Assembly (NCBI GenBank): GCA_965178635.1
Contig: CBCXVT010000020.1
Span: 2,991-66,990 of the forward strand
DNA from: Flavobacteriaceae bacterium
GTDB lineage: Bacteria > Bacteroidota > Bacteroidia > Flavobacteriales > Flavobacteriaceae
DNA: 64,000 nucleotides
Direction: 5' to 3'
Each line of letters opens with the position of its first letter. The first letter of the stretch is position 1. The position numbers were made by a program, and so were the translations under genes. The notes under the pieces are model-generated. The model saw nothing but the letters and a program-made list of their open reading frames with translations, was not told the origin of the DNA and ran no database searches. Shown here one piece after another: positions 1 through 64,000 of this stretch.

Positions 1-1
1 T

Positions 2-562
2 TTTTCAAATGCTACCTATTACTTATTTGAACCACAAATAAACCTAAAGAAAGACATAGAACAAGCATTGGGGAACTACCCAAACTACCAATTATTTTCG
101 CTTGGTGTAGGTAATGAAAACGATGTTTTAAACTTTACCATGCATGAGAGAGATGATAGTTGTTCTTTTAACTACAGCGAAGCAGAAGCAAAAGCATTAG
201 GGTTTCAACAAGTAAAAGTGCCAATAGTTAGGCTAGAAGATTTTGTAAAAGAAAAACAATTACAAAAACCAAAACTCTTAAAGATTGATGCAGAAGGTCT
301 AGATTTACAAGTTTTAAGTGGTGCTGCTAGTTTATTAAATACTTGTGAAATAGTTTTAGCTGAAGTCGCTGTTATGAATCCTAATATGGATAATTCAGCA
401 CTTAAAATGCTTTCATATATGGAAACATTAGAATATAAACTTTTTGATATAACCGATTTAAATAGACCATTTAAAAATCGAGCACTTTGGTTATGTGAGT
501 TTGTTTTTATAAAAAAGAACGGTATTTTAGATAAAAACTACGCAATTTCAGAAAATGATTAA
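2..562 (+). CDS. FkbM-family methyltransferase (5' end outside window)
   Basis: The frame is open from base 2 (..YLFEPQ..). The LLKIDAEGLDLQVL motif is typical of FkbM-type methyltransferases. The stop overlaps the next start. Confidence 0.65.
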   Translation, partial: FSNATYYLFEPQINLKKDIEQALGNYPNYQLFSLGVGNENDVLNFTMHERDDSCSFNYSEAEAKALGFQQVKVPIVRLEDFVKEKQLQKPKLLKIDAEGLDLQVLSGAASLLNTCEIVLAEVAVMNPNMDNSALKMLSYMETLEYKLFDITDLNRPFKNRALWLCEFVFIKKNGILDKNYAISEND

Positions 563-1631
563 CGTTACCAAAACATTTTTACCAGATCAAGCAGAATATC
601 AAGCCATTTTAAAACGCGCTTGGGATACTGGGTGGATGACGAATCGTGGTGTTTTGGTACAAGAGTTAGAAGATAAGCTTAAAGCGTATTTGCAAGTACC
701 AAACATTATAGCCACAACTAATGGGACTTTACCAATTCAAATTGCAATAAAAGCCTTAGGGTTGTCAGGTGATATCATCACAACGCCATTCAGTTATGTA
801 GCCACAACCTCTAGTATTGTGTGGGAAGGGTGTACCCCAGTCTTTGTAGACATACACCCTCAGTACTTAACCATAGATGAAACCAAAATTGAAGCCGCTA
901 TAACCAATAAAACAACAGCTATTTTAGCAACACACGTGTTTGGGAACCCGTGCGCTGTAGAAGATATTGAAGCAATTGCTAAAAAGCACAAGCTTAAAGT
1001 AATTTATGATGCGGCGCATTGTTTTGGGGTCACTTATAAAGGGCAATCTGTATTTAATTTTGGCGATGTGAGCACCTGTAGTTTTCATGCCACTAAAGTA
1101 TTCCATACAGGTGAAGGGGGGGCGTTGTTTGCAAAAGAGAGTGTGTTACTTAACACGTTGTTTTCGATGCATAATTTCGGACATGATGGGCCAGAGGCTT
1201 TTCAAGGAATTGGTGTCAATGCAAAAATGAGCGAACTACAAGCGGCTATGGGTTTAGCGGTATTGCCGTATATGAATGAGGTTCTGAAATATAGAAAAGA
1301 AGTTACAGAACTATATAATGATGCATTTAAAAACACGTATTTAAAAACATTAGTGCTACGCCCTGATACAGAGTGGAATTATTCGTATTATCCAGTAGTA
1401 TTTAAGGATAAAGAGGAGTTGTTAAACGTACAAACCGCATTACATGCTGCGCAAATTTTCCCAAGACGTTATTTTCATCCGAGCTTAAATATGTTAGAAT
1501 ATGTTAACAAGCAAAGTTGTCCTGTGTCTGAAAACATTGCTTCACGTGTACTATGCTTACCATTATATCATGGAATAGACTTTAAAATAATGCAAGTTAT
1601 TTCAAAGATTATAAAACAAATAGTAAATTAA
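555..1631 (+). CDS. DegT/DnrJ/EryC1/StrS-family PLP-dependent sugar aminotransferase
   Basis: 358 aa. Has the DAAHCFG and SFHATKVFHTGEGG (PLP-lysine region) motifs and sits in a PS-locus context. Confidence 0.85.
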   Translation: MINVTKTFLPDQAEYQAILKRAWDTGWMTNRGVLVQELEDKLKAYLQVPNIIATTNGTLPIQIAIKALGLSGDIITTPFSYVATTSSIVWEGCTPVFVDIHPQYLTIDETKIEAAITNKTTAILATHVFGNPCAVEDIEAIAKKHKLKVIYDAAHCFGVTYKGQSVFNFGDVSTCSFHATKVFHTGEGGALFAKESVLLNTLFSMHNFGHDGPEAFQGIGVNAKMSELQAAMGLAVLPYMNEVLKYRKEVTELYNDAFKNTYLKTLVLRPDTEWNYSYYPVVFKDKEELLNVQTALHAAQIFPRRYFHPSLNMLEYVNKQSCPVSENIASRVLCLPLYHGIDFKIMQVISKIIKQIVN

Positions 1632-1633
1632 TT

Positions 1634-2593
1634 ATGCAAATTTCCTATCCGAAAATAATAAGTTTTCTAATTTCTAATGAAATAGATTTTGAGGAGTTAA
1701 AAGCATCGAATATTGATCTAGAAGGAGAGTTTATTGTTGCAAGTTTAAAAAACCCAATAGATAGAGGTTTATACTATGTAGATAATAATTATCCATCTGT
1801 TGATGAGAATATAAAACATAGTATAATATTTACTAACATAGATAAAAACAATATTGTAGATACTCAAAATACATATCTATTTATAGATAACCCTCAATTA
1901 GTACATTACAAAATAGCTGCTTTGTTTGCTAATCAAAAAAAACAAGGAGTTCATGAAACCGCCATCATTTCTAAAAAAGCAATTATTAGTCCTTCAGCAT
2001 ATATTGGCCCATTCTGTATTATTGAAAATTGTGTAATAGAGGAAAATGTTCAGTTGATAAGTAATGTTACAGTAAGGAATAATGTAATTATTAAAAAAAA
2101 TACAATTATTGAGGGGAATTCTGTTATCGGGGCAAGAGGTATGGCATGGATATGGGATACAGATGGCTCTAGAGTGATTCAACCACAAAACGGAGGTGTT
2201 ATTATTGGTGTTAATTGTATAATTGGGACTGATATTTCAATAGTTCGAGGTTCACTTTCAGAAAATACTAAAATAGGTGATGGTGTAATTATTGCTCATG
2301 GTACTAAAATTGGTCATGGTTCTAATATTGGTAATGATGTTCATATAGCAAATAATGTGAGTTTAGCTGGAAATGCAAATATTGGTGATAGAGCATTTTT
2401 GGGGAGTGCATGTGTGGTTTCTTCTAATGTAAAAGTAGCTCCAAATTGCATTGTTGGCGCTGGGGCAGTAGTTAGTAAAAGTTTCAATCAAGAGTTTTTA
2501 ACCTTAGCTGGAGTGCCTGCAAAAATTATTAGAGAAAAAAATTATAAAGATAAACCAAAGGGGACGCCAAAACCTTTTATTAAAGACAAGTAA
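1634..2593 (+). CDS. Left-handed beta-helix (hexapeptide-repeat) N-acyltransferase, LpxD-like architecture
   Basis: 319 aa. The C-terminal two thirds consist of imperfect hexapeptide repeats (IGxxxxIG pattern). Confidence 0.6.
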   Translation: MQISYPKIISFLISNEIDFEELKASNIDLEGEFIVASLKNPIDRGLYYVDNNYPSVDENIKHSIIFTNIDKNNIVDTQNTYLFIDNPQLVHYKIAALFANQKKQGVHETAIISKKAIISPSAYIGPFCIIENCVIEENVQLISNVTVRNNVIIKKNTIIEGNSVIGARGMAWIWDTDGSRVIQPQNGGVIIGVNCIIGTDISIVRGSLSENTKIGDGVIIAHGTKIGHGSNIGNDVHIANNVSLAGNANIGDRAFLGSACVVSSNVKVAPNCIVGAGAVVSKSFNQEFLTLAGVPAKIIREKNYKDKPKGTPKPFIKDK

Positions 2594-2595
2594 AG

Positions 2596-3132
2596 ATGAA
2601 TTCAAATATAATTTCTTCAAATTTTAAAAAAGGTAAAAACTTTAACATTGGTCATTTTTGCATTATAGAAGATGGTGTAGAAGTTGGTGATAATGTTTCA
2701 ATTGGTAATTATACCATTTTGCATAAAGGAGTCAAAATTGCAAGTGATACTGTTATAGGGAGTTATTGTGAAATAGATTCTGAATGTGATATTAGAACTA
2801 ATGTCATCGTACAAGGCCGTATAAGAATGGGGAATAATTGTTTAATTGAAAAAAATGTGACAATAAAATACGGAACAATCCTTACATCAAATGTACTTTT
2901 AAAAGAAAACTGTTTTTTAGGTCCTAATGTAATAACGTTAGGTTCTACACATAAACGTATAACAGTACATGGAACTATAATTGGTAACAATACATATATA
3001 GGTGCAGGTAGTAAAATTGCAGGAGGTATAAGCATTGGAAATGATATTACTGTAGGTGCTTTAAGTTTTGTAAATAAGAATATAGAGGATCAAGGTGTAT
3101 ATGTTGGTGCTCCATTGAAAAAACTCAGATGA
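2596..3132 (+). CDS. Hexapeptide-repeat acetyltransferase
   Basis: 178 aa, made almost entirely of hexapeptide repeats. Its stop overlaps the next start in an ATGA arrangement. Confidence 0.7.
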   Translation: MNSNIISSNFKKGKNFNIGHFCIIEDGVEVGDNVSIGNYTILHKGVKIASDTVIGSYCEIDSECDIRTNVIVQGRIRMGNNCLIEKNVTIKYGTILTSNVLLKENCFLGPNVITLGSTHKRITVHGTIIGNNTYIGAGSKIAGGISIGNDITVGALSFVNKNIEDQGVYVGAPLKKLR

Positions 3133-4175
3133 GTCTTATGGAAACGAATAAAGTCACTTTAAGTATATGTTGTATCACGTATAATCAAGAAGCCTTTATA
3201 AAAGAAACTTTGAGTGGTTTTTTGAAACAAAAAGTTAACTTTATAATAGAGATTATTATTTATGATGATAATTCAACAGATAATACTAGGGAATTACTTC
3301 AAGATTTTAAAGCGAATTGTGTTTTTCCAGTAACATTACTTTTAGCAAAAGAAAATAGATATTCAAAGGGTGATCGTATATTCCCAAAAACTTTTAAGGC
3401 AGCAAAAGGCAAATACATCGCCTTATGTGAAGGCGATGACTATTGGACGGATCCTTTAAAACTACAAAAACAAGTTGACTTTTTAGAGGCTAACAGAGAT
3501 TATGCATTAGTGTTTACAAATGGACAAGTTGTGTACACCAACACACATGAACCGTCTCATTTAATATATAATAATACAAGTCATTCCACTACGTCATATA
3601 GAGTGTTTAATTTACCAGAAGAAACAACAGATATTTATAAACTAGCTAAAGGGAATTACATACATACAGCTGGGGTTGTGTTTAGAAATTGGATAATAGA
3701 ACAGGGAGTGCCAGAATATATGTATCGAGTAACTATTGGAGATTGGCCTCTGCACATGATGACGGCAACTAAAGGGCTTATTAAATATCTTGATGAAGAT
3801 ATGTTTTGCTATCGGGTTCACGATGTAGGGGTTTATTCAAAAAAGACAGCGCTACAAAAAAACCAAATGACTTTAGGGCAATTTCCTCCTATTCTAAACT
3901 CAAATTATTTTGAGAACAGTGTTAGAGAAGTTATTGAAACCTATTGCCTTAAAAGCTCTAAAAGTTACCTTAGTGCTTGTAAAACGGGTAATGATTTTCA
4001 ATTTTTTACTGATTTTTCAGGATCTTTTGATTCTAATAATGAAGTCTTAAATAATAAGTTATTACAGCTTTTAGATAAAAGAAACCAAAACCAAAATAAA
4101 GTCTTAATACAACCAGTATATTTGCGTTTGCTTAAAAGGATAAAACGATACATTAAAAAAATATTAAAATTATGA
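3129..4175 (+). CDS. Family 2 glycosyltransferase
   Basis: N-terminal LSICCITYNQEAFI...IIYDDNSTDNT followed by a DxD-like CEGDDYW. Confidence 0.75.
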   Translation: MSLMETNKVTLSICCITYNQEAFIKETLSGFLKQKVNFIIEIIIYDDNSTDNTRELLQDFKANCVFPVTLLLAKENRYSKGDRIFPKTFKAAKGKYIALCEGDDYWTDPLKLQKQVDFLEANRDYALVFTNGQVVYTNTHEPSHLIYNNTSHSTTSYRVFNLPEETTDIYKLAKGNYIHTAGVVFRNWIIEQGVPEYMYRVTIGDWPLHMMTATKGLIKYLDEDMFCYRVHDVGVYSKKTALQKNQMTLGQFPPILNSNYFENSVREVIETYCLKSSKSYLSACKTGNDFQFFTDFSGSFDSNNEVLNNKLLQLLDKRNQNQNKVLIQPVYLRLLKRIKRYIKKILKL

Positions 4176-5164
4176 TAGGAGCCTTTACCATTTGTGCAAA
4201 CAACTATTTAGCGCACGCCAAAACTTTAGCAATTTCTTATAAGGCGCAGCATCCAGATCATACTTTTGTAATTGCTATTTTAGATGCTCCTTGCAGCGAA
4301 ATAGATTACAACACTTTAGGAGCCGATGAAGTACTGTGGATTCCTGAAATGTTACCAGAATTAATAGAGAACCTAAAAAATACTTATGGTATTGCCGAGC
4401 TATGTACCGTTGTTAAGCCTGAATTGTTTGCCAGTTTATTTGCGAGAGGCTATAAAAACGTATTATATATAGACCCAGATATTAAAGTGTTTTCACCTTT
4501 AAAGGAGGTTTTTACAGCTTTAAAAACCAATCAAATGGTACTAACACCGCATATTTGTAGTCCAACTGGGGAAGTAGGACATCCGTTGGATAAGGATTTA
4601 ATGCGAACCGGAATTTATAACCTAGGTTTTTTAGCAGTAAAGCACACGCCTGAAATTGTAGAGTTTGTGGCTTGGTGGGACAAACGTGTAAAAGCTTTCG
4701 GCTATCATGATTTGAAGAAAGGTTTTTTTTATGATCAAATTTGGTTAGGGTATGGCCCCGCATTTTTAGATAAAGTATACGTTTTACGTCATTTAGGGTA
4801 TAATGTTGCCAATTGGAATTTGCATGAACGAAACATTTTGAGTGTTAATGGGCAGTATTTTATTAACGACGACCATACGCCACTTAGATTTTTTCATTAC
4901 AGTCATTTTAAAATGGAAAACCTGCCTGCGATAGCATCATATAACCAGAATTTTAATTTAGAGAATAGACCTGATATTGCGTCAGTTTTCAATTTGTATA
5001 AAGAGAACCTCATTGAAAATGGTTATGTAGCACTAAAAAAAATAAACTACACATTTGGTAAGCAACCTGAAATTAAAATTGTGGTTGATAAAACAAAATT
5101 TAGTAAGGTAAAACAGGCAACAGCGCATTTTAAAAAAGGTGTGAAAATACTATTAGGAAAATAA
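4172..5164 (+). CDS. Hypothetical; possible nucleotide-diphospho-sugar transferase
   Basis: 330-aa intact ORF translationally coupled within the PS operon. No motif that I can name with certainty. Confidence 0.3.
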   Translation: MIGAFTICANNYLAHAKTLAISYKAQHPDHTFVIAILDAPCSEIDYNTLGADEVLWIPEMLPELIENLKNTYGIAELCTVVKPELFASLFARGYKNVLYIDPDIKVFSPLKEVFTALKTNQMVLTPHICSPTGEVGHPLDKDLMRTGIYNLGFLAVKHTPEIVEFVAWWDKRVKAFGYHDLKKGFFYDQIWLGYGPAFLDKVYVLRHLGYNVANWNLHERNILSVNGQYFINDDHTPLRFFHYSHFKMENLPAIASYNQNFNLENRPDIASVFNLYKENLIENGYVALKKINYTFGKQPEIKIVVDKTKFSKVKQATAHFKKGVKILLGK

Positions 5165-6018
5165 TGAATTTGGATAAAGCAATGGTAGATTTTATGATTA
5201 TTGGTGCGCAAAAAAGTGCAACCACAACATTATTTGATATTTTAAAAACACATCCTCAACTTGTGGCATGTAAAAAAAAAGAGCCAGAGTTTTTTAGTCA
5301 TACTTCAAATTGGGATCAAAAAATTGAAGCTTACGAAGCCTTATATAATAAACAAGAGGGGCAATTAGCCTTTGAAGCTTCAACAGCTTATACGGCGCAT
5401 CCTACATATAACCGTAAAATTTGGGAGGCTTTACAACACTACAACCCAAGTTTAAAATTTATATACATAGTAAGAGATCCGTTAGAGCGCATAAAGTCAG
5501 CTCATCGCTTTTTATACAGACAAGGTTACGCGAGTGATAAAAATATAAATACATTTATGCATTCAAGCGCATATCATACCAATTTAAGTAAGTATTACTA
5601 TCAAATAAAACCTTATATAGATCTTTTTGGAGCTGATCAGGTAAAAATCGTATTATTCGAAGATTTTGTAAAGTCGCAAGAAACTACAGTTAATGAGTTG
5701 TTGAGGTTTTTAAACGTGTCTGATTTTAATGAATTTACACCCTTAAAATCGAATACAAAAGGTAGAAAATTAGTCATGAAAACGGGTTTTGGGCCTTTAG
5801 CTAAATTGTTTCTTAAAGTTAAATCTTATTTGCCTTATCGTGTTTCTAAAGTATTAGAAAATCAATTAATGTATCGTAAAATAGTAGCTGAAGATTTAGA
5901 ATTTACACCTGAGAGTTTATTGCAATTAGAAAAAGACTTATTACCAGATATATTAAAGTTTGAAAAATTAATAAACCGCGATTTATCACATTGGAAACGT
6001 AATTTGAATAATGTATGA
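5164..6018 (+). CDS. Sulfotransferase-family protein (PAPS-dependent)
   Basis: 5'-PSB-like IIGAQKSATTTL and 3'-PB-like VRDPLERIKSAH motifs. Confidence 0.75.
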   Translation: MNLDKAMVDFMIIGAQKSATTTLFDILKTHPQLVACKKKEPEFFSHTSNWDQKIEAYEALYNKQEGQLAFEASTAYTAHPTYNRKIWEALQHYNPSLKFIYIVRDPLERIKSAHRFLYRQGYASDKNINTFMHSSAYHTNLSKYYYQIKPYIDLFGADQVKIVLFEDFVKSQETTVNELLRFLNVSDFNEFTPLKSNTKGRKLVMKTGFGPLAKLFLKVKSYLPYRVSKVLENQLMYRKIVAEDLEFTPESLLQLEKDLLPDILKFEKLINRDLSHWKRNLNNV

Positions 6019-7016
6019 AAAAGCTAACAAAAGGAGTGTCTATAATACTGTGCACCTATAATGGTAAAGAAAGGTTGTTAAAAACCTTTATGCACTTGGC
6101 TAAGCAAATTGTAACAATCCCTTGTGAAATTATTTTTGTTGATAATGCCTCAACAGATGGTACTAAAGGTTTTGCAGATACTTGGTGGTATGAGAACAGA
6201 CCCCTAAATATAACATACCGTTCGTTTAGTCAACCAATACTTGGTAAATCTTATGCTCAAGATATGGGGTATGAAAAAGCAATGCATCAATATTTGTTGG
6301 TGTGTGATGATGATAATTGGTTATGTGATACTTATGTACAAACAGCGTTTGATATTATGATTAACACCCCTGAAATAGGTGCTCTTGGAGGTTGGTGTGA
6401 TGCTGAGTTTGAGGATACTAAGCCACATTGGTTTGATATGTATAGTAATTATTTTGCTGTAGCTAAACAGGGGGTGGTTAGTGGCGATATAACTAACAGA
6501 AAAGGGTGTTTGTATGGGGCTGGGATGGTTTTAAATAAGGCGCATTGGTTGCAGTTAAAAAGGATAGGTTTTGAACATTTATTATCTTGTAGAAAAGGAA
6601 ATGCTTTAAGTTCTGGAGGTGATACAGAATATTGTTATGCATTGCGCTTATTGGGATATAAAATATGGTATGATGAACGGTTGTATTTTAAGCATTATAT
6701 GACTAAAGGGCGGATGCACTTAGCATATCTTAGTAGATTACGTAAAGCCATGTCTTCATCAAATTTTGTTTTATGGAGCTACATAGATTTGATAAAAGGA
6801 ACAAATAGAGGAGTGAAGGACATTTTAAAAAAAGGAAAGAAAGCTCTGATAAAGGAATGGTATGCTAAAATAAATGATTTTGTATTAGGTGATTATGAGC
6901 AAAAAGAAGAAGCGAAATATTATTTTAGGAATCTATATTATTTAGTGTTTTTAAAAAAAACCTATTTGAAGAATCAGTCATTTATTGAAAATTGGCTTAA
7001 AAATAATGATGTATGA
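6015..7016 (+). CDS. Family 2 glycosyltransferase
   Basis: VSIILCTYNGKERL...FVDNASTDGT and a CDDDNW (DxD) motif. Confidence 0.75.
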   Translation: MKKLTKGVSIILCTYNGKERLLKTFMHLAKQIVTIPCEIIFVDNASTDGTKGFADTWWYENRPLNITYRSFSQPILGKSYAQDMGYEKAMHQYLLVCDDDNWLCDTYVQTAFDIMINTPEIGALGGWCDAEFEDTKPHWFDMYSNYFAVAKQGVVSGDITNRKGCLYGAGMVLNKAHWLQLKRIGFEHLLSCRKGNALSSGGDTEYCYALRLLGYKIWYDERLYFKHYMTKGRMHLAYLSRLRKAMSSSNFVLWSYIDLIKGTNRGVKDILKKGKKALIKEWYAKINDFVLGDYEQKEEAKYYFRNLYYLVFLKKTYLKNQSFIENWLKNNDV

Positions 7017-8239
7017 AAACTGTTTGTTTTGTAGTACGTTCATTTCCTGTAGTGTCTCAAACGTTTGTTGTTAATCAAATTATAGCAGCAAAAAAACAAG
7101 GCTTTAAAGTAAAAATTTTAACTAAAAATCTTAATGACAATAGTAATTCTTCGCAAGAAAAACTAATAATTCAGCATGATTTACGAGCTGATGTTCTCAT
7201 AGAAAATTACGCTATTCCAAGAAGTAAAATTACGCGTTTTACACTCGCGTTATGGTTGATAATAAGCAATTTTAATAGTTGGCTAATCTTAAAGAAAGAT
7301 TTAGATAATTATAAAGATAGACTTTTAAAATTACCTTTTAAAATTGCCTTTTATAAAGCCTTAAAAAAAATAGATGTATTTCATATTCAGTTTGCTGTAG
7401 CGGGGTTAGATTTAGCAAAAATGAAAGCTTTAGGTTTGTTGCATGGAAAATTGGTGACGACATTCCATGGTTATGATGCGCATTATAGTACGGAAGGTGA
7501 ATTATCAAATCTAAAAAAGCGCTACGCATATTTGATCGCACAATCAGAAACTATAACAGTTAATACGCCTTTTTTAGAAAGACAAGTAGTGAAACTTGGT
7601 GCTGTAGTACATAAGATGCATATTATCCCCATGGGTATTGAGGTAGATTATTTTAAACCAGTTAAAAAGAATACATTGCCCAAAAATAAACAAGTTGAGT
7701 TATTGTCTATAGGGCGATTAATTGAATTTAAAGGGTTTTATTATGCAATACAAGCTGTTAAACATTTAGTAAATCAGGGGTATAATGTAAAATATACTAT
7801 AGTTGGAGAAGGACAATTACAAGAGGAGCTAGATAACTTAATAATTAGTTTGCAATTAGAAAATCATGTTGTTTTAGCTGGAAAAAAATCACAAACAGCA
7901 ATTAAAAAAATATTACATGAAAGTCATATTTTTTTAATGAGTTCTATTATCGACCGTACGGGTAGAGGGGAAACCCAAGGAGTAGTGACAGCAGAGGCGC
8001 AAGCAGCAGGCTTGCCTGTTGTAGCTTTTAATTGTGGGGGTATTCCATATACTATAGAACAAGGTGTTACAGGAATTTTAGTACCTGAAAAGCAAGCGTT
8101 TGAATATGCAGAGGCCATTACGTCAATAATAGATAGTCCTAAGAAACACGAAATGATGAGTCAGGCAGCAGTAGCGTTTGTAGCTGATAATTTTACAAAT
8201 GTACTTATGGGGAAACGTTTTGCAGAGTTGTATGATTAA
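7013..8239 (+). CDS. Family 4 (GT-B, GT1/RfaG-like) glycosyltransferase
   Basis: C-terminal ETQGVVTAEAQAAGLPVVAFNCGGIPYTIEQGVTGILV signature. Confidence 0.8.
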   Translation: MKTVCFVVRSFPVVSQTFVVNQIIAAKKQGFKVKILTKNLNDNSNSSQEKLIIQHDLRADVLIENYAIPRSKITRFTLALWLIISNFNSWLILKKDLDNYKDRLLKLPFKIAFYKALKKIDVFHIQFAVAGLDLAKMKALGLLHGKLVTTFHGYDAHYSTEGELSNLKKRYAYLIAQSETITVNTPFLERQVVKLGAVVHKMHIIPMGIEVDYFKPVKKNTLPKNKQVELLSIGRLIEFKGFYYAIQAVKHLVNQGYNVKYTIVGEGQLQEELDNLIISLQLENHVVLAGKKSQTAIKKILHESHIFLMSSIIDRTGRGETQGVVTAEAQAAGLPVVAFNCGGIPYTIEQGVTGILVPEKQAFEYAEAITSIIDSPKKHEMMSQAAVAFVADNFTNVLMGKRFAELYD

Positions 8240-8241
8240 AT

Positions 8242-8278
8242 AATTTCACTGAAAAACTCTTATTTTTCAGTGAAATTA
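8242..8278 (+). terminator. Hairpin terminator after PS locus 1
   Basis: Perfect 15-bp inverted repeat: aatttcactgaaaaa (8242-8256) pairs with tttttcagtgaaatt (8264-8278). Confidence 0.6.
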
Positions 8279-8513
8279 ATATAATACTCAAATACTATTA
8301 TCGTGAAACAATACAATAGTTTAAAACCGTACATTATAAGCTTAAAATAAAAGAATCCGTAACTAAAATGGATGCAGAACAACATGTTCAAGCAATTCTT
8401 GACTGTATTGTTGTGTAAGTTTGAAGCTTTTTAATAGGTGAATAAAATGATTGTAAAATCTAAACTATAAACACAGGCAAATACCTATATTAGCAGCTTA
8501 AAGTATTTAAAGT

Positions 8514-9339
8514 ATGATAATTAATGGAAGAAACGGTTTAACTGAACAATTATATACAGCAATTTTAGCCGCTCTAGAAGCAGGCGAAGCCATCATGAAC
8601 GTGTATGATAGCCCCGATTTTGGTGTTGAAATTAAAGACGATAAGTCGCCATTAACTCGTGCTGATAAGTATGCAAATGACATTATCAATACCTATTTAA
8701 TTCCTACTCAGATTCCGATAATTAGTGAAGAAAATAAACAAACAGACTACGCCACACGTAAAGAATGGCAACAGTGTTGGATTGTGGACCCTGTAGATGG
8801 AACAAAAGAATTCATTAAACGTAACGGAGAGTTTACGGTCAATATCGCTTTAGTTACCAATGGAGGTGCCTGAGTTAGGGGTGATTTATGTGCCGGTAAC
8901 AAAAACGGTATATGTCGCTGAAGTATCTACGCAAACGGGGTATAAAGCAACAGTTGAATCTCATCGTGCATCTATAGAAGATGTTATAGCAAAAGCAGAA
9001 CAATTACAACCTAAAAAAGTGTCAAATTCTGTTGAGGTAGTTGGGAGCAGATCACATATGAGTACCGAAACGGAACAGTATGTGGAAGCTTTAAAACAAG
9101 AAGGAAAAGAAGTGTCTATAGTGTCAAAAGGAAGTTCCTTAAAGTTTTGTTTGGTAGCTGAAGGAAACGCCGATGTCTATCCGCGCTTTGCACCTACAAT
9201 GGAGTGGGATACTGCTGCTGGACAAGCGATTTGTAATGCGGTTGGTGTTGCAGTCATTTCCGAAGCAACAAAAGCGCCATTACTATATAATAAAGAAAAT
9301 TTATTGAACCCTTGGTTCATCTGTAAATATGAAGGATAG
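8514..9339 (+). pseudogene. cysQ: 3'(2'),5'-bisphosphate nucleotidase CysQ, split by a frameshift near 8866
   Basis: WIVDPVDGTKEF and EWDTAAGQAI motifs. It is read as two overlapping ORFs (8514-8873 and 8860-9339) in different frames. Confidence 0.75.
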
Positions 9340-9611
9340 TTCTAAAAAACGACATATTGCCAAAACAATTACTTGGCGTGTTATTGCTTCCGTGTACAAC
9401 GTTCGTTATTGCATATTTGTTTTTTAAAGAAGACCCTATGGCAACTGAAAAAGCCACTGGTGTTGCATTAACAGAATCTGTTATTAAAATGGGCTTATAT
9501 TATTTTCATGAACGGTTTTGGTATGCAAATCTAATTTTGGATTGCCAACCTCACGAAAAAACCAACAAAAAGATAGCTAATGGAAAAAAATATTATTCCA
9601 CAAAACTATAA
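9329..9611 (+). pseudogene. DUF2061-like small membrane protein, frameshifted near 9395
   Basis: MKDSSKKRHIAKTITWRVIAS in one frame continues as TTFVIAYLFF...LYYFHERFWY in another. Confidence 0.5.
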
Positions 9612-10202
9612 AGTATCTGTAGCTCAGATCGAAGAAAAAAAAATAAACACAATTCACTTTGTAGATATGGTTTACAGGGCTTGTCAGGTTCTGGAAAATC
9701 AACCATAGCTAAGTCTGGTAGAACAGCGTCTTTTTGAACAGGGGATATCGCAACGTATGCCTTAGATGGAGATAATATAAGAGGATGGTATCAATAAAAA
9801 TTTGAGTTTCTCAGCCCTGAAGACAGATCAGAGAATATTCAGGACGAATAGCAGAAATATCAAACTTAATGGTTGATGCAGGTTTAGTCGTGTTTGGCTG
9901 CATTCATATCGCCTTATAAAAATGATAGAGAGCAATACGTAAAGAAAGACTAGTGAAAGATGTTAACTTTGTTGAGGTATTATGTCAATACGTCTGTGGA
10001 GGAGTGTGAGCGTAGAGATGTCAAAAGGCTTGTACAAAAAAGCGCGAGCAGGAGAAATTACAAAACATGACGGGAATTTCGGCACCTTATGAAGCGCCAG
10101 AAAACCCAGATATAGAAATACTAACACTGAACAACGAAACAATAGAGCAAGCTGTAAATAAAATTAGTGGCCTACATAACACCAAAATTGACAAGTGTCT
10201 AA
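9580..10202 (+). pseudogene. cysC: Adenylyl-sulfate (APS) kinase CysC, many frameshifts
   Basis: The P-loop WFTGLSGSGKSTIA is readable only if an extra g at 9683 is skipped. LDGDNIR, ISPY, GLYKKARAGEI and GISAPYE pieces lie scattered over all three frames. Confidence 0.75.
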
Positions 10203-11112
10203 TGAGTAAGTATTATTTAAATTATTTAGATGAATTAGAAAGTGAAGCCATCTTTATTTTAAGAGAAGTATGGGCACAATTTCAAAACCCAGTCATACTT
10301 ATTTTCTGGAGGGAAAGATTCTATTTTAGTCACGCACTTAGCTAAAAAAGCATTTTACCCAAGTAAAATACCATTCTCATTAATGCATGTAGATACAGGG
10401 CATAATTTTCCTGAAACGATTCAGTTTAGAGATGATTTGATAAAAGAGTTTGGAGTAAACTTAATTGTAGGCTCTGTGCAGGAGTCAATTGATGAAGGCA
10501 AAGTAGCCGAAGAGAAAGGTAAAAACGCCACAAGAAATGCCTTGCAAATAACAACGCTTGCTTAGATGCTATTGAGTTGCATAAGGTAGATTGCGCTATT
10601 GGTGGCGGACGTCGTGATGAAGAGAAAGCTACGAGCAAAAGAACGTTTCTTTTCACATAGAGATGATTTCGGGCAATGGGATCCTAAAAATCAAAGACCA
10701 GAATTATGGAACTTGTTAAATGGTAAACACTTTGAAGGCGAGCATTTTAGAGCTTTTCCAATAAGTAATTGGACTGAAATGGATGTTTGGAATTATATAA
10801 AACGCGAAAATATTGCCATTCCTTCCTTATACTATGCACACGAACGTGAAGTGGTATGGAGAAGTAATTCATGGATTCCAAACTCTGAATTTTTACTATT
10901 AGAACCGCATGAGGAAGTAGTGACTAAAAAAATACGATTCAGAACTTTAGGAGACATTACCATTACTGGAGGGATGGAATCTGAAGCGGATACACTTAGA
11001 AAAAATTGCCATTGAAGTTGCAGCCATGCGCCAAACGGAACGTGGAAATAGAACTGACGATAAGCGTTCTGAATCTGCAATGGAAGATAGAAAGCGCCAA
11101 GGGTATTTTTAA
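10202..11112 (+). pseudogene. cysD: Sulfate adenylyltransferase subunit 2 CysD, at least 4 frameshifts
   Basis: The PP-loop FSGGKDS is readable only after skipping an extra a at 10301. HVDTGHNFPE, GGGRRDEEKARAKERFFSHRD and WDPKNQRPELW are split over several ORFs. Confidence 0.8.
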
Positions 11113-11172
11113 AATGAATTATAAAGAAATCTGTTTTTTAAAAACAGATTCAGAGGATATAAAACAGCAGAC

Positions 11173-12445
11173 ATGTTAGATAATAATCAATTATTGCGTT
11201 TTACAACAGCAGGGAGTGTAGATGATGGGAAGAGTACCTTGATTGGACGCTTATTATACGATTCAAAATCAATTTTTGAAGACCAGTTAGAGGCTATAGA
11301 AATCTACAAGTAAAAAGAAAGGCCACAAAGGCGTTGATTTAGCCTTGTTTACAGATGGCTTGCGTGATGAAAGAGAACAAGGAATTACTATTGACGTGGC
11401 TTACCGTTATTTTACTACGCCTAAACGTAAGTTTATAATAGCAGACACACCTGGGCATATTCAATACACCACGAAATATGATTACCGGAGCATCTACAGC
11501 TAATGTGGCTACCATATTAATTGATGCACGACATGGTGTAGTAGAGCAAACCAAACGCCATACATTCATTGCGTCATTATTACAAATACCGCATATCATT
11601 GTCTGTATCAATAAAATGGATTTAGTAGATTTTTCAGAAGAGGTGTTTACTAAAATTGTAGCTGATTTTGAAGAAGTAGCCTCTAAAATGATGGTTAAAG
11701 ATGTACGATTCATTCCAATGAGTGCCTTATTAGGCGATAATGTTGTGACACCGCTCTGAGAATATGAACTGGTACCAAGGGGCACCCATGTTACATACTT
11801 TAGAAACCATGCACATTAGTAGTGATGTTAATAAAGTAGATGCGCGTTTTCCGGTACAAACGGTATTACGTCCACAAAATGACACACATAGAGACTATAG
11901 AGGCTATGCTGGACGATTAGCTAGCGGAACATTACGTGTGGCAGATGAAGTAACTGTATTGCCGTCAGGGTTTACATCAAAAATAAAAACGATAGATACC
12001 TTTGATGAATCACTAAAAGAAGCATTCGCACCTATGTCTGTTTCTGTAACTTTAGAGGATGATGTAGATGTGGGTAGAGGGGATATGATAGTGCGTTCAA
12101 ACAATATACCAGACTGCAGTCACAAGATATTGAGGTGATGTTATGTTGGTTGACATAATGCAGCCATCAAAACCAAGGACTAAATATACCAGTCAAGCAT
12201 ACCTCTAATGATCAAAAAGCAATGATTAAAGAGCTAGTGTTATACGTAATAGATATCAATACATCTCAGTAGACGTGTACTGCTAGGTGATGCTACTTTA
12301 GAAATGAATGACTATTGCTAAAGTAAAAATTAGAACAACTAAACCACTGCTGGTAGATTCTTACAGAGAGAATAGAGCTACAGGTAGTATTATTTTAGTT
12401 GATGACGCTACTAATGAAACAGTGGCAGCTGGAATGATTGTGTAA
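11173..12445 (+). pseudogene. cysN: Sulfate adenylyltransferase subunit 1 (GTPase) CysN, at least 5 frameshifts
   Basis: The G1 motif [15 protein letters not shown] is intact. DTPGH and NKMD motifs and the C-terminal ATGSIILVDDATNETVAAGMI are recoverable only by changing frame. Confidence 0.8.
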
Positions 12446-12461
12446 AATGATGCCTCCTATC

Positions 12462-13310
12462 GTCATATCGACGTCAGGAGATATCTTATCGAGTTGATTT
12501 AAACAGGATTCTGGTGATTTCGACTTTAGGAGAAATCACATCTGAGTAAGTGTATTTGAGTGGTTTCTTGTGATATTCATTATGTGATTTCTCACTCCAC
12601 TTTGTTTCGTTTCGAAATGACACCGTGTATTATTTTGTGTATAACCATTTACGAATTTGTCAATTCGACGATAGGAGAAATCTCATCCAGTTCGATAAAG
12701 AGGTTCCTTGTCATTTCGACGTTAGGAGAAATCTCACAAGATGCTAAAGTTGCTATAACTATACAAAAGGATTAACTATTAACTATGTCAAACAGGTATT
12801 TTACTTATATCGTTACAAATAAATCCCGAACTACACTTTATATTGGAGTAACTAATAATATTCAAAGACGATTATCAGAGCATTATCCTGATAGTCAAAA
12901 CGCTAAAAGTTCTTTTGTAAGTAAATACAATTGTTATGACTTCCCGTATTACGAGACATTTGAATGTGTTAATACAGCCATTCTTAGAGAAAAAACACTT
13001 AAATACTGGAGCCGAGAAAAGAAAAATCAGCTAATTAGATTGTTCAATCCTAGCTGGGAGAGTTTGAATAACCAAATATTCTAACAGATATATTACTCAA
13101 CGTCATGTCGACGTCAGGAGAAACTTCATTCTTGTTGCTTTGTCCATTCGTCTTGTCATTTCGACTTTAGGAGAAATCTCATATTCTTGTTTTCATACAA
13201 CCTTGTCAGTTCGACTTCAGGAGAAATCTCATTCACTTTGTAACATTGTCATTGGTTCCATTGTCATTGGTTCCATTGTCATGTCGACGGTATGAGACAG
13301 CTCATTCACA
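12462..13310. repeat. Cluster of 9 copies of a ~30-nt hairpin-type element (consensus about GTCATTTCGACnTnAGGAGAAATCTCA)
   Basis: Copies start near 12462, 12514, 12584 (inverted, longer variant), 12658, 12708, 13101, 13153, 13203 and 13276. The arms are ATTTC and GAAAT. Confidence 0.8.
12785..13084 (+). CDS. GIY-YIG nuclease-family protein
   Basis: YFTYIVTN...LYIGVTNNIQRRLSEH matches the GIY-YIG N-terminal signature. 99 aa. Confidence 0.8.
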   Translation: MSNRYFTYIVTNKSRTTLYIGVTNNIQRRLSEHYPDSQNAKSSFVSKYNCYDFPYYETFECVNTAILREKTLKYWSREKKNQLIRLFNPSWESLNNQIF

Positions 13311-13825
13311 TGTTTATAGGGGGGGCTTGCCCCGTAAATGTTAATAGAAGTCCGCATCCATAAGCTTAACGTAATTTCGGTTATCATTCCAACAGTGGTA
13401 GTGTTTAGCGTATAGTCAGCCAATAGTACCGTACTCAAAGGGGCATTTGTATTGAAATCAAAGCCTTTTAATAGTGCTTTTCCTTCCAATGTTGCTAGTC
13501 CTATACTTACATTTCGTTGTCCCCTAACTGAGGTTTCATCGGTATTTTTAACCTTGCTTAATGTTTGCATTATTCTAGAGGACGTTCTGCCGTCTTTTGC
13601 GTCTGTAAGTAATGTCAACATCGCCTTTCGGAGCACTTTTCCCATTTTGGCACAATGCCCGAACTCTGCGCCATTCTCTCGAGTACGTGCATAGGCCGGA
13701 TCTGTTGCCATACGTTGTTTACTAACGCCGCCCTTAGTACGCACCAAGTAACCATCTTTTGTTTTATAGAAGGTCAACCCGTCTAAGGTACCTTCTAACT
13801 TAATTAGGCTTCTTAATTTTGCCAT
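13229..13825 (-). pseudogene. Uncharacterised MAK..GT.DG..FYK family protein, copy A, 3' part replaced by repeat sequence
   Basis: The first ~150 aa align with copies B and C. The remaining C-terminal third is a translation of the hairpin element and a 15-nt tandem repeat (MTMEP x2.6). Confidence 0.6.
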
Positions 13826-14085
13826 AATTTTTATGTGTTTTAATTAATATTGATGTGTTGTGTAGTTTTAAAAACACAATTAGAACTTCTGTATAGGCCT
13901 CTACAGAGCGTCTGATTTCAAATGTTTTTGCTGTCCTACAAGATAAAGCTAAGCACTTATAAGTTAGTGTGTTGTCAAAAGTGACCATCCTTGCCGATTT
14001 TGCCGAAAAGGGGAGTTTTTTCCGAATATGCCGTTTTTGTATATTGAAGAATCATGTAATTTACCTATTACAGAAGAGGATATCC

Positions 14086-14118
14086 CGTAGATGCGTCGTA
14101 GATACCCCGTAGTTAAAG
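14086..14118 (+). promoter_or_regulatory. Three tandem 11-bp direct repeats (iteron/operator-like), module A
   Basis: CGTAGATGCGT / CGTAGATACCC / CGTAGTTAAAG at 14086, 14097 and 14108. Confidence 0.6.
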
Positions 14119-14363
14119 TGTAAACACCATTCTAAATAATACAAACTGCGCACTAGTGAAATCAATAAATACGAATTCAAATACATGGTAATCAGTTAGT
14201 TAGTCTTGTTTTTTTAAATATTTTGATAAATGAGTGTTGAAAACTGCTGTTTGAAAACGTTACGTTTACCATTCTAAAAGTGTAATTTGTAATAGCTTGT
14301 AAGCATAAGATTTGAAATCTAAGGGCTATACTTTACAAGCAGATTGTCAATAGTAAACACACA

Positions 14364-14561
14364 ATGCATAGAATTTGTATACATACAAAAGAAGTACAAA
14401 TCATTACGGGTAAAAGTGAGCGAACAGCAAGGACTGTTATAAATGATATTAAAATTACTTATAACAAACAAAAGCATCAAGAAATCACTATTCGTGAGTT
14501 TTGTGACTATATGGATTTTCCATATGAAGAGGTGTATCAAATGATTAACCCTAAAAAATAA
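14364..14561 (+). CDS. Small (65 aa) HTH-like DNA-binding protein, module A
   Basis: Paralog of 24398-24604 and 49278-49485. Shared pattern: CI..K(D/E)(V/I)...TG(K/R).ER..R....IK....K..HQ...I.EF..Y. Confidence 0.55.
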   Translation: MHRICIHTKEVQIITGKSERTARTVINDIKITYNKQKHQEITIREFCDYMDFPYEEVYQMINPKK

Positions 14562-14754
14562 TAATAAACTCCTAAAACAAATGAACCAAATAGTTAAACA
14601 CTCTTTGAACGTCTCTAAAGCCTAGGGCAACGACATAAAATGCCGATGAAACGTATAAGTGTTTTTAGCAGTGATATTGTTAAGGGAATGCACTTAAAAA
14701 TAGCCCTTGGTTTACTATATTAGCCACTCAATTTTATAAAGCATTCCAATAGTA

Positions 14755-15687
14755 ATGACGCCATTAGTGTCCATAATCATACCAACGTACAATCGTGCGC
14801 ACCTAATATGTGAAACGCTAGATTCTATAATAGCACAAACCTATACCAATTGGGGGTGTATTGTGGTGGATGATGGCAGTATAGATGAGACTGCTATTGT
14901 AATGAATGCTTATATAAATAAGGACAGTAGGTTTCAACTTCATAAACGACCTACTCATAAACCAAAAGGAGCTAATGCGTGTAGAAATATAGGTTTAGAG
15001 TATGCTACAGGTGATTATGTTGTTTTCTTTGATAGTGATGATTTAATGTCTCCAAACCATTTAGAGGTTAAGGTGAGTGCTATGCAAATTCATAATTGTG
15101 ATTATGTGATTACAAAAACGAAGTTTATTGATGATGTGAAAAAGGTAGCGGGTAATAACTATAGGTTTAATACTTATCCTTTAACTGCATTTAATTATGT
15201 CTCACAAGCTTTAAACTGGCTTACTTACGATGTTTGTATAAAAGCGAAGTTAGCAAAATCTATTCAGTTTAACGAGTTGTTACAATCAGGGCAGGAGTAT
15301 AATTATTTTTCTAAATTAGTACATGTGTCGATAAACGCTCAATTTATTGATGAAATTGTTACATTAAGGCGGTATCATGAAACTTCAATACGAAGTAAAC
15401 TAGATACATCATATAAAAAACAAGAAAGTGCTTTTAGAGCCAAATGGTATACGTACTGTGACTTAATAACTATTGCAGATATAGAAACTAAGCGAAATCT
15501 ACTAGCAAAGTGTGTGACTATAGTTTATGATAGTAAACAAATATTAACACCTGATAAAATAAGGTTTTTAAAAGCAATATTTAAGGAATACAAATGGAAA
15601 GGAAGTTATTTTTTGTTAATGTTGTTAAACAGAAAACTGTTTAATAGAGGGTATATTTTTTTTAAAAAATTAACAGTACAAAATTAA
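14755..15687 (+). CDS. Family 2 glycosyltransferase
   Basis: VSIIIPTYNRAHLI...VVDDGSIDET and FDSDD (DxD) motifs. Confidence 0.8.
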   Translation: MTPLVSIIIPTYNRAHLICETLDSIIAQTYTNWGCIVVDDGSIDETAIVMNAYINKDSRFQLHKRPTHKPKGANACRNIGLEYATGDYVVFFDSDDLMSPNHLEVKVSAMQIHNCDYVITKTKFIDDVKKVAGNNYRFNTYPLTAFNYVSQALNWLTYDVCIKAKLAKSIQFNELLQSGQEYNYFSKLVHVSINAQFIDEIVTLRRYHETSIRSKLDTSYKKQESAFRAKWYTYCDLITIADIETKRNLLAKCVTIVYDSKQILTPDKIRFLKAIFKEYKWKGSYFLLMLLNRKLFNRGYIFFKKLTVQN

Positions 15688-15742
15688 TATGTTTAAAATA
15701 ACACATGCTTTTTAACGTTGAAAGGGATATGAGTTTTAATAA

Positions 15743-16063
15743 TTTAAAAAATATAAAGCTATAAATCAGCCTTATAATGAAAAACAATTTGTTGAGTTAG
15801 AGGAGATCGTTTTTTATTTAAAAGAGAATAATATTAAACCTATTTATGTATTTGCTCCAATTATGAAAAAGGATTATAAATCATTTAGAAGAATAAACGA
15901 ATTTAAAAAACGTATGTTGAAACTTGGTATTTATTATGATTGTAATGAATTATTAAATTTAAATGACACCTTACATTTTTTTGATTCACATCATTTAAAT
16001 CAAGATGGAGTAGAAATATTTAATACAGAATTAATTAAAGTGTTAGATTCAATTAATTATTAG
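15743..16063 (+). pseudogene. C-terminal remnant of an SGNH/DltD-like (DxxH) protein
   Basis: The frame is open from 15743 with no upstream start. Ends in ..FFDSHHLNQDGVEIF.., which resembles an SGNH-type catalytic DxxH block. The N-terminal part is absent. Confidence 0.35.
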
Positions 16064-16073
16064 TTTTAATGAA

Positions 16074-17015
16074 ATGTCAGACAAGCCACTTATCTCTATA
16101 ATCATCCCAACATATAACCGCGCGCATCTTATTGGTGAAACGTTGGATTCAGTTTTAGCACAAACTTATAGTAATTGGGAGTGTATTGTAGTTGATGATG
16201 GGAGTACTGATGATACTGCTGTAGTTGTTAATAGATATAAGGTTAATGATACCCGTTTTAAGTTTTATAACCGGCCTGATAACCGCCCCTCAGGTGGTAA
16301 TGCAGCACGAAATTTTGGCTTTGAAAAAGCCAAAGGTATTTATGTACAGTGGTTTGATAGTGATGATATTATGTGTCCAGATTATTTAAGTGCTCGATTA
16401 ACTGTATTTCAAGAACATCCAAAAAGCGATGTTGTATTTTGTGCGTTTACTTATTTTGATGATAGGGGTATGCAAAATAGAGTAACAAATGGCAATTTTA
16501 GTGGTGCTATTTTAGATGATTTAATTGAGAAAAAAATCTCATTTAGTCCACTGTCTTATTTATTAAGAAAAGATATATTATTAAGCCTAAATTTTGATGA
16601 ACACTTAAAGCGGGCACAAGATTTAGATTTCTTTTTTAAAGTTTTTACAAGTTCTAATTCTATAACGATTAAGCATGTGAAAAAAACGTTATTTAAAGTT
16701 AGAAAGCATAATAACGCTATAAGTTCTAAACCCGAAAAATCAGGGGCTAAATTAAATTCTAGATTTATAGTAAATACACGTATATTAAGTTATTTTTATA
16801 GCACCAAGAATACCAGAGCTATTACTTTGTGTAAGCAACAATGCTTACTTGATTTAAAACGTTTGCTAAACAACCATAATTTTAGCTTAGTTGTACATAA
16901 TATTATAACATTTAAATATTTTACTGTAAAACAAAAGTTATATTTATTGTTTTGTGGGGGTAGTCAATTTATTTTTAAACGTGGTGCTCACCAATTTTCT
17001 AAACTAAAAGTTTAA
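16074..17015 (+). CDS. Family 2 glycosyltransferase (paralog of 14755-15687)
   Basis: ISIIIPTYNRAHLIGETLDSVLAQTYSNWECIVVDDGSTDDT is nearly identical in pattern to the N-terminus of 14755. Confidence 0.8.
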   Translation: MSDKPLISIIIPTYNRAHLIGETLDSVLAQTYSNWECIVVDDGSTDDTAVVVNRYKVNDTRFKFYNRPDNRPSGGNAARNFGFEKAKGIYVQWFDSDDIMCPDYLSARLTVFQEHPKSDVVFCAFTYFDDRGMQNRVTNGNFSGAILDDLIEKKISFSPLSYLLRKDILLSLNFDEHLKRAQDLDFFFKVFTSSNSITIKHVKKTLFKVRKHNNAISSKPEKSGAKLNSRFIVNTRILSYFYSTKNTRAITLCKQQCLLDLKRLLNNHNFSLVVHNIITFKYFTVKQKLYLLFCGGSQFIFKRGAHQFSKLKV

Positions 17016-17016
17016 T

Positions 17017-17364
17017 ATGAAAACAGCATTTTCTGCATTTGTTTTTGGTGACTATGAGAAGTTTATTCCTTTCTATGTTTATTCTATTCATAAAAATTAC
17101 CCGGATAGTGATATAATTATTTTTTATCATTCAAATTTATCTTCACATTTAAAAGAGAGTTTGAAGGGTTATAACCAGTTAACTATTTATGAAAATTTTT
17201 ATCAAGAATATAAATCGTTCAAAAACCTAAAATTAAGTTTTAAAGAGAAATTTTATTATGGATTGTTAATTTTATTAAGTGTTTATTATAAAAATAATAA
17301 GGGGTATTATACTTTGAGAAAACCAATTTCTAATTATTTTCAAAACTTATTACAATCTAAATAA
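17017..17364 (+). CDS. Hypothetical 115-aa protein (possibly a truncated transferase)
   Basis: ORF only. It is tightly packed between GT genes. Confidence 0.25.
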   Translation: MKTAFSAFVFGDYEKFIPFYVYSIHKNYPDSDIIIFYHSNLSSHLKESLKGYNQLTIYENFYQEYKSFKNLKLSFKEKFYYGLLILLSVYYKNNKGYYTLRKPISNYFQNLLQSK

Positions 17365-17368
17365 ATTT

Positions 17369-18487
17369 ATGAGCTTAAGTAATACAATTAGAGTAGTACA
17401 GTTATTTGAAAGCTATCCGCTTTTTTACCAACCTTATATTCCGCCAGTTATAGCGGCCTTAGGTCAAGAACAAAGTCTAGAGCTTCGCATTAATGCTTTT
17501 AAAGGGACAGCAGATAATGGTGTTGAAATTTTACCGTCGTATTATAAACGAAAACTAAAAGAGAAGTTTTATGCGTTGAGGCATAACACTAAACTCAATT
17601 ACGCCGAAATACAATATATAAAACAAGGAGTCGATGTTGTGCATTTGCAACACTCATTTTTGTTTTCAAAAGTGAAAGGCTTATTGGCATTGCCAAATAA
17701 TGAACGACCAAAAATAATAATAACCCTTCGAGGTGGCGATACCTATGTTAAGCCTTGGTTATCTGAAAAATGGCAGGATTTTTATGCCAATTATGGCAAT
17801 CTGGTTGATGGATTCATCACCATGAGCCAACATCAAAAACAATACCTGAATGAAAAATGGGGGATAAACCCCAATAAAATTCATGTCATTCCAATTTCAT
17901 GTGTCAACCCTCCTGAAATACAAGCTAAATACCCAAATTCCAATACAATTAAAATAGTATCAGCGTTTAGAATGTGTTGGGAAAAAAACATAAATGGAAA
18001 TCTAAAAGTAATCAAGTATCTAAAGGATAAAGGGATAAATGTACAGTACCATATCTATGGTAGTGGTCCCGATGCTGGGCAACTAATGTTTTTAATTGAT
18101 AAGTACAAGCTCCAAAATAACGTCACCTACCACGGTAAAGTTGAAAATACAAGATTAAAAAGTAAATTGCATAATTCTGACATCTATTTGCAATTAAGCC
18201 ATTCGGAGTCTTTAGGGATGAGCGTTATTGAAGCTCAAGCTTGTGGACTGCCAGCAATTGTATCAAATAGCGGAGGATTGCCTGAAGTGATTATAGATAA
18301 AGAAAGCGGCTATTGTGTAGGGACTCATGAAACAGAACGAGCTGCAGAATACATATATGAACTTTGGAAAAATAAAGAAACGTACAAAGTTTTTTCTGCT
18401 AAAGCCATTGAAAATAGCCAAGGCTTTTCTGTTGATGTTGAGGTAGATAAATTAACGGCACTTTATAAGAAAATCACACAATTGTAA
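17369..18487 (+). CDS. Family 4 glycosyltransferase
   Basis: SESLGMSVIEAQACGLPAIVSNSGGLPEVI signature. Confidence 0.8.
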   Translation: MSLSNTIRVVQLFESYPLFYQPYIPPVIAALGQEQSLELRINAFKGTADNGVEILPSYYKRKLKEKFYALRHNTKLNYAEIQYIKQGVDVVHLQHSFLFSKVKGLLALPNNERPKIIITLRGGDTYVKPWLSEKWQDFYANYGNLVDGFITMSQHQKQYLNEKWGINPNKIHVIPISCVNPPEIQAKYPNSNTIKIVSAFRMCWEKNINGNLKVIKYLKDKGINVQYHIYGSGPDAGQLMFLIDKYKLQNNVTYHGKVENTRLKSKLHNSDIYLQLSHSESLGMSVIEAQACGLPAIVSNSGGLPEVIIDKESGYCVGTHETERAAEYIYELWKNKETYKVFSAKAIENSQGFSVDVEVDKLTALYKKITQL

Positions 18488-19677
18488 TGATGCCAAAATC
18501 GTTAAAAATCATTATCTTCGACGGTAGTTTTAAAACCACACCGTTTATAAACCGCTTACTAGAGGGGCTAGTACATAACCAGCACAAAGTATATGTCTTA
18601 GGGTTTAATGAAGCGTTAACTACAAAAATTGCCCAAGTGAACTACGTGCCACTTGGGAGCAATCAAAACAAATGGCGTTTAATAGTAACAACGCTTAAAT
18701 TATATTGGACTAATAAAAATAAAGCCAGTGTATGTCAAGCATTAGGTAACCTAATAAAAGGAAAACGAACTGACATACAGAAACAAAATGTGCAGTTTGC
18801 TATAAATAAAATTAAACCAGATGTTATACACGCGCAATGGACATCTGTATTACCTTGGCTTGAAGAAATTTTAGAAGCTCAAAAGATACCGGTAATCTTA
18901 AGTCAAAGAGGCTACCATTCCAATATACGGCCATTTGTAAATCAAGATAATTTCAATTATTTAAAACATTGGTACCCCAAAATAGCAGGATTTCATTCAG
19001 TGTCCAAAGCCATATCAAAAAAAGGAGATGATATTTATAAGGCTACAGATAAAAAAAATCATGTGGTTTATACCGGAATTGATTTTGAGAAGTTACCTTT
19101 TAATAAGTCATTACCAACCACCAAAACATTAGAGGTCATTTCTGTAGGTCGCGCCCATTGGATTAAAGGCTATGATAATGCCTTACAATCTTGTCAACTA
19201 TTAAAAGAGCAGGACATAGACTTTAAGTACACCATTATTGGTGCAGCTGGAGATGAAGAGTTACAGTTTTTACGTCATGATTTGGGTTTAGAAAATCACG
19301 TGAATCTTATTGGGCGTTTACCTCAAGAAGATGTGTTTAAGCGCATGCAAAACGCCAATGTACTAGTAGTATCTAGTATAGCTGAAGGCGTACCTAATGT
19401 GGTAGTGGAAGCTATGGCCTTGGGTGTGCCGGTAATCAGCACGGCGTGTGGAGGTGTGGAAGAACTGATTGAAAATAATACCAACGGCTGGTTAGTACCA
19501 ACCAGAAACCCAAAAGCACTTGCTGAGGCACTTATAAAATTCAATCAATTACCAAAGTCTACTATAGAAAATATTAGAATTTCAGCACACAAAAAAGTAG
19601 AAGCACAACATTCAGAAACAAAAATGATAGCAGATATGGAAGCTCTATACAAAACTGTTATAAAAGCCAAAAGTTAG
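18487..19677 (+). CDS. Family 4 glycosyltransferase
   Basis: EGVPNVVVEAMALGVPVISTACGGVEELI signature. Confidence 0.8.
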   Translation: MMPKSLKIIIFDGSFKTTPFINRLLEGLVHNQHKVYVLGFNEALTTKIAQVNYVPLGSNQNKWRLIVTTLKLYWTNKNKASVCQALGNLIKGKRTDIQKQNVQFAINKIKPDVIHAQWTSVLPWLEEILEAQKIPVILSQRGYHSNIRPFVNQDNFNYLKHWYPKIAGFHSVSKAISKKGDDIYKATDKKNHVVYTGIDFEKLPFNKSLPTTKTLEVISVGRAHWIKGYDNALQSCQLLKEQDIDFKYTIIGAAGDEELQFLRHDLGLENHVNLIGRLPQEDVFKRMQNANVLVVSSIAEGVPNVVVEAMALGVPVISTACGGVEELIENNTNGWLVPTRNPKALAEALIKFNQLPKSTIENIRISAHKKVEAQHSETKMIADMEALYKTVIKAKS

Positions 19678-19762
19678 TTTATACCATCATTGCGAGTGTA
19701 GTGTAACGAAACGTTGCAATCTCTTTTTAATTATCAACACCTCTGGAACAACAATAACAACT

Positions 19763-22700
19763 GGCCTTCGCTATGATCTCGTAAAAAATGCGATGAAAAT
19801 GCCGTAAAAGATGATGCTGTCTGAGCGCAGTGAGTTCATCAGATTTAGGCGTCGAACAAAATTTTTAGAGACTATAGCGTCAGCCTAGCGTTTTTGGGTT
19901 CTTTTTTGGGCGATGCAAAAAAGAATAGAGCCTTAAAATAAAACGGGTAGTCTCTATAAAAAATCAGTAGTCAACCAGGTTTTGAAATTGTTTTTTAAGC
20001 AATAATAACTAAGAGTATCAAAATTAACTCTGCATTAAATTATCGGCCTTCGCTATGATCTCGTAAAAAATGCGATGAAAATGCCGTAAAAGATGATGCT
20101 GTCTGAGCGCAGCGAGTTCATCAGATTTAGGCGTCGAACAAAATTTTTAGAGACTATAGCGTCAGCCTAGCGTTTTTGGGTTCTTTTTTGGGCGATGCAA
20201 AAAAGAATAGAGCCTTAAAATAAAACGGGTAGTCTCTATAAAAAATAAGTAGTCAACCAGGTTTTGAAATTGTTTTTTAAGCAATAATAACTAAGAGTAT
20301 CAAAATTAACTCTGCATTAAATTATCGGCCTTCGCTATGATCTCGTAAAAAATGCGATGAAAATGCCGTAAAAGATGATGCTGTCTGAGCGCAGTGAGTT
20401 AATCAGATTTAGGCGTCGAACAAAATTTTTAGAGACTATAGCGTCAGCCTAGCGTTTTTTGGGTTCTTTTTTGGGCGATGCAAAAAAGAATAGAGCCTTA
20501 AAATAAAACGGGTAGTCTCTATAAAAAATCAGTAGTCAACCAGGTTTTGAAATTGTTTTTTATGCAATAATAACTAAGAGTATCAAAATTAACTCTGCAT
20601 TAAATTATCGGCCTTCGCTATGATCTCGTAAAAAAATGCGGTGAAAATGCCGTAAAAGATGATGCTGTCTGAGCGCAGCGAGTTCATCAGATTTAGGCAT
20701 CGAACAAAATTTTTAGAGACTATAGCGTCAGCCTAGCGTTTTTGGGTTCTTTTTTGGGCGATGCAAAAAAGAATAGAGCCTTAAAATAAAACGGGTAGTC
20801 TCTATAAAAAATCAGTAGTCAACCAGGTTTTGAAATTGTTTTTTAAGCAATAATAACTAAGAGTATCAAAATTAACTCTGCATTAAATTATCGGCCTTTC
20901 GCTATGATCTCGTAAAAAATGCTGTGAAAATGCCGTAAAAGATGATGCTGTCTGAGCACAGCGAGTTCATCAGATTTAGGCGTCGAACAAAATTTTTAGA
21001 GACTATAGCGTCAGCCTAGCGTTTTTGGGTTCTTTTTTGGGCGATGCAAAAAAGAATAGAGCCTTAAAATAAAACGGGTAGTCTCTATAAAAAATCAGTA
21101 GTCAACCAGGTTTTGAAATTGTTTTTTAAGTAATAATAACTAAGAGTATCAAAATTAACTCTGCATTAAATTATCGGCTTTCGCTATGATCTCGTAAAAA
21201 ATGCGATGAAAATGCCGTAAAAGATGATGCTGTCTGAGCGCAGTGAGTTAATCAGATTTAGGCGTCGAACAAAATTTTTAGAGACTATAGCGTCAGCCTA
21301 GCGTTTTTTGGGTTCTTTTTTGGGCGATGCAAAAAAGAATAGAGCCTTAAAATAAAACGGGTAGTCTCTATAAAAAATCAGTAGTCAACCAGGTTTTGAA
21401 ATTGTTTTTTATGCAATAATAACTAAGAGTATCAAAATTAACTCTGCATTAAATTATCGGCCTTCGCTATGATCTCGTAAAAAAATGCGGTGAAAATGCC
21501 GTAAAAGATGATGCTGTCTGAGCGCAGCGAGTTCATCAGATTTAGGCATCGAACAAAATTTTTAGAGACTATAGCGTCAGCCTAGCGTTTTTTGGGTTCT
21601 TTTTTGGGCGATGCAAAAAAGAATAGAGCCTTAAAATAAAACGGGTAGTCTCTATAAAAAATCAGTAGTCAACCAGGTTTTGAAATTGTTTTTTATGCAA
21701 TAATAACTAAGAGTATCAAAATTAACTCTGCATTAAATTATCGGCCTTTCGCTATGATCTCGTAAAAAATGCAGTGAAAATGCCGTAAAAGATGATGCTG
21801 TCTGAGCACAGCGAGTTCATCAGATTTAGGCGTCGAACAAAATTTTTAGAGACTATAGCGTCAGCCTAGCGTTTTTTGGGTTTTTTTTGGGGCGATGCAA
21901 AAAAGAATAGAGCCTTAAAATAAAACGGGTAGTCTCTATAAAAAATCAGTAGTCAACCAGGTTTTGAAATTGTTTTTTATGCAATAATAACTAAGAGTAT
22001 CAAAATTAACTCTGCATTAAATTATCGGCCTTTCGCTATGATCTCGTAAAAAATGCAGTGAAAATGCCGTAAAAGATGATGCTGTCTGAGCACAGCGAGT
22101 TCATCAGATTTAGGCGTCGAACAAAATTTTTAGAGACTATAGCGTCAGCCTAGCGTTTTTTGGGTTTTTTTTGGGGCGATGCAAAAAAGAATAGAGCCTT
22201 AAAATAAAACGGGTAGTCTCTATAAAAAATCAGTAGTCAACCAGGTTTTGAAATTGTTTTTTAAGCAATAATAACTAAGAGTATCAAAATTAACTCTACA
22301 TTAAATTATCGGCCTTCGCTATGATCTCGTAAAAAATGCGGTGAAAATGCCGTAAAAGATGATGCTGTCTGAGCGCAGCGAGTTCATCAGATTTAGGCAT
22401 CGAACAAAATTTTTAGAGACTATAGCGTCAGCCTAGCGTTTTTTGGGTTCTTTTTTGGGCGATGCAAAAAAGAATAGAGCCTTAAAATAAAACGGGTAGT
22501 CTCTATAAAAAATCAGTAGTCAACCAGGTTTTGAAATTGTTTTTTAAGCAATAATAACTAAGAGTATCAAAATTAACTCTGCATTAAATTATCGGCCTTC
22601 GCTATGATCTCGTAAAAAATGCGGTGAAAATGCCGTAAAAGATGATGCTGTCTGAGCGCAGCGAGTTCATCAGATTTAGGCATCGAACAAAATTTTTAGA

Positions 22701-22844
22701 GACTATAGCGTCAGCCTAGCGTTTTTTGGGTTCTTTTTTGGGCGATGCAAAAAAGAATAGAGCCTTAAAATAAAACGGGTAGTCTCTATAAAAAATCAGT
22801 AGTCAACCAGGTTTTGAAATTGTTTTTTAAGCAATAATAACTAA
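19763..22844. repeat. Non-coding tandem array, ~10.9 copies of a 282-284-bp unit
   Basis: Unit starts (ggcc(t)ttcgctatgatctcg) at 19763, 20045, 20327, 20610, 20893, 21176, 21459, 21743, 22027, 22311 and 22594. No ORF of 60 aa or more on either strand. Confidence 0.95.
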
Positions 22845-22908
22845 CGGAGTACGGCAATCTCATCAAATTAAATGCTTGTATAATGCGTACTGTCTTCTCA
22901 ATGGTATC

Positions 22909-22940
22909 AAAAAAAAGGGGATGCCCAATGCCATCCCCTT
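22909..22940 (-). terminator. Rho-independent terminator of MAK copy B
   Basis: Stem ggggatg/catcccc (22917-22923 / 22932-22938), followed on the minus strand by a T8 run. Confidence 0.7.
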
Positions 22941-22963
22941 TAAATTAATAAGCCTCAAAAACC

Positions 22964-23713
22964 TTACAAAACATCTAAAATCTGTAAAGCATTATATGCC
23001 CCATTACGTAACGGATACTGCACCCCATTAACCTCTTGAAAAAATGCAATTTTCAATAAGTAAATAGATGTACCAGTTCCAGTCGGTACCCCCAAGGGAG
23101 TTAAAGTTACAGGAGTAAGTACAGAATTGATAGCAGTATTAAAAACAGCACTCAATTGCAAATCTTTAAGTGCTGTACTAAAATCCAAATTCAAAAACCC
23201 GCAACTCAAGCTCACGTGTGTAGCACCTTCTGGTAAACCTAAATTCTGAAGGGGGATAAAATCACTGATCACCACCTCACCAGTAGCTGTATTCAAACTG
23301 TAGTCTGATAAAAGCACACTGCTTAACGGTGCTTGGGCATTAAAATCAAAACCTGATAAAGCCTCTTGCCCTGTAGCTGTTGAAAGCCCAGCCGATACCT
23401 GACGTTGTCCGCGTATAGACGTGAGATCAGCATTTTTAACACGACTCATCACTTGTGTCAATCGTGGTGTAACACTGGAATCTTTAGCATCTGTCAGTAG
23501 GGGCAAAATTGCTTGTCGCAACAGTTTGCCGCTAGTGGCACAATGCCCAAATTCCGTCCCGTTTTCTCGGGTGCGAATAAACGCAGGATCATTTTTAATT
23601 CGTTGAGCACTAACACCACCTTTGGTGCGTACCAAATACCCCTCTTTGCCCTTGTAAAAGGTAAGACCGTCCAGGGTGCCTTCAATCTTAATAAAGCTGT
23701 TTAATTTAGCCAT
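22964..23713 (-). CDS. Uncharacterised MAK..GT.DG..FYK family protein, copy B (intact, 249 aa)
   Basis: Shares MAK-IK-GT-FYK-KGGV-DPAF-RTRENG-EFG N-terminal blocks and a C-terminal FFQEVNG..Y.L.NG.YNAL block with copy C. Confidence 0.7.
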   Translation of the reverse strand: MAKLNSFIKIEGTLDGLTFYKGKEGYLVRTKGGVSAQRIKNDPAFIRTRENGTEFGHCATSGKLLRQAILPLLTDAKDSSVTPRLTQVMSRVKNADLTSIRGQRQVSAGLSTATGQEALSGFDFNAQAPLSSVLLSDYSLNTATGEVVISDFIPLQNLGLPEGATHVSLSCGFLNLDFSTALKDLQLSAVFNTAINSVLTPVTLTPLGVPTGTGTSIYLLKIAFFQEVNGVQYPLRNGAYNALQILDVL

Positions 23714-24129
23714 AATAGTATATGTTTTAGGAGTACAACAGAATTTTACAAAGTCTATATTGTAGAGCTATGCTAACACTCAATCTAATTAAGCAATTAG
23801 CTTAGGGATTTGAAATGAAATTCAGAAGCCTACTAAAAGTCTGTTGCACTCTTGGTTAATAAATATAAATCTGATAAAAACAGGACTCTAACTAATGTGT
23901 AGCGCGCACATGCATAGTACTCTACATGAATTAATGACACCAATATTAAAGAACTGTGATTCAGTCTTATAAACCTAAAACATATTGTGATACAAAGCAA
24001 GTACGCTATGTCGAGAAGTGCACATAAAGACCTATTTTATCGTATTTTTCCAGAATGTCCCAAAATTTCTGAAAATGACCAAAAGTGCCGTTTTTTGCTG
24101 ATAGAGTTTAATAAAACGGATGAAGATGA

Positions 24130-24173
24130 TGTATAGCTAATGTATGGATAGTGTATGCATACTGTATGAAAAA
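24130..24173 (+). promoter_or_regulatory. Four tandem 11-bp direct repeats, module B
   Basis: TGTATAGCTAA / TGTATGGATAG / TGTATGCATAC / TGTATGAAAAA at 24130, 24141, 24152 and 24163. Confidence 0.6.
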
Positions 24174-24397
24174 GACATATGTAGATGTTAGAGAATATAA
24201 AAAATACAAGAAAGAGGTATAGAACAGGCACGATTGTTGCTCCTGATAATTAAAGTCTAAAAAAGTAAACACATACCGTTTGAAGAGGAGTAATTTTGAG
24301 TATTGGAAGCAAGGCAATTGGATAAGGAAAAGAATATAGCTTTAACCAAACAGAACCTTGTAAAATCAATCCAAAATGTTAAAACCCAACAAACTCC

Positions 24398-24604
24398 ATG
24401 AAGAGACTTTGCATCTATGCCAAAGATGTACAGATGATCACCGGAAAAGGTGAACGTTTTGCACGCAAAATAATAAAACAAATTAAACAGAAACTAGGGA
24501 AGAAACCCCACCAGTTCGTATCGATAAAGGAGTTCTGCGATTATGTCGATTTGCAATACGAAGAAGTCTATTATACCATCAATAACAGAAAACCGCGATA
24601 TTAG
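24398..24604 (+). CDS. Small (68 aa) HTH-like DNA-binding protein, module B
   Basis: Paralog of 14364-14561. Lies directly upstream of, and co-oriented with, PS locus 3. Confidence 0.55.
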   Translation: MKRLCIYAKDVQMITGKGERFARKIIKQIKQKLGKKPHQFVSIKEFCDYVDLQYEEVYYTINNRKPRY

Positions 24605-24829
24605 ATGTAGTTAATAAAGTTGCTGTAAAGTTGTGCCAAGAAGTTGCATATGCTGTATTAAGAATATAAATCTTCAAAACTTCTCATTCTTTAGTGCGTA
24701 TCACTTGTACTAAAGAGATTATATCAGTATGTTTGTTTCAGTTCATAATATTTTTTTTTGAAGTACATAACCATAGCAATTGACGAGTAGTGACGCTGAA
24801 ATGCATATGTGTTAAACTGTCAACTCGTA

Positions 24830-26218
24830 ATGAAAACTATAAAAACCAATATAATCCCTGTTCAACCTACTTTTGCTAAAGTAAAAGCACCTCATGAATT
24901 AGATTATGAGGCAATTTGTATATTTGCTGCAACAGGGTTTTTTCTAGACCAAGACACCTATTGGAAAGATGAAAAAGTCTTACGTCCTGGCCATACCACC
25001 ACTATAGATGATGAGGGGTATATAATAAATAGTACGCCTTGGTTCAAATGGCACTACTCACCAAGAGACATTGATTTAAATCAAGCAGTGAACGAGTTTA
25101 CAAACTTATTTGAAACCATTGTTAAAGAACAAACACAAGGCAAGCAAGTCATTCTGCCGTTATCTGGTGGATTGGATAGCCGCTCACAAGCAGTGGCTTT
25201 AAAACAAGTCAAGGCTAAAGTAAATAGTTACAGTTATTCCTATCAAAATGGTTATGACGAAGCAGGGGTATCTCAAAAAATTGCTAAATGTTTAGAAATA
25301 CCATTTATAAAATATACAATCCCAAAAGGCTATCTATGGAGTAAAATTGAACAACTGGCTACAATCAATGGCTGTTATTCAGAGTTTACCCACCCTCGTC
25401 AAATGGCAGTAGCAGATGAACTTGGGCAACTTGGTGAGCTGTTTTCTTTAGGGCACTGGGGAGATGTGCTATTCGATGCTGATGAACTGCCTGATGAAGC
25501 TAATGAAAACAGTATAGCCTATCTTAAAAAGAAAATTATTAAAAAAGGAGGATTAGCCTTAGCGAACTCACTTTGGAATCAATGGCAGTTGGAAGGTGAT
25601 TTTGAAACCTATTTAGAAAAGAGACTACTAACACTCTGGCAAGCTATAGACATACAACAGAAGAGTGCTAAATTAAGAGCTTTTAAAAGTCTGTATTGGG
25701 CGCCTCGTTGGACCTCGGTTAATTTGGCTGTGTTTGAAAATGAACAACCTGTAACGTTACCTTATTACGACGATCGCATGTGTGAGTTCATTTGTACTGT
25801 GCCGGAAGCCCTGTTAGCCAACAGACAAATTCAAATAGAATACATCAAAAAGCGTAATCCTAAAATAGCTAAAATAGTATGGCAAGATAAACGCCCGTTT
25901 AATTTGTACAATTACTATTGGCATAAGTTTCCGTATAATTTCCCATATAGAGTAATTACAAAGTTGCAGCGTGTAATTAATGGAATGTTGAAAGCACCCC
26001 ATGTACAACGCAATTGGGAATTGCAATTTTTAGGACAAAATAATGATGACATGTTGAAGACGTACCTATACAATTCTAAACTCACAAGTTCAGTGTCTAA
26101 AGAGCTGATTAATCAATACTATAAAGCATTTAAAAACAAAGATCAAGTTGTTTTTTCACACCCTCTTAGTATATTATTAACTTTATCACTTTGGTATAAA
26201 AATAATGTAGATTTATGA
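24830..26218 (+). CDS. Asparagine synthase (AsnB C-terminal domain)-like ATP-pyrophosphatase / amidotransferase
   Basis: PP-loop LSGGLDSRS. The ATG at 24830 is preferred over the GTG at 24809 used in the track. Confidence 0.65.
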   Translation: MKTIKTNIIPVQPTFAKVKAPHELDYEAICIFAATGFFLDQDTYWKDEKVLRPGHTTTIDDEGYIINSTPWFKWHYSPRDIDLNQAVNEFTNLFETIVKEQTQGKQVILPLSGGLDSRSQAVALKQVKAKVNSYSYSYQNGYDEAGVSQKIAKCLEIPFIKYTIPKGYLWSKIEQLATINGCYSEFTHPRQMAVADELGQLGELFSLGHWGDVLFDADELPDEANENSIAYLKKKIIKKGGLALANSLWNQWQLEGDFETYLEKRLLTLWQAIDIQQKSAKLRAFKSLYWAPRWTSVNLAVFENEQPVTLPYYDDRMCEFICTVPEALLANRQIQIEYIKKRNPKIAKIVWQDKRPFNLYNYYWHKFPYNFPYRVITKLQRVINGMLKAPHVQRNWELQFLGQNNDDMLKTYLYNSKLTSSVSKELINQYYKAFKNKDQVVFSHPLSILLTLSLWYKNNVDL

Positions 26219-27120
26219 AGTTGAAACTATCTATAATTCTGCCAATTTATAATGGCGAAAAGACACTCTCTACTACATTAAATAGTTTGGTCAAGCAAAG
26301 TTTTCAAGATTTCGAATTGATTGCTTGTATTGATGGTACAAAGGATCAGTCTAAAGAAATATTGCTGTCATATCAGCAAAAGTTTAAGTCACTTTTAATA
26401 TTAGAAAACGAAAAAAACATAGGTTTAGGCCCTACAATGAATCGATTGGTAGCCAATAGTAAAGGGGAATATATTGCAATTGCTGAACAAGATGACTATT
26501 ATTATGAAAACAGGCTGCAATTACAGATAGCTTGTTTGGAAAGTGATAAAAGTATAGGCTTAGTTTCGGGTATTGCTGAGTTTTATAATGGAAAAGAAAT
26601 AACAATGAAGTTTCCTGGAATACTGGTAAATGGAAAACAATATCCCGAAGGGGAGCAAATGTTTTTGTTAAATTATACGAAACAGATCAAAGTGGCTAAT
26701 AGTTGTATTATGTTTAGGAAAACTACACATATAAATAATGGGTTATATTTTACATGTCACCATCCGAGTATAAGTGTTGATTGGACTTATATATTAAGAT
26801 TTTCACTTATCTCTAAAATATATGGTTTGCCAAATGTATTAGTAAGATTAGATAGGAGAGGAGATAGAAACTCAGTGACTTCAAATAAAACTAAGCAATT
26901 CAGAGCTTCGAGAGAGTTGATAAGATCTTTTGCATATGAGTTTCCAGATATTATTAGTTCGGATAATTATAAATATGCAATGAGAACACAATATTTGATG
27001 GAAATGAATAATTGTTTAGGAATAAAATTCATTTTAATATCCTTAATTAATAGTATAAAGTATCCAATGGATAACCGTTTCAGAGAAAGTTTGTTAAATA
27101 GGTTAAAAAAGAAGTTTTAA
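26215..27120 (+). CDS. Family 2 glycosyltransferase
   Basis: LSIILPIYNGEKTL...CIDGTKDQS and AEQDDYY motifs. Confidence 0.75.
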   Translation: MKLKLSIILPIYNGEKTLSTTLNSLVKQSFQDFELIACIDGTKDQSKEILLSYQQKFKSLLILENEKNIGLGPTMNRLVANSKGEYIAIAEQDDYYYENRLQLQIACLESDKSIGLVSGIAEFYNGKEITMKFPGILVNGKQYPEGEQMFLLNYTKQIKVANSCIMFRKTTHINNGLYFTCHHPSISVDWTYILRFSLISKIYGLPNVLVRLDRRGDRNSVTSNKTKQFRASRELIRSFAYEFPDIISSDNYKYAMRTQYLMEMNNCLGIKFILISLINSIKYPMDNRFRESLLNRLKKKF

Positions 27121-27124
27121 AACC

Positions 27125-28006
27125 ATGAAAACTAATTTACTAATTGCTGGAGCATGTAAATGTGGTACATCCTTTTTACATGATTTTTTAGGAAGCCAAA
27201 CAGATATATGTGCATCAAGTCCTAAAGAGCCCTATTTTTTTGAATTACCAAAAGAAAAAAGAAATGAAGGTGAATATTTTTCTACCTATTTTAAATCATA
27301 TAGTTCAGAAAAGTATTTGTTAGATAGTAGGTATAGAAACATGTTTTTTTCTGAAGTACCTAAACTTATTTATGACTATAATTCAGATGCTAAAATTATT
27401 TTTTTGTTGCGAGATCCTATTGAGAGAGCTTATTCTCATTGGTGGATGTGGTATTCAAGAAAAATAATTAAAAATAGTTTTTATACATCCATTAGAAAAG
27501 AAATTAATAGAATTAATAAAGGAGGAGGGATGATGGATTTCAAGCCAGAAGAATATATTAAATATGTACAAAACAGAGTGCCAGGTGGACGAATGGCATA
27601 TGCAGATGCTTATACTATTGTTGAGTCTGGAATGTATTATCAGCAAATAGAATGTTTTAAGCGATATTTTATGGATAAAAACATCCTAATTATTGATTAT
27701 AAAGAAATTTCAGACTTAGATAATCTTTCAAAAAAAATAGAGCAATTTTTAAACATTAATATTTCACCTAAAAAGCAAGAAGAACAAATAGTTAATAAAG
27801 CACCAAAGTATTTAAAAAAGAAAAGTGGCTTGGCTAAATTTTTACCAAAAAAAATTAAGAAATTAATAAAAGATACTTTTTATAAAAAACCGAAAATGAA
27901 AACTAAATCATATCAGTTATTACAAAGTTTCTTTTTGGAAGAGAATAAAAAACTAATAGAGAACTATAATTTAGACTTTGTAAAAAAGTGGGGAAACAAA
28001 TCGTGA
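27125..28006 (+). CDS. Sulfotransferase-family protein
   Basis: LIAGACKCGTSFL (5'-PSB-like) and LLRDPIERAYSHW (3'-PB-like) motifs. Confidence 0.7.
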   Translation: MKTNLLIAGACKCGTSFLHDFLGSQTDICASSPKEPYFFELPKEKRNEGEYFSTYFKSYSSEKYLLDSRYRNMFFSEVPKLIYDYNSDAKIIFLLRDPIERAYSHWWMWYSRKIIKNSFYTSIRKEINRINKGGGMMDFKPEEYIKYVQNRVPGGRMAYADAYTIVESGMYYQQIECFKRYFMDKNILIIDYKEISDLDNLSKKIEQFLNINISPKKQEEQIVNKAPKYLKKKSGLAKFLPKKIKKLIKDTFYKKPKMKTKSYQLLQSFFLEENKKLIENYNLDFVKKWGNKS

Positions 28007-28038
28007 TGATAATAAATCAGTTTAAGAAGTAGATTGTA

Positions 28039-29127
28039 ATGACAAAAATAAAAATTTTATTTACCATCCCAAATTTTGATACTGCCGGTAGTGGTAAAGT
28101 GGTGTACGATTTGGTAAAAGGACTGGATAAATCTGTTTTTGCACCTGAAATTTGTGTGTTTCATACCCGTGGTGCTTTTTTTAAAGAAATTGAAAATTTG
28201 GGCATGCCTATTCATGTCTTTAAGTTTGAAGCCGATTATAGACCTTTTGCAACACTCCCTTTTAGGATTTTTAAAATTGCACGGTTTTTTAAAAAACATC
28301 GTTTTGATTTGATTCATTCCTGGCATTGGAGTTCTGATATAACAGAGCCGTTGGCTGCTAAACTTGCTGGTGTTCCTTTTGTGTATACAAAGAAAGCAAT
28401 GGGTTGGGGAAATAAATCATGGCTTTGGCGTTCAAAATTGAGTACAAAAGTGATTGCAATTAATAAAGACATGATGCAGGAGTTCTTTAAAGACATGCCT
28501 GATAAAGCAATTAACTTACCATTAGGAGTAGATACTGAAGCATATAAACCTCAAAAACAATCTGAAAGCCTTAAACTTGAATTAGGACTTAATTCAGATG
28601 ATTTTGTAATCATTAGCGTTGTAAACATGGTGCCAGTAAAGGGAATTGAAATTCTACTGAATGCAGTTAGACTAATTGATGACCCAAAGATAAAAGTGTT
28701 AATTGTTGGAAATGATGCAAGTGACTATGCTGGGAACTTAAAAACAGAATTTACAGAAAACGAAATCATGTTTTTAGGTAAAAAGCAAAATGTTAAAGAT
28801 TACATAGCTTTAGCAAACCTTTTTGTCATTCCTACAAAAAATGAAGGAAGAAAAGAAGGTATGCCTATAGCGCCCTTGGAAGCTATGGCAATGGGAGTAC
28901 CAGTAATTGGATCTAATATCTCCGGAATTAAAGATGTTTTACAAGACTACCCAGAATTTTTGTTTAACCCTTCTGATGTAAAAGATTTGGCTATGAAAAT
29001 CTCTAAATTTAAAAATGAAAAACCCATTGATATATCAAAATTGGTAAGTACAGTCCGACAACAATTTAGTTTAGAAACGTTTATTGAGCAACGTGAAAAT
29101 GTATATAAAGCCTTGATAAAAAAATAA
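28039..29127 (+). CDS. Family 4 glycosyltransferase
   Basis: EGMPIAPLEAMAMGVPVIGSNISGIKDV signature. Confidence 0.8.
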   Translation: MTKIKILFTIPNFDTAGSGKVVYDLVKGLDKSVFAPEICVFHTRGAFFKEIENLGMPIHVFKFEADYRPFATLPFRIFKIARFFKKHRFDLIHSWHWSSDITEPLAAKLAGVPFVYTKKAMGWGNKSWLWRSKLSTKVIAINKDMMQEFFKDMPDKAINLPLGVDTEAYKPQKQSESLKLELGLNSDDFVIISVVNMVPVKGIEILLNAVRLIDDPKIKVLIVGNDASDYAGNLKTEFTENEIMFLGKKQNVKDYIALANLFVIPTKNEGRKEGMPIAPLEAMAMGVPVIGSNISGIKDVLQDYPEFLFNPSDVKDLAMKISKFKNEKPIDISKLVSTVRQQFSLETFIEQRENVYKALIKK

Positions 29128-29152
29128 TACAAGTTTTTTTGATAAACAGATA

Positions 29153-30334
29153 ATGTATATGAAAATAGGACTCATACTTGCAAATCCACCTGGCTATTCT
29201 GAAACCTTTTTTAATTCAAAAATTAATGGTTTACAAGAAAATGGGGCTAATGTAACGGTGTTTGCTCAAACGTCTAATGAAGAGTTCAAGCTATGTCCTG
29301 TAAAGACGGCTCCAAAAGTATATGCCAATCCCATAAAACAGCTAATAGCAATGGGGGTAGTCTATTTAGCCTTATTACCACAACTCAGACGAATACTACG
29401 CTACATAGCTTTAGAACGTCAAGAGAAAACAGCATGGCGTCTAGTATTCAAACGCATATATTTAAATGCCCATTTACTCAAAGCAGATGCAGACTGGTTG
29501 CATTTTGGTTTCGCTACTCAAGCTTTAGGTAGTGAGACTGTGGCTAAGGCTATAGGGGCTAAAATGGCAGTGAGTTTTAGGGGGTTTGATATGGGTATTT
29601 ACCCTATTAAAAATCCAAATTGTTATGTAAGTCTATGGAAGTATGTGGATAAAGTACATACTATTTCAGACGATCTGCTTCAAAAAGCATTTAACCAAGG
29701 ATTGTCTAAATCTATCCCTATACAAAAAATTACACCAGCTATCGATACTGCCTATTTTTCGACACCCTTTAAACTTTTTACAACGATTAAAAGACCAATT
29801 CAAATTCTAACAGTTACTCGTTTACACTGGAAAAAGGGGCTGGTAGATACACTTGAAGCTTTAAAAAGAGTTACGAGGCAAGATGTAGATTTTCAGTATA
29901 CCATTGTAGGAGAAGGTAAGGAGTATGAGCGGATAGCTTATGCAGCTTATGATTTAGGTTTGTCAGATATGGTTAAGTTTGTTGGTAAAAAGAGTCGTGA
30001 AGAAATAAAAAAACTTTACAGCCAATCAGAATTATATTTGCAATATAGTATTCAGGAAGGTTTTTGTAATGCCGTATTGGAAGCACAAGCTATGGGATTA
30101 CTCTGTGTGGTTTCTGATGCTGAGGGCTTGCCAGAAAATATTGTGGATGGCAAAACGGGCTGGGTAGTTCCTAAAAATAATGTAGACAAACTAGCAGATA
30201 AGATAGTAGAGGTTGTGTCATTGTCAGATGCAGAGAAAGTAAAAATAAGTACAGCAGCTAGAAGCAGAGTAGCCGAAGAGTTTACTGTTGAAAAACAGCA
30301 ACAACAATTTGTAAAGTTTTATTCAGAGGCATAA
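29153..30334 (+). CDS. Family 4 glycosyltransferase
   Basis: EGFCNAVLEAQAMGLLCVVSDAEGLPENIVDGKTGW signature. Confidence 0.8.
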   Translation: MYMKIGLILANPPGYSETFFNSKINGLQENGANVTVFAQTSNEEFKLCPVKTAPKVYANPIKQLIAMGVVYLALLPQLRRILRYIALERQEKTAWRLVFKRIYLNAHLLKADADWLHFGFATQALGSETVAKAIGAKMAVSFRGFDMGIYPIKNPNCYVSLWKYVDKVHTISDDLLQKAFNQGLSKSIPIQKITPAIDTAYFSTPFKLFTTIKRPIQILTVTRLHWKKGLVDTLEALKRVTRQDVDFQYTIVGEGKEYERIAYAAYDLGLSDMVKFVGKKSREEIKKLYSQSELYLQYSIQEGFCNAVLEAQAMGLLCVVSDAEGLPENIVDGKTGWVVPKNNVDKLADKIVEVVSLSDAEKVKISTAARSRVAEEFTVEKQQQQFVKFYSEA

Positions 30335-30345
30335 GTTTGTTAATC

Positions 30346-31413
30346 ATGGAAAAAATAAAACTATATTATCCATACAATCACTATAATAAGGAGTACAGGT
30401 CGCATGTGTTCCCCTTATTAAAACCCTTTTTTAAACCTAAAGAGTTTACAGATCAACAACGCATAAAACTATATGGGGTATCAGAACAAGACTTTAGTTT
30501 TGTAAATGAACTTGAACATGCAACAGCGGTTATTTTACCAATGTCATGGGAGTACTACCTAATAACCAAACAAATTGATAAAGCCAAGAACCTCATAAAA
30601 ATGTCTGCACAACACAACAAAAAGGTAATATTAGTATCTGTTGGTGACTATGGCTCAGTAATTCCTAAATACGATAATGTTGAGGTACTAAGAACAAGTG
30701 GCGAAAACCTTAAGTTAGACAAAAATAATCATGGAATTCCAGTATTTATTGAAGACCCGATGCCACGCATCTACGGAAAAAATGAGATGAGTTCAAATTA
30801 TGCCGTGCAACCAATAATAGGGTTCTGTGGACAAACCAATGCGGATATCACCAATGCTATAAAAGAAACAGTCAAAGTTGCTCTAAGAAACATAGCTTAC
30901 TATGTGGGTGTTAACACAAATGCACCTCAAAAAATACAGTCAACAACATACAATAGAAGCAAGACTTTAACTGTAATTAAGAAATCAAAAAGACTGACAG
31001 CTAATATTATTGAGCGTAAACAGTATAGAGCTGGAGCGTGCAAAGAAACTGATCGTAAAAAAACAGAATTGGAGTTTTATGATAATATTGTGGGGTCTAA
31101 TTATATAATTTGCATTAGAGGAGCAGGTAATTTTTCCGTACGTTTGTATGAAACCTTAGCAATGGGTAGAATACCTGTGTTTATTAATACAGATTGTTTA
31201 GTGCCGTTACCAGACCTAATTGATTGGAAAAAACATATGGTGTGGGTTGAATTTGATCAACTACATAAACTTGAAGAAAAGATTATTGAGTTTCATAACA
31301 AGTTTACTGAAGAAGAATTCAAACAACTGCAATATGCAAACAGAGTACTTTGGAAAGATAAACTGACTTTAAAAGGTTTTTTTACATCATATTTAACAAC
31401 AAGAAGGACGTAA
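30346..31413 (+). CDS. Exostosin (GT47)-like glycosyltransferase
   Basis: FSVRLYETLAMGRIPVFINTD resembles the exostosin-family C-terminal motif. The ATG at 30346 is preferred over the track start. Confidence 0.5.
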   Translation: MEKIKLYYPYNHYNKEYRSHVFPLLKPFFKPKEFTDQQRIKLYGVSEQDFSFVNELEHATAVILPMSWEYYLITKQIDKAKNLIKMSAQHNKKVILVSVGDYGSVIPKYDNVEVLRTSGENLKLDKNNHGIPVFIEDPMPRIYGKNEMSSNYAVQPIIGFCGQTNADITNAIKETVKVALRNIAYYVGVNTNAPQKIQSTTYNRSKTLTVIKKSKRLTANIIERKQYRAGACKETDRKKTELEFYDNIVGSNYIICIRGAGNFSVRLYETLAMGRIPVFINTDCLVPLPDLIDWKKHMVWVEFDQLHKLEEKIIEFHNKFTEEEFKQLQYANRVLWKDKLTLKGFFTSYLTTRRT

Positions 31414-31416
31414 TCA

Positions 31417-32745
31417 GTGTTATTTAATTTTTTAAAATACATACAACCCACAAACTATTTTGCCCTATATAATAATCAAGGGCAATCAGTATGTCCTGTC
31501 ATAGAAACACTCCCAAACAGCATATTGCAACAGTTAGTGCCAGATACTACATATATTAGTGAGCAAGCCAAACAATATGACCTCTCTTGGCAGGCCATTC
31601 AAAAAGGATATATTGGCAATGCACCATGTTATACACAAACAAAAGCACTTCCTTTAACAGATGAATATGTGTTTATTAGAAAATATTTCAACCCACTTTG
31701 GGCAACTTATATTCTATGCATAAGGGTGTTGAGTTTTAAAAATCCGTATAAAGAAATTAGAGCTTGGTATAAGAGCAGAGGTGTACAACGAAGCGCTTAC
31801 TTAAAACACCCCATAACCGTTAAACAATGGGATAATTTTGAATCACCACTTTTAAAAGCACAGCCAAAAGTGAGTGTAGTAATCCCTACTTTAAATAGGT
31901 ATGAGTATCTTAAAGATGTCATGCACGATTTAGAACAGCAAGACTATACTAATTTTGAGGTGATTGTAGTAGACCAATCGGAACCCTTTCAAGAGGAGTT
32001 TTATGCGAAGTTTAAATTAGATATTAATCTGATACATCAAGAAGAAAAAGCCTTATGGTTGGCGAGAAATACTGCTGTCAAACAATCTAAAGGAGATTTG
32101 TTGTTACTTTTTGATGATGACAGTAGAATTGATATAGATTGGATTAGTAACCATGTCAAATGTTTAGACTTCTTTAATGCAGAAGTGTCATCTGGTGTAT
32201 CGATTTCTGTTGTAGGAGCTGAGGTGCCAGAAAATTATGCGTTTTTCAGACGATCGGATCAAATAGATACTGGTAATGTACTCATTAAAAAAGAGGTCTT
32301 TAAATCGATAGGCTTATTTGATAGGCAGTTTGAAAAGCAACGCATGGGTGACGGAGAATTTGGACTGAGAGCGCATATACATGGCATGTTAAATGTTTCA
32401 AATCCTTACGCGAAACGCCTACATTTAAAAGTTGGAACCGGAGGCTTAAGACAAATGGGAAGTTGGGACGGTTTTAGACCCAAAAAATGGTTCGGACCAC
32501 GACCTGTACCATCGGTGGTGTATTTATATAGAAACTATTTCGGAAATCACAGAACTCGATTAGCTTTGTTAAAAACGGTGCCGCCGTCCATCATGCCATA
32601 CCGATATAAAGCAAATAAAAAACTAATGCTTTTAGGTGGTATAGTTTCAGTAGTCATTTTGCCACTAATTATGATTCAGGTGCTTAAGTCGTGGACTTTA
32701 GCAAGTGAGAAATTAAAACAAGGGGCATTAATTGATAAATTGTAA
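31417..32745 (+). CDS. Family 2 glycosyltransferase with extended N-terminus
   Basis: VSVVIPTLNRYEYL...VVDQS and FDDDS motifs. GTG start as given in the track. Confidence 0.7.
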   Translation: MLFNFLKYIQPTNYFALYNNQGQSVCPVIETLPNSILQQLVPDTTYISEQAKQYDLSWQAIQKGYIGNAPCYTQTKALPLTDEYVFIRKYFNPLWATYILCIRVLSFKNPYKEIRAWYKSRGVQRSAYLKHPITVKQWDNFESPLLKAQPKVSVVIPTLNRYEYLKDVMHDLEQQDYTNFEVIVVDQSEPFQEEFYAKFKLDINLIHQEEKALWLARNTAVKQSKGDLLLLFDDDSRIDIDWISNHVKCLDFFNAEVSSGVSISVVGAEVPENYAFFRRSDQIDTGNVLIKKEVFKSIGLFDRQFEKQRMGDGEFGLRAHIHGMLNVSNPYAKRLHLKVGTGGLRQMGSWDGFRPKKWFGPRPVPSVVYLYRNYFGNHRTRLALLKTVPPSIMPYRYKANKKLMLLGGIVSVVILPLIMIQVLKSWTLASEKLKQGALIDKL

Positions 32746-32760
32746 TGGACTAATTTAGAG

Positions 32761-33294
32761 ATGAGACAACTTAACTACTTCACATATGATGTCAAGCGCA
32801 TGCTCGGTAAACACAAGATACGCATTCTGTATGTTTGGTTAAGCAGGTCGTTTTGGGGAATCTTATTATACAGAATAGAGCGAAGCTTGTTTCTAATCTT
32901 TGGAAAATGGTATAGCTATTTTAGGGTGCCGTTTGTACCATTAATTAATCTCATACAAGCCTATTCTAATATTGATATTCACTACAAAGCAGTTATAAAA
33001 GGCGGTATTTCTATTTTACATCCATCCGTAGGTATCGTAATTTCTGGCCAGAGTAGTATAGGTGAAAATTTAACGCTAACCGGTGGGAATGTAATTGGTG
33101 TGCATAAAAAATGTGAGCCTGGAACATTTGTAATAGGTGATGGTTGTACTTTAGGGGCAAACGCAACAATTATTGGGCCGTTAAAGCTTGGAGATAAGAT
33201 TACAGTAGGTGCAGCTGCATGTGTAGTAAAGGATTGTTTAAAAAAGCAGACAGTACTAATGGGTGTGCCAGCAAAACCAAAGGACGAGATATAA
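32761..33294 (+). CDS. Serine O-acetyltransferase-like hexapeptide acetyltransferase
   Basis: N-terminal helical segment followed by hexapeptide repeats. 177 aa, typical of PS-locus acetyltransferases. Confidence 0.65.
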   Translation: MRQLNYFTYDVKRMLGKHKIRILYVWLSRSFWGILLYRIERSLFLIFGKWYSYFRVPFVPLINLIQAYSNIDIHYKAVIKGGISILHPSVGIVISGQSSIGENLTLTGGNVIGVHKKCEPGTFVIGDGCTLGANATIIGPLKLGDKITVGAAACVVKDCLKKQTVLMGVPAKPKDEI

Positions 33295-33295
33295 T

Positions 33296-34360
33296 ATGAA
33301 AATAATACAAGTCATAGATAAACTAGCAGTTGGAGGCGCAGAACGTGTAGCTGTAGATTTATCGGTATTACTTTCACAAAATAAGGAGGTATCTGTCGCT
33401 TTTCTATGTTTGCTTGAACCGTCAATTCTTGACAAAGAGTTATTGGAGGCAAACATACCGGTTAATTATTTAAAACGACAAAATAAATACAACCCGTTTA
33501 CAGTATATAAACTGTATAAAATTCTTAACAACTATGACATCTGTTCATGTGCATTCTCGTCATGTGTTACGCTATGTTGGTTTGTTGTTATTTCCAATGT
33601 TTAAAAGAAAGTTTAAACTTGTTCTTCATGATCATTATGGTCAAATAGATACCGATACTTCTGTGTCAAAATATGTAAAGTTCTGTATAAAAAAATCAGC
33701 TGCTTATATAGGTGTGAGCAAGTCTTTAACTACATGGGCGGTTAAAAATCAGCTGAATGCAAAGGTAACTTTGTTAAGTAATATTGTAAGGTTACAAAAG
33801 GAGCAGATATTGAAGACGTCAAAAGGAACTCTTGTAGCCATTGGTAATTTTAGACCTCAGAAAAATTATGAGTTTTTATGCCATTTATTATCGGCGTTAC
33901 CAGAGCATATCACACTAGATATCCTATGGGAATAGTGTAGATAATGAGTATTATACTAAAATAGTAGACCTAGTGACAGAACTAAATATAACGTCACGTG
34001 TAAACATTATAGTTGGAGAGAATTCACCGCAAAAGTTACTTTGTAATTACAAATTGGCTGTACATTGTGCAGAGTCAGAAACCGGCCCTCTTGTTGCTAT
34101 TGAATATTTATCGCAAGAATTGCCAGTTATCATGTATCAAACTGGTGAAGTAGCTGAAACAATATCAGCATACTCTTCAGAATTGCTAATGAATGATTTT
34201 GAGATATCCCAATTGGGTCTCAATGATAGAACTGTTATTAACTGACAATTCAAAACGAGTTGCTTTAAGTAAATTGGGAAAGAAAATATATGAAGAGCAA
34301 TATTCAGAAGAAAATTACACTCAAAAATGTCTAGATATATACCAACATATTCTAAACTTC
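33296..34360 (+). pseudogene. Family 4 glycosyltransferase, at least 3 frameshifts (3' limit approximate)
   Basis: MKIIQVIDKLAVGGAERV start. The reading continues in other frames near 33540, 33935 and 34210, for example NNYDI then VHVHSRHVLRY after skipping one extra t. Confidence 0.7.
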
Positions 34361-34381
34361 TTAGTGGTTTCAGACACGAGT

Positions 34382-35473
34382 ATGTGTCAAGATAAAGATA
34401 ACCAATATGCATTTGGTCCTGTTGTAAAAGAGCTAGAGGCTTTAACGGCTTTTAAAACAATTGTTTGGATAGGGTTTAACCGAGGAGGTATTGGACAAAA
34501 TAAGTCTTTAGTACAACTAAAAAAAGGAAACATCAAGTTGATTTTACTGCCTTCAAGTGGAGGGCATAATGTTTTACATAAGGCCTTTGTTCTGTTGTTA
34601 TATCCTTTATATTGTTTTGTTATTTTAAAAGAAGTACTATCATCAAAATACATACATGTAAGAGCGCCTTCAAATCCAGCTGTAATAACAATGGTTTTAT
34701 CGTGGTGTTTTCCGACCAAGAAATTTTGGTTTAAATATGCAGGAAATTGGGTAGGGGAAGCGTCTTGGTTTTACAAATGTCAACGGAAGTTGCTAAAGTA
34801 TCTAGGAGCAAATTCTAAAGTAACTGTAAATGGCAATTGGGAAAATCAGTCCAAACACATTCTTGCCTTTGAAAATCCATGTTTTAAATCAAACGGATAG
34901 AATTAACGGTCAGCACATATGTGAACAAAAGAAGATGTCTGATAAAATAAATTACTGCTTTGTAGGCGGAATGAATACCAATAAAGGAGTCGATAAAATT
35001 ATCGAGGTGTTAGAGACGATGGCTAAAAATGACAAATTTGGGACGTTCCATATAGTTGGTGGAGGAGAGCTGCTTGAGCCATTACAACTTAAGGCAAAGA
35101 CATTTTCTCATAAAGTTGTATTTCATGGGTTTTTAGCTAAAGATGACATATGTGAAGTTTACGAAAAATGCCATTATATTTGTTCTGCCATCAAAAAGTG
35201 AAGGGTTTCCTAAAGTTATAGGAGAAGCAATGAACTATGGCTGTGTGCCAATTGTTTCTGATATTTCATGTATAGGGCAGTATGTACAACATAACACAAA
35301 CAGGCTTGTTAATTCATCCAATAACCACACAACAATTACAAGAGCAATTAATGACGTCACTGTTTATAGAACAAAAACAGTTTAAAACAATGATGATGTA
35401 CAATTATAATCTAGCAGAAAAATTTACATATGAATATTACGAAGAGAGAATAGTTAACGATATTTTTAATTAG
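34382..35473 (+). pseudogene. Second glycosyltransferase (GT4-like C-terminus), at least 3 frameshifts (5' limit approximate)
   Basis: The signature LPSKSEGFPKVIGEAMNYGCVPIVSDISCIGQYV sits in a separate frame from its N- and C-terminal parts. Four overlapping ORF fragments. Confidence 0.65.
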
Positions 35474-35495
35474 AATTTGTTTACTTTTGAAAAAT

Positions 35496-36866
35496 ATGAG
35501 TCAACTCAAAAATAATAATAAAGAATTGTTATTGATTGCACTACATGCTCTAATCGGGTTTGTAGTGTTTTTATTTAGACCAAGTTCGGTAGTTATTAAT
35601 TTATTAATGATGGCTATTTTGTTTGTATATATATTCAAATCAAAGCATAAAACATTTGCTATATTAGTGTCTTGTGCATATGTTTCCTCTAGCGATGTGT
35701 TTTTTAGAATGACCAAAGGGTTAGTGTTTTATGAGTTACATAAATACCTACTTATAGCTTTTGTAATCATTGGCTTTTGTTATGAATTGCATAAAACAAA
35801 AGGTGGAGTATATGTTATATACATGCTTCTGCTGTTATTTGGTATAGCTTTTACAGATTATAATATAGTAGAAAGTGCAAGGAAAATGATAGCGTTTAAT
35901 TTAGGGGGGCCAATATCCTTAGGAATGGTTGCTTTGTATTGTTATAAAAAGCAGTTGCGATTAGAGACTTTGGTAAAGGTGCTTTTTTATGCTTTGTTGC
36001 CAGTAATCTCAATGGTTATGTATTTGTTTTTATACACACCAAGTATAAAAGATTCCGTTACGGGAACGGCATCTAATTTTGCAACTTCAGGAGGTTTTGG
36101 TCCTAACCAAGTTGCAACAATATTAGGCTTAGGAATGTTTATACTAATGACACGATTAATATTAAATAAAAATAAAGGGCTCTATTTTTATATTGAATTA
36201 GGACTATTATTATTGATATCTTATCGAGGCTTAGTAACGTTTTCTAGAGGGGGGATGTTAACGGCTTTAATTGCAGTTCTGTTTTTTGTTTTATTAACCT
36301 TCGGAAAAGCAAAACAAAGTTTAAGAACTAAATTGGTAAAGATAATTTTTGTATTTGGGGTATTGGGTATAGGAGTATGGGGGTACGCATTATTTACAAC
36401 ATCAGGGTTAATAGAAAACAGGTATTCGAATAAAAATGCTTTAGGCCAAGAAAAAGAAGATGTTTCAACAGGGAGATCAAGTTTGATTATGGTTGAAATA
36501 GAGGCATTTATGGAAGAACCAGTATTTGGGATAGGAGTAGGTAAAAATAAACAATACAGGTTTGAGAAAACAGGAATTGAAGCAGCATCCCATAATGAAA
36601 TTAGTAGATTGTTAGCTGAACATGGCTCATTTGGAATTATAGCTTTTTTAATTTTATTTTTCACGCCTTTATTGTTAAGATTAGGTAATAGAAATAATAT
36701 TTATTTTTATTCATTTTTCCTATTTTGGTTTTTAACAATCAATCATTCTTCTATGCGTATAGCTTTTCCTTCATTTATATATGGTTTAGCATTGCTAGAT
36801 GTTACATATGAGACTAAAAAGAAAAAGATACCAAAGCATAGGCAACAACCAAAATTAGCGAGTTAA
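35496..36866 (+). CDS. O-antigen polymerase/ligase (Wzy-like) polytopic membrane protein
   Basis: About 10 hydrophobic segments plus a loop with ..AASHNEISRLLAEHG.. typical of the O-antigen ligase domain. Confidence 0.65.
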   Translation: MSQLKNNNKELLLIALHALIGFVVFLFRPSSVVINLLMMAILFVYIFKSKHKTFAILVSCAYVSSSDVFFRMTKGLVFYELHKYLLIAFVIIGFCYELHKTKGGVYVIYMLLLLFGIAFTDYNIVESARKMIAFNLGGPISLGMVALYCYKKQLRLETLVKVLFYALLPVISMVMYLFLYTPSIKDSVTGTASNFATSGGFGPNQVATILGLGMFILMTRLILNKNKGLYFYIELGLLLLISYRGLVTFSRGGMLTALIAVLFFVLLTFGKAKQSLRTKLVKIIFVFGVLGIGVWGYALFTTSGLIENRYSNKNALGQEKEDVSTGRSSLIMVEIEAFMEEPVFGIGVGKNKQYRFEKTGIEAASHNEISRLLAEHGSFGIIAFLILFFTPLLLRLGNRNNIYFYSFFLFWFLTINHSSMRIAFPSFIYGLALLDVTYETKKKKIPKHRQQPKLAS

Positions 36867-37873
36867 TGATTTTATATATCGGTAATAATCTATCACTTCC
36901 TAATAGCAATGTAACAACCTTACAATTGTTAACTAAATTATTAAAACAAGATGGGTATAAAGTGGTGTGTACATCATCAAAAACCAATCAAGTTTTACGA
37001 TTGATTGATATGCTTTTTAGTGTAGTTAAATACCGAAATACAATTAATTACATATTAATAGATACGTATAGTACTAGGAATTTCTATTATGCTTTTTTAT
37101 CAAGTCAATTAGCACGATTGTTAAACTTGAAATACATACCTATTCTACATGGAGGGAGTTTACCTAATAGGTTAACATCATCTCCTAAAATGTCACAAAT
37201 GTTATTTGGTAATTCCTTTAGTAACATTGCACCGTCAAACTACTTGAAGAGTGAATTTAAAAAGCACGGATATGATTCAGATTATATTCCAAATATATTA
37301 GAGCTTGCAACTTATAATTTTAAAAGAAGAACAAATTTTCATCCAAAATTATTATATGTTAGAGCGCTACATAAGCTATACAATCCGAAAATGGCTATAT
37401 ATGTTCTAGCAGAATTAAAAAAAGAATACCCCAACGCAGAATTATGTATTGTAGGCCCCGATAAGGATGGTTCGTTAAACGAATGTAAAGAGTTAGCAAT
37501 GCATTTAAAAGTGTCTGATTCTGTTATTTTTAAAGGGTTATTGCTTAAGAAGCAGTGGCACAAATTATCAGAAAACTATGACATATTTATTAATACAACT
37601 ACTGTAGATAATACTCCGATAAGTGTAATGGAAGCTATGGCTTTAGGTTTACCTGTAGTATCTACTAATGTAGGAGGGATATCTTATTTAATTAAAGATG
37701 GGGAGTCAGGGGTTTTAGTAAAACCAAATGATGTATCTGAAATGGTCTTGGCAATTAAGAATGTGATATCTAATTCATTGCATTACAGTGGTGTAGCTTT
37801 TTCTGCAAGAAAAGAAGTAGAACGGTTTGATTGGAAAGTTGTTAAGGAACTCTGGAACAGGTTACTAAAATAA
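36866..37873 (+). CDS. Family 4 glycosyltransferase
   Basis: DNTPISVMEAMALGLPVVSTNVGGISYLIKDGESG signature. Confidence 0.8.
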   Translation: MILYIGNNLSLPNSNVTTLQLLTKLLKQDGYKVVCTSSKTNQVLRLIDMLFSVVKYRNTINYILIDTYSTRNFYYAFLSSQLARLLNLKYIPILHGGSLPNRLTSSPKMSQMLFGNSFSNIAPSNYLKSEFKKHGYDSDYIPNILELATYNFKRRTNFHPKLLYVRALHKLYNPKMAIYVLAELKKEYPNAELCIVGPDKDGSLNECKELAMHLKVSDSVIFKGLLLKKQWHKLSENYDIFINTTTVDNTPISVMEAMALGLPVVSTNVGGISYLIKDGESGVLVKPNDVSEMVLAIKNVISNSLHYSGVAFSARKEVERFDWKVVKELWNRLLK

Positions 37874-37929
37874 GGGCTATTTCTTTTAGAAATATTATAT
37901 TAGCTCAAAAATAACAAGGAATATACATA

Positions 37930-39309
37930 ATGTCTGCCAAAACTAATATTCATTTTGAGTTATCAGAAAGGAAACTTTTGTTACGTATTTTAGACGTAAT
38001 ATTAGTCTTGTTTGGGTTACATTTTGTAGGAACAATATTTGATTTTGACTACTTTACAATCAGTAAAGAAAAATGGATATGGTCTATAATATTAGGATTT
38101 TATATACTCTTTTTTGGAACCATTTTTGAAATATATAATTTAAAAAAGGCAAGTAATTTTTTTAGCATCCTTAAAGGAATAGTGCTAACCTCATCAATAA
38201 CTATTTTAGTTTATTTACTTACCCCATATTTTACCCCATCATTACCAGCAAGTAGAATTCAAATACTGTTTTTCTATTTATCCATGATGTGTTCAATGAC
38301 CTTAGGAAGGTTGGCTTATATCTATTTTATTAACTCACCTAGATTTGTTAAAAATGTCATTTTAATAGCAGATGGTGATCGTGTAGAAGAAATAGAACAG
38401 AACTTATCTGCTGCAGATGTTAATTATAACATTAAATATGTTATTGATACAACTCAAAAAGGCAAAGGAATTCATGGTGAAAAAGAAGTTAATTCATCTA
38501 AATTGAAAGAAATAGTTAGTAAAGGAACTTATGAAATTGTAGTAACCAATAGCTCAAGTTTTTCATCAATAGAATTGTATAATGATTTGTTAGATGTTTT
38601 TAATCAAGGGCACATCATTAAAGAGTATTCTCAAGTATACGAAAACCTTTCAGGAAGAGTTTATGTAAACTTTAAAAATAATCAGTTATATAAACAATTT
38701 CCATTTAGTGAGCATAATGTAAAACCAGTATATAGATTAGTTCATCGTTTTTTTGATGTTGTAATAAGTTTAGTAGGACTATTGGCGCTTTTTGTGCTTG
38801 TTCCCTTTTTACTAGTTATTAACTTACTAGCTAACAAAGGTCCCCTGTTATATACACAGGAACGAGTAGGTAAAAAAGGAAAACCGTTTAAAATATTTAA
38901 ATTACGAAGTATGGTTGTAAATGCTGAAAAAGATGGAGCAGTTTGGGCAAAGAAAAACGATATGAGAATTACAGCTTTTGGTAAATTTTTGCGTAAAACA
39001 CGTTTAGATGAATTCCCACAGTTTTTGAATATCTTAAAAGGAGAAATGAGTGTTATTGGCCCAAGACCAGAACGCCCAATTTTTGTTGCTGAACTATCAA
39101 AAAAAATCCCTTTTTATCCTACAAGGCACATTATTAAACCTGGATTAACTGGTTGGGCTCAAGTAAACACAAGCTATGGAGCTTCAGTTGAAGATAGTTT
39201 AAAAAAACTACAATATGATTTATACTATATAAAACACAGAAATGTTTTTTTAGATTTAAACATAGCTATAAAAACATTAAGTACAATAATTTTTTATAGA
39301 GGACAATAA
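37930..39309 (+). CDS. Polyprenyl-phosphate sugar-1-phosphate transferase (WbaP/bacterial sugar transferase family)
   Basis: PFKIFKLRSMV...RLDEFPQFLNILKGEMSVIGPRPERP signature, with N-terminal TM segments. Confidence 0.85.
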   Translation: MSAKTNIHFELSERKLLLRILDVILVLFGLHFVGTIFDFDYFTISKEKWIWSIILGFYILFFGTIFEIYNLKKASNFFSILKGIVLTSSITILVYLLTPYFTPSLPASRIQILFFYLSMMCSMTLGRLAYIYFINSPRFVKNVILIADGDRVEEIEQNLSAADVNYNIKYVIDTTQKGKGIHGEKEVNSSKLKEIVSKGTYEIVVTNSSSFSSIELYNDLLDVFNQGHIIKEYSQVYENLSGRVYVNFKNNQLYKQFPFSEHNVKPVYRLVHRFFDVVISLVGLLALFVLVPFLLVINLLANKGPLLYTQERVGKKGKPFKIFKLRSMVVNAEKDGAVWAKKNDMRITAFGKFLRKTRLDEFPQFLNILKGEMSVIGPRPERPIFVAELSKKIPFYPTRHIIKPGLTGWAQVNTSYGASVEDSLKKLQYDLYYIKHRNVFLDLNIAIKTLSTIIFYRGQ

Positions 39310-40485
39310 TTAATTGTTTTTAAAATAGTAGTTTAAATAACAATATCTAATTAGTAAGCTTGCAAATAAAGGAGTCATTGTTAATGAGAATTCTTCTACT
39401 TTAAAGCTCCATAAAGCAGCTTGTAATGCTAATAGTGAGGCTAATAGAGCAAAATAATCACCAAACCATTTTAATTTTAGTGTTGTCTTACGTAATATAA
39501 AAAACGCAACAAATAAGTTTGGAGCAAATGCCCATAGAACATTTAAGTTGTTAGCGGTTGTGTTATGATCTGTTGCTAACCAGAGTAGCAATACTAATAC
39601 ACCAAGTAGTCCTGATGTAAATAATAAGATAAAATCTAATGCTTTTGTACGTTTTTTGTTTTTATAGTCTTTATATGTAATGTATAAAATTAAGAATGAA
39701 GCTACCAAGAAAATAAATAAAGGGCTCAAAATGAGGTTTGAAGTATGGGCTCTAGAAGTGTTTTTTTTCAATAGAATAGAACTGTCCTTGATTAGTGGGT
39801 TATTGTTAATAGACGCATTATTAAACGCTTTATAAATGTATTCTGGTAAAAACTGATACTCATTAGTAGTGGCTTTAACATCAATGACAGAACCTAAAGC
39901 TATATTAATACCAACACTACCCCAGGTATTATAAGGCACATTGTTATTTATGAGTTGCCTCATTGTGTATGCAGTGGTAATATGATCATCTTTAAAAACA
40001 ATCTGATTAGGAAATACATCTTCTAAAACTGATCTTATTTTAGTAGCGCAATTATTATAAAAGAAATCATATTTATAGGATGCATTTTCAGGTTGTGCAT
40101 TGTGTTCTAAAAAAGCGGTTAATTTTCTTTTTTGTAAAGTGCTTAAATTTAAAACCTGTTCACTAACAGCTCTATTTTCAGAGTAGTATGTCTCATAAAA
40201 ATTAGAAAACCTATTTCTACCAAGTTTATAAATCAACTTGCCTTTAGCAAAATTGGTGTAAAAATTTGGTGCATTAAAGTCAAACATTCCGTAGTTATAC
40301 ACTACGTCTAAATGATTATAATCATCTTTAACTCTAAAAGCACTATGCCCAAAAGTACTATAAAGTTCCTCGCCCGGGCCACAAGTAAGTACACTAATTT
40401 CAACAGAATCTGAATAGGTAATGTGCTGAGAAAATGAAAGTTGACTCACTAATAAAATAAAGAAGAGTAGTGTTTTAGGTATCAT
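39310..40485 (-). CDS. DUF4105-like exported/membrane protein
   Basis: Signal peptide, an ISVLTCGPGEELYSTFGHSAFRV block and C-terminal TM segments. Confidence 0.5.
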   Translation of the reverse strand: MIPKTLLFFILLVSQLSFSQHITYSDSVEISVLTCGPGEELYSTFGHSAFRVKDDYNHLDVVYNYGMFDFNAPNFYTNFAKGKLIYKLGRNRFSNFYETYYSENRAVSEQVLNLSTLQKRKLTAFLEHNAQPENASYKYDFFYNNCATKIRSVLEDVFPNQIVFKDDHITTAYTMRQLINNNVPYNTWGSVGINIALGSVIDVKATTNEYQFLPEYIYKAFNNASINNNPLIKDSSILLKKNTSRAHTSNLILSPLFIFLVASFLILYITYKDYKNKKRTKALDFILLFTSGLLGVLVLLLWLATDHNTTANNLNVLWAFAPNLFVAFFILRKTTLKLKWFGDYFALLASLLALQAALWSFKVEEFSLTMTPLFASLLIRYCYLNYYFKNN

Positions 40486-40501
40486 TTTCTATCGGTAAAA
40501 A

Positions 40502-41575
40502 TTACTTTTTTTGAAAGATACTCCAATCTAATTTTAAAGAAAAAATGTTAGAATAGAATACTTCATCTGTTTTACCAATGTTGGTTAAAGAGTAATCAAC
40601 ATAAATACCTTTGTAGTGAAAACCAAGTCCAATGTTTGGTTGAACATTTAACTTTTCGCCACCACCTAATTGTTCAATATTTTGAAATTTACCAACTCCA
40701 CTTCTTAAGAATATTAAATTGTTATAATCTAATTGTAAACCTACAGCCGGCGTAATACTTGCAAAAGATGATGAAATAACATCGTTTGTTTCAACAAATC
40801 TTACATCAAAATCTAACTCGGTTAGTAAGGTTAATTTATTTTTAAATTCAAATGTTCTGGCAACACCTAATTGTAATTTAGGAATTGTAATTTCAGTGTC
40901 TTCAGGTGCTTCTTGATTGCCATCTGGCATTGCAGCTTGAATATCTTCTAATTTCTCTTGATCAATATCCCAGGTGTTAAATGTTGTTGTAATATCTCTA
41001 GCCATTAATCCGAAAGTCCACTTTTTATAATCATATTGTAAACCAGCGTCAAAACCAAACCCCCATGAGTTGGCAAAATCACCAATAATACGTCTGATAA
41101 TTTTTGCATTTGCTCCAAAACGTAAATTTTCAATACCTAAATTTCTAGCATACGAAAACGTTACAGCATAATCAGCAGCTGAAAATAAATTAATATTATC
41201 ATAATTAATATTTCCACTCGCATCTATTAATTTGGTGGTATCTAATATATCATCTACTCCAAAACGGATTAAAGATAAGGCAAAGGCACTATTATCGTCT
41301 ATAGGCATGGCAAAACCACCATAATCATAACTCGCAATGTTTGCAAAATAATTAGCATGCATTAAAGACACTTGTTTGCCTTCTAGTTTTAGCAATCCAG
41401 CAGGGTTCCAATACCCTGAATTTACATCAGAACTACTTGCAACTACAGCGTTGGACATACCAAAAGCTGCTGCGTCAACACCGATATTTAAAAATTCATT
41501 TGAATATTTACGAGCAACTTGTGCTTGTAATGAAATGGTGAAAACAAGTAGTGTTAAAAAAAATATTTTTTTCAT
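40502..41575 (-). CDS. PorV/PorQ-family outer-membrane beta-barrel (T9SS-associated)
   Basis: MKKIFFLTLLVFTISLQAQ signal peptide, FLNIGVDAAAFGMSNA...WNPAGL block, beta-barrel-like alternation. Start trimmed to the ATG at 41575. Confidence 0.55.
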   Translation of the reverse strand: MKKIFFLTLLVFTISLQAQVARKYSNEFLNIGVDAAAFGMSNAVVASSSDVNSGYWNPAGLLKLEGKQVSLMHANYFANIASYDYGGFAMPIDDNSAFALSLIRFGVDDILDTTKLIDASGNINYDNINLFSAADYAVTFSYARNLGIENLRFGANAKIIRRIIGDFANSWGFGFDAGLQYDYKKWTFGLMARDITTTFNTWDIDQEKLEDIQAAMPDGNQEAPEDTEITIPKLQLGVARTFEFKNKLTLLTELDFDVRFVETNDVISSSFASITPAVGLQLDYNNLIFLRSGVGKFQNIEQLGGGEKLNVQPNIGLGFHYKGIYVDYSLTNIGKTDEVFYSNIFSLKLDWSIFQKK

Positions 41576-41827
41576 TAGTATGTGTAAAATCTTGAAAGCA
41601 AAAATAGGGCATAAAAACAGCAATAAAAAATTTACTTACAATTTAACCTCTAACAATATATTGAAGAGTTATAAATATTAGTTAAAACAGGAGTTAATAA
41701 GCGTTACTTGTCGATTAAAACAGGAGATAGTCGAGTATATTATTATACCTCTATTAAGTTATTGTAAATTTGTGTTATACCCGAAAGGAAACTATTTTTA
41801 AACTATTAACAGATTAAATTATTTTTT

Positions 41828-43993
41828 ATGAAAAAATTTACATTATTATTTGCAATGCTAATGTTTAGTGTTGCAGGATTTTCACAAGTTGTGATTTCCG
41901 AAAACTTTGATGCTGGAACACCAGCTGGTTGGACGGATACGTATGGTAATACAGCTACAAATTCATGTGCAGGAAGTTCAGAAAGGGACAATCTTTATAG
42001 TGGTAGTAGTACAGGAAACATGACTTCTCCAAATCAAGTTGGAGCATCTAATGGAACTGACTTAACAGTTGATTTTGATTATAAAGTTATCGACTGGTCT
42101 GGTGGAGCTGCTACTTCTGCAGGTTGGGGAAGTGCAGATTTACAATACTCAACTGATGATGGTGCTACTTGGAATACAGTATTAACTATTAATGATGGTA
42201 ATCATGTGGTTTCAGCTACTTGTGCAGCAATAACACCTGTTGTTATTCCAGCAGCAAGTTTACCAACTTCATCTGACGTGAGATTGCGTATACTTAACAC
42301 ATGGGCTGCTGGAGATTATTATTTTTATGTAGATAATTTTAGTGCTACTCAGGTGGTTGCTACACCTCCAAACTGTACAACATTAACAGATCCTTTAGAT
42401 GCCGCAACAGATGTGAATGAAGATAATGATCTTTCATGGTCTGTCGCAACTGGAGGGGCAACAGGTTATAAATTAACAGTGGGTACTACTTCTGGAGGAA
42501 CAGATGTTCTTAATAATGTAGATGTAGGAAATGTAACTACATATGATTTAGGAACATTATCATTTTTAACTACATATTATGTATCTATAGTACCATATAA
42601 CGGAAACGGAGATGCCACTGGATGTACAGAAGAAAGTTTTACAACAATAGCAGCGCCTCCTGTTGGAGAGGTTTGTGGTAACCCAATTGTGGTTGGTGCT
42701 TTACCATACAGTACAACAGATGAAACAGAAAACTATGGAGATGATTATACTGGTGCGCCAGGAGCATCTTGTTCTTCAACGTCTAATTATTTAAATGGAG
42801 ATGATGTTGTTTATTCTTATTCTCCAGGATCAAATACTTCAATTGATGTAGATCTTACTGCTATAGGAAGTAATTATGCAGGAATATTTATCTATACTGA
42901 TTGTGCAGATATTGGAAATACTTGTGTAACAGGAGCAACTAATGGAGGTAGTACAGGAGATTTAGCTATTAGTGATTTTTTAGTTAGTTCTGGAACCACC
43001 TATTATATTGTTATATCTACTTGGGCAAGTCCACAAAGTACAACGTATACATTAGATATTACAGAAAATACATGCGTAAATGCTACAGCTACTTATACAG
43101 CTATTCCTGATTGTGTAAATACTCAATTTACGATAGACGTAGATGTTACTGATTTAGGCTCAGCAACATCAGTAACAATAGGAGATGACCAAGGTAGTTT
43201 AACACAACAAGTTTCTGGAACAGGAATTGTAAGTTTTGGGCCATATGCTTCTGAAACTTCAGTTAATTTTACAGTAACTAATGATCAAGATGGAACTTGT
43301 GTAATAAATGGAAATGTAACTTATGAATGTCCACCTGCAAATGACGCTTGTTCAGATGCGTTTGTTGTTGGAAGTTTACCGTACAACAACTCACAAGATG
43401 CTTCTGCAGCAACTAATAACTCAGGGTTTGTATCAGCATGCTCTGGTGGTATGAATGATGGGGTGTGGTATACATTTACACCTGATGTTAATGGTACTGT
43501 TGATGTGGTTGTTGACGCTACGAGTTCTTGGGATCATGAAGTAGCTATTTACAGTGGTTCTTGTGGAACATTTTCTTGTGTTGTCAGTGTTGATGGTACT
43601 GGATCTGGAGGAACAGAAACCTTAAGTGGTGTGGCTGTTACAGCAGGAACTCAATACTGGGTTAATGTAGGGTATTGGAGTGGTTCAAATGATAGCACAG
43701 AAGGAGCGCTTACAATAGATATTACTTCAGCAACTGTTTTAGGGATAGAAGATTTACAGTTATCAGAGAGCTTTAAATTCTACCCTAACCCAACTAATAA
43801 TGTGTTAAATGTTTCTGCTAAAAACAATATTGAGCAGTTACAATTAGTAAACATGCTAGGGCAAACGGTAAAAACTGTTACACCAAATAGCACTACATAC
43901 CAATTAAATATAGCTGATTTATCATCAGGTATTTACTTTATTAAAGCTAGAGTAAACAATACCGAAGGTACTTTCAGAATTGTAAAGCAATAA
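41828..43993 (+). CDS. Secreted multi-domain protein with T9SS C-terminal sorting domain
   Basis: Signal peptide, and two ~200-aa internal modules that begin alike (CGNPIVVGALPYS.. and CSDAFVVGSLPYN..). The C-terminal FYPNPTNNVLNV...GIYFIKARV...RIVKQ is typical of a Por secretion CTD. Confidence 0.8.
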   Translation: MKKFTLLFAMLMFSVAGFSQVVISENFDAGTPAGWTDTYGNTATNSCAGSSERDNLYSGSSTGNMTSPNQVGASNGTDLTVDFDYKVIDWSGGAATSAGWGSADLQYSTDDGATWNTVLTINDGNHVVSATCAAITPVVIPAASLPTSSDVRLRILNTWAAGDYYFYVDNFSATQVVATPPNCTTLTDPLDAATDVNEDNDLSWSVATGGATGYKLTVGTTSGGTDVLNNVDVGNVTTYDLGTLSFLTTYYVSIVPYNGNGDATGCTEESFTTIAAPPVGEVCGNPIVVGALPYSTTDETENYGDDYTGAPGASCSSTSNYLNGDDVVYSYSPGSNTSIDVDLTAIGSNYAGIFIYTDCADIGNTCVTGATNGGSTGDLAISDFLVSSGTTYYIVISTWASPQSTTYTLDITENTCVNATATYTAIPDCVNTQFTIDVDVTDLGSATSVTIGDDQGSLTQQVSGTGIVSFGPYASETSVNFTVTNDQDGTCVINGNVTYECPPANDACSDAFVVGSLPYNNSQDASAATNNSGFVSACSGGMNDGVWYTFTPDVNGTVDVVVDATSSWDHEVAIYSGSCGTFSCVVSVDGTGSGGTETLSGVAVTAGTQYWVNVGYWSGSNDSTEGALTIDITSATVLGIEDLQLSESFKFYPNPTNNVLNVSAKNNIEQLQLVNMLGQTVKTVTPNSTTYQLNIADLSSGIYFIKARVNNTEGTFRIVKQ

Positions 43994-44026
43994 TGAAATA
44001 GATAATACACTCTTATTATCTTGAGT

Positions 44027-44060
44027 AAAAGCTCGTGTTTTTTAACACGAGCTTTTTTAT
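44027..44060 (+). terminator. Rho-independent terminator
   Basis: Perfect 13-bp stem aaaagctcgtgtt/aacacgagctttt followed by a T-run. Confidence 0.75.
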
Positions 44061-44079
44061 TTTACTACATTTGTGTTCT

Positions 44080-45081
44080 ATGAATGTATCGTATTCTTTT
44101 ATTATACCTGTATACAACAGGCCCGAAGAAATAGATGAGCTACTAACAAGTTTAGTGCAACAAAATTTTCAAAAACACTTTGAAGTGGTTATTGTTGAAG
44201 ATGGTTCTACGGAATCATCGAAACACATCGTTAATAAGTATTCTGATAAACTAACAATTAGTTATTATTACAAAGAAAATTCAGGTCCAGGTGATTCTCG
44301 CAATTACGGAATGGAAAAAGCCAAAGGAAATTACTTTTTAATATTAGATTCTGATTGTGTTTTACCTAATGAATATCTATCTGAAGTAGATAAAACACTT
44401 ACAAGTAACTATGTAGATTGTTTTGGAGGACCAGATGCTGCACATGAATCATTTTCTGATTTGCAAAAGGCTATTAATTATGTAATGACCTCTTTTTTAA
44501 CCACAGGAGGTATACGCGGTAGAGAAAAGAGCATAGATAAATTTCAACCTCGAAGTTTTAATATGGGCTTGTCAAAAAAAGCATTTGAAGCCACGGGAGG
44601 TTTCGGTAAAATTCACCCTGGGGAAGATCCTGATTTAACAATTCGGTTATGGAAAAAAGGATTTACAACAATGTTAGTCCCTAAAGCTTATGTATATCAT
44701 AAACGTAGAATTTCATGGAAAAAATTTTACCAGCAGGTTCAAAAATTTGGAAAATGTCGCCCTATTTTAAATAGTTGGCATCCTGAAACTAAAAAAGTAA
44801 CCTATTGGTTTCCTACAGTCTTTGTGCTAGCTGTAGTAGTAGCTTTGTTAACTTCAGTTTATGGAGTACATATTTTTAGTTTAGTGTTAGCGAGTTATTT
44901 GGTCTTAGTTTTTATACATGCAAGTCTAACTACAAAAAGTATACGGATAGGACTTCAGGCAATTGTAGCCTTGTTTATGCAGTTTTTTGGCTATGGTTTG
45001 GGCTTTTTAGAAGCTACTATAAAAATAGCACTTTTAGGTAAAAAGCCACAAGAAGCATTTCCGTACCTTTTTTTCAAATAG
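44080..45081 (+). CDS. Family 2 glycosyltransferase with C-terminal TM segments
   Basis: YSFIIPVYNRPEEI...VEDGSTESS and LDSDC motifs. Start moved to the ATG at 44080, because the track start lies inside the terminator hairpin. Confidence 0.75.
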   Translation: MNVSYSFIIPVYNRPEEIDELLTSLVQQNFQKHFEVVIVEDGSTESSKHIVNKYSDKLTISYYYKENSGPGDSRNYGMEKAKGNYFLILDSDCVLPNEYLSEVDKTLTSNYVDCFGGPDAAHESFSDLQKAINYVMTSFLTTGGIRGREKSIDKFQPRSFNMGLSKKAFEATGGFGKIHPGEDPDLTIRLWKKGFTTMLVPKAYVYHKRRISWKKFYQQVQKFGKCRPILNSWHPETKKVTYWFPTVFVLAVVVALLTSVYGVHIFSLVLASYLVLVFIHASLTTKSIRIGLQAIVALFMQFFGYGLGFLEATIKIALLGKKPQEAFPYLFFK

Positions 45082-45115
45082 ATTGCTTAGTTTTATAGAA
45101 ACAAAAAGAACTTAA

Positions 45116-46042
45116 ATGGGATATAAAAACGGACTTTTATTTATTAAGCAAAAGAGTTCAAGAATGTTTCTGTTAGCATTTTTAGTATCATTAACCATTT
45201 GGTTTTTGATTAACTTATCTAAAAACTATGAAAGAAATGTTATTGTACATGTATCCTATACAAATCTTGATCATGGAACTTTTGTAAAAAAAACTGATTC
45301 GGTTTTAAAGGTGAAAATTGAAGGTTCAGGATTTTCATTAATGACTCAAAAACTACATGATTTAAATGTTAATATTGATACTCAAAAAGTAAACGATACA
45401 TGGGTTTGGGAGGCAGATGATTCAGAGTTATATAAGCTTTTTTCAAAAAGTATATCGGTTAAAAATGTGTTGCCAAAAACAATACATTTTGAAGTTAAAA
45501 CATTATCAAGTAAAAAAGTACCAATAATCCCTGAAGTTAAGGTAAAACCTAAATTAGGTTATGGTATAACTTCGCATAGTTTTACAAAAGATTCGGTTTA
45601 TGTTTATGGTGAAGAAGGTGTTGTAGATAGTATTACATTTATAAAAACAAATAGTTTGGTTTTTGAAAATAGTTCTGAATCTATACAAGGGCAAGTAGCT
45701 TTAAAATATGCTAATAAAGGAATTGAAATTGATGCTAAGAAAATTGGATATTCATATGAAATAGAGCAGTTTACTCAAGGTGAATTTTCTGTAGATGTTA
45801 AAATTAAAAACGCATTAACAAGTAAGCGGATCACTATTTTTCCTAAAGTTGTACAAGTTCAATTTCAAGGACCTTTGTCACAGTTTAGTAAATATGAAGC
45901 TGAAGGTTTTAGCGTATATGTAGATGTTAATGATATAAATGAAACCAATACTCTGCCAATTTATATTGAATATGTACCTGATGGTGTAGTAAAAACTAGA
46001 GTATTAAAAAAATCAGTAACTTATTTAGTATTAGAAAAATGA
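45116..46042 (+). CDS. YbbR-like domain protein
   Basis: N-terminal TM segment plus repeated beta-rich modules. Its position directly upstream of coaE is, as far as I recall, common in Flavobacteriia. Confidence 0.4.
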   Translation: MGYKNGLLFIKQKSSRMFLLAFLVSLTIWFLINLSKNYERNVIVHVSYTNLDHGTFVKKTDSVLKVKIEGSGFSLMTQKLHDLNVNIDTQKVNDTWVWEADDSELYKLFSKSISVKNVLPKTIHFEVKTLSSKKVPIIPEVKVKPKLGYGITSHSFTKDSVYVYGEEGVVDSITFIKTNSLVFENSSESIQGQVALKYANKGIEIDAKKIGYSYEIEQFTQGEFSVDVKIKNALTSKRITIFPKVVQVQFQGPLSQFSKYEAEGFSVYVDVNDINETNTLPIYIEYVPDGVVKTRVLKKSVTYLVLEK

Positions 46043-46632
46043 TAATAGGGTTAACAGGAGGAATAGGAAGTGGGAAAACTACAGTTGCTAAAATGTTTCA
46101 TGAATTGGGTGTGCCCATTTATGTGTCAGATATTGAGGCTAAAAAACTCATGGTTACAAACGCCAAACTAATTACTGAAATTAAAGCATTACTTGGTGAT
46201 GAAGCTTATAACGGTAATGAGTTAAATAGAACATATATATCTGAAAAAGTATTCAAGAATAAAAATTTGTTAAATCAGTTAAATGCCTTAGTGCATCCTG
46301 CAGTTGCTGATGGTTTTATCAAATGGAAGGCCGAACAAAACTCGCTTTATGTTATTAAAGAGTCGGCTATTTTATTTGAGTCAGGAAGTTACAAAAACTG
46401 CGATTTAATAATTACTGTTACAGCGCCATTAGAAGTACGCGTTGGCAGAGTAGTATTGCGTGATAAGGTTACTAGAAAACAGGTGTTGCATAGAGTTATG
46501 AACCAATCTACTGATGACGATAAAATCGATAGATCAAACTTTATTATCAATAACATTACGTTTGATGGCGCAGAAGAGCAAGTTGCTAAAATTCACAGAC
46601 AAATTCTTAATAAAATAGAGAGTTCTTCTTGA
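46039..46632 (+). CDS. coaE: Dephospho-CoA kinase
   Basis: IIGLTGGIGSGKTTVAKMF P-loop. 197 aa. Confidence 0.85.
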   Translation: MIIGLTGGIGSGKTTVAKMFHELGVPIYVSDIEAKKLMVTNAKLITEIKALLGDEAYNGNELNRTYISEKVFKNKNLLNQLNALVHPAVADGFIKWKAEQNSLYVIKESAILFESGSYKNCDLIITVTAPLEVRVGRVVLRDKVTRKQVLHRVMNQSTDDDKIDRSNFIINNITFDGAEEQVAKIHRQILNKIESSS

Positions 46633-46701
46633 TTTTAACATTTCTGTTAAGTTTTGGTTAAAATTCATTCCTACTCATTTTGAAAAAACTATTTTTGAGT
46701 A

Positions 46702-48276
46702 ATGAATAAAAAGCTATTTGTCTCACTTGTTGCATTAATGAGTATTTCCTTAATAGGAATCATATTTGTACAAAGTTATTGGATAAACACGTCTATTGAA
46801 AATAGAGAGGAGCAGTTTGCTTTAAATGTGAAGCAAATATTAGCGTCAAGTTCTGAGAAAATTCAAAAGCAGGAACGTAAAAGTTATTTCTTTAAACTTC
46901 AGAAACTAATAGATAGTTTAGGGCAATTACCGGATCAAACAGTAATTTCTGAATTAAATGTTGTTCAAAAAGATGATAAAACTAATGAGACATTTATTTT
47001 TAGAAGTGGTATTGTTGAATTAAATCATAAAATACCAAGTAACGATTTTTTTGAAAATCAGGAAAATGATACAATTACAGTAAAACGCTATTACAGTAAT
47101 AGTGAAACAACTTTTTTTGATGAATTAGGTATTGATGAATCAAAAGTTACTTTACAAGAGCGTATTGAGCGTGTCAATCAATTACCTGAATACAATCAAT
47201 TACAGCTGGAGGAAATATATCAGTTATTAGCTAATAAAAGACCAATACATAAGCGCTTATCTAAAAATCAAATTAACTTGATTTTAGCTCAAGAACTCTA
47301 TGATAAAGGGTTAGATTTAGATTATGAATTTGCTGTATATAGTAATGATTTGGCAACTTCTGTGCATACAGAGGATTATGAGTTATTAAAAAACATTGAG
47401 TATTCAACAGGAATTTTTCAAGAAAACTCTAATAGGAACTTTAATTTAAGAATAACATTTCCTAATAAGAAAAAGTATTTGTTATCATCCATATTATCAA
47501 TGGTAGCCTTGTCAATTGGCTTTATACTTGTTATTATTTTAGTGTCTGCATTTGCAATTTATCAACTGTTAAAACAGAGGAAAATATCTCAAATAAAAAC
47601 GGACTTTATCAATAACATGACCCATGAGTTTAAAACGCCAATTGCGACTATAAACTTAGCTTTAGATGCAATTAGGAATCCTAAAGTTATGGATGATGAA
47701 AGTAAAGTCAAACGTTATCTAGGAATGATAGGTGAAGAGAATAAACGTATGCATGCTCAAGTGGAAAATGTCTTGCGTATTTCACGACTAGAGAAAAAAC
47801 AATTAGATATAAAGAAAGAAACCTTTGAATTACACGACTTAATTGAAGATGCCATACCGCATATAGAATTAATGGTAGAAGATAGAGGAGGTTATGTGAA
47901 AACACATTTTGAAGCAAAAAAGTCGTCAGTATTAGTAAATGAGTCACATTTTACAAACGTGATAGTTAATATATTAGATAATGCAATTAAGTATTCACCA
48001 AACGCACCTGAAATAGATGTGTATACAGAAACGGTAAAGAACTTTATTGTATTAAAAATAGCAGATAAAGGAAACGGAATGTCAAAATCCGTGCAGAAAA
48101 AAATATTTGAAAAATTTTATAGAGAACACACCGGTAATGTTCATAATGTAAAAGGACACGGATTGGGTCTGGCTTATGTAAAACAAATAATTGATGACCA
48201 TCAAGGAGAAATATTTGTAGAAAGCGAAAAAGGCCAGGGAAGTACTTTTATAATTAAATTGCCATTAATATCATAA
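46702..48276 (+). CDS. Sensor histidine kinase
   Basis: Two TM segments, H-box NMTHEFKTPIATI, and N/G boxes (DNAIKYS, GHGLGLAYV, GQGSTF). Confidence 0.85.
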   Translation: MNKKLFVSLVALMSISLIGIIFVQSYWINTSIENREEQFALNVKQILASSSEKIQKQERKSYFFKLQKLIDSLGQLPDQTVISELNVVQKDDKTNETFIFRSGIVELNHKIPSNDFFENQENDTITVKRYYSNSETTFFDELGIDESKVTLQERIERVNQLPEYNQLQLEEIYQLLANKRPIHKRLSKNQINLILAQELYDKGLDLDYEFAVYSNDLATSVHTEDYELLKNIEYSTGIFQENSNRNFNLRITFPNKKKYLLSSILSMVALSIGFILVIILVSAFAIYQLLKQRKISQIKTDFINNMTHEFKTPIATINLALDAIRNPKVMDDESKVKRYLGMIGEENKRMHAQVENVLRISRLEKKQLDIKKETFELHDLIEDAIPHIELMVEDRGGYVKTHFEAKKSSVLVNESHFTNVIVNILDNAIKYSPNAPEIDVYTETVKNFIVLKIADKGNGMSKSVQKKIFEKFYREHTGNVHNVKGHGLGLAYVKQIIDDHQGEIFVESEKGQGSTFIIKLPLIS

Positions 48277-48279
48277 CTT

Positions 48280-48984
48280 ATGGAACAAGCACAAAAGAAA
48301 ATTTTATTAGTAGAGGATGATCCAAATTTTGGGTCAGTGTTAAAAGATTATTTATCTTTAAACGATTATGATGTTACTCTTGCAAAAAACGGTATGGAGG
48401 GCTTCGAGAAGTTTAAAAAAGATAATTATCATCTATGTATTTTAGATGTGATGATGCCATATAAGGACGGATTCACATTAGCTAAAGAAATTAGAGAACG
48501 TAATAAAGAAGTGCCAATTATTTTCTTAACAGCTAAAGCCATGAAAGAAGATGTTCTAAAAGGGTATAAGGTTGGTGCAGATGATTATTTAAACAAACCA
48601 TTTGATTCAGAAGTATTGTTGATGAAAATTAATGCCATCATGCTTAGAAAGGTAAAAGACTCTATTGCAGATAGTGCCACATTTGAATTTAAAATTGGAA
48701 GTTTTGATCTAAACTCTAAACTCCGATTCTTATCTCATAACGGAGAAGAACCAGTGAAGTTATCGCCAAAAGAGAATGAGTTATTACGTTTGTTGGCTTT
48801 ACATGAAAATGATTTAATGCCAAGAGAATTAGCATTAACAAAAATATGGCGAGATGATAATTATTTCACCTCTCGTTCTATGGATGTGTATATTGCTAAG
48901 CTACGTAAATACCTGAAAAAAGATGAAAAAGTTGAAATTTTAAACATTCACGGCGAAGGTTTTAGGCTAGTAATAAATAGTTAG
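48280..48984 (+). CDS. OmpR/PhoB-family response regulator
   Basis: Receiver domain (LLVEDD, ILDVMMP, K at LTAK) plus a winged-helix C-terminus. Confidence 0.85.
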   Translation: MEQAQKKILLVEDDPNFGSVLKDYLSLNDYDVTLAKNGMEGFEKFKKDNYHLCILDVMMPYKDGFTLAKEIRERNKEVPIIFLTAKAMKEDVLKGYKVGADDYLNKPFDSEVLLMKINAIMLRKVKDSIADSATFEFKIGSFDLNSKLRFLSHNGEEPVKLSPKENELLRLLALHENDLMPRELALTKIWRDDNYFTSRSMDVYIAKLRKYLKKDEKVEILNIHGEGFRLVINS

Positions 48985-49010
48985 TTTATTAATTATAAAT
49001 CAATAAAAAA

Positions 49011-49042
49011 CCCTAACAATTTATATTGTAGGGTTTTGTTTT
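49011..49042 (+). terminator. Rho-independent terminator of the two-component operon
   Basis: ccctaacaat-ttat-attgtaggg hairpin followed by a T-rich tail. Confidence 0.65.
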
Positions 49043-49064
49043 GTGACCTCGGAAGGATTCAGAC
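49043..49064 (-). other. tRNA 3'-end-like fragment (possible att remnant / island boundary)
   Basis: The reverse complement, gtctgaatccttccgaggtcac, resembles a T-loop plus T-stem plus 3' acceptor strand (..TTCGAATCC-TTC-CGAGGTC-A). No complete tRNA is present. Confidence 0.4.
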
Positions 49065-49277
49065 TTATTGCCCTAGACCTTTATTTATATGGTCTTTCAA
49101 AATCTTGTAATGCTCTGTTAACCGATTTGTGAAAATAGCGGTTGATTTGCAATGCTTTGGTTTGCATTTCTATCTAAATACAAAGATACTAAAACCTAGT
49201 AATCAAACCTATATAAATAGAATCAAACACTATGACACTATTGTGTATTGATAGGTTTATACCTCTGCAGCTATTTG

Positions 49278-49485
49278 TTAAGAGACTACTTCAAGATACT
49301 TATCAATAACCTCCTCTTTAATGCCACTATATTCTGCAAATTCATCAGGAGTGATAAATTGATGTTGCTCTTTCCCAAAGTACGTTTTAATTTTCTTTAA
49401 AAGCATACGTCCATAACGTTCGCTACGTCCTGTTAGAAACATAATATCTTTTGGGAAAATACAATGTCTTTTTAACCTTATTCAT
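49278..49485 (-). pseudogene. Small HTH-like protein, module C; N-terminus shifted by one extra A in an A5 run (about 49463-49467)
   Basis: MNKVK in one frame and RHCIFPKDIMFLTGRSERYGRMLLKKIK...HQFITPDEFAEY in the next. An internal ATG at 49442 would give 54 aa. Confidence 0.5.
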
Positions 49486-49510
49486 ACACTATCTATACTT
49501 TATCTATACA
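49478..49510 (-). promoter_or_regulatory. Three tandem 11-bp direct repeats, module C
   Basis: On the minus strand: TGTATAGATAA / AGTATAGATAG / TGTATGAATAA. The last one contains the ATG of the HTH gene. Confidence 0.6.
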
Positions 49511-49637
49511 CTAATTAACCATCATGTGTTTGTGAAAAATCGGCAAAAACGGTAGAAAACGGAATGGATGACCAGTGCTTTTAGGATTACTTCTTAAAGA
49601 TACGGAGCTTTATTGAGAATCAAAAATCATTATAATT

Positions 49638-50393
49638 ATGGCAAAGCAAATTGGAATTATCAAATTAAAAGGAACTATCGGAGATATTTCTTTTTACAAA
49701 TCGCAAGATGGGCACTTGGCTCGTGGTAAAGGAGGTGTTGAAGCTTCTAGAATTGCAAATGATCCAGCGTTTCAAAGAACTCGTGAAAACGGGTCAGAAT
49801 TTGGACGTGCAGGAAAAGGTGGTAAACTATTAAGAGTGGCTTTACGTACACTGTTGCAAAAAGCCTCTGACAATAGAGTCACAAGCAGGTTGACCAAAAA
49901 CGTACTGACTGTTATTAAAGCAGATACTACCAACGATAGAGGTTTACGAACTATCCCTGATGGTGATTTATCACTATTAGAAAATTTTGAGTTCAACAAA
50001 AACGGAAAGCTGGGGGGCATACTTTATGCAGCTTACGCAGGAACAATTGATCGTGTGGCTGGAACTGTCGTTGCAGATATCGCAGAATTTATTGCTGTGA
50101 ATGATATTGTAGCACCAAGTGGTACCACTCACTTTAAAATTTCAAACGGTGGTGTTGAGGTTGATTTTGCTGCAGAAACGTATGTTTTTGATAGTGAAGT
50201 GTCGGCAATTTTACCTTGGGATAGTAGTACAGTTGCGCCGTTATCATTGACGGCTAATTTAACAGCTAACTCTACGCTACCAATTTTTCAAGTTATTGGT
50301 ATTGAATTCTTTCAAGAGGTGAATGGACAAATGTACTCCCTTAAAAACGGAAGTTACAATGCTTTAGCAATAGTTGGAATTGATACACCATAA
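49638..50393 (+). CDS. Uncharacterised MAK..GT.G..FYK family protein, copy C (251 aa)
   Basis: Same N- and C-terminal blocks as copy B. Confidence 0.7.
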   Translation: MAKQIGIIKLKGTIGDISFYKSQDGHLARGKGGVEASRIANDPAFQRTRENGSEFGRAGKGGKLLRVALRTLLQKASDNRVTSRLTKNVLTVIKADTTNDRGLRTIPDGDLSLLENFEFNKNGKLGGILYAAYAGTIDRVAGTVVADIAEFIAVNDIVAPSGTTHFKISNGGVEVDFAAETYVFDSEVSAILPWDSSTVAPLSLTANLTANSTLPIFQVIGIEFFQEVNGQMYSLKNGSYNALAIVGIDTP

Positions 50394-50395
50394 TC

Positions 50396-50818
50396 ATGGA
50401 ATTGACACTTTACAGAACTTATTTTGAAGGCGGTACCAACGGTACCCTCTTCTGTTCTGAAATTTTTTTATGTCACACGATAGAGTTGCCCTGGAGAGAG
50501 AACAAGCGAAATATCTCCTGTATACCAGAAGGTCGCTATGAATTGGTCCCTCGGTATTCAACGCATTTCAAACATCATCTTTTAGTTAAAAATGTGCCTA
50601 ATCGGTATCTCATTTTATTGCATCCCGCAAATGATGCGCTGAAAGAACTGCAAGGTTGTATTGCTCCAGTCACTTATTTAGGTGGTTTAGGCAAAGGCTT
50701 ACAATCTAGAAATGCGATGCAGAAATTAACCTCAGTAGTGCAACAAGCTATTGACTGTAAAGAACAGATTTTTTTAACCATAACAACACAACATTATGAA
50801 TTTAGTAGAACGGTATAA
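50396..50818 (+). CDS. DUF5675-like protein with a YkuD-like H-x12-GC motif
   Basis: 140 aa. ..LLHPANDALKELQGCIAPV.. resembles the His...Gly-Cys catalytic arrangement of L,D-transpeptidase-fold enzymes. The family name is from memory. Confidence 0.45.
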   Translation: MELTLYRTYFEGGTNGTLFCSEIFLCHTIELPWRENKRNISCIPEGRYELVPRYSTHFKHHLLVKNVPNRYLILLHPANDALKELQGCIAPVTYLGGLGKGLQSRNAMQKLTSVVQQAIDCKEQIFLTITTQHYEFSRTV

Positions 50819-51008
50819 TAAACCAACTCCGAAGTTTTTTAAAATTTTAAGAAACATCGGCATTGCCCTAGCCACCGCTGGAGGTGCCATCATCGCCGCA
50901 CCAATCAGTATGCCGGCCATTGTAGTCAGTATTGCAACCTATATGACTGTTGCAGGAACTGTCGCCACAGCAGTAAGTCAGGCAGTTGTTTCTGATAATG
51001 CTCCGTAA
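50796..51008 (+). CDS. Small two-TM membrane protein (70 aa)
   Basis: Ala/Gly/Ile-rich hydrophobic stretches. Overlaps the preceding gene by 23 nt. Confidence 0.45.
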   Translation: MNLVERYNKPTPKFFKILRNIGIALATAGGAIIAAPISMPAIVVSIATYMTVAGTVATAVSQAVVSDNAP

Positions 51009-51017
51009 AATAGCTCT

Positions 51018-51203
51018 ATGTCATTTATCATCGTAGATCATCATACTAAAGCAGGCGTTTTAGGCGGTACGCTTTTTTCAGCTTTTTTAAATTTAAGTTG
51101 GAATGCGATAGTCTATACTATTATCATGGCTGCCATCGGTGCTGTCGTTAGTTTTGTCGTCTCCCTATTACTTCGTTGGCTAGTGAAGCAGTATTTCAAC
51201 TAA
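51018..51203 (+). CDS. Small two-TM membrane protein (61 aa)
   Basis: Two hydrophobic segments and a basic C-terminus. Confidence 0.45.
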   Translation: MSFIIVDHHTKAGVLGGTLFSAFLNLSWNAIVYTIIMAAIGAVVSFVVSLLLRWLVKQYFN

Positions 51204-51238
51204 TTATTTTTAAAAGAGAAACGAAAAAATCGACAAAA

Positions 51239-51306
51239 AAAGAAAAGAGAAAGCAAACACACTGGCACGCTAGTGCCTAACTTTGCAGTCTCTTTTCTTT
51301 TTTTAA
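51239..51306 (+). terminator. Nested hairpin terminator
   Basis: 12-bp arms aaagaaaagaga (51239-51250) and tctcttttcttt (51289-51300) enclose a ggcac-gcta-gtgcc hairpin, followed by a T-run. Confidence 0.55.
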
Positions 51307-51349
51307 TTTATGGCTATACCGTTTTTACTCGTTAACTTTAGAAATAAAA

Positions 51350-51949
51350 ATGGAGCATCAAATTTCTGTTAAACGAATACTTATCGATTTAATTTCCATC
51401 TTACCGCAAATCCATAAAGAGTTCGGAGATCATGAGCGTTATAAAGAATTGATTACTTTTTTAATGGCTAAAGATTATTACAATGATGATGACATACCTT
51501 ATCCAACTCTTAAACAAGTTTCATCTGATACCCGTTTAAAGCCTCATTATATTAGAAAATTATTGAAAGAGATATATGACAAACTTTTTGATTATAATTT
51601 TAGCTTTGATTTTACTAAAGTTGAAGTTTACTTTCATGTCGATTATTTAAAACGATATGCTTCTTTCAAATGTAGGAACTTGACCAATATGCCAAGGATA
51701 GGAGAGAACATCACTTTATCGTTTTTAAGAGCTAAAGTGGGAACAGATTATTTTTATGTTGAAGATATACGACACTGTTTTGAAGAAGATAAGCAGCTCA
51801 TTGATATTCATTTAAAAGGAGGTATCTATAATTCATATTGGTACCATAGAAAACATGAAGCTTTAGAGAAAAGAGAATTGTCTTATTTTGATTTAATCGA
51901 TGACTATGAATATCAATTAAAGGTGAAAATTGGTTCAAAACATTATTAG
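51350..51949 (+). CDS. Hypothetical 199-aa protein
   Basis: Intact ORF with no recognisable motif. Confidence 0.4.
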   Translation: MEHQISVKRILIDLISILPQIHKEFGDHERYKELITFLMAKDYYNDDDIPYPTLKQVSSDTRLKPHYIRKLLKEIYDKLFDYNFSFDFTKVEVYFHVDYLKRYASFKCRNLTNMPRIGENITLSFLRAKVGTDYFYVEDIRHCFEEDKQLIDIHLKGGIYNSYWYHRKHEALEKRELSYFDLIDDYEYQLKVKIGSKHY

Positions 51950-51989
51950 TAGTGACGTTAAATATTATTCTTACAGTTTTTCAAGAACA

Positions 51990-52620
51990 GGTAATTAAAA
52001 AGGCGCGAGCCGCCTGCGAGTTGAGCGAGGGTGTTGTGGCAAAAAAGCCTGATGCTTTTTGAGTTCGATTCATTATGTTATTCTCTAGTTTTAGGAGAAG
52101 GCTGCCACAGCTACGTGTTACACGCGGGTGGCGGAGTTTTTGACCAGAGGAATAAGTAAGTGCTATACTTTATGAGGTGTACCGATAGGGATATCTGAAT
52201 AAAGGTTTAGCTCTTACTGTGCGTTGCCGGATGTGATCATCCTGATAAGGTGATTTTATACTGCAAATTGGCTGGCTCAAAAACTGTGACGCCCATTTAG
52301 CCCGAAGCGACCCAGCAGGCTCGCAAAGCATTAAGTAGCGGTTGCAACCAATGGTGTTTTGCGAAGCTTCCTTATTGGGTTTGGGTGCAAGAATAGCTAT
52401 GAGTGAGGAAGGTATGTATTGTGTGGACTACAACAAACCCAAAACACCAACGCGGATGTGTCACCACAGTGGTGTTTTGGGTGTTTTGTGCAAGCCGTTA
52501 TATATTAGACAACAACTTCCTTATATGTGGTTTCTCGGCTCCGCTCGAAATGACTTATTAGATTGTATTTGGCTTGCAGAAATGTTTTAGGGAACAAAAT
52601 GGAATGCCTGACGAACACCA
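51990..52620. other. GC-enriched non-coding stretch with multiple stable hairpins (candidate structured RNA or relic)
   Basis: No credible ORF. Perfect 12-bp stem at 52437-52448 / 52471-52482, plus several 5-7-bp hairpins. Composition is visibly richer in G+C than the flanks. Confidence 0.3.
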
Positions 52621-52708
52621 TATTACCTGGTCACGTATCCCTAATTATATCTAAAAACATATAATCTGGACTAAGAATCTCTTTTTATATGCTTTTACAT
52701 ATAATGAT

Positions 52709-53446
52709 TTAAATTACTTCCCTTAAGTTGGTGTATGTTTGTGGTGCTAAAATACCTTTATAGTTGGAATTAACTCTTTTGAAAATATCATTACTAACTG
52801 TATATGGATGTAAATCTTCTTCTGGATATGAACTATTAATAAGTTCTTTAATATTACCCTCATTTAGATCATAATTCAACCAATCATTTTCTAGTTCTTT
52901 TTTAAGCAATACAGGTTGCCTTAATTTTAAATTGTGAATACTTGCTAATAACGGATCTGCAGGTTTTGTAAGTATTGTAGTCGTTAAATAGCCATCTGCA
53001 GTAATGGTATATAATCCAGCTAGTGCAAAGCTCTCTTTATCTTTTCTTGTTATATAGTAGGGATATTTTTTTCCTTCAACATCATGTGGTTCAAAGAAAC
53101 CATCGAAAGGAATTAAACAACGTTGCTCATAAATGGAATTGCTATATATAAAATGATCAAATACTTTTTCTGATTTGGCGTTTAATCCAGCTCCCCATTT
53201 GGCAGCATTCTTATAATATTCTTTTTGATTTGTTGTGTTTTCATTTGATGGCATGATGCCCCATGTAGCGCCTTCTAAAATATCAGACGCCCCTTGAGTA
53301 ATGATTGCTATATCTCTATGCTCAAAACCGTTGCTATGGTAAAAGGTGAAATCATCTTCTCCAATAGCATTACTATCATCACGAATGACTTTGAATCTGT
53401 CTTCTAATTGTGTTGTTTTTTTTGTTTGACTAGCGTGGAAGCACAT
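52709..53446 (-). CDS. SOS-response-associated peptidase (SRAP/YedK, DUF159)
   Basis: N-terminal Met-Cys and a QRCLIPFDGFFEP...FALAGLY block. Confidence 0.75.
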   Translation of the reverse strand: MCFHASQTKKTTQLEDRFKVIRDDSNAIGEDDFTFYHSNGFEHRDIAIITQGASDILEGATWGIMPSNENTTNQKEYYKNAAKWGAGLNAKSEKVFDHFIYSNSIYEQRCLIPFDGFFEPHDVEGKKYPYYITRKDKESFALAGLYTITADGYLTTTILTKPADPLLASIHNLKLRQPVLLKKELENDWLNYDLNEGNIKELINSSYPEEDLHPYTVSNDIFKRVNSNYKGILAPQTYTNLREVI

Positions 53447-53543
53447 GTTACTTTTTTAACAATTATTTCATTTGTTTACTTTGATGAGATTATTACGACT
53501 TTTTATCAAAAGCCTCATAATGACATTTTGGACTTTTGGAGTC

Positions 53544-53864
53544 TTATTTTGTGTTATTCTTTAAAGAGAACACTCTTCTTTTTAATGTTTCTATTTCTTT
53601 TTTGTTTTTATCTATTAAATAGAAGTATGAGAATAAGTATATCGTAAAAAATAATATTAGACTAAAAATTACAGCATTAGTGTATTCCCAAGTTTCAATC
53701 AAAGGTTTTCTCCCACGTCTTCCTGGAATATATGGAAAAATAAAAGAGAATATTAAACCACCACCTATTGCAAAGGGAACATTCTTCTTTAACTTTTTAA
53801 TACTATTTTTTGCTTTTAATACCCTAGACCTGATATCTTCAATTTCTTTTTGTTTATCTGTCAT
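53544..53864 (-). CDS. Small membrane protein (106 aa)
   Basis: Two hydrophobic segments. ORF only. Confidence 0.35.
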   Translation of the reverse strand: MTDKQKEIEDIRSRVLKAKNSIKKLKKNVPFAIGGGLIFSFIFPYIPGRRGRKPLIETWEYTNAVIFSLILFFTIYLFSYFYLIDKNKKEIETLKRRVFSLKNNTK

Positions 53865-53912
53865 ACTTTACTTTTATTATCAATACTTATAAAATAGATT
53901 TTAGACAAATGC

Positions 53913-54152
53913 TTAGAATAGTCTAAACATTTGTATTACAAAAATTAAAAAGCTAAAAAATATTAATACTATTATTAATCCTAAAGTATTGTAATAGGAG
54001 TAAAGGCTCACTTTTTCCTTTTTATATGCTTCTGGTAATAAATACATTACACTATAGATTAAAAGTAAAAGCGATAAAACTCCCGTTAAAAATGGGAATA
54101 ATTCAAATATTTCATAACAAAATTCTATTATTGGCCTTATTACTTCCTTCAT
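53913..54152 (-). CDS. Small membrane protein (79 aa)
   Basis: Two hydrophobic segments. Starts 4 nt after the umuD-like stop. Confidence 0.35.
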   Translation of the reverse strand: MKEVIRPIIEFCYEIFELFPFLTGVLSLLLLIYSVMYLLPEAYKKEKVSLYSYYNTLGLIIVLIFFSFLIFVIQMFRLF

Positions 54153-54155
54153 TAT

Positions 54156-54608
54156 TTACTCTATATCTCTTATTAATTGCATCACCACTCCTAAACACAT
54201 TAAGGTGTCTTCTTCTTTAATTTCTATATTATTGAAGTCCTTATTATCAGCAATTAGTATTTCTTTATTTTTATCGAATCGTTTGACGGTAAATTCAGTG
54301 TTGTTTAAGGATATGATGCCTATTTTATTATCGTCTAAATTAACATCTGTACGCACTACTAGTATGTCGCCAACATGTAAGGTCGGATACATGGAATCGC
54401 CTTTTACACGGACTATGTATGTGCTGTTTGGTTTGGATAAGTACTTTTCATCTAAGCTTAGTTTTTGTTCTTTAAAATCGTCTGCAGGAGACGGAAACCC
54501 TGCTTGTACGCCATCTTCAAAATAGTTTACAACGATGCCTTCCTCACTAATCCTAAACGGCAAGTTTTCTATTTCACTTCCGAACTGTGGTACTTTCACT
54601 ATTTTCAT
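54156..54608 (-). CDS. umuD: UmuD/LexA-like S24 peptidase
   Basis: VKGDSMYPTLHVGDILVV (Ser nucleophile) and ..FTVKRF.. (Lys). 150 aa. Confidence 0.75.
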   Translation of the reverse strand: MKIVKVPQFGSEIENLPFRISEEGIVVNYFEDGVQAGFPSPADDFKEQKLSLDEKYLSKPNSTYIVRVKGDSMYPTLHVGDILVVRTDVNLDDNKIGIISLNNTEFTVKRFDKNKEILIADNKDFNNIEIKEEDTLMCLGVVMQLIRDIE

Positions 54609-54654
54609 TCAACCTTGTTTTAACTATTAACCTTGTTCATTTTTTTCATTGATA

Positions 54655-54835
54655 AAAAAACGAACCAAAAAAATCTAGGCTTACGAACCTTTATTTAAAT
54701 TTATCGCTCAACACCTAAATTCCAGGAACTCGCTATTGATATTTAGGCTAAGATAGTTAAATCCGTTTAGCTCAAACAGCCTGAAATTTTACGGTGTCTT
54801 TACTTCAAATTTTACAATAAATTTTCGATAGGCCA
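54655..54835 (-). repeat. Solo, diverged relative of the 283-bp satellite unit
   Basis: Collinear matches to the reverse complement of the unit: aaaaaacgaaccaaaaaaatctaggcttacg vs aaaaaagaacccaaaaacgctaggctgacg, cctaaattccaggaactcgct vs cctaaatctgatgaactcgct, gctcaaacagc..ttttacgg vs gctcagacagc..ttttacgg. Both end in ..aggcc. Confidence 0.6.
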
Positions 54836-54938
54836 GTAAAAAATAAATTTATTAAAATCCCCCCTTTAAGTTCAAAATAGATTCAAAACTAATATATAAA
54901 GGCCTTTATAACAACATTTAGGACTCTATTGATTTTCA

Positions 54939-56197
54939 TTAGTCTACTTCTAATAATTCATTCCAATTGGTGGTGTAGCGTTTGGATAATTTCTCTTGAC
55001 GCATTTTCCAGGTTCTTCCTAAATCTTGACTTCCTAGTTTGATTTTACTCACGCCTAAGTTAGCATTTATTGTATCAATAGCTTTCATTAAATTAACGTG
55101 CTTGGGGTTTTCATTTACAAACAAATTGATCTGTTTAGCAGCTTGTGGTGTTATGCCGTTTATAATCACTCCTCCTTTTTTAAACTGATAGCCTTTTTTA
55201 TAAATAGTTAATAATGCTTTTATCGCATATTTGGACAAAGTAATACTTGATGAACTCGCATACGGTAAGGTAATGGTGATGCTCTTGTAATATTGTGGTT
55301 TGTCTTTTTTAAATCTATTAGTTAGAATGAAGACTGTTATTAGGTTACAATCTGATTTTTGTTTTCTTAACTTTTCAGCACATAGTACTGCATAGGTACT
55401 TATACGTTCTCGTAGTTCATTAATATCCGTTATGTCGTTTTTAAAACTCCTGGTAGTTGCTATTGATTTTTTAGTAGCCACCTCATCAAGGTCTAATCTT
55501 GATTTGCCTTCTAGTTCATGTTTTAAGCGTAATCCAACAACTGAAAATTCTCTTCTCACATAGGCTATCATGTAATTGGGTAAACTCAAAAGCTGTTTTA
55601 ACTCCAATTGCTCGAAGTTTTGCCGCTATTTTTCTACCGATACCCCAAACATCTTCTATTGCCAACCACTTTAAGGCTTTGATTCTCTTTCTCCTCGGTA
55701 TCAATTACATAAGAACCGTTAGTTTTTACAGGGAACTTCTTTGCTATACGGTTTGCTACTTTACACAATGCTTTTGTAGGCGCAAATCCTATACTTACTG
55801 GTATACCTACATTCTTATTTACGGTGTCTTTTATTGTAACTCCATATTCCTGAAGATTATAGTTCTTCAAAACCCTCAAACTTTAAAAAGGCTTCGTCAA
55901 TTGAATAGATTTCAATATCTGGTGTAAACTCTCTTAAGTTATTCATAACTCGATTACTCAAGTCACCATATAAAGCAAAATTAGATGAGAATACGTTTAC
56001 CTTATGTTTTGCTCAAATACTTGCTTGAATTTATGAGCAACTGCTCCCATAGGAACGTACTTTTTCACTTCATTAGAACGTGCAATTACACACCCATCAT
56101 TATTGGATAATACCACAATAGGTTTATCCTTTAACCAAGGTTGAAACAATCTTTCACAAGATGCATAGAAGTTATTACAATCAACAAGTGCAAACAT
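54939..56197 (-). pseudogene. umuC: Y-family DNA polymerase UmuC, fragmented into at least 4 frames
   Basis: N-terminal MFALVDCNNFYASCE...VVLSNNDGCVIARS. Later blocks (VWGIGRK.., little-finger region) lie in ORFs 55634-55879, 55516-55704 and 54939-55607. Confidence 0.8.
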
Positions 56198-56434
56198 GTT
56201 ACAAAGTTACCAAGAAAACGTATTGGTTTGTGTGTAGGAGGAAAGAGGATGTTAACAAATGTACTACTTGCTGACACTCAGTTTACTATACTGCCCTATG
56301 TTTTAAAGTTTAAGTTTTGTTATGAAATATATTACGTTTCCTGAAAAAAATAAACAATATAGTTGTAGCTTTACTTTTTACGTATATATAACACTAGTGT
56401 TTATACTATAGTTATCTACAATTTTTAAAAAAAA

Positions 56435-57778
56435 ATGGGGAAATATTTAATCAATGAAGTATTTAAAACAATTGGAACTCCTGGAGTTACATATGTTAAA
56501 AGAAATGATGGAGCATTTGAGTTTGAATTATCAAATAGCCTAAATATACCAGGAACTCTTTGTTTAATAACTGGACCTTCTAAAACAGGAAAAACTACTT
56601 TATATAAAAAAGTTATTTCAGAATTTAAAAAAATCCCTTTGACAATAAGGTGTAATGATGAAATGACCATAGAAGATGTCTGGAAAAATGCATTAGAAGA
56701 TGTTAATTTTGATCGTATTACCAAAGAAGCTGAAAAGGGTCAAGTTGAACTTTCAACTCAAGTTAAAACTGGAATCAATGCTGGATGGGAATGGTTAGGG
56801 AAAATAATTGGAGAAATTAGCCTTGGCCTGAAAGGAACATATTCAAGCGAAACTGTTCGTGAAAAAGTTCTTTCATCTCCTAGCCCAAAGCATTTAATAC
56901 CCATTCTAAATGAACTTCCTTATGTTCTTGTAGTTGAAGACTTTCATTATTTAAGTGATTCCACAAAAAAAAGCTTATTTCAACAATGGAAAGATTTCAC
57001 CGATAGCGAAGTATCCACTATAATTGTTGGAACAGCTCATCATGCTATTGATTTAGCATTATCAAATAAAGACTTAGTTGGTAGAATTTCACATATCGAA
57101 GTTGGTACATGGGAAACTAATGACCTCAAAAAAATCATCAAACAAGGATTAGATGAATTAAAAATTAAATTAACCGAACCTCAGTTTCGACTTATCGCTT
57201 CAGAATCTGTTGGATTACCATTGATTACACAGGCTATTTGCGGAAGGTTGTTTTTTGATAAAAAAATAACCACTTATAACACCAGAGATAAGATTGTTTT
57301 CGATAAAAAAAGCATTGAAACGGCAATGACCAACGTGGCGAATCAGAATTTTAACATTTTTAAAGACCTCTATCAAATCTTAATAACAGGTTTTAGAAAA
57401 GGGGCAAGAAAATACAACACCTATGAGTTGTTATTATTAATATTTACTTTAGATCCAGTCACTTTTAAATTAAATCGAAGCGAGATTGATAAGAGATTAG
57501 ATAGATTGGACTCTAAATTTGAAAAGCCTCCGGTTCCATCAGTAAATAGTACTCTTGCAGCCGTTGGTAAACTTCAAAAAAGAAATGGAATTGAGTTAAT
57601 GGAATGGTCCAGTAAACAGGGGTGTTTATATATTCTAGAGCCTTCTTTTTTATATTATCTAAGGTGGAAAGATATAAATGTTGGCATCACAAAAAAGACG
57701 GATTTATTAGCAAAGCTTTATGAAATAATTACTTCAGATGTAAATATTAAAATAAAAAAAGTAGATAACAATATCTAA
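56435..57778 (+). CDS. P-loop NTPase (AAA/ORC-like ATPase with a probable C-terminal winged helix)
   Basis: Walker A ITGPSKTGKTT and Walker B VLVVEDFH. 447 aa. Confidence 0.65.
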   Translation: MGKYLINEVFKTIGTPGVTYVKRNDGAFEFELSNSLNIPGTLCLITGPSKTGKTTLYKKVISEFKKIPLTIRCNDEMTIEDVWKNALEDVNFDRITKEAEKGQVELSTQVKTGINAGWEWLGKIIGEISLGLKGTYSSETVREKVLSSPSPKHLIPILNELPYVLVVEDFHYLSDSTKKSLFQQWKDFTDSEVSTIIVGTAHHAIDLALSNKDLVGRISHIEVGTWETNDLKKIIKQGLDELKIKLTEPQFRLIASESVGLPLITQAICGRLFFDKKITTYNTRDKIVFDKKSIETAMTNVANQNFNIFKDLYQILITGFRKGARKYNTYELLLLIFTLDPVTFKLNRSEIDKRLDRLDSKFEKPPVPSVNSTLAAVGKLQKRNGIELMEWSSKQGCLYILEPSFLYYLRWKDINVGITKKTDLLAKLYEIITSDVNIKIKKVDNNI

Positions 57779-57850
57779 ACTGCATTAAAACGCAGTTTAG
57801 ATGAACCGTTGCACGTAATAGAATCACAACAATCTAAATTAAATATTTCA

Positions 57851-58474
57851 ATGAACAAATCATTTTTTTTTATCTTCTTTTTATTCGGAATTTCAAACAC
57901 ATATAGTCAAGATACTATATATGTAAAAAATGAAAAAGAACCTATTATTTCAAAAATTATAGAAATCAACTCTTCCGAAGTTAAATATAAAAAATTCAAT
58001 TACCAAGATGGAGCTTTATTTATAATTGAGAAAAATGAAATTGAAAGAATAAATTTCAAAAATGGAGACACTCAAACTTTCATAAAAAAAAATGAAAGTC
58101 AAGAAAGTAAAAGTTTAATTGCGAATTCAAAAATCTATCTGCAATATTCAACCACAGAAAAGAAAAAAAATGTAGAAAAAATTGATGCACTAAATATATT
58201 GAGAAGAGAGATAAATAATTTAGCAAGTTGTAAAATTGTGAACTCAATCGATGATGCAGATTTTGTTATTGAAATTCAAGCTACAAAATATATGATAACG
58301 AAAAGAAGAGTTAAACTAAAAGTAATCCATCTTTTAACTAAAGAGAATATATTTGAATCTGAATGGGAAAAGGGTGCACCAAGTGAGTTTAATGGATTTT
58401 CTGGAACAAGGCAAGCTACTGGAAGAGTGATAAAAAGACAATTATTATATGCTTTCCCTGAAATTGTAAAATAA
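57851..58474 (+). CDS. Cassette ORF 1: exported protein of unknown function
   Basis: Signal peptide MNKSFFFIFFLFGISNTYSQ. The ATG at 57851 is preferred over the TTG track start. Confidence 0.5.
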   Translation: MNKSFFFIFFLFGISNTYSQDTIYVKNEKEPIISKIIEINSSEVKYKKFNYQDGALFIIEKNEIERINFKNGDTQTFIKKNESQESKSLIANSKIYLQYSTTEKKKNVEKIDALNILRREINNLASCKIVNSIDDADFVIEIQATKYMITKRRVKLKVIHLLTKENIFESEWEKGAPSEFNGFSGTRQATGRVIKRQLLYAFPEIVK

Positions 58475-58627
58475 TTAAAAAACTACTACGTGCAACAATG
58501 CATATATTTTATTGCTAGGTTATAGCCAGCTTAAGAAAGTCCTCGCGGACTTTCTATCTGTGATTTATTTGCTAAATTTAGTGCTTAAACACTCAACGAA
58601 ATCATACACAAACACGTTGCCATTAAT
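58475..58627 (+). repeat. Inter-cassette repeat R1
   Basis: Starts ..gtgCAACAATG, has a central perfect hairpin agaaagtcc-tcgc-ggactttct and the core ttatttgctaaatttagtgcttaaaca, and ends acacGTTGcc. Confidence 0.75.
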
Positions 58628-58633
58628 TTGAAA

Positions 58634-59164
58634 ATGAATAAAACCACGAAAAAAATAATAGCAAAAGAATTCCTCTTCTTATTAGGAACAACAATTTTAT
58701 TTTTTGTCATGCTTTTTGCTTGGATTTCATTAATCGACTCTAATTATAATAAGCGAAATGAAATTAGAACAGAGATTGAAAAGTTTAAAAAAAATAATCA
58801 ATCCGAAAACAATGAGCTTTTGAAATTAGTTTATAGTAAACTAAAAACAGAAGCATCTTATGATGAATTTGTATCTGATTTTAAAGAGTCTTCGGAATTA
58901 CAAAAACTTTCTTACAGTAAATTAGAAACTGAAGCGAATTTTCAAACTTTCGTAAGGGATGCTTTAGGAGAAATTGAAATCGAAAAAAGTAATGAATTAA
59001 AAGTATTGAAAAAAAAATTGGATAAGACAGAGAAATCAATTTTTAACGATAGCGTTAGTGAAGATGAAGTATTCGGACTTGGAGTAACTTTATTTTTTAT
59101 CTTTTTTGTTTTTCGTTATCTGATTTACACAACAAAATGGAGTATAAAACAGCTAAAACAATAA
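58634..59164 (+). CDS. Cassette ORF 2: membrane-anchored coiled-coil-like protein
   Basis: N-terminal and C-terminal TM segments, with an internal near-duplicate (LVYSKLKTEASYDEFVSDF and LSYSKLETEANFQTFVRDA). Confidence 0.45.
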   Translation: MNKTTKKIIAKEFLFLLGTTILFFVMLFAWISLIDSNYNKRNEIRTEIEKFKKNNQSENNELLKLVYSKLKTEASYDEFVSDFKESSELQKLSYSKLETEANFQTFVRDALGEIEIEKSNELKVLKKKLDKTEKSIFNDSVSEDEVFGLGVTLFFIFFVFRYLIYTTKWSIKQLKQ

Positions 59165-59310
59165 AAACTAATGTCAACAATGGCTATAAGTAATTACAGG
59201 TTCTCGCCAACTTCTAAAAACATTCGCGGATTTTCTATTCGGTTTTTATTTGCTAAATTAGGTGCTTAAACATGCAACAAAACATATACGAACACGTTGT
59301 GTAGCATTAA
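59165..59310 (+). repeat. Inter-cassette repeat R2
   Basis: Nearly identical to R3 over about 98 nt (CAACAATGGCTATAAGTAATT...GGTGCTTAAA). Ends acacGTTGtg. Confidence 0.8.
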
Positions 59311-59320
59311 AACCAAACGT

Positions 59321-59689
59321 ATGAAAAAAATATTTTTAACTGTAATTGGAATAGTCGTTTTGACTTCATTTACAAACAAAACTGAAATAAGTGATGAATG
59401 TGATGTCGCTGAATTTTATAAAGCTGTTGAACCTGAAAGTGATGTAAAAGTTCTAACAACTTCAGGAGATTTACAAGAAGCTGAATTAATTTTAGTGCCA
59501 ACCAAAATGGAAGAGGGTACTTTTAAAATTGAAGTCACAAGAAAAGGGAGTAATATCTATAAAGTTGAAGGAACTAACTACTATATTGAAACACGATATT
59601 GCTATGAATACGCTACTTATGATGAGGCAATACTAAAAGTAGAAAGCAATTATGGATACGACAAAGGAACAATAATATTTAACCCATAA
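59321..59689 (+). CDS. Cassette ORF 3a: small exported protein
   Basis: Signal peptide MKKIFLTVIGIVVLTSF. Only 11 nt separate it from the next ORF, with no repeat between them. Confidence 0.45.
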   Translation: MKKIFLTVIGIVVLTSFTNKTEISDECDVAEFYKAVEPESDVKVLTTSGDLQEAELILVPTKMEEGTFKIEVTRKGSNIYKVEGTNYYIETRYCYEYATYDEAILKVESNYGYDKGTIIFNP

Positions 59690-59700
59690 TAAAATTATAA

Positions 59701-60690
59701 ATGACAAATAAATACATATTATTAATATTAACCTTAATACCTTTTTTCACTTTTAGCCAAACTGCTAAAGAGATTGCAAAAAACTGTTTACCATCCACAG
59801 TTTCATTGGTTATGGAAGATAAATCTAAACAACCTGTCTCTTTAGGCTCTGGTTTTGTATTAGAAAACGGAAAAGTTGTAACAAATTTACACGTAATTGA
59901 AGGAGCTAAATATGGATATATACTCGAAAATGGAAGTTCTAAAAAACATTCAATCAAAGGTTACTACCAAATAGACAAAATAAATGATTTAGCAATACTT
60001 TCCGTTCCAACATTAACTGCCCAACCTTTAGCTATTTCAAATTTAGACAAACCTGATGTTGGAGAAAAAATTTATGCGATTGGAAACCCTAAAGGGCTTT
60101 CAGGTACAATTTCTGAAGGAATTGTAAGTGGAATCCGCTCAATGGAAAACAAATCACTAATACAGATTACTGCACCAATTTCACCAGGTAGTAGTGGAGG
60201 ACCTGTAATAAACAATAAAGGAGAAGTAATTGGAGTAGCTGTAGGAACATTAACTTCTGGTCAGAATCTAAACTTTGCAATACCTGTGAATTTATTAACG
60301 AATCTTGCAAACAAAGGAACTTCATCTATAACTTCATTAAATATATCAAAAGGTGCGACTACACCAAAAACAAATAAAGATGAAATAGATGTTAAAGATG
60401 GCGTGATAGTTAGAAATTTATCTTGGGGTTGTTTTTTTGACTTTAGTTATAACTTTTCTATTAAGAACAATCTACCTTCAACTATTAGTGACGTAAGAGT
60501 ATTAATTTTAGTTTATGATTTAACAGGTACAATCATAAATTATTCAGAAAAAACATATTTCAGATATGATGAAATTAAACCATTTTTAGCTAAAACTATA
60601 GAATGTGTAAGCACTGAATTTAAGGATAGTTATAAAAAAGGTTATAAAATAAAGGCTAGAATATTAGATTTTAAAATACAAGACGAATAA
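59701..60690 (+). CDS. Cassette ORF 3b: trypsin-like (S1C/DegP-type) serine protease without PDZ domain
   Basis: Catalytic triad context: VVTNLHV (His), NDLAIL (Asp), SPGSSGGPV (Ser). Has a signal peptide. Confidence 0.75.
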   Translation: MTNKYILLILTLIPFFTFSQTAKEIAKNCLPSTVSLVMEDKSKQPVSLGSGFVLENGKVVTNLHVIEGAKYGYILENGSSKKHSIKGYYQIDKINDLAILSVPTLTAQPLAISNLDKPDVGEKIYAIGNPKGLSGTISEGIVSGIRSMENKSLIQITAPISPGSSGGPVINNKGEVIGVAVGTLTSGQNLNFAIPVNLLTNLANKGTSSITSLNISKGATTPKTNKDEIDVKDGVIVRNLSWGCFFDFSYNFSIKNNLPSTISDVRVLILVYDLTGTIINYSEKTYFRYDEIKPFLAKTIECVSTEFKDSYKKGYKIKARILDFKIQDE

Positions 60691-60849
60691 ATAACTCTAC
60701 ACAACAATGGCTATAAGTAATTGCTTGTTCTCGCCAACTTCTAAAAACATTCGCAGATTTTCTATTCGGCTTTTATTTGTTAAATTAGGTGCTTAAAACA
60801 CGCCACTAATCAAACACAAAACTGTTAGTAATAATAAACTCTCTTTAAA
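60691..60849 (+). repeat. Inter-cassette repeat R3
   Basis: See R2. Ends aactGTTAgt. Confidence 0.8.
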
Positions 60850-61269
60850 ATGAAAAACACAATTTTCACCATATTGTTCCTCTTGACTTTAAATTTAAAT
60901 GCTCAGCAAAACATTTTTGGAGTACCACAAAATAGTGCTACAACACAGAATAAAATGAATCTAGCTCAAAAAAATATTAATCAAGCTTATAAGGCATACT
61001 TTGAAGGAAATATTGAAAAGGCAAAATATTTCATTGACCAATCACAAGAACATGGTTTTAAAAGTGGGGACTTTTATTTCCTTTTAGGAGCATATATGTA
61101 TCGGACTGAAGAGTTTAAAGCAGCCAAAAGGTATTGGAAAATTTCACATAAAGAGGGTGGATGTTGGGAATGCAAAGAATACTTAGAAAAATTAAAAAAC
61201 AACATGCCTGTAGAAAGTTTAATTATGGACAAAGTCAAACTCTACTTATCAGAGTTGAATAAAAAATAA
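60850..61269 (+). CDS. Cassette ORF 4: exported TPR-like small protein
   Basis: Signal peptide MKNTIFTILFLLTLNLNAQ and helical-repeat-like sequence. Confidence 0.45.
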   Translation: MKNTIFTILFLLTLNLNAQQNIFGVPQNSATTQNKMNLAQKNINQAYKAYFEGNIEKAKYFIDQSQEHGFKSGDFYFLLGAYMYRTEEFKAAKRYWKISHKEGGCWECKEYLEKLKNNMPVESLIMDKVKLYLSELNKK

Positions 61270-61457
61270 ACGATTACCAACACCGCATAAAATTAATTAC
61301 TAGTTTTAGCCTACTTACGAAAATACTCGTGGATTTTCAGTTTGGTGCGTACTTGCAAAGTTTAGTGCAAAACCACGCAACTACTCATAGCCGAGACCGT
61401 AAGCAAACATTAAAAAACTCATTTCTAAAATAAAAAAAAGAAATTAATCTAATTCAT
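61270..61457 (+). repeat. Inter-cassette repeat R4 (diverged)
   Basis: Same layout as R1-R3: accCAACACCG start, central hairpin gaaaat-actcgtgg-attttc, then ..gtttagtgcaaaacca.., then ..accGTAAgc. Confidence 0.55.
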
Positions 61458-61925
61458 ATGAAAACTACAACTTTAATTATCTTCTTCCTATTCTTTAATA
61501 TTACATTTTCACAGTCTTTAGATGAGACTATTGGTTGGATTGGCCAAAATACAGATGGTCGTGAACAAGTTTATTACGACAAAGAAAACCATAAACTATC
61601 TATTAACTCAGTTAGACAAGCTCATAACTCATTAACTGTTTTTGTAAAAGAAATTGATCCAAATAGTATTAGTAGCATAGGAATTTTAAATGGTCAAGGT
61701 GGTTGGAATTCAGTTGTCTTAAATTTCAAGAATGGCTATGGAAATGTAACACGTTATATGAGAGACGAAAATTTTGAAATAACTGGTAATAAAACAAATG
61801 GTGATATGGCATATTTAAATATTAAAGTTCAATGCGACTATGATAAAATATTAAAACTAAAAAAGGCATTCTTACATCTGTTTAAAACAATAGGTGTTCA
61901 AGTTAAAGATGGAGATTTATTTTAA
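61458..61925 (+). CDS. Cassette ORF 5: exported protein of unknown function
   Basis: Signal peptide MKTTTLIIFFLFFNITFSQ. Confidence 0.45.
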   Translation: MKTTTLIIFFLFFNITFSQSLDETIGWIGQNTDGREQVYYDKENHKLSINSVRQAHNSLTVFVKEIDPNSISSIGILNGQGGWNSVVLNFKNGYGNVTRYMRDENFEITGNKTNGDMAYLNIKVQCDYDKILKLKKAFLHLFKTIGVQVKDGDLF

Positions 61926-61941
61926 TTTACCTAATAATTAA

Positions 61942-62317
61942 ATGGAAATAATTGGTTTTATAAGTATAGGTATTGTTGCTCTTTTCTTTTTTTTAATACT
62001 ATCAAATAATTAAAAAAAAAATATTAGGGATTTTATTAGTTTTAGTCTTTATTATTAGGCAATGTAACTTACATAATTCTGATAAAAATGGTGTAACTAT
62101 TGAACAAAAGGTAAAGCCAATTAATAACAGTTCTTCCATACAAGAAATAAAACTCCCAAAATATAATCACAAGCTAAATTACAAAGAAAAAGATACTTAT
62201 ATCCAAAAAAGAAGCAATGGATATTCAAGAACATATTATAGAGGGCCTAGAGGAGGATGCTATTATATAAACTCAAATGGTAATAAAACTTACGTTGATA
62301 GAAGTTTATGCAATTGA
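61942..62317 (+). pseudogene. Small membrane protein with C-terminal GPRGG-CYY-x-NGNKTYV motif, interrupted at an A10 run
   Basis: MEIIGFISIGIVALFFFLILSNN stops at 62011-62013. The +1 frame then continues ILGILLVLVFII...RGPRGGCYYINSNGNKTYVDRSLCN to 62317. Confidence 0.4.
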
Positions 62318-62410
62318 AAGTATGAAAAAATATTTGCTAACAACACCTAAAAATAATATGGAGTTGGCTTAACTTAAAAAGGGTCTAAAATTTAAATGGT
62401 TGTTGATTTA

Positions 62411-62809
62411 TTACAACTCTTTGAGTTCACCGGAAGCTGCTTCATCAAAATGATTTAAAAGGTAAAGTGGATCTTTATCTTCTATAATTTGCCAAGCTTC
62501 AGAGCTGTATTCATATTCAAAAACCATAGCTTCATTAGTATTGTTTACTACAATTTGTAACCTGTCTTTTTCGTTAAACGTTATAGGTTTGTCAAAACAA
62601 TTTGCTTTTGTAAGTGCCTTGGAAATTTTAATTCTATTTTCGTAATAGTTGGGTAAGAATTCATCGTAAGGTATTTGTACTTCTCCAATAAATTCTAATT
62701 TTTTGTGTTTGTTATATCTGTTTAACACCCAATAATGCTTGAGTTCTTCAAGGTCTGTGTTTTCATCAACACAGCTACACAGTTTTATATGATCTGATAT
62801 TTTGCACAT
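62411..62809 (-). CDS. Hypothetical 132-aa protein downstream of mcrC
   Basis: Intact ORF, 70 nt after the mcrC stop on the same strand. No recognised motif. Confidence 0.4.
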   Translation of the reverse strand: MCKISDHIKLCSCVDENTDLEELKHYWVLNRYNKHKKLEFIGEVQIPYDEFLPNYYENRIKISKALTKANCFDKPITFNEKDRLQIVVNNTNEAMVFEYEYSSEAWQIIEDKDPLYLLNHFDEAASGELKEL

Positions 62810-62879
62810 GCTTTTAGTTTTTTATTAAATAGACCTGTAATGGGATTTGTTATATAGAATGTTTTTATGTTTTGTTTTC

Positions 62880-64000
62880 TTACAACTCAGGCAATTTAAT
62901 TCCGTATTTGTAGAACATTACATATTTTTCAAATGGATATTTCCTTAAACTTTCTTTATCTAATTCAACACCATTTTTTTGATCAGGATATATCACTAAA
63001 CATTCTAGCACTTTACTATAATCGGATTCATTTAATTCATCATACATTTTCTTCATTCTTGCATATCCGCTAATTTGACGCGCATCATCCATTGATAGAC
63101 CATTAGATGCGTAACGTGGTTTGTATTTAGCATCTATAACCATTTTAAAACCTTGCTTATTTAACACAAAATCTGGTTCTTGTCTATTGATCGTTACATG
63201 ATATTTTACTTCATTTTTTAATGGAAATACTTCTCGTAGTTTTTTATACACATACAACTCAAACAACTTGGTCATATCAATCCAAAATGGTGGTGTTTTA
63301 AATTGCTGTTCACTCGTCTTACTAATGGTGTAGTTATAGCGTTTTAAAATAATTTTAGCCAGTTTTATAGCGTGCGTGTATTCTTTGAAGAGTGGGTTAG
63401 GCTTTGTGTTTTTTACTAATCTGATGTCTATATTCTGATCTACATTATCAAATGCAGGCTTCACATAATTAAATACATGTTTTAAATCTATGGTATTACA
63501 ACCATTAAGATTATTTAAAGCGGATTGCGTAAACAACAATGCTTTTTTTAAGATTCTATTTTCTACAGAATTATATCCAAATTCTTCAAATGTACATACG
63601 TTATGCAACATTTTTTGATGAGAATGGTTTTGTTTAATGGTTGCATTGACCAATACTTTACCTTTTACTCGAGCGTTTAAATTTTTAGTGACTTTATAGT
63701 ACGATTTCTTTAATCCTTTGCGTACTATTTGTTTCATTACTTGTAAGAACTCAACAAATAAGAATGGGGTTAATATATCTTGTTGTTGATTAATAGGTAT
63801 CAGAGGTGCTTTAAAATCTATTGTATATAAATCATTTAGATGTTTGAAGTTTTCAGGTTCTTGTAAAGCTTCAAATAGCATTCCTAAATAATCTATTTGT
63901 ATGGCCTCTTTATTGATTTTTGGCTGAACATAAATTGATAACTCCTTATTTACTATCCAATCAATACCTATCATGTAGGAAGTGTCGATTTTATAATCTT
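62880..64000 (-). CDS. mcrC: McrC-like subunit of a McrBC-type modification-dependent restriction system (5' end probably outside window)
   Basis: LFELYVYKKL...EPDFVL...MVIDAKYK...DARQISGY matches the PD-(D/E)xK core of McrC. The frame stays open upstream of the first Met, up to the window edge. Confidence 0.65.
   Translation of the reverse strand, partial: DYKIDTSYMIGIDWIVNKELSIYVQPKINKEAIQIDYLGMLFEALQEPENFKHLNDLYTIDFKAPLIPINQQQDILTPFLFVEFLQVMKQIVRKGLKKSYYKVTKNLNARVKGKVLVNATIKQNHSHQKMLHNVCTFEEFGYNSVENRILKKALLFTQSALNNLNGCNTIDLKHVFNYVKPAFDNVDQNIDIRLVKNTKPNPLFKEYTHAIKLAKIILKRYNYTISKTSEQQFKTPPFWIDMTKLFELYVYKKLREVFPLKNEVKYHVTINRQEPDFVLNKQGFKMVIDAKYKPRYASNGLSMDDARQISGYARMKKMYDELNESDYSKVLECLVIYPDQKNGVELDKESLRKYPFEKYVMFYKYGIKLPEL

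Follow-up and report, generated by a model that had tools for sequence, protein, structure and literature searches.

The window analysed here, a 64-kb stretch of a Flavobacteriaceae contig, carries a tandem array on the + strand at 19763-22844. The array follows one polysaccharide locus and precedes the next module, as had been supposed from the sequence. On its left is the last gene of the upstream polysaccharide locus, a family 4 glycosyltransferase (GT4) gene co-oriented with the array (18487-19677, +). It is followed by a small REP-like hairpin, CATTGCGAG...GCAATCTC, and a T-run (19688-19723, +), which together make up the terminator-like end of the GT4 gene. On the right, a conserved 249-aa hypothetical gene is encoded on the opposite strand (22964-23713, -), with an intrinsic-terminator-like hairpin identified by terminator scan at 22914-22941 (-). 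The array is therefore enclosed by two terminator-like hairpins belonging to convergent genes.

Tandem Repeats Finder resolved a single array of 10.9 head-to-tail copies of a 282-284-bp unit (period 283, 98% matches, 0% indels, score 5874). Units 1-10 measure 282, 282, 283, 283, 283, 283, 284, 284, 284 and 283 bp, and unit 11 is cut at the junction ...ataactaa/cgg after 251 bp; the unit starts given in the original prediction are correct. That prediction had also described the array as non-coding, which agrees with our finding that its longest ORF is 40 aa. The unit length is no multiple of 3 and varies with T-run length. All of the diagnostic variant sites reported between copies are present, and the 3-unit higher-order pattern is real: units 3-4-5 match units 6-7-8, with 1 site differing between units 3 and 6, 2 between 4 and 7, and 6 between 5 and 8. 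Units 8 and 9 differ at 1 site and units 10 and 11 at none, compared with 8-11 sites for unrelated pairs. This higher-order pattern fits the proposed expansion by unequal exchange. A regular head-to-tail period, absence of coding sequence and a variant pattern of unequal exchange are the three marks of a satellite, and the array has all of them. It is not a CRISPR array, since CRISPRs consist of 23-50-bp repeats with unique spacers, whereas here whole 283-bp units repeat, inter-element sequence included.

The description of the unit as a satellite holds for the tandem array; the unit is not, however, an isolated sequence. Each 283-bp unit consists of a core of about 175 nt and a species-specific tail of about 108 nt, and the core is, as judged by profile and covariance searches, a member of a dispersed, previously uncatalogued family of hairpin elements conserved in marine Flavobacteriaceae. 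A family HMM built without the array units found 11 of the 11 units (nhmmer, E 1e-21 to 1e-27), and covariance model R1 scored them at 157-178 bits (E 1e-34 to 1e-39). By these two models the cores on the + strand span 19763-19937, 20045-20219, 20327-20502 and 20610-20785 (units 1-4), 20894-21068, 21176-21351, 21459-21635 and 21744-21919 (units 5-8), and 22028-22203, 22311-22486 and 22594-22769 (units 9-11). Members of the family are about 185-200 nt long, with a sharp 5' boundary at GGCC. They are built from an imperfect rod of about 125-160 nt whose internal loops are conserved, after which come a T-run and a further, A/T hairpin.

A second, diverged single copy was identified elsewhere in the window at 54625-54833 (-), both with the unit profile (nhmmer, E = 1.3e-7) and with the covariance model (186.7 bits). 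It bears a 33-nt apical insert. Its neighbours, as assigned by Pfam, are a decayed umuC gene on one side and a gene for an S24 peptidase (UmuD-like) on the other, and it is co-oriented with both. The two copies in the window are thus oppositely oriented, each following the orientation of the local genes. Further copies were found at 15 marine-metagenome loci and in the cultured species Aestuariivivens marinum (GCA_022662175.1). They are dispersed among unrelated flanks, and most are single copies behind unrelated housekeeping genes; about 12 of the 15-17 independent loci lie downstream of a co-oriented gene. Several of the metagenome contigs end inside the element. When a genome collection was scanned with a 22-mer specific to the array, only one conspecific MAG matched, and the literature searched held nothing specific on a Flavobacteriaceae repeat of this kind.

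The anatomy of a unit can be illustrated by unit 2, whose core occupies 20045-20219. The dominant predicted structure is one long hairpin over unit positions 1-123, the imperfect rod, which runs from GGCC to CAGCC (20045-20167) in both the minimum-free-energy folds and the compensatory consensus structure. Its 5' arm is cgctatgatctcgtaaaaaa, its 3' arm tttttagagactatagcg and its tip gatgatgctgtctgagcgcagcgagttcatc. The gatga/tcatc and gctg/cagc hairpin proposed earlier proved to be the tip of this conserved hairpin, with covariation. Directly 3' of the rod, the family alignments place TAG and a T-run (tagcgtttttggg, 20168-20180; family consensus TAGAYTTTTTTTG), an arrangement that looks like a terminator. 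The second hairpin follows at 20181-20207 and is kept across the family. Each unit had been credited with a perfect 10-bp form of it, TTCTTTTTTG-GGCGATG-CAAAAAAGAA. This is true of 9 units, where chance would yield no match, but units 8 and 9 carry a 2-mismatch variant. A variant form of the hairpin, GTTCGTTTTTTT..AAAAAAATGAAC, includes a G.U pair. The remainder of the unit (20220-20326), which includes a 32-bp inter-unit linker, gagtatcaaaattaactctgcattaaattatc, has no homologue outside contigs of the same species.

An alternative long-range pairing of 20144-20156 with 20230-20244 had also been put forward. The complementarity is present, but the downstream arm falls in the non-conserved tail and the pairing is not the dominant structure; comparative data identify 20144-20161 as the 3' arm of the conserved hairpin, with the 5' arm at 20052-20071 as its partner. 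A partial second 5' arm in the tail, which would explain the alternative pairing, was rejected (348 of 2000 shuffles reach the similarity, and the HMM finds no match). Derivation of the 32-bp linker from the right flank was likewise not significant, with 64 of 1000 shuffles reaching a similar score.

The folding energy of the whole unit is unremarkable (z = -1.5 for the + strand and -1.7 for the - strand), so the evidence for structure is comparative rather than thermodynamic. That the unit is structured, as originally proposed, is borne out by compensatory changes in the consensus structure. The rod consensus comprises 41 pairs, with 96.8% of cells paired. Thirteen of the 41 pairs show changes on both sides, a number reached by none of 500 shuffles and to be compared with 1-6 in slid controls; in an 18-sequence alignment the corresponding figure is 16 of 34, again reached by 0 of 500 shuffles. 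The lower stem of the array unit is wholly compensated, reading CGCTAT..TCTC with GAGA..ATAGCG in place of the consensus CGAA..TTTATC with GATAAA..TTCG. These double changes in 13-16 pairs argue that the rod fold has been maintained.

The original prediction had considered the prospect that the unit might lack conservation outside this strain; conservation is in fact strong across species. The unit is 90.1% identical to the element of a sister species, compared with 60.8% identity at third codon positions of the adjacent gene, and the elements of loci L010 and L017 are 94.3% identical, compared with 67.2% at third codon positions. The rate of change in orthologous copies is about as low as at first and second codon positions in the genes nearby. 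The family element thus appears to be under strong purifying selection, its conservation being far above that of synonymous sites (90-94% versus 61-67%).

Among the minority cells in rod pairs, about 20-31 are G.U and 6 are A.C, and 3 of the 6 stem polymorphisms within the array are toggles between G-C and G.U or between U.G and U-A. The G.U excess and these toggles, together with the co-oriented upstream genes and an orientation that follows the local genes, support action of the element in the + orientation. The strand asymmetry and G.T tolerance of the element also fit a single-stranded DNA substrate.

The element did not match any known class of RNA or mobile DNA that we searched. The 64-kb window contains no Rfam 15 match at the gathering threshold, and at E values up to 10 the array units, the copy at 54.7 kb and four consensus-like loci returned only noise; self-cleaving ribozymes, 6S RNA, Flavo-1 and Pedo-repair are included in this negative. 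The search for tRNA and tmRNA found none. When a phage, plasmid or vector origin was considered, the unit and a consensus member gave only a 39-nt chance match, and a scan of viral contigs gave 0 matches. No direct repeat of the kind left by a MITE adjoins the six members whose 5' and 3' junctions were inspected. A match to a known IS or MITE end or to a vector had been named as a possible source of the unit; searches of Rfam, plasmids and phages gave no match, no target-site duplication was seen, and this origin finds no support. No Y1/HUH transposase was seen near any family copy. A type I toxin or other conserved small ORF was also rejected, as no ORF of at least 12 aa is common in frame or position to 18 members on either strand.

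Transcription signals were also sought. The Bacteroidetes-type -7 box TAnnTTTG is absent upstream of every family member and from the + strand of the array. The linker of each unit carries one TAATTTTG on the - strand, lacking the -33 TTG and at about the background of 0.8 per kb per strand, and a sigma-70-type promoter scan gave background level. Considered as an intrinsic terminator, the rod is followed after 4 nt by a conserved T-run of 5-7, and GGC/GCC is all that forms its base helix. The combination was not flagged by the terminator scan. By the standard of classical intrinsic terminators, a base of 3 G-C pairs set 4 nt away from the T-run is weak. Several family loci have a terminator of the upstream gene ahead of the element. 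Given these, and the placement of the array between two terminators, RNA would be made from the element only by read-through.

Tandem clusters of the family occur in the array species, its sister species and A. marinum, in every case at polysaccharide-locus junctions. At the same locus in the sister species, at least 1.8 copies are present with a period of 249. They are arranged as H-E-H-E-H, H standing for a small hairpin of the REP-like type found at 19688-19723 and E for the element. In A. marinum a cluster of 4 copies spans 14279-15624 and another of 2 copies spans 9046-9606, and a pair of copies is present at metagenome locus L009. Tandem arrays of the family recur independently, to judge from the loci compared, and the spacers within them are duplicated together with the element. 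The left edge of the array coincides exactly with a drop in identity to conspecific contigs, from 98-99% to 86-88%. The 249-aa gene marks polysaccharide-locus junctions in Flavobacteriaceae and family elements recur nearby; three family loci adjoin its homologues. The linkage is not obligatory, since among 9 other genomes that carry the gene only A. marinum has full copies nearby. Nor did the 249-aa protein prove a candidate nucleic-acid-binding partner: it has no Pfam family, and its AlphaFold model, of good quality (pLDDT 81), matches no PDB fold at E < 0.008.

We consider it probable that the array represents the amplification, by unequal crossover, of a functional structured intergenic element that most likely acts on the transcribed strand. 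Unequal homologous exchange would have multiplied a copy resident between the GT4 and 249-aa genes, taking some neighbouring DNA with it; single units would have been copied first and an 849-bp triplet afterwards. The sister species would have undergone the same amplification at the same site but in a different unit phase, with the flanking small REP-like hairpins providing the homology. The element itself would work as a folded single strand in the + orientation, most likely as RNA that read-through reaches where a transcription unit ends or in the space between two of them; a terminator, insulator or stabiliser-type module is its candidate role. The 11-fold amplification may be a by-product of high recombination at the junction between polysaccharide loci. 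It would add at most insulation or recombination homology, and is probably no device in its own right. A further-reaching proposal, possible but in our estimation unlikely, is that the rod element, of about 190 nt, is an undescribed functional RNA class of marine Flavobacteriaceae made from many loci. Its tandem clusters bordering capsule and O-antigen loci would then have been selected as copy-number-tunable RNA arrays or insulators that control surface-polysaccharide modules or mark their points of exchange.

Several features of the family could instead be accounted for by non-autonomous mobile DNA, its folded single strand handled in trans by a transposase in the manner of REPIN/RAYT or of palindrome-associated IS200/IS605 derivatives, with clusters forming where the element lands or is tolerated. 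The dispersal, sharp boundaries and unrelated flanks would be expected of such an element, and lack of a target-site duplication is usual for HUH-type elements. This reading would also suit a strand-specific fold with tolerance of G.T, a presence that varies among genera at orthologous sites, accumulation at junctions poor in genes, and the several metagenome contigs that end inside the element. We nevertheless find it improbable. No Y1/HUH transposase was seen beside any copy, the phage and plasmid collections gave no match, and the duplication of spacers with the element points to duplication rather than repeated insertion as the origin of the arrays. Orthologous copies are conserved far above the neutral rate, for which a parasitic element has no need, and the two copies in the window point in opposite directions, each with local transcription, which a replication-strand bias would not predict.

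Quite improbable, in our view, is a cluster of multi-copy noncoding RNA genes, in which single units or a processed read-through multimer would yield a rod RNA of about 130-190 nt that binds a protein or regulates polysaccharide expression, with copy number setting the dose. No promoter motif precedes any family member, the array is shut between two terminators, and most members are single and follow unrelated housekeeping genes. These points weigh against a reading otherwise well suited to the near-complete conservation of the element, unpaired loops included, to purifying selection far exceeding that at synonymous sites, to the covariation that supports the fold and to the T-run after the rod. 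Tandem clusters do recur at polysaccharide junctions in three taxa, and three family loci adjoin homologues of the 249-aa gene; on the other hand, that protein shows no nucleic-acid-binding fold, and 8 of the 9 other genomes with the gene have no full element nearby.

A neutral satellite, with no constraint on unit or array, is very improbable. Its site between convergent genes, where insertions are harmless, its unexceptional whole-unit folding energy and a tail that is not conserved outside the species would all suit it, yet for the element core it is already largely refuted by compensatory evolution, conservation well above synonymous sites and a consensus kept across genera. Least credible of all is expansion of one or two true copies by misassembly, for although same-species short-read contigs carry 0.9 copies (L001, L002) or 1.9 copies (L003), de Bruijn assemblers are expected to collapse such arrays to just these paths, misassembly would not create an ordered, non-random 3-unit variant pattern in 11 units, the inter-unit linker is found in an independent assembly, and at this locus the sister species carries a tandem duplication of its own. 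The copy numbers of 0.9 and 1.9 in these contigs may reflect either assembly collapse or real variation.

Flavobacteriaceae are major marine degraders of algal polysaccharides, and very few of their non-coding elements have been catalogued. The present analysis adds a testable new element family with a covariance-supported fold, apparent strong purifying selection and a calibrated model. The element is associated with the places where surface-polysaccharide loci meet and where exchange of serotype-like gene sets occurs. Arrays of this kind are likely to be systematically under-reported, because in short-read assemblies of the same species the array appears to be collapsed to 0.9-1.9 copies. 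Should the element turn out to be an RNA that has a defined partner, a new and widespread RNA class would be gained; otherwise it would provide a clean bacterial example of a constrained interspersed repeat seeding a macrosatellite.

The ERIC/IRU elements of Enterobacteriaceae and the Correia elements of Neisseria are imperfect palindromes of 100-200 nt that are scattered through intergenic DNA and show conservation across genera. Repeats of the ERIC/IRU type lie in transcribed or 3' regions, some copies with extra internal insertions, and are proposed to act as RNA hairpins affecting mRNA ends. The rod family shares with ERIC/IRU and Correia elements its size class, intergenic dispersal, cross-genus conservation and inserts in some copies. 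It differs from ERIC/IRU in having no sequence relation to them, in belonging to a different phylum and in its added T-run and second hairpin. Moreover, it is not a symmetric palindrome, its loops being conserved and asymmetric; it forms direct tandem arrays and has no terminal inverted repeat or target-site duplication signature. The LDR and Ibs/Sib type I toxin-antitoxin loci of E. coli are also conserved structured intergenic repeats of a few hundred bp, some of them tandem. The likeness lies in the tandem structured repeats, but no small ORF is conserved in the rod family.

One of the family copies at metagenome locus L009 closely follows a dcas12f-like gene. In rpoE-dcas12f loci the guide RNAs are 85-105 nt long, immediately follow dcas12f and end in a 14-16-nt 3' guide (Hoffmann et al. 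2026; PMC13472631). The element is not such a guide: it starts 81-104 nt after the stop codon, the figure varying with the hit taken to set its start, does not fit in size and lacks a variable 3' end, and many loci with the element have no dcas12f or rpoE genes. Integron attC sites and CALINs resemble the rod family in their strand-specific folded hairpin with a variable tip (3 nt to about 35 nt in the family), and in occurring as direct arrays with spacers and also as lone copies. However, the attC core sites RYYYAAC and GTTRRRY are absent from the element ends, which read GGCCTATCG...CGTAAGCCTAG; a GTT core is not conserved. Cassette ORFs and an integron integrase are missing, the array spacers are duplicates of one another, and most copies are solitary behind housekeeping genes.

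REP and BIME sequences are structured extragenic repeats, often found between convergent genes, with compensated hairpins and, in some cases, tandem clusters (PMC3116915, PMC3333891, PMC2817692). The rod family is similarly extragenic and structured, with compensated hairpins and tandem clustering. REPs, however, are G+C-rich palindromes of 20-40 bp and BIMEs alternate in orientation, whereas in rod arrays units of 250-400 bp repeat in direct orientation. Neither this orientation nor the size and composition fits REP/REPIN elements, and no RAYT gene was seen in the part of the genome covered. The small CATTGCGAG..GCAATCTC hairpin beside the array is a more REP-like object than the rod element itself.

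The repeats at 19763-22844 (+) form one large array, for which Tandem Repeats Finder gives a period of 283, 10.9 copies and 98% matches with 0 indels. Its units are 282-284 bp long and differ in the length of T and A runs. On re-reading the sequence, the unit starts of the original prediction proved correct, as did the end of the final unit, which is 251 bp long, at ...ataactaa/cgg. The array is also non-coding, its longest ORF being at most 40 aa where none of 60 aa or more had been claimed. Column-by-column comparison found 17 variable columns among the units. The 3-unit higher-order pattern described earlier is evident, with 1 difference between units 3 and 6, 2 between 4 and 7 and 6 between 5 and 8, and so are the near-identical neighbors, units 8 and 9 (1 difference) and 10 and 11 (0); the remaining pairs differ at up to 11 sites. 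The array with its higher-order repeat is real. That its copy number reflects an assembly artefact is unlikely, as both the ordered variants across units and independent assemblies argue against it. Among species-representative genomes, an array-specific 22-mer matched only a short-read MAG labelled 'uncultured Kordia sp.', which has 1.9 copies at the array locus, 32-bp linker included. Two further conspecific short-read contigs contain exactly a 0.9-copy path, which is what a collapsed de Bruijn graph would give.

The array is located in a polysaccharide-biosynthesis region. The upstream (+) genes encode GT2 and GT4 glycosyltransferases, the last being a GT4 gene (18487-19677, +); after it come a small hairpin, CATTGCGAG...GCAATCTC (19688-19723), and a T-run, the two together spanning 19688-19728. 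Downstream of the array lies a convergent 249-aa gene (22964-23713, -) with a strong terminator-like hairpin at 22914-22941. The array is therefore bounded on either side by the terminator of a transcription unit, the two units being convergent. Past the 249-aa gene are a 68-aa ORF and then a module with an asparagine-synthase-like gene, a GT2, a sulfotransferase and a GT4. The stretch leading to this module, 23714-24808, is an ORF-poor 1.1 kb with only the 68-aa ORF (24398-24604, +), which by eye resembles a small HTH/excisionase-type protein. Conspecific metagenome contigs match the window at 98-99% identity right of the array (22845-26207) but at only 86-88% left of it (18021-19760), and further left there is no alignment. 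The array therefore delimits a variable, serotype-like set of polysaccharide genes and sits at the breakpoint, a locus junction.

With the array masked, a profile of the unit had a single significant match in the window, a second copy at about 54640-54817 (-; E = 1.3e-7). It lies between the decayed remains of umuC and a gene for an S24 peptidase (UmuD-like), in the same orientation as both. The alignment spans unit positions ~1-165, and both hairpins are kept by two-sided changes (GATGATG...CATCAG in the unit, TTTCAGG...CCTGGA in the second copy). At the hairpin tip, an insertion of 33 nt sets the second copy apart from the unit. In the stretch with the intervals 54939-56196, 54156-54608 and 52709-53446 (all -), umuC is interrupted by in-frame stops, and after it come the element copy, the intact S24 peptidase gene, a 106-aa ORF and a gene for SRAP, an SOS-response-associated peptidase. 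Close to this region are a restriction component of the McrBC family and an AAA ATPase (62880-63974, -, and 56435-57778, +), which suggest a defence or mobile island in the right end of the window.

We scanned metagenomes with the two blocks conserved between the array unit and the second copy; 15 loci matched, and viral contigs scanned with the same pattern gave 0 matches. The element is ~185-200 nt long, and each metagenome locus carries one copy, sometimes two, in unrelated flanks. A profile built from these loci with the array units excluded recovered all 11 units, each from position 1 to about 178 (E 1e-21 to 1e-27). A covariance model of the family (198 positions, 34 pairs) scored the array units at 157-178 bits and the second copy at 187 bits; run with filters off, it gave no further credible hit in the window. 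The unit tail, ~108-119 nt, had no homologue beyond contigs of the same species. The array core is thus a member of a conserved hairpin family, supported by covariation, that has no match in Rfam 15 and none in phage or plasmid collections.

In RNAalifold, 13 members form a single long imperfect hairpin, or rod, with GGCC to GCC ends, followed 3' by TAGAYTTTTTTTG and then by a second A/T hairpin whose conserved loop contains CAATG. In the 13-member alignment 96.8% of the cells are paired, and 13 of 41 pairs show two-sided changes, a number reached by 0 of 500 shuffles; when the 3' partners were slid by 1-3 columns, 27-51% of cells paired and 1-6 pairs had double changes. With the sister-species and Aestuariivivens marinum copies added, double changes are seen in 16 of 34 pairs. 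The lower stem is kept even in the array unit, which has diverged furthest of all members, through wholesale compensation (CGCTAT..TCTC/GAGA..ATAGCG against the consensus CGAA..TTTATC/GATAAA..TTCG). Most members have a poorly conserved tip extension of 31-35 nt, which is missing from the array unit, L009a and L017. A single unit folds little better than shuffled sequence (z = -1.5 and -1.7). The 10-bp A/T hairpin reported for each unit is present throughout, but its perfect form is not, since units 8 and 9 carry a variant with 2 mismatches. The pairing of 20144-20156 with 20230-20244 put forward in the original prediction is a real complementarity but lacks comparative support, its first segment being the 3' arm of the rod and its second lying in the non-conserved tail. 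Short G+C-rich hairpins (for example CCCGAAGCTTCGGG, CCTGCC..GGCAGG and GTCCTGAGCGGAGTCGAAGG) are inserted in the A/T hairpin, tip or 5' arm (alignment columns 45-70, 100-145 and 210-270) of members L005, L009, L010, L014 and L017, and appear to form a distinct class of very small invasive palindromes.

Orthologous elements are conserved well above neutral sites. The window unit and the copy in the sister species (L026) share 90.1% of the element, with 90.4/92.0/60.8% identity at codon positions 1/2/3 of the 249-aa gene; for L010 and L017 the element is 94.3% identical and a 703-aa gene 96.4/99.6/67.2%. We found no small ORF conserved across the family. The core is therefore under purifying selection as a nucleic acid, and for it a reading as neutral junk is contradicted.

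Several lines of evidence suggest that the unit folds in its + orientation. At otherwise Watson-Crick pairs, some 20-31 minority cells are G.U and 6 are A.C; this excess is no more than suggestive, since it falls to about 11 against 4 when independent events are counted. A G.U pair in hairpin 2 is common to six members, and at the rod base the A and B copies of A. marinum are distinguished by U-A/A-U versus U.G/G.U. Half of the six stem polymorphisms within the array are toggles neutral on the + strand only (G-C/G.U at position 70, U.G/U-A at position 90 and C-G/U.G in hairpin 2); another, C76A, breaks a pair. At about 12 of 15-17 independent loci the element lies 70-290 nt downstream of a co-oriented gene, with the next gene in either orientation. 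The two copies in the window are oppositely oriented, each matching its local genes, which favors a link with transcription over one with the direction of replication. We found no Bacteroidetes -7 box upstream of any family member or on the + strand of the array, and several upstream genes have their own terminator ahead of the element; these findings argue against an independent RNA gene.

The family tends to cluster, and its tandem amplification is recurrent. In the sister species (87% identity in the 249-aa protein), the interval between the corresponding two genes holds a tandem duplication, with a period of 249 bp and a phase unlike that of the window array. Arrays were thus present at this locus before the two species diverged, and have turned over since. 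The order in the sister species is H-E-H-E-H, where E is the element and H a REP-like CATTGYGAG..GCAATCTC hairpin, with a decayed remnant beyond; this is the product that unequal crossing-over between flanking H copies would be expected to give, and H probably supplied the homology for the duplication. Such hairpins occur at 19688-19723 of the window and at 2200-2240 and 1960-2000 of L026, and a 50-bp tandem repeat at 13102-13234 of the window contains another REP-like hairpin, GTCATTTCGAC..GAGAAATCTC. In A. marinum, four copies spaced by 358-409 bp lie between wza and an ABC-F gene (L019 14279-15624), and two copies 377 bp apart lie directly upstream of its 249-aa gene (9046-9606), in the counterpart of the 23714-24808 stretch. 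Cores in these clusters are almost invariant and spacers far more variable. Tandem Repeats Finder missed the clusters of this cultured species (GCA_022662175.1) because the spacers carry indels.

In a metagenome contig, L009 (ORDG01005108, marine), a full copy is preceded 427 bp upstream by a degenerate one; element copies of this contig are at 467-669 and (degenerate) 40-220, and one lies 81-104 nt past a dcas12f stop codon. The interval 1466-4270 includes genes for an HTH protein (1466-1858, -) and an ECF sigma factor (2152-2964, +) and a TnpB/Cas12f-like ORF that is truncated at its C terminus (2961-4055, +), and looks like one of the rpoE-dcas12f RNA-guided transcription loci described previously (PMC13472631).

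The 249-aa protein, a conserved hypothetical of Flavobacteriaceae, has 2370 homologues and belongs to no Pfam family, and its AlphaFold model (pLDDT 81) matches no PDB fold. Together with a small ORF, its gene regularly heads an ABC-transporter-type polysaccharide locus and converges on the end of a Wza/Wzc-type locus. Three independent family loci (the window, L016 and L014) adjoin a homologue, A. marinum has element clusters on both sides of the adjacent locus, and remnants occur in L022, L023 and L026. A full element is absent near this gene in eight other genomes that carry it, so the association is with this type of region rather than with the gene as such. The window has a second junction, at which a truncated paralogue is found (13229-13825, -; 68% identity across 144 aa). 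The genes for sulfate activation at 8514-12138 seem to be broken up: two ORFs (8514-8873 and 8860-9339) together make up a split inositol-monophosphatase/CysQ-like gene, and of the PAPS-reductase-domain (10599-11015) and EF-Tu-domain-2 (11764-12138) ORFs only parts are left. This is probably a decaying gene cluster.

We suggest that unequal homologous exchange produced the array by amplification, and that the element acts as a folded + strand, probably as RNA at the ends of transcription units. Amplification itself would be a by-product of a recombination-prone junction, at most insulating. There are two main rivals. A true multi-copy regulatory RNA locus would fit the selected, folded core, and is to be weighed against the missing -7 boxes and the terminators ahead of the element. 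A REPIN-like element mobilised as single-stranded DNA would fit dispersed copies in unrelated flanks, and is to be weighed against the link to transcription. The element fails the defining tests of a MITE, an attC site, a type I toxin-antitoxin repeat (no small ORF is conserved) and a dCas12f guide RNA, and membership of every Rfam family; the array fails those of a CRISPR array. The family behaves like the structured intergenic repeats of the ERIC, Correia and REP types, and its tandem arrays recall BIME clusters. We therefore class the element as a new family within a known kind, interspersed structured intergenic repeats, found here in an unusually large tandem amplification.

Follow-up and report, generated by a model that had tools for sequence, protein, structure and literature searches.

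A divergent pair of genes, unnamed yet common in Bacteroidota, is found in polysaccharide (PS) loci, on plasmids and in genomic islands. Three copies of it (A, B and C) had been reported in the preliminary description of the 64,000-nucleotide stretch of Flavobacteriaceae DNA analysed here (the window), and all three are real. The larger gene encodes a protein of about 250 amino acids (BIG), the smaller one a helix-turn-helix-like protein (HTH protein) of about 65 amino acids. We suggest, as a tentative reading that we hold to be possible rather than probable, that the pair constitutes a self-contained, horizontally mobile, Bacteroidota-specific two-gene module with a regulatory role, its HTH protein reading an array of 11-bp repeats.

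Copy B is intact, and the ORF calls agree with the coordinates of BIG-B and HTH-B and the 684-bp spacer first described. The copy and its flanking signals comprise the following elements:

22914-22941, minus strand: terminator-like hairpin with a T-run just past the BIG-B stop codon (10-bp stem with 5 G-C pairs, then TTTTTG)
22964-23713, minus strand: BIG-B, intact, 249 aa, with a basic N-terminal half and an acidic C-terminal β-sandwich
24088-24119, plus strand: word CCGTTTTTTG (24088-24097) and its inverted partner AAAACGG (24113-24119)
24130-24173, plus strand: four tandem 11-mers, an operator-like array with core TGTATGGATAG
24291-24298, plus strand: -7 box TAATTTTG of the Bacteroidota type, a consensus match only, 107 nt 5' of the HTH-B ATG
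24398-24604, plus strand: HTH-B, 68 aa, helix-turn-helix-like
24728-24735, plus strand: second -7 box TATGTTTG, 81 nt 5' of the first PS gene
24809-26218, plus strand: first gene of PS locus 3, Asn-synthase-like, in the same orientation as HTH-B

The spacer contains only short ORFs (up to 74 aa), none with a family match. The CCGTTTTTTG box followed by tandem 11-mers, as first noted, is present, the repeats reading TGTATAGCTAA, TGTATGGATAG, TGTATGCATAC and TGTATGAAAAA in order. The intrinsic terminator-like hairpin that BIG-B has of its own suggests that this gene is monocistronic, and the separate -7 box before the first PS gene indicates that transcription of PS locus 3 may be independent of the module. 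Downstream, the PS genes are borne out, with GT2 and GT4, a sulfotransferase, an Asn-synthase-like protein, Wzy_C and Bac_transf.

The architecture recurs in all three copies, as had been claimed, but copies A and C are not intact, as BIG-A is cut off after residue 144 and HTH-C lacks a normal start codon:

13229-13825, minus strand: BIG-A remnant, with homology limited to residues 1-144 (13394-13825) and the C-terminal domain lost
13993-14039 and 14086-14118, plus strand: GCCG words of copy A, and its three 11-mers CGTAGATGCGT, CGTAGATACCC and CGTAGTTAAAG
14364-14561, plus strand: HTH-A, 65 aa, in the same orientation as the GT2 gene at 14755
49278-49475, minus strand: HTH-C, with an ATG ORF of 54 aa (49278-49442) and a conserved frame to about 49475
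49478-49510 and 49535-49562, minus strand: 11-mers of copy C, and three CCGWTTTT words
49638-50393, plus strand: BIG-C, 251 aa, heading a four-gene operon
50396-50818, plus strand: DUF5675 protein, 3 nt past the BIG-C stop codon, a putative C82/YkuD-like cell-wall peptidase
50796-51203, plus strand: two small holin-like proteins (70 and 61 aa) with two hydrophobic segments each

Residues 1-144 of BIG-A are 91% identical to an intact relative, with homology ending at window position 13394. The conserved frame of HTH-C runs on upstream (KRHCIFPKDI), where ATG, GTG and TTG are absent. In copy C, the DUF5675 gene is recognized by Pfam with an E-value of 7e-32; DUF5675 has been described as structurally C82-peptidase-like and proposed to be a lysin (preprint 10.64898/2026.04.11.717860). 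The two holin-like genes that follow are conserved in other genomes, their matches to PHROG holin families (E 0.5-1) not being significant. The packed BIG-DUF5675-TM-TM operon, with its 3-nt gap and overlapping genes, is kept in Polaribacter, Tenacibaculum, Flavivirga and Marivirga.

The N-terminal and C-terminal motifs first seen in the BIG copies of the window are real and family-wide. At 50% identity, the family falls into more than 4,000 clusters, all from Bacteroidota. Its members have about 250 aa, share 60-75% identity between genera and keep their synteny in PS loci; the relatives in the databases are all named "hypothetical". BIG-A, BIG-B and BIG-C match no Pfam family at E≤1, and a profile scan of 139 members one by one revealed no recurrent family. 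Likewise, BIG has no match in NCBIfam, PHROGs or PADLOC, and a BIG profile found none among PDB sequences. In particular, there is no NusG/KOW signal among the 139 members (Pfam, NCBIfam), no similarity to H-NS, HU or ParA/ParB at any threshold, no HTH/XRE or S24 domain or matching fold, no NTPase domain or motif, and no recombinase fold or domain. Domain fusions were also considered and rejected, the longer members being only read-through or mis-started ORFs. The earlier view that both proteins belong to unannotated families was upheld, and profile and structure searches matched BIG to no well-characterised family.

An AF2 model of BIG built from 139 diverse sequences reached a pLDDT of 96.2, while a shallow-alignment model (60.6) was discarded. 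Foldseek searches with the former against PDB and BFVD gave no match at E≤1e-3, only generic β-sandwich noise, and the modelled fold is apparently new. In the same searches, the C-terminal part weakly, and not significantly, resembled carbohydrate-binding/adhesin β-sandwiches. The two halves of the protein differ in charge, with a median pI of 10.3 for the N-terminal versus 4.6 for the C-terminal half. Conservation across the family is highest in the N-terminal domain, which has near-invariant arginines at positions 47, 49, 66, 84, 101 and 104, and direct reading of the sequence reveals no signal peptide.

Pairing of the two genes is a property of the family. A gene for an HTH-like protein of about 65 aa lies upstream of BIG in 76 of 82 informative loci, divergently in 74 of them, in agreement with the co-conservation and nearly constant divergence expected from the window; in about 7% of loci, no HTH gene was detected beside BIG. 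Two Gelidibacter loci have both genes in the same orientation. The HTH gene had also been portrayed as an operon head, which is not consistently the case: in many loci it is followed by a convergent gene, and it is therefore not always the head of an operon. Its product is termed helix-turn-helix-like on the basis of sub-threshold similarities, namely to HTH_17 (PF12728; E=0.081 for copy A and matches in 4 of 46 members, best E 0.003, below threshold), TIGR01764 (E=0.14) and PHROG excisionase/Cox families (E 0.02-0.15). A weak resemblance to sigma-70 region 4 likewise falls below threshold. An HTH profile found nothing below E=0.2 among PDB sequences, and the protein has no NusG/KOW match in Pfam or NCBIfam and no match in PADLOC.

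The tandem 11-mers first noticed in the window reflect an 11-bp periodicity far beyond chance. Among 77 homologous spacers, 54 score at least 9 at period 11, compared to 1.6% of shuffles, and 36 score at least 14, a value reached by 0% of shuffles; at the other periods from 7 to 15, only 0-8 of the 77 spacers score at least 9. The sequence of the unit varies widely from locus to locus. Nevertheless, a GTATGG core occurs in 40 of 73 homologous spacers versus 8 of 166 control intergenic regions (p about 1e-15 to 1e-17 for enrichment of GTATGG/GTATAG over control intergenic DNA), and a second class of words, TCCGT/ACGGA, in 47 of 73 versus 39 of 166. In compact spacers from Flavobacteriales and Chitinophagales, each of the two genes has a perfect TAnnTTTG -7 box, and the HTH box is followed by the array about 22 nt further downstream. 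The R[YFS][AGS]R motif of the HTH helix is associated with GTAT[AG]-core arrays (13/16 versus 8/30, a post hoc comparison uncorrected for phylogeny), the helix variant KRYAQ with the unit AAGGGAAGATA and CYKTAC with CATAGGAAAG. A global test of covariation detected no significant link of the repeat unit with either protein (partial Mantel p=0.17 for the HTH protein, 0.09 for BIG). The orientation of the array is flipped between lineages, and Fulvitalea plasmid copies have no clear 11-mer arrays. Rfam detected no ncRNA in window positions 13000-25000; a conserved 825-bp tail of a third type of unit gave one sub-threshold sRNA match (E=0.05).

A profile search with a 24-sequence BIG alignment as query was used to collect related loci. 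At least two PS genes lie within 7-10 kb in 45 of 87 loci, essentially those of the clade closest to copy B, which resides within polysaccharide loci in many Flavobacteriaceae genera; the link to PS loci is thus not specific to this strain. In marine Flavobacteriaceae, the module of this clade sits exactly at the junction between a conserved wza-wzc side and a variable wzm/wzt-glycosyltransferase side. The alternative offered in the preliminary description, that the pair is the conserved end of a family of integrative elements, holds for other clades: copies of the copy-C type and of the third type occur at sharply bounded island edges adjoining RteC/HTH_17/RES or heavy-metal genes, and also on plasmids. 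Island copies further adjoin RES, Fic, McrBC, PIN-helicase and SLOG (YAcAr) genes. Most BIG copies are chromosomal. Seven co-resident Fulvitalea plasmids carry one copy each, beside rep/parAB; these plasmids have ordinary, separate ParA/ParB, and pFA7, pFA9, pFA10 and pFA12 encode, in the neighbourhood of BIG, a distinct protein annotated for replication initiation. As the plasmids bearing the pair have their own Rep, we rejected a plasmid Rep/iteron origin and dropped the label "iteron", which implies replication.

A 2.1-kb unit, 96-97% identical between Winogradskyella and Polaribacter and also recovered by alignment in Lacinutrix, is embedded in unrelated flanks, indicating that the pair moves horizontally. 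BIG had no match in 50,697 phage genomes (INPHARED) and none among 2.9 million IMG/VR contigs, its neighbours are PS, plasmid or island genes, and a phage origin of the pair was rejected on these grounds. Literature searches on DUF6943/YAcAr, Flavobacteriaceae ICEs and 11-bp repeats revealed no description of the pair.

Between the divergent genes, the spacer holds 3-5 direct repeats one helical turn (11 bp) apart, and we infer that the proteins bind DNA, with the assignment of binder to site given below, and that PS expression may be affected. The variable HTH protein would bind its own locus-specific array cooperatively. In compact versions, in which the array lies just 3' of the HTH -7 box, such binding would autoregulate the HTH gene. 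It would also set the balance between the leftward BIG unit and a rightward unit made up of the HTH gene and what comes after it, here PS genes and at other loci a plasmid rep gene or an island edge. The locus specificity of the repeats would keep the paralogous modules of one cell, three of them in the window, from cross-talk. Because conservation is much stronger in BIG than in the HTH protein or the repeats, we take the target of BIG to be a conserved one and not the arrays. BIG could contact nucleic acid or the transcription machinery via its basic domain, or act on the envelope, given the copy-C operon. In one Flavobacteriaceae clade, the module has become a fixed resident of PS loci and probably gates expression of the variable part. 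We regard it as improbable that BIG is the first member of a new fold class that binds nucleic acid or the transcription machinery, and that mobile elements and PS cassettes carry it with a private HTH/11-mer operator for self-switching without inversion. In that event, BIG would be a non-NusG counterpart of UpxY/RfaH or a regulator of xenogeneic DNA in a phylum not known to have H-NS-type silencers.

Several other explanations have to be weighed against regulation by an array-reading HTH protein. The three to four tandem sites between divergent genes for proteins of about 250 and 65 aa recall the layout of P2 C/Cox or lambda cI/cro, and the pair could form a bistable switch that, by epigenetic means and with no inversion of DNA, puts the PS locus, plasmid or island carrying it in an ON or OFF state. 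BIG would then be the repressor, with its basic N-terminal half binding DNA and its acidic C-terminal half mediating oligomerisation, the HTH protein would be a Cro/Cox-like antagonist, and both would act at the repeats and CCG words as common operators, the enriched TCCGT words representing a possible BIG site. Co-transcription of the copy-C type BIG gene with membrane and cell-wall genes would fit as well, as lambda cI is co-transcribed with rexAB. We consider such a switch unlikely, however, as a conserved N-terminal domain is a misfit for a sequence-specific repressor of such widely varying repeats, BIG lacks an HTH/XRE or S24 domain or a matching fold, and the pair is never found in phages. 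Equally doubtful in our view is that BIG is an envelope-directed effector or cargo and the HTH protein merely its regulator, with the copy-C type being released or delivered by the DUF5675 peptidase and the holin-like pair in a manner resembling "type 10 secretion", and the PS-locus type acting on or with surface polysaccharide. The operon conserved across four genera, the C82-peptidase-like, proposed lysin nature of DUF5675, the lack of a signal peptide in BIG, the relation of both the PS-locus and the copy-C contexts to the cell envelope and the weak, non-significant likeness of the BIG C-terminal part to carbohydrate-binding/adhesin β-sandwiches are in line with this idea. Yet lysin and holin genes are missing from most family members, the holins are putative, their PHROG matches not being significant, plasmid backbones and island edges are not envelope-related, and the basic, arginine-rich, conserved N-terminal half suggests a nucleic-acid ligand.

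The basic conserved domain would also suit a maintenance or "stealth" function for mobile DNA, in which BIG would be a nucleoid-associated or processivity-type factor on acquired DNA, with a role like that of the H-NS-like proteins borne on plasmids or of the RfaH/UpxY/ActX-type factors of PS operons and conjugative elements, or a stability function of plasmids and islands. The single copies beside rep/parAB on each of the seven Fulvitalea plasmids and the presence of further copies at the edges of islands and in PS cassettes that are exchanged horizontally point in this direction. So does the overall distribution, which mirrors that of specialised NusG paralogues; these occur in PS loci, plasmids and islands. 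We nonetheless judge this quite unlikely, because BIG resembles none of NusG/KOW, H-NS, HU or ParA/ParB at any threshold and lacks NTPase motifs, and a divergent, dedicated regulator is atypical of nucleoid proteins. A module for anti-phage defence or abortive infection, or an addiction pair resembling toxin-antitoxin systems, might build up in variable islands, PS loci among them. The patchy, multi-copy, mobile occurrence of the pair in islands, where its neighbours include RES, Fic, McrBC, PIN-helicase and SLOG (YAcAr) genes, would fit this, as would the operon of the copy-C type with lysis-like genes, which could be a suicide effector. We nevertheless hold it to be very unlikely: neither protein matches PADLOC, the arrangement is divergent rather than operonic, and defence genes evolve fast, whereas BIG is conserved across genera and syntenic in PS loci. 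Finally, the weak excisionase-like matches of the HTH protein, the array orientation that flips between lineages, the co-oriented HTH genes of Gelidibacter and an integrase gene adjoining BIG in one plasmid locus (with a fragment near another locus) might betray a module for site-specific recombination or inversion, which had been among the initial proposals, or what is left of a prophage structural gene. We found no evidence for recombination and hold this alternative to be extremely improbable. BIG has no recombinase fold or domain, no integrase is encoded among the ORFs flanking the three modules in the window, no convincing inverted repeats above chance flank the module, and there is no inversion polymorphism, six near-identical contigs all being collinear. 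An invertible promoter was rejected on the latter two grounds, and tRNA-linked integration because no tRNA is consistently found at the unit boundaries. Given zero matches in the phage genomes and IMG/VR contigs, the phage reading is largely refuted.

Surface PS variation in Bacteroidota controls phage sensitivity, grazing and host interaction, and to our knowledge PS regulation outside Bacteroides, with its UpxY/UpxZ proteins and invertible promoters, is essentially undescribed. The BIG proteins form a very large family that has no name, a conserved partner and a clear cis-element; their fold is predicted with confidence but has no structural relative. The family merits definition in domain databases. 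With a small protein, a DNA array and a 250-aa protein, the module offers a testable handle on the control and exchange of acquired cassettes.

Among known systems, Bacteroides UpxY/UpxZ are comparable in that a small/medium pair is associated with the edge of a variable PS locus, and a genome with several such loci has one copy in each. However, UpxY belongs to the NusG/KOW family and is the first gene of the operon, while BIG lacks NusG/KOW, is divergent and has its own terminator; here it is the HTH gene that is co-oriented with the PS genes, as UpxY is, but in many other loci it is not. In addition, the BIG-HTH pair occurs on plasmids and in islands without PS genes, so that the functional likeness may be drawn by analogy only. 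Phage immunity regions such as P2 C/Cox and lambda cI-rexAB/cro likewise have a larger and a small gene (65-90 aa) diverging around several tandem sites. Cox-type proteins bind helically phased direct repeats, and accessory membrane genes can ride on the transcript of the larger gene. The pair shares no sequence, domain or fold kinship with these regions and is never found in phages, and, unlike an immunity repressor, BIG is more conserved than the operators. Excisionase/MerR-like HTH_17 proteins, for which tandem phased sites are typical, resemble the HTH protein in size and by weak similarity; the matches are far below family thresholds, however, and no integrase is adjacent in the window or in most loci. 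For the copy-C type only, DUF5675, two two-TM proteins and a protein without signal peptide in one operon are reminiscent of holin/endolysin (type 10 secretion-like) cassettes, but the copy-C cassette is not in a phage, the holins are putative and most BIG genes lack it. R1 ParR/parC and R388 StbA/stbDRs also have direct repeats of 11-bp period beside the gene for a small DNA-binding protein, which binds them. The BIG-HTH pair differs in having no partner NTPase, BIG being devoid of a ParM/ParA/StbB-like domain, and in that plasmids carrying it have ordinary ParA/ParB and copies without clear arrays; like ParR and StbA, some copies of the pair nevertheless reside in plasmid backbones beside rep/par.

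The three-copy architecture proposed in the preliminary description, pairs of a gene for a ~250-aa protein (BIG) and one for a ~65-aa helix-turn-helix-like protein (HTH), was recovered in our ORF list with all six genes in place:

22964-23713, minus strand, BIG-B, 249 aa
24398-24604, plus strand, HTH-B, 68 aa
13229-13825, minus strand, BIG-A, 198 aa
14364-14561, plus strand, HTH-A, 65 aa
49638-50393, plus strand, BIG-C, 251 aa
49278-49442, minus strand, HTH-C, 54 aa
24088-24097, spacer word CCGTTTTTTG of copy B
24113-24119, inverted AAAACGG of copy B
24130-24173, four tandem 11-mers of copy B, a period-11 array also called by TRF
12785-13084, GIY-YIG nuclease-like ORF abutting the truncated end of BIG-A

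The spacer elements follow one another in the same order in copies A, B and C, and the genes downstream of both HTH-A and HTH-B are polysaccharide (PS) genes, as previously described. All three large genes are present, with BIG-A cut short: it retains only residues 1-144 (91% identical to an intact relative), homology stopping at position 13394. It sits amid a decayed stretch (8514-13394) in which a cysQ-like inositol-monophosphatase gene is split into two ORFs beside PAPS-reductase (cysD-like) and EF-Tu-domain (cysN-like) fragments; it seems that the sulfate-activation genes serving a sulfated polysaccharide have become pseudogenes here. The GIY-YIG-like ORF may mark the deletion in BIG-A. 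Small ORFs of this kind (~65-100 aa) lie directly beside the module in many genomes, adjoining BIG in the homologous loci L004, L010, L013, L016, L017, L030, L039, L047 and L068. HTH-C has no canonical start codon and its conserved frame runs on upstream, the N-terminal codons KRHCIFPKDI (49443-49475) lying 5' of the first ATG with no in-frame ATG, GTG or TTG; a rare start codon may be in use, or the gene may be decaying. Between the last glycosyltransferase gene of PS locus 2, downstream of copy A, and the BIG-B terminator lies a tandem array of 10.9 copies of a 283-bp unit (19763-22844, 98% matches), with no ORF of at least 45 aa and no Rfam match. Related contigs hold ~1-2 copies only, which could mean either genuine variation or a collapsed assembly. 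With 98% identity to a Kordia MAG contig, the window probably comes from a Kordia species.

BIG had no match in Pfam, NCBIfam, PHROGs, PADLOC or PDB sequences, even when 139 members were scanned singly. The family is nevertheless large, comprising 4,075 clusters at 50% identity (E<=1e-3; 2,370 matches for BIG-B and 6,192 for BIG-C in the 90% cluster database) and occurring in at least 577 species genomes, with lengths of 248-252 aa in nearly all members. All plasmid matches and the 80 genome loci listed come from Bacteroidota (Flavobacteriia, Chitinophagia, Cytophagia), the sole exception being one metagenome bin labelled Balneola. An AlphaFold model from a diverse alignment (pLDDT 96.2, pTM 0.87) predicts a small N-terminal β-meander, a helical region (~36-133) and a C-terminal β-sandwich (139-248); Foldseek found no relative at E<=1e-3 in PDB or BFVD (query-normalised TM-scores <=0.27). 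Charge differs between the two halves: the N-terminal one, which contains near-invariant arginines, is strongly basic (median pI 10.3), and the C-terminal one acidic (pI 4.6). As the small protein showed only sub-threshold similarities, to HTH_17, excisionase and sigma-70 region 4, and bears no database name other than "hypothetical", we infer its helix-turn-helix type from sequence pattern.

We gathered 87 loci from other genomes, 82 of them with enough upstream sequence to judge pairing. A small gene lies upstream of BIG in 76 of these 82, divergently in 74. Both exceptions are from Gelidibacter (L028, 5819-7750; L045, 2522-4187), the only loci with the two genes on one strand, where an inversion of the HTH segment may have become fixed. 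PS-type loci account for 45 of the 87 and span many genera. The large protein lies outside well-characterised families, the two genes are co-conserved and the PS link extends beyond one strain; on all three counts the preliminary description survived, and the finding is real and not ordinary.

The pair occurs in three settings. The copy-B clade (>=57% identity) lies inside PS loci of Winogradskyella, Bizionia, Mariniflexile, Hanstruepera, Mangrovimonas, Formosa, Lacinutrix, Yeosuana and others, usually in the order GTs-wzt-wzm-HTH | BIG | epimerase-ugd-(sugar transferase)-wzc-wza, which puts the pair where the variable half of the locus meets the conserved one. Copy-C type loci form a BIG-DUF5675-TM-TM operon (DUF5675, Pfam E=7e-32, has been proposed as a C82-peptidase-like lysin domain; preprint 10.64898/2026.04.11.717860) and adjoin YAcAr, DUF6943, RES, HTH_17 and RteC genes. 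To the right of copy C lie a SRAP-umuD-umuC' cluster (SRAP peptidase, UmuD-like S24 peptidase, UmuC C-terminal fragment) and an McrBC component (52709-55607 and 62880-63974), which are typical island cargo. Loci of the third type stand at the edge of heavy-metal islands and share only ~2.1 kb, made up of the two genes and ~825 bp of DNA free of ORFs (~6474-8575 in L053-L063, e.g. L061). Beyond the BIG terminator, this conserved tail carries a -7 box, TATATTTG; it gave no convincing Rfam match. Winogradskyella and Polaribacter share the unit at 96-97% identity, and by alignment Lacinutrix has it too; its left boundary is sharp, at GCGGAGAAAGAGGTAAGTGAACCTCTTTCG, and its flanks are unrelated. 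The pair is therefore horizontally mobile, travelling as a unit or as the end of an island, which bears out in part the earlier suggestion of an integrative-element end.

Seven different Fulvitalea axinellae plasmids carry one copy each, among them pFA3, 7, 9, 10 and 12 (L089-L093). On the three studied most closely (pFA7, pFA10, pFA12) no more than a few kb separate the pair from rep, and on pFA10 and pFA12 it adjoins parAB. A near-identical 71-aa ORF (MEKEILEA...) separates the two genes on pFA7, pFA9, pFA10 and pFA12, extended and frame-disrupted on pFA9, and a SRAP gene lies near the pair on pFA3. No clear 11-mer arrays were seen in the spacers of these five plasmids.

An 11-bp-period array is the single feature common to the spacers. 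Period-11 scores reached at least 9 in 54 of 77 spacers (0-8 spacers at other periods from 7 to 15; 1.6% of shuffles) and at least 14 in 36 of 77 (0% of shuffles). The most frequent unit has a GTAT(G/A)GATA core, GTATGG occurring in 40/73 spacers versus 8/166 intergenic regions from the same loci used as controls; divergent units include TCTCGGGCGTA, AAGGGAAGATA, CATAGGAAAGC and ACATACCCCGT. Where spacers are compact (150-250 bp), in Flavobacteriales as well as Chitinophagales, each of the two genes has a recognisable perfect match to the Bacteroidota -7 box (TAnnTTTG); the array begins ~22 nt downstream of the box for the HTH gene, an operator-like position. In the PS-locus clade, with longer spacers, its distances to BIG and the HTH gene are ~260 and ~225 nt, and its orientation varies between lineages. 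Several HTH helix variants are each paired with their own repeat unit, and the motif R[YFS][AGS]R accompanies GTAT[AG]-core arrays (13/16 versus 8/30, a post-hoc test); a global covariation test of array unit with proteins gave no significance. Because the basic domain of BIG is far more conserved than the repeats, we infer that the arrays are the target of the HTH protein and that BIG acts on a conserved target.

The evidence best supports a regulatory module that is mobile and autonomous. Its HTH protein would bind a private array phased to the DNA helix and would govern the two divergent promoters, and BIG would be the conserved output, acting on some biochemical target. The HTH gene heads an operon in some loci only, and a candidate -7 box at 24728 belongs to PS locus 3 itself, downstream of copy B, so control of PS expression by the module is a plausible possibility. 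The pair might instead form a genuine two-repressor bistable switch, or BIG might serve as an envelope effector or as cargo that the lysin/holin-like genes release, as a nucleoid or processivity factor borne by the element, or as part of a defence or addiction module. A further, unlikely reading is a recombination module, as the preliminary description had entertained; neither inverted repeats nor inversion polymorphism that would account for the changing array orientation were found. We rejected a phage remnant, with BIG in none of 50,697 phage genomes nor in IMG/VR, and a Rep/iteron system, the four Fulvitalea plasmids examined for it (pFA7, pFA9, pFA10, pFA12) each encoding a separate annotated replication initiation protein. 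We see a modest chance that BIG stands for a novel class of proteins regulating acquired DNA in Bacteroidota.

Tests against known systems established no whole-system membership. The module is composed of two unannotated families, one with a predicted fold lacking any detectable relative. In layout the module resembles the P2 C/Cox and lambda cI/cro immunity regions and the ParR/StbA repeat arrays, and in location UpxY/UpxZ; its mode of action is probably of a familiar sort, that of divergent regulator-operator modules carried by mobile DNA.

What the first reader, a model, noticed from the sequence alone, without database searches (positions are those of the whole stretch)
24130..24173. Copy-specific tandem 11-bp (one helical turn) direct repeats in all three modules
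Seen in sequence.
- Module A: CGTAGATGCGT, CGTAGATACCC, CGTAGTTAAAG (14086-14118).
- Module B: TGTATAGCTAA, TGTATGGATAG, TGTATGCATAC, TGTATGAAAAA (24130-24173).
- Module C, minus strand: TGTATAGATAA, AGTATAGATAG, TGTATGAATAA (49510-49478).

The period is exactly 11 bp in each copy. The shared core is YGTAKR and the rest is copy-specific. The repeats always have the same polarity as the HTH gene, and always lie 30-50 bp from a CCGTTTTTG word. In A and B they are about 245 and 225 bp upstream of the HTH start codon. In C that spacer is missing and the third repeat contains the ATG.

Divergence of the repeat sequence alongside divergence of the adjacent HTH protein is what cognate operator/iteron-protein pairs would show. 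Recombinase arm-type sites would show the same pattern.
Basis: seen in the sequence. Interest (0 to 1): 0.65.

Follow-up and report, generated by a model that had tools for sequence, protein, structure and literature searches.

The report
Phased 11-bp operator-like repeats, orphan cassette
Three to four head-to-tail 11-bp repeats (core GTATRGATA) lie next to a small, probably DNA-binding gene in three copies of an uncharacterised two-gene cassette; the repeats are conserved across Bacteroidota and look like a cooperative protein-binding operator, although the binding protein has not been shown.

Summary
All three arrays are at the stated coordinates with an exact 11-bp period. GTA-N8-GTA-N8-GTA occurs 6 times in the window against 0.54 expected, and 5 of the 6 are in the modules.

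The arrays belong to a divergent gene pair: a roughly 65-aa gene and a roughly 250-aa gene. Neither protein matches Pfam, NCBIfam, PHROGs, PADLOC or PDB. The pair is widespread in Bacteroidota, on chromosomes (often polysaccharide loci), on plasmids and in 1.6-4.1-kb islands with sharp ends.

Period-11 arrays recur in related loci: 22 of 66 intergenic regions at period 11, against at most 4 at any other period. The unit is an asymmetric 11-mer, TAT-RG-ATA-RWG. Between orders it is the only conserved block of the intergenic region.

In compact loci the array starts 11-35 nt after a Bacteroidetes -7 box and ends 2-26 nt before the small gene's ATG.

Best reading (0.45): a helically phased operator in the small gene's leader, bound cooperatively by the small winged-helix-like protein.

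In the window, B and C share the array type although their small proteins are a distant pair. A Mantel test was negative. Polarity is not universal. No recombinase was found. Array-less relatives exist.

Module C's in-repeat ATG is out of frame in this sequence.

The parts
13229..13825 (-). Module A large gene (198 aa). Homologous to B and C only over residues 1-144. The C-terminus is replaced by tandem-repeat sequence.
13994..14039 (+). Module A cluster of CCG words: CCGATTTTG, CCGAAAAGG, CCGAATATG, CCGTTTTTG.
14086..14129 (+). Module A array: three CGTAGWT units plus one weak unit, exact 11-bp period.
14364..14561 (+). Module A small gene (65 aa, winged-helix-like orphan). It heads a GT2/GT4 glycosyltransferase operon.
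22964..23713 (-). Module B large gene (249 aa orphan): disordered basic N-arm, helical middle, C-terminal beta-sandwich.
24088..24097 (+). Module B CCG word, CCGTTTTTTG.
24130..24173 (+). Module B array: TGTATAGCTAA, TGTATGGATAG, TGTATGCATAC, TGTATGAAAAA (the finding's coordinates).
24398..24604 (+). Module B small gene (68 aa). It heads a long polysaccharide operon: AsnB-like, GT2, GT4, Wzy_C, Bac_transf.
49278..49487 (-). Module C small gene. The conserved reading frame runs 49475-49278. The ancestral ATG (49485-49483) lies in the third repeat and is out of frame because of an extra A in the run 49469-49473. As written, the ORF is 54 aa, starting at 49442.
49478..49510 (-). Module C array: TGTATAGATAA, AGTATAGATAG, TGTATGAATAA.
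49535..49562 (-). Module C cluster of CCG words: CCGTTTTCT, CCGTTTTTG, CCGATTTTT.
49638..50393 (+). Module C large gene (251 aa).
50396..51203 (+). Genes co-directional with the C large gene: DUF5675 (lysin-like peptidase) and two small ORFs with hydrophobic, membrane-like sequences (read by eye, no prediction run). The same arrangement occurs in Cellulophaga lytica, L062 and the Marivirga plasmid.

Best explanation
The 11-bp repeats are a helically phased, head-to-tail protein-binding array (an operator). It belongs to a conserved divergent two-gene cassette of Bacteroidota.

Each unit is an asymmetric 11-mer, consensus TAT-RG-ATA-RWG. Three to six units spaced one helical turn apart put all sites on one face of the DNA.

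In the compact, probably ancestral layout, the array begins just downstream of the small gene's promoter -7 box and runs to its start codon.

The most likely ligand is the cassette's own small protein, a roughly 65-aa beta-alpha-alpha-beta-alpha-alpha, winged-helix-like fold. It would bind cooperatively as a short filament and repress, or otherwise tune, its own transcription. In the Flavobacteriaceae versions, including modules A and B here, it would also affect the polysaccharide operon that the small gene heads.

Shown: the repeats, their phasing, their conservation, and their position relative to the genes and to promoter-like boxes.

Inferred: that they are bound by protein, which protein binds them, and the sign of the regulation.
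For: 1. Not chance, and specific to the modules.
2. Period 11 is strongly enriched in related intergenic regions: 22 of 66 reach 17 or more of 22 matches, against at most 4 at any period from 7 to 16. TATNNATA x3 in 11-bp register beats at least 99% of shuffles in about 28 loci.
3. Positions not used to pick the units are also conserved: position 4 is R in 42/42, position 5 is G in 37/42, position 10 is W in 41/42, position 11 is G in 39/42.
4. Phylogenetic footprint. WB against its 87% relative L085: array 77% identical, rest of the intergenic region 51%. In a four-way alignment of window C, Mesohalobacter, Cellulophaga and a Marivirga plasmid, the array is the only conserved block.
5. In 13 of 21 distinct compact intergenic regions, an exact Bacteroidetes -7 box TAnnTTTG lies 11-35 nt upstream of the first strong unit. 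The array ends 2-26 nt before the ATG. Array-less Paludibacter-type loci have the box 24-25 nt from the ATG, so the array fills the leader.
6. The small protein model is confident (pLDDT 90). It has an invariant T-G-x-S-E-R turn and helix start. Its weak hits are all to HTH or excisionase families. Tandem-duplicated two-domain members exist.
7. The array RNA has no structure signal: z-scores +1.56, -0.38 and -0.63. Rfam found nothing.
Against: - No binding data exist.
- The small protein has no significant match to any HTH family or fold.
- Array-less cassettes with the same recognition-helix motif exist: the Paludibacter type and the Fulvitalea plasmids.
- No statistical co-variation between array and small protein. 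The in-window pattern contradicts simple cognate divergence.
- In the long intergenic regions of Flavobacteriaceae, including modules A and B, the array is 214-2600 nt from the small gene. It keeps its distance to the CCG words and the large gene instead. An operator role there needs a long leader or a different target.
- In those loci the central dinucleotide or the orientation is often flipped.
- Transcription starts are not mapped. The metatranscriptome contigs carry no strand information.
Confidence: 0.45

Rival explanations
1. The array is bound by the large (about 250-aa) protein, alone or together with the small one. It would control the divergent promoter pair or serve that protein's unknown function.
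For: The large protein has a disordered, very basic and highly conserved N-terminal region, with invariant K3, K9, K21, K31, R38, R47, R49, K63, R66, R84, R101 and R104. In long intergenic regions the array keeps its distance to the large gene and the CCG words, not to the small gene. The array-to-large-protein distance correlation is weakly positive (r = 0.14, p = 0.09) while that to the small protein is not. Two loci with no detectable small gene keep array-like units: L077 has two good units and L053 a degenerate set.
Against: The large protein's N-domain is much more conserved than the arrays are. No DNA-binding fold or family was detected. In compact loci the array abuts the small gene's ATG, 140-200 nt from the large gene. 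Array-less cassettes keep the large gene.
Confidence: 0.15
2. The repeats act in RNA. They would be an unstructured, A/U-rich leader with repeated GUAU motifs that promotes or regulates translation of the small gene, for example through ribosomal protein S1 or a specific RNA-binding protein.
For: In compact loci the array lies between the -7 box and the ATG, so it should be transcribed. The C leader is less structured than 196 of 200 shuffles. By general knowledge, not tested here, Bacteroidetes initiate translation without Shine-Dalgarno pairing and favour unstructured leaders. Metatranscriptome contigs span the small gene plus the array.
Against: The exact 11-nt register and the one-helical-turn spacing have no obvious meaning in single-stranded RNA. 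The array occurs in the opposite orientation and hundreds of nt from the gene in many Flavobacteriaceae loci. Array-less relatives translate the same gene from a 24-nt leader.
Confidence: 0.1
3. The array is a cis-acting maintenance or mobility site of a mobile element: an iteron-type origin, a centromere-like or packaging site, or arm-type sites for a recombinase encoded elsewhere.
For: The cassette behaves as a discrete unit. A 4.1-kb island is 97-98% identical in MAGs of different families and has sharp ends. A 1.6-kb cassette is about 90% identical across genera. One copy sits on each of 7 Fulvitalea plasmids and on a Marivirga plasmid. By general knowledge, 11-bp direct repeats are known in R1 parC and in the pMV158 RepB bind locus.
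Against: No recognisable Rep, relaxase, ParM/ParA partner, integrase or transposase is in the cassette. In the Fulvitalea plasmid a separate Rep with its own 21-bp iterons and parAB lie next to a cassette that has no 11-bp array. The array is internal, not at the island ends. No inverted repeats suggest an invertible segment.
Confidence: 0.08
4. A host factor binds the array. One candidate is DnaA: TATGGATAA is an 8/9 match to the reverse complement of the DnaA box TTATCCACA, and 9-mers spaced by 2 bp mimic the low-affinity DnaA arrays of oriC.
For: The sequence resemblance was read by eye. The 9+2 spacing rule for oriC comes from memory. The core is conserved across orders irrespective of the small-protein subtype.
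Against: The resemblance rests on recalled consensus only. The mismatch falls in the CACA part of the box. Module A units (CGTAGATAC) and many relatives deviate further. The arrays are confined to this cassette rather than to origins. Nothing was tested.
Confidence: 0.04

Closest known systems
Xis/Cox/Apl-type small winged-helix proteins and their phased direct-repeat sites (lambda Xis X1-X1.5-X2 filament, P2 Cox boxes, 186 Apl, L5 gp36); from general knowledge
   Same: A small (55-90 aa) protein. Three to seven asymmetric direct repeats about one helical turn apart, bound head to tail. In Cox and Apl the sites overlap promoters and repress transcription. The weak hits of the small protein point to excisionase/HTH_17/Tn916-Xis families.
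   Different: No integrase or att site is linked. No significant sequence or fold similarity. The cassette sits in polysaccharide loci, plasmids and mini-islands, paired with an orphan 250-aa protein.
ParR-parC of plasmid R1 (type II partition): 11-bp iterated repeats that serve as both centromere and operator; from general knowledge
   Same: 11-bp direct repeats overlapping the promoter of the operon whose first product binds them. Plasmid association of the cassette.
   Different: ParR is a ribbon-helix-helix protein with a ParM partner, and parC has ten repeats. Here there are 3-6 repeats, no actin-like ATPase, and the Fulvitalea plasmid has its own parAB.
pMV158 RepB 'bind' locus (three 11-bp direct repeats) and plasmid iterons in general; from general knowledge
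   Same: Three tandem 11-bp repeats recognised by a plasmid-encoded protein.
   Different: No HUH Rep or any Rep-like protein is in the cassette. A bona fide Rep with 21-bp iterons lies beside the cassette on pFA12.
Leader-region control elements of polysaccharide operons (JUMPStart/ops with RfaH; Bacteroides UpxY leaders); from general knowledge
   Same: In Flavobacteriaceae the array, a long leader and the small gene head wzm-wzt or glycosyltransferase operons.
   Different: There is no NusG-like protein in the cassette. The element is a DNA-like phased repeat, not an ops-type single site. The cassette also occurs away from polysaccharide genes.

Membership tests
Excisionase/RDF-type (Xis, Cox, Apl) protein-site systems | Small protein is a recognisable member of an excisionase or MerR-like winged-helix family | tested here: not met
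   Pfam and NCBIfam gave nothing at threshold. The best hits were TIGR01764 at E = 0.14, phrog_9834 at E = 0.02, and HTH_17 in 5 of 47 members at E of 0.0024 or worse. Best Foldseek PDB E-value was 0.6.
Excisionase/RDF-type (Xis, Cox, Apl) protein-site systems | Linked integrase and att site | tested here: not met
   No integrase domain was found in the window ORFs scanned or in the scanned ORFs of the 4.1-kb island. The 1.6-kb cassette holds only the two orphan genes. Only 2 of 72 neighbouring ORFs in relatives carry one.
Excisionase/RDF-type (Xis, Cox, Apl) protein-site systems | Three or more asymmetric direct repeats spaced about one helical turn | tested here: met
   Exact 11-bp period, 3-6 units, asymmetric consensus TATRGATARWG.
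Iteron-type replication origin | Adjacent Rep initiator that matches a Rep family | tested here: not met
   The large protein has no family or fold match. On pFA12 a separate annotated Rep with 21-bp iterons lies beside the cassette.
Type II partition locus (ParR/parC/ParM) | Actin-like ParM ATPase encoded downstream of the repeat-binding protein | tested here: not met
   Genes downstream of the small gene are glycosyltransferases, ABC-2 transporters or unrelated housekeeping genes.
Autoregulatory operator of a small transcription factor | Site overlaps or directly follows the regulator's own promoter | tested here: inconclusive
   An exact TAnnTTTG box lies 11-35 nt upstream of the array in 13 of 21 compact intergenic regions. 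No such box is present in the window's three modules, and no transcription start is mapped.
Autoregulatory operator of a small transcription factor | The regulator binds the site | not testable with these tools
   Needs EMSA, footprinting or ChIP.
Structured cis-regulatory RNA | Conserved secondary structure or an Rfam family | tested here: not met
   No Rfam hit. Folding z-scores were +1.56, -0.38 and -0.63.
Invertible promoter segment | Flanking inverted repeats and both orientations within one lineage | tested here: not met
   Only weak AT-rich inverted repeats (14-22 nt, 73-86% complementary) flank the arrays in A and B. Close relatives L004, L081, L082 and L085 have the same orientation as B.

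The most novel reading that the evidence does not exclude
The small-gene / array / large-gene unit is an undescribed, self-contained mobile or plasmid-derived module of Bacteroidota. In this reading the orphan 250-aa protein (basic disordered arm plus beta-sandwich) has a new DNA-directed function, such as mobility, maintenance or a virus-like structural role. The phased 11-mers are its cis-acting site. Copies captured in polysaccharide loci now gate expression of surface-glycan operons.
Probability: 0.15. Interest if true: 0.75.

Novelty: new variant of a known kind. Interest (0 to 1): 0.5.

Why it matters
The repeats mark the control region of a two-gene cassette that is very common in Bacteroidota. 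The large protein has more than 2,370 clusters at 90% identity. The small protein has about 1,400 clusters at 50% identity. Neither has any annotation, Pfam family or literature.

In marine Flavobacteriaceae the cassette repeatedly sits at the head of O-antigen or exopolysaccharide operons. It could therefore control surface-glycan expression, which matters for phage resistance, algal-polysaccharide ecology and biofilms.

The array gives a concrete, cheap handle for deorphanising both proteins: a 33-44-bp probe.

If the cassette proves mobile without any known recombinase, that would be of wider interest.

Tried and rejected
- Protein family searches for both proteins (Pfam, NCBIfam, PHROGs, PADLOC, PDB sequence profiles): nothing significant.
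- Foldseek of both AF2 models against PDB, and of the large one against BFVD: no hit at E of 0.001 or better.
- Rfam on the window and on five relatives, and tRNA scans: nothing. A tRNA-like 3' end at the edge of the 209-class cassette turned out to be a hairpin terminator.
- Invertible-segment idea: no convincing flanking inverted repeats.
- Global alignment of the long intergenic regions: too divergent to be useful.
- Mantel and partial Mantel tests for array-protein co-variation: no signal.
- Domain-fusion search for the small protein: only stand-alone proteins, tandem duplicates and gene-calling chimeras.
- Transcription-start mapping from public RNA. No RNA run holds the window. Metatranscriptome contigs for the 4.1-kb island cover the array but carry no strand or end information, and may contain DNA.
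- Phage collection: no homologue of the large protein.
- Literature: nothing for DUF6943 or for 11-bp repeats in Bacteroidetes.
- The DnaA-box resemblance was noted but not tested.

Full report
**1. Observation**

The three arrays are in the sequence exactly as described.
- Module A: 14086-14118, CGTAGATGCGT / CGTAGATACCC / CGTAGTTAAAG, followed by a weak fourth unit.
- Module B: 24130-24173, four TGTATRNNTAN units.
- Module C: 49510-49478 on the minus strand, three units.

The period is exactly 11 bp, and Tandem Repeats Finder reports it independently for A and B.

The arrays are not chance.
- YGTAKR-N5 x3 has 2 overlapping hits, both in B, and none in 100 shuffles.
- The looser GTA-N8-GTA-N8-GTA has 6 hits against 0.54 expected, and 5 of them are in the modules.
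- Single-unit matches outside the modules lie in coding sequence, and there are only two extra for each pattern: GTATRGATA 5 hits in all against 1.2 expected, CGTAGATRC 4 against 0.26.

The CCGTTTTTG words are 46, 33 and 33 bp upstream of the arrays. The spacers to the small-gene ATG are 245 bp in A and 224 bp in B.

**2. Anatomy in the window**

Each module is a divergent gene pair.
- Large gene: B 249 aa, C 251 aa. A is 198 aa, homologous only to residue 144, with a tail made of 15-bp and 50-bp tandem repeats.
- Small gene: 65-68 aa.

Between the two genes, in order from the large gene, come a cluster of CCG(T/A)TTTTG words, the array, and then the small gene.

There are only three copies in the window.

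In C, the ATG inside the third repeat is out of frame with the conserved ORF. Related contigs in two public runs lack one A at 49469, which restores the frame. Full-length homologues start MNKIKRHCIY. Several other genes in the window are split: cysQ-like, cysDN-like and umuC-like. The frameshift may therefore be an assembly error or real decay.

The window is a large polysaccharide-biosynthesis region, with DegT, GT2, GT4, Wzy_C and Bac_transf genes. Small genes A and B each head a glycosyltransferase operon.

The closest public relative of module B is a Kordia MAG with 97% small-protein identity. The window is therefore probably from Kordia (Flavobacteriaceae); this is an inference.

**3. 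The proteins**

Neither protein matches Pfam, NCBIfam, PHROGs, PADLOC or PDB sequences at significance.

The large family has more than 2,370 clusters at 90% identity. None carries a consistent functional name; the source names are almost all 'hypothetical protein'. The small family has 1,397 clusters at 50% identity. Nearly all are stand-alone proteins of 60-130 aa, and a few are tandem duplicates.

The AF2 model of the small protein has pLDDT 90 and a beta-alpha-alpha-beta-alpha-alpha topology. Its turn and helix start, T-G-x-S-E-R, are invariant. Its only fold or sequence hints are sub-threshold hits to sigma region 4, LuxR, HTH_17, HTH_36 and Tn916-Xis. 'HTH' is therefore plausible but unproven.

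The large protein model has pLDDT 83. It has a disordered basic N-arm, a helical middle and a C-terminal beta-sandwich, with no significant structural neighbour.

**4. Conservation of the array**

A scan of one genome per species found more than 551 loci, and 80 were fetched.
- 68 have the small gene divergently upstream by tblastn.
- A profile finds it in four more.
- Five loci are cut by contig ends.
- Four appear to lack it.

Period-11 self-similarity is the outstanding feature of the intergenic regions. 22 of 66 reach 17 or more of 22 matches at period 11, against at most 4 at any other period from 7 to 16.

The unit is TATNNATA plus 3 nt. Three units in register beat at least 99% of shuffles in about 28 loci. 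In the common form the unselected positions are conserved too, giving the asymmetric consensus TAT-RG-ATA-RWG.

The two most enriched 7-mers across 40 representative intergenic regions are CCGTTTT (16/40 against 0.9 expected) and TCCATAC (13/40 against 0.1).

Footprints:
- Module B against an 87%-identical relative: the array is 77% identical and the rest of the intergenic region 51%.
- Window C, Mesohalobacter, Cellulophaga lytica and a Marivirga plasmid aligned together: the array is the only conserved block.

**5. Position**

Two layouts exist.

Compact intergenic regions (162-264 nt, and a 715-nt class that holds an extra SNase gene):
- They occur in Chitinophagales, Cytophagales and some Flavobacteriales.
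- The array ends 2-26 nt before the small gene's ATG.
- In 13 of 21 distinct cases the first strong unit lies 11-35 nt downstream of an exact Bacteroidetes -7 box, TAnnTTTG.
- The array-less Paludibacter class has the box 24-25 nt from the ATG.
- The array thus occupies the leader.

Long intergenic regions (425-3033 nt):
- They are typical of Flavobacteriaceae polysaccharide loci and include modules A and B.
- The array stays roughly 30-70 nt after the CCG words, read by eye from the printed intergenic regions.
- It is 214-2600 nt from the small gene.
- The gap is filled with simple repeats and REP-like elements.
- In these loci the unit is often TATCCATACAC, the reverse complement, or TATCCATAGAG. 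Polarity is therefore not fixed.

**6. Context**

The genes flanking the cassette vary. They are enriched for GT1/GT4, ABC-2/Wzt and other polysaccharide genes, but unrelated housekeeping genes also occur.

The cassette behaves as a discrete unit.
- A 4.1-kb island holds the small gene, the array, an SNase-like gene, the large gene, DUF6943 and small ORFs. It is 97-98% identical in MAGs assigned to different families. Its ends are sharp, with a left end TTACTTTCCGATACAAA.
- A 1.6-kb two-gene version is about 90% identical across genera.
- Seven Fulvitalea axinellae plasmids and one Marivirga plasmid carry one copy each. No sequenced phage does.
- On pFA12 the cassette lies between a separate Rep with 21-bp iterons and parAB. 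It has a CCGTTTTTG word but no 11-bp array.
- C-type cassettes continue into DUF5675, reported as a lysin-like C82-type peptidase (bioRxiv 10.64898/2026.04.11.717860), and into two small ORFs with hydrophobic, membrane-like sequences.
- The 4.1-kb island is present in many wastewater and biofilm metatranscriptomes. Coverage stops at the island ends.

**7.

The cognate-divergence argument does not hold in the window. A and B small proteins are the closest pair (55%), yet their arrays differ most. B and C are about 40% identical and share TGTATRGMTA.

Across 27 non-redundant loci, array distance does not correlate with small-protein distance (r = -0.07, p = 0.7). The correlation with the large protein is weak (r = 0.14, p = 0.09). 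The metric is crude, so this is inconclusive.

What the data do show is joint conservation. The canonical helix SER(Y/T)GR goes with TATRGATA across orders. The diversified helices of the Flavobacteriaceae polysaccharide-locus copies go with diversified arrays. This is confounded by phylogeny.

The arm-site reading lacks a recombinase.

**8. Mechanism**

The following features fit a DNA operator that lines up several protein copies on one face of the helix:
- exact one-turn spacing;
- asymmetric units arranged head to tail;
- three to six copies;
- placement from just after the promoter to the start codon;
- absence of any RNA-structure signal.

The small protein is the most economical ligand, acting by negative autoregulation and controlling whatever it is co-transcribed with. 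I give this 0.45.

Rival explanations:
- binding by the large protein, or by a joint complex: 0.15;
- an RNA leader function: 0.10;
- a maintenance or mobility site of a mobile element: 0.08;
- a host factor such as DnaA: 0.04. TATGGATAA is an 8/9 match to the reverse-complemented DnaA box, and 9+2 spacing recalls the oriC low-affinity arrays. This is a lead from memory and is untested.

**9. Comparison with known systems, and novelty**

The array works like the phased direct-repeat sites of Xis, Cox and Apl-type winged-helix proteins, and like parC of plasmid R1. It is not a member of either: there is no family match, no integrase or att site, and no ParM.

The kind of element is known. The cassette, both protein families and this 11-mer have no annotation or literature that I could find.

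I rate it a new variant of a known kind, with interest 0.5.

Noticed in passing
window 19763-22844: A 283-bp tandem repeat of 10.9 copies at 98% identity fills the gap between a GT4 gene and the end of the module B large gene. The same interval is about 455 bp in two metagenome contigs that encode the identical protein, and 843 bp in an 87% relative. Copy number therefore varies, or short-read assemblies collapse it. The unit carries a REP-like GC-rich palindromic segment. No ORF of 50 aa or more crosses it.
   Followed up: partly
window 13102-13282: The module A large gene loses homology after residue 144. It ends in a 15-bp x 2.6 repeat (encoding EPMTM repeats), followed by a 50-bp x 2.6 tandem repeat. 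The gene looks like a truncated or rearranged paralogue.
   Followed up: partly
window 8514-12138 and 54939-56197: Several genes are split into adjacent ORFs: Inositol_P (cysQ-like) in two pieces, PAPS_reduct and EF-Tu-domain-2 (cysDN-like) fragments, and a umuC-like gene in three pieces. Together with the one-base A-run shift in the module C small gene, this suggests either homopolymer errors in the assembly or real gene decay.
   Followed up: partly
L036-L044, L048, L052 (about 2892-6972 of L040): A 4.1-kb island is 97-98% identical in MAGs labelled as different families, one of them labelled Asaia. It has sharp ends and no recognisable recombinase. It carries the cassette plus an SNase-like gene and DUF6943. 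It is covered end to end in wastewater and biofilm metatranscriptomes, with zero coverage of the flanks.
   Followed up: partly
L083 (Fulvitalea axinellae plasmid pFA12) 3560-3690, and seven plasmids of that strain: Each of seven plasmids of one strain carries one copy of the large gene. On pFA12 the small gene is followed on the same strand by 21-bp iterons (CCCCAACCTAAAGTACGCGAA, about 3.5 copies) and an annotated rep gene. parAB lies on the other side.
   Followed up: partly
L007 about 270-390, L018 about 350-500, L001 about 440-480 (intergenic-region coordinates): In several Flavobacteriaceae loci, G/T-rich simple tandem repeats with periods of 7-8 bp (GTTGAGTT, GTTGTGGG, GAGAAGT) directly follow the 11-bp array. 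REP-like palindromes lie further on.
   Followed up: no
L087 and L088 intergenic regions; L019: The CCG words can themselves form arrays: 6-8 copies of YTGTTTTTG or CCGTTTTTG at roughly 10-19-bp spacing, upstream of the 11-bp array.
   Followed up: no
L021-L027, about 3550-3575: A direct repeat AGGTCACC-TAAT-AGGTCACC lies between the small gene's stop codon and a hairpin terminator that marks the end of the conserved 1.6-kb cassette.
   Followed up: no
P0237, P0238: Some members of the small-protein family are tandem duplications: two domains in 122-125 aa.
   Followed up: no
window 52709-54608 and 62880-63974: The module C side of the window also carries an SRAP-family gene, a LexA/UmuD-like peptidase gene next to the split umuC, and a McrBC component.
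   Followed up: no

Follow-up and report, generated by a model that had tools for sequence, protein, structure and literature searches.

A run of co-oriented genes separated by structured repeats raises the question of whether it is an array of mobile gene cassettes and, if so, which recombination system built it. The initial annotation of the window, the whole 64-kb stretch of DNA analyzed here, described such an array with five units and six plus-strand ORFs, all of which were recovered. The array is real and larger than described, comprising six co-oriented cassettes (56411–62405, plus strand); it starts at ~56411, one cassette earlier than proposed, and includes an AAA ATPase gene. The region is very probably a mobile gene cassette array of an integron-like gene-capture system of Flavobacteriaceae. 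This system is widespread in marine Flavobacteriaceae, and its associated recombinase differs from the classical integron integrase.

The four repeats described earlier, R1–R4, are present as four co-oriented copies, as found by a repeat search and by nhmmer (E values of 1e-26 to 1e-30). R2 and R3 are 94% identical across 96 nt, and R1 and R4 are 63–68% identical to R2 in the repeat search; R4, thought to keep the layout without the sequence, retains the sequence as well (nhmmer E 2e-30). A 25-nt core is present three times in the array (zero expected from shuffles) and absent from the rest of the 64 kb; outside the array, the remaining 58 kb likewise lack the repeat.

All array features lie on the plus strand. 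At the head of the array, an attI-like imperfect hairpin, ATAACACTAGTGTTTAT (56388–56404), was read from the sequence. The first R′-type core, GTTA-TCTACA-ATT (56411–56423), forms the 5′ boundary of cassette 0. Its layout, GTTR-n6-ATT, is that of 378 other cassette starts, and GTTATCTAC at the cassette 0 start is the reverse complement of GTAGATAAC at 57761–57769, the end of the ATPase gene. This gene (56435–57778) encodes a 447-aa AAA_22 ATPase (Pfam E 2.7e-07) that matches the PADLOC candidate defence protein PDC-S59 over its full length (E 4.2e-43). Cassette 0 is closed by a complete short attC-like site of 51 nt (57761–57811), GTAGATAAC-AAT-ATCTAAACTGC-loop-GCAGTTTAGAT-GAACC-GTTG, to which the 30-nt “stub” of the initial annotation (57779–57808) belongs. 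The inner stem of this site is a perfect 11 bp, and folding as single-stranded DNA gives −11.1 kcal/mol (z = −4.6) for the bottom strand and −10.4 kcal/mol (z = −4.0) for the top strand. Its order of elements, R″, 3-nt spacer, L″, loop, L′, 5-nt spacer and R′, is that of the 125-nt family to which R1–R4 belong. The recombinase gene is missing at the array head; the sequence upstream is the beginning of a broken umuC gene.

Cassette 1 encodes a 207-aa protein with a signal-peptide-like N terminus (57851–58474), for which a Pfam search returned nothing above the curated cut-off; its flanks, GTTGCACGTAATAG (from 57808) and CTACTACGTGCAAC (58483–58496), form an inverted repeat (13/14). Site R1 (58483–58619; nhmmer 58493–58619, E 3e-27) has CAAC at 58493, GTTG at 58616–58619 and an arm helix of 10 Watson–Crick pairs, four A·C pairs and two mismatches. 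The gene of cassette 2 (58634–59164), whose 176-aa product has transmembrane segments at each terminus, is flanked by GTTGCCATTAATTT and AAACTAATGTCAAC (12/14) and followed by the hybrid site R2 (59165–59299; nhmmer 59175–59299, E 3e-28). Cassette 3 (59321–60690) holds two genes, for a 122-aa exported protein (59321–59689) and a 329-aa trypsin-like serine protease (59701–60690; Pfam Trypsin_2, E 2.7e-27), between GTTGTGTAG and CTACACAAC (9/9), and ends in a second hybrid site, R3 (60691–60827; nhmmer 60702–60826). Cassette 4 encodes a 139-aa protein with a signal-peptide-like N terminus (60850–61269) between GTTAGTAAT and ATTACCAAC (8/9), and its site, R4 (61270–61402; nhmmer 61278–61400), has a degenerate R′ core, GTAA. 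Cassette 5 extends to ~62340 and contains a gene for a 155-aa protein, again with a signal-peptide-like N terminus (61458–61925), and a 23-aa hydrophobic ORF (61942–62013), flanked by GTAAGCAAACAT (from 61399) and ATATTTGCTAACAAC (62330–62344). The terminal degenerate site (62330–62405), which falls under the nhmmer threshold, is composed of the cassette-specific repeat, CAAC (62341–62344), a left-arm remnant and GTTG (62399–62402); its left arm, CAACACCTAAAAATAAT, resembles that of R4, CAACACCGCATAAAATTAAT. The sequence tatttgctaa at 62333, tentatively read earlier as a decayed last repeat, is not a decayed core: it combines the CAAC of this site with the partner of the cassette-specific inverted repeat. 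Convergent minus-strand genes begin directly past the terminal site.

The ~125-nt repeat family has more than 650 copies at 243 public loci: 322 copies at 123 loci plus the window in a metagenome set and 332 copies at 120 loci in a genome set. Its hosts are almost only Flavobacteriaceae genomes and marine metagenomes, and almost all genome loci are from Flavobacteriaceae. Counting the window with the loci, 243 of 244 sources have all copies in the direction of the genes, and one is mixed; ORFs within arrays run plus to minus at 282:6 (metagenome set) and 269:18 (genome set). Sites start a median of 12 nt past a stop codon and end a median of 29 nt ahead of the next ATG. The CAAC start and GTTG end singled out in the initial annotation proved to be the most conserved positions of the family, AAC and GTT each being present in ~99% of 243 copies.

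Covariation in two independent sets reveals an attC-like imperfect hairpin: its ends are YAAC/GTTR, and it contains a 16-bp helix and an asymmetric spacer. All of the highest mutual-information pairs fall on a single antiparallel register, as exemplified by pairs 24/128 (AT 90, GC 76, CG 65) and 30/122 (TA 141, GC 58, AT 25). On 283 independent genome copies, this register is 81.8% Watson–Crick and 15.5% A·C, compared with 19–33% Watson–Crick for a shifted register, and its seven variable pairs are paired in 94% of cases versus 59% in shuffles. The covarying helix joins the two arms; the central hairpin, previously taken for the conserved structure, exists family-wide but is soft, being paired in 58–93% of copies. 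A·C is 40 times commoner than G·T (597 vs 15), a bias that points to the bottom strand as the one that folds. For a reconstructed circular junction, the bottom strand gives −35.1 kcal/mol (z = −7.4) and the top strand −28.5. When R1–R4 were folded alone as single-stranded DNA, the check suggested with the initial annotation, R1 was more stable than shuffles but the other window sites were not. Because invariant G·T positions characterize RNA structures more than DNA structures, the fold may have an antisense RNA role.

Each cassette is bracketed by its own 6-nt inverted repeat, in which the 6 nt past GTTG pair with the 6 nt ahead of the CAAC that ends the same cassette. These 6-mers are complementary at at least five of six positions in 82% of 378 cassettes, versus 6% when the two ends of a single site are compared and 4% when pairs are drawn at random. 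The ends of a site had been found only partly complementary, which is explained because the 6 nt beyond its GTTG belong to the next cassette. Where a cassette recurs unchanged in a different context, the break falls precisely at GTTG. Loci L101 and L138 have in common a 908-bp unit at 100% identity, with GTTG at both borders, that occupies the first cassette position in one of them and the second position in the other; the pairs L055/L228 and L059/L201 have the same GTTG boundaries. Some DNA segments common to two loci end within sites rather than at GTTG, and the break between metagenome contig L001 and the window is at model position 39; thus, homologous exchange within sites also occurs.

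Among 145 cassette proteins, 57 different Pfam families are represented, none in more than three proteins. Half of the cassette proteins have an N-terminal hydrophobic segment. The cargo includes toxin-antitoxin modules, a DNA methylase module, a SIR2 protein, a PDC-S59 ATPase, MerB and metabolic enzymes, as well as CdiI_3 and a SUKH-like protein.

At 11 loci (L101, L138, L137, L176, L166, L216, L231, L194, L177, L190 and L329), a co-oriented Xer-like tyrosine recombinase of ~375 aa lies immediately 5′ of the array, in keeping with the earlier suggestion of an analogue of recombinase-associated arrays. The first GTTG-n6 follows its stop codon by 30–160 nt, and in related loci a short hairpin of the kind seen at the head of the window array lies between the two (L176, AATAAACACACTAGTGTGTTTATT-CACTT-GTTG; L137, GATAAACGCAATTGCGTTTATC-CAATT-GTTG). 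The recombinase scores 153–200 bits against TIGR02249 (cut-off 265) and 91–136 bits against PRK15417 (cut-off 435). In alignment with VchIntIA (2a3v), a stretch of only 28 residues corresponds to IntI residues 178–248, which shows that the IntI-specific insertion is lacking. By sequence, the nearest solved structures to the recombinase are XerA proteins (4a8e, E 3.5e-38; 5hxy, E 5e-34), and an extra N-terminal domain of ~100 aa is present. The family reaches into Bacteroidales MAGs, and one member (L328) has no obvious array downstream. Of the 42 loci in which at least 3.5 kb precede the first family repeat, only seven show this recombinase; many arrays may have other site types or no adjacent recombinase. 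In the window, tblastn with eight of these recombinases returned only E > 0.3, and the earlier remark that no recombinase is in view therefore holds for the array-associated family.

In this system, a cassette consists of TTG-n6-ATT, one or several genes, AAC-n6′-CAAC and a hairpin-forming site ending in CGTTG. On circularization, the two ends would meet to form one long imperfect hairpin. In it, n6′-CAAC would pair with GTTG-n6 as an R box, an asymmetric spacer would stay unpaired, and the rest would be a variable centre and a 16-bp L helix, in which two invariant A·C positions become G·T on the bottom strand. Its position at the head of intact arrays suggests that the Xer-like recombinase cuts and rejoins within the GTTG core. 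Recombination between two sites would excise a cassette, and insertion would take place at the simple attI-like site just past the recombinase gene. The substrate would be single-stranded, presumably the folded bottom strand, as for IntI.

The window array itself is most likely a decaying or fossil array that homologous recombination between its sites has reshaped. Helix mismatches number 2, 5, 5 and 4 in R1, R2, R3 and R4, respectively, but zero in 188 of 243 family copies, and three of the four large sites are mismatched left/right hybrids. Cassette 3 is also found in L001 at 100% identity, followed there by a different cassette. R3 matches the intact L001 site up to model position 39 and continues with an R2-like right part; the L001 version has zero helix mismatches versus five in R3. 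With the recombinase gone and three of four large sites hybrid, the array is probably a fossil and presumably inactive. It looks to lie inside a strain-variable island.

Two further readings deny the repeat a part in cassette movement. If it were only an RNA element (a terminator, a 3′ UTR, or a 5′ UTR with a promoter), its constant location between stop and next start codon on the sense strand and its common central hairpin would follow. The sense strand, however, has A·C where the antisense strand has G·T, there is no match in Rfam, and no canonical Bacteroidota promoter was found within the site in 243 copies: the −7 motif TAnnTTTG, proposed earlier as part of a promoter in each repeat, occurs four times at no fixed position. 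Gene-spanning inverted repeats, identical cassettes at different positions and a linked recombinase would be left unexplained, and this very improbable reading is already contradicted by the A·C bias, the GTTG-bounded identical cassettes and the cassette-specific repeats. Selfish miniature elements (MITE/REP-like) spreading alone between genes would account for the high copy number and for the IS91-type element adjoining one copy (L103), but they are very improbable here and likewise already contradicted: copies cluster in gene-oriented arrays and are missing from the rest of the window, loci have a gene plus its downstream site in common rather than the repeat alone, and the 6-nt stretches that are complementary flank a cassette, not a repeat.

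The two origins named in the initial annotation each capture part of the result, an attC-like cassette array and a recombinase-linked analogue; membership of the integron family proper and an immunity function are not supported. A true integron remnant (CALIN), in which canonical attC sites would be served by an IntI integrase from a gene at another place in the genome, is improbable. YAAC/GTTR cores, an imperfect hairpin with bottom-strand bias, boundaries that fit a G|TT crossover and a window without recombinase all agree with it. Against it, the array-head recombinase scores under both integron-integrase cut-offs, lacks the IntI-specific insertion, is nearest by sequence to XerA, and is co-oriented with the cassettes instead of divergent. 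IntegronFinder surveys reported only In0 elements (2016) and one complete integron, in Salinibacter (2022), for Bacteroidetes, and no Flavobacteriaceae CALINs. Doubtful, though less so, is a Flavobacteriaceae member of rAID-1, in which a homologue of the Bacteroidales rAID recombinase (BF9343_RS08045) would head a polyimmunity array of orphan immunity genes that counter contact-dependent toxins. The recombinase family in Bacteroidales MAGs, the hydrophobic N termini, CdiI_3 and the SUKH-like protein speak for it; the diverse content does not, just one of the 57 Pfam families being an immunity family, and, according to Ross et al., homologues above 50% identity occur only in Bacteroidales.

For an integron-like capture system, the closest known systems are integrons and the rAID-1 arrays (for recombinase-associated acquired interbacterial defence) of gut Bacteroidales. 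The Xer/XerA chromosome-dimer resolvases are the nearest solved-structure proteins by sequence to the array recombinase, but their substrate is a double-stranded dif site, one per replicon, and they have no extra N-terminal domain and no cassette array. Similar to the arrays described here, rAID-1 belongs to the same phylum, is headed by a 5′ co-oriented XerD-like tyrosine recombinase, and contains many short co-directional low-GC genes with repetitive intergenic sequences between them; polyimmunity loci also adjoin XerC/D (Zhang et al. 2012). The rAID literature, as far as covered, is silent on mechanism, site structure and crossover point, and biogenesis was called an open question in 2025. 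The hosts here are instead marine Flavobacteriaceae, and the content is heterogeneous rather than mostly immunity genes.

In integrons as in the Flavobacteriaceae arrays, the cassettes are co-oriented, mostly carry a single gene and differ widely in content, toxin-antitoxin and defence genes included. Each ends in an imperfect hairpin in which YAAC and GTTR cores are combined with an inner helix, an unpaired spacer and a variable centre, and the strand bias favours the bottom strand. In both, cassette boundaries fall within GTT(G), so that the bases past GTT belong to the next cassette, and a simple site beside the recombinase gene takes the first cassette. Unlike in integrons, the recombinase is Xer/XerA-like and is transcribed in the cassette direction, and the Flavobacteriaceae arrays are not reported in the 2016 and 2022 IntegronFinder surveys. 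Complementarity past the core covers 6 nt plus a fixed A/G position in place of the RRRY of GTTRRRY, and the strand bias is carried by invariant A·C/G·T positions.

The array of the window opens with an attI-like hairpin at its head (56388–56404), followed by a GTTA-TCTACA-ATT core that marks the array start (56411–56423). Cassette 0 (56435–57778) encodes an AAA_22 ATPase that matches the PADLOC phage defence candidate PDC-S59 over its full length (E 4e-43), and a complete short site of 51 nt lies at the end of this gene (57761–57811), with the same order of boxes as the large sites and an 11-bp inner stem. The sequence that had been described as a 30-nt stub is present, but as part of this complete site rather than as a separate element. 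Five further cassettes follow, and the array closes with a degenerate terminal site (62330–62405). The six plus-strand ORFs and four intergenic repeats of the initial annotation, the repeats being the large sites R1–R4, are present as described, and all seven genes between 56435 and 61925 lie on the plus strand. The cassette 3 protease is similar to the RT-Protease_XI protease domain (E 6e-24). R2 and R3 are 94% identical over 96 nt, and R1 and R4 are 63–68% identical to R2. A 25-nt core occurs three times in the 64-kb window (zero expected), always within the array and nowhere else. Rfam searches at gathering and permissive thresholds gave no relevant match for the window repeats, and no tRNA genes were found in the window. 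The GC content of the array is 0.28–0.30, versus 0.28–0.37 in 2-kb bins of the remaining window.

The large sites belong to a widespread family. A degenerate pattern taken from the left part of the repeat recovered at least 120 stretches from metagenomes, and a second pattern likewise recovered at least 120 loci from contigs representing one genome per species. Profile searches gave at least 322 site copies in the metagenome loci and the window, and at least 332 in the genome loci. Nearly all genome matches listed are from Flavobacteriaceae (Winogradskyella, Psychroserpens, Polaribacter, Algibacter, Maribacter, Tenacibaculum, Lacinutrix, Aequorivita, and others), with a few from other Bacteroidota metagenome-assembled genomes (MAGs). 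Psychroserpens, Winogradskyella, and Tenacibaculum maritimum are carriers that can be cultured. In the genome scan, MAGs labelled Nanoarchaeota, Algicola, and Arenicella (loci L145, L171, and L200) also had copies, on short contigs; these are probably binning errors and do not reflect true host range. The largest array holds 15 copies within 11.7 kb, and among the loci collected only one contains copies of mixed orientation. ORFs within arrays run with rather than against the direction of the repeat (282:6 and 269:18 in the two locus sets), and a site begins a median of 12 nt past a stop codon and ends a median of 29 nt ahead of the next ATG. Many cassettes are preceded by other hairpin sites, short or unrelated, that end in ...ATA(C/A)A..GTTG and are missed by the 125-nt profile, as at 7441–7906 of locus L113 and 5′ of the first family repeat in L110, L088, and L055. 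Arrays therefore combine sites of several classes, and counting this family alone gives too low a figure for the system.

An alignment of 243 distinct copies with 14-nt flanks reveals the architecture of the site. The left half of the consensus reads AAAC-n6′-CAAC, Acc, and GtnTATAAtTaATTGC; the centre comprises approximately 75 variable nt, including a soft central hairpin; and the right half reads GCAACtAatCATAnaC, aAaa.C, and GTTG-n6-ATT, where n6 and n6′ are 6-nt cassette-specific segments. AAC and GTT are each found in approximately 99% of the 243 copies, with C or T preceding AAC and G or A following GTT. These ends agree with the RYYYAAC and GTTRRRY cores of attC, except that the outer positions are cassette-specific and not restricted to R or Y. 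The strongest mutual-information pairs all fall on one antiparallel register, in which the left and right arms of a single site pair with each other. Pair 24/128, for example, is AT in 90 copies, GC in 76, and CG in 65, and pair 30/122 is TA in 141, GC in 58, AT in 25, and CG in 7; pairs 32/120, 23/129, and 27/125 covary similarly. This helix was replicated in 283 independent genome copies, in which it is 81.8% Watson–Crick with a further 15.5% A.C, compared with 19–33% Watson–Crick in shifted registers, and in which the variable helix pairs are 94% paired versus 59% when partners are shuffled.

The A.C pairs point to the strand that folds. Two helix pairs are invariantly A.C (228 and 239 of the 243 copies), and over the whole 16-bp helix A.C outnumbers G.T by 597 to 15, so that the helix is unbroken, with G.T wobbles, only on the bottom strand. 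The site is thus an imperfect bottom-strand hairpin in which structure is conserved over sequence, as judged by the covarying helix in two independent sets. When the ends of one cassette are joined in silico, the junction folds into one long hairpin, with −35.1 kcal/mol (z = −7.4) for the bottom strand and −28.5 kcal/mol for the top strand, a preference of 6.6 kcal/mol for the former. The bottom strand is accordingly the predicted active strand on the basis of fold and A.C bias. In folding of R1–R4 alone as single-stranded DNA, the check that had been proposed for the window, only R1 was more stable than its shuffles, and z was near zero for R2–R4; no attC-like fold was obtained, a result that initially counted against an attC-like site.

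The window copies misled in this respect because they are hybrids. Their arm helices carry 2, 5, 5, and 4 true mismatches in R1–R4, respectively, and 188 of the 243 copies carry none. In the related locus L001, the same protease cassette has an intact site and a different next cassette, whereas R3 of the window becomes R2-like in its right part, from model position 39 on. Such hybrids are most simply explained by homologous recombination between sites, with loss of the intervening cassettes. The array of the window is most likely a decayed example of the cassette-array system.

The 6 nt that follow GTTG in one site read as the reverse complement of the 6 nt ahead of CAAC in the next. Since this complementarity spans the gene, the inverted repeat n6/n6′ flanks the cassette and not the site. 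At least 5 of the 6 nt are complementary in 82% of 378 cassettes, versus 6% when the two ends of a single site are compared and 4% for randomly chosen pairs. At a seventh position, A is found upstream and G in the downstream reverse complement in 266 of 311 cases, forming another G.T on the bottom strand. Movement of whole cassettes is suggested by loci L101 and L138, which have in common a 908-bp unit of 100% identity that extends from the GTTG of the preceding site to the CGTTG of its own and is cassette 1 after the recombinase in L101 and cassette 2 in L138. The same GTTG boundaries are seen in L055/L228 (97%), L059/L201 (96%), L088/L090, and L147/L188. Like cassettes in differing contexts start and stop within GTTG, the pattern expected of a G|TT crossover, and by these sequence comparisons the boundaries fit the integron definition of a cassette, with a predicted crossover inside GTT(G). 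A crossover in the middle of the repeat was favoured at first, since L001 and the window diverge at model position 39; it was dropped because the arms of one site covary and identical cassettes stop at GTTG. Further common segments do stop inside sites, indicating that homologous exchange between conserved sites occurs as well.

A tyrosine recombinase of 370–400 residues is encoded directly 5′ of the array, on the same strand, in ten related loci (L101, L138, L137, L176, L166, L216, L231, L194, L177, and L190). The eleventh such locus, L329, is an intact array in the complete genome of Psychroserpens sp. Hel_I_66 (JUGU01000001.1, 1.760–1.771 Mb). Seven cassettes lie 3′ of its recombinase gene, all of them with exact n6 inverted repeats, and the one nearest the recombinase is a 5.2-kb module (L329 11258–16419) of four genes, encoding an HTH protein, a C5 DNA methylase, a 741-residue HATPase_c_3 ATPase, and a 370-residue protein; this single cassette resembles a restriction or defence system. 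The first GTTG-n6 lies 30–160 nt past the recombinase stop codon and has in front of it either a short hairpin or a sequence of the CATATAAACAA type, similar to the 3′ end of the sites. The best matches of the array recombinase among solved structures are XerA proteins. Against the integron-integrase model TIGR02249, array recombinases score 153–200 bits, below the cut-off of 265. The alignment with VchIntIA (2a3v) falls into two pieces, with 28 residues opposite the 71 IntI residues that hold the IntI-specific insertion, leaving the array recombinases approximately 43 residues short in this region. The family comprises 12,980 cluster representatives at E ≤ 1e-30 and includes members from Bacteroidales MAGs; neither the searches of representatives and clusters nor another search for homologues gave a named gut Bacteroides protein.

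Locus L328 (GCA_965284565.1 OZ260100.1) also has a full-length family member, flanked by operons for RND efflux and for an ABC transporter; there is no obvious cassette array here, and a lone weak repeat match is found 6 kb downstream. Locus L103 (oriented 1–1330) has an insertion approximately 110 nt upstream of a repeat copy, made up of a 299-residue Xer-like recombinase and, after it, the N-terminal part of an IS91-type zinc-finger transposase; this pair is a separate element and not an array recombinase. Viral contigs scanned with the recombinase profile were uninformative: 80 loci had integrases of generic type, and there was one weak repeat match.

ORF families in the arrays are extremely diverse. 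Among 145 cassette proteins, 57 Pfam families are represented, none more than three times, and these include ParE, ParD, Gp49, SocA, one CdiI_3, MerB, and various enzymes. DUF6090 proteins, with the N terminus MIKFFRKIRQNLL..., recur most often among the cassettes, with 18 ORFs in 13 metagenome loci (L024, L010, and L026 among them). An N-terminal hydrophobic segment is present in approximately half of cassette proteins versus one third of flanking controls, so the exported appearance of the window ORFs is a tendency and not a rule.

The window encodes no member of the array-recombinase family, in agreement with the initial annotation. Upstream of the array (54156–56197, minus strand), umuD (Peptidase_S24) is intact and umuC is broken into at least three ORF fragments; this pseudogene abuts the array head, the position expected for a recombinase gene. 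At the other end (62411–63974, minus strand), a McrBC-family gene (E 1.5e-33) and a 132-residue ORF without a family converge on the array, and the window end cuts off the remainder of the McrBC restriction system. The region past 48985 is strain-variable throughout. In four assemblies with an identical response regulator at 48280–48984 (L324–L327), the DNA beyond it differs: two lack the island, one carries a 436-residue phage-type integrase, and one matches the window. The array therefore sits in an insertion hot spot or strain-variable island. Samples ERZ650153 and ERZ928181 show one difference in cassette presence.

We propose, with confidence balanced evenly between acceptance and doubt, that there is a second kind of integron that does not depend on IntI, present in marine Flavobacteriaceae and probably in further Bacteroidota, the gut rAID-1 loci included. 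Its tyrosine recombinase, Xer-like and extended by an N-terminal domain, would act at GTTG on hairpin sites folded from single-stranded DNA, so that cassettes, defence systems among them, are captured and shuffled. By analogy with established knowledge of attC recombination, the mechanism would be of integron type, with sites that fold on the bottom strand, crossover in GTT, and entry of cassettes at an attI-like site. If this is correct, the integron mechanism has evolved convergently or exists in a deep sister lineage, and the missing mechanism of rAID biogenesis is supplied. The system is found in more than 240 loci, in a dominant group of marine polysaccharide degraders. It offers a concrete and testable model of site and crossover for the recombinase-associated arrays of Bacteroidota; a large cassette pool, as yet unexplored, that consists mostly of proteins outside known families and includes defence and toxin–antitoxin modules; and a natural case with which to compare how folded single-stranded DNA becomes the substrate of a tyrosine recombinase.

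Integrons are the textbook dedicated gene-capture device, defined by a single integrase clade, and Bacteroidota are generally considered to have hardly any. For Bacteroidetes, next to nothing is reported in the IntegronFinder surveys, which list no CALINs in Flavobacteriaceae. A CALIN requires at least two attC sites by the attC model and no integrase nearby; the window has six to seven candidate sites and no recombinase of the array family. For attC-like or integron-like arrays in Flavobacteria or Bacteroidota, the literature searched gave only rAID-1 of gut Bacteroidales and the polyimmunity loci associated with XerC/D; no site structure or mechanism was found in these reports, and the assembly of such loci was called unknown in 2025. 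The likeness to these loci is one of layout: there are at least two co-directional, low-GC downstream genes with repetitive intergenic sequences. The 5′ recombinase of rAID-1 is specified as XerD-like and at least 44% identical to BF9343_RS08045; related arrays have a 5′ Xer-like recombinase, and the window has none. The content differs, in that the arrays are not dominated by orphan immunity genes against contact-dependent toxins. The immunity function considered initially is not supported, since 1 of the 145 cassette proteins matches an immunity family (CdiI_3) and none of those in the window does; nor is the promoter proposed within the repeat, the Bacteroidota −7 motif being absent from the site. 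The integron features without a match are the IntI insertion and the divergent integrase: no IntI-clade integrase with the additional domain was found in the window or related arrays, and recombinase and cassettes share one strand in the 11 loci. With integrons, the arrays have in common hairpin sites and cassettes of any content, together with a predicted GTT crossover and a predicted attI-like entry site. The integron and rAID-1 kinds of array were known; what would be new is an integron logic built around a different recombinase.
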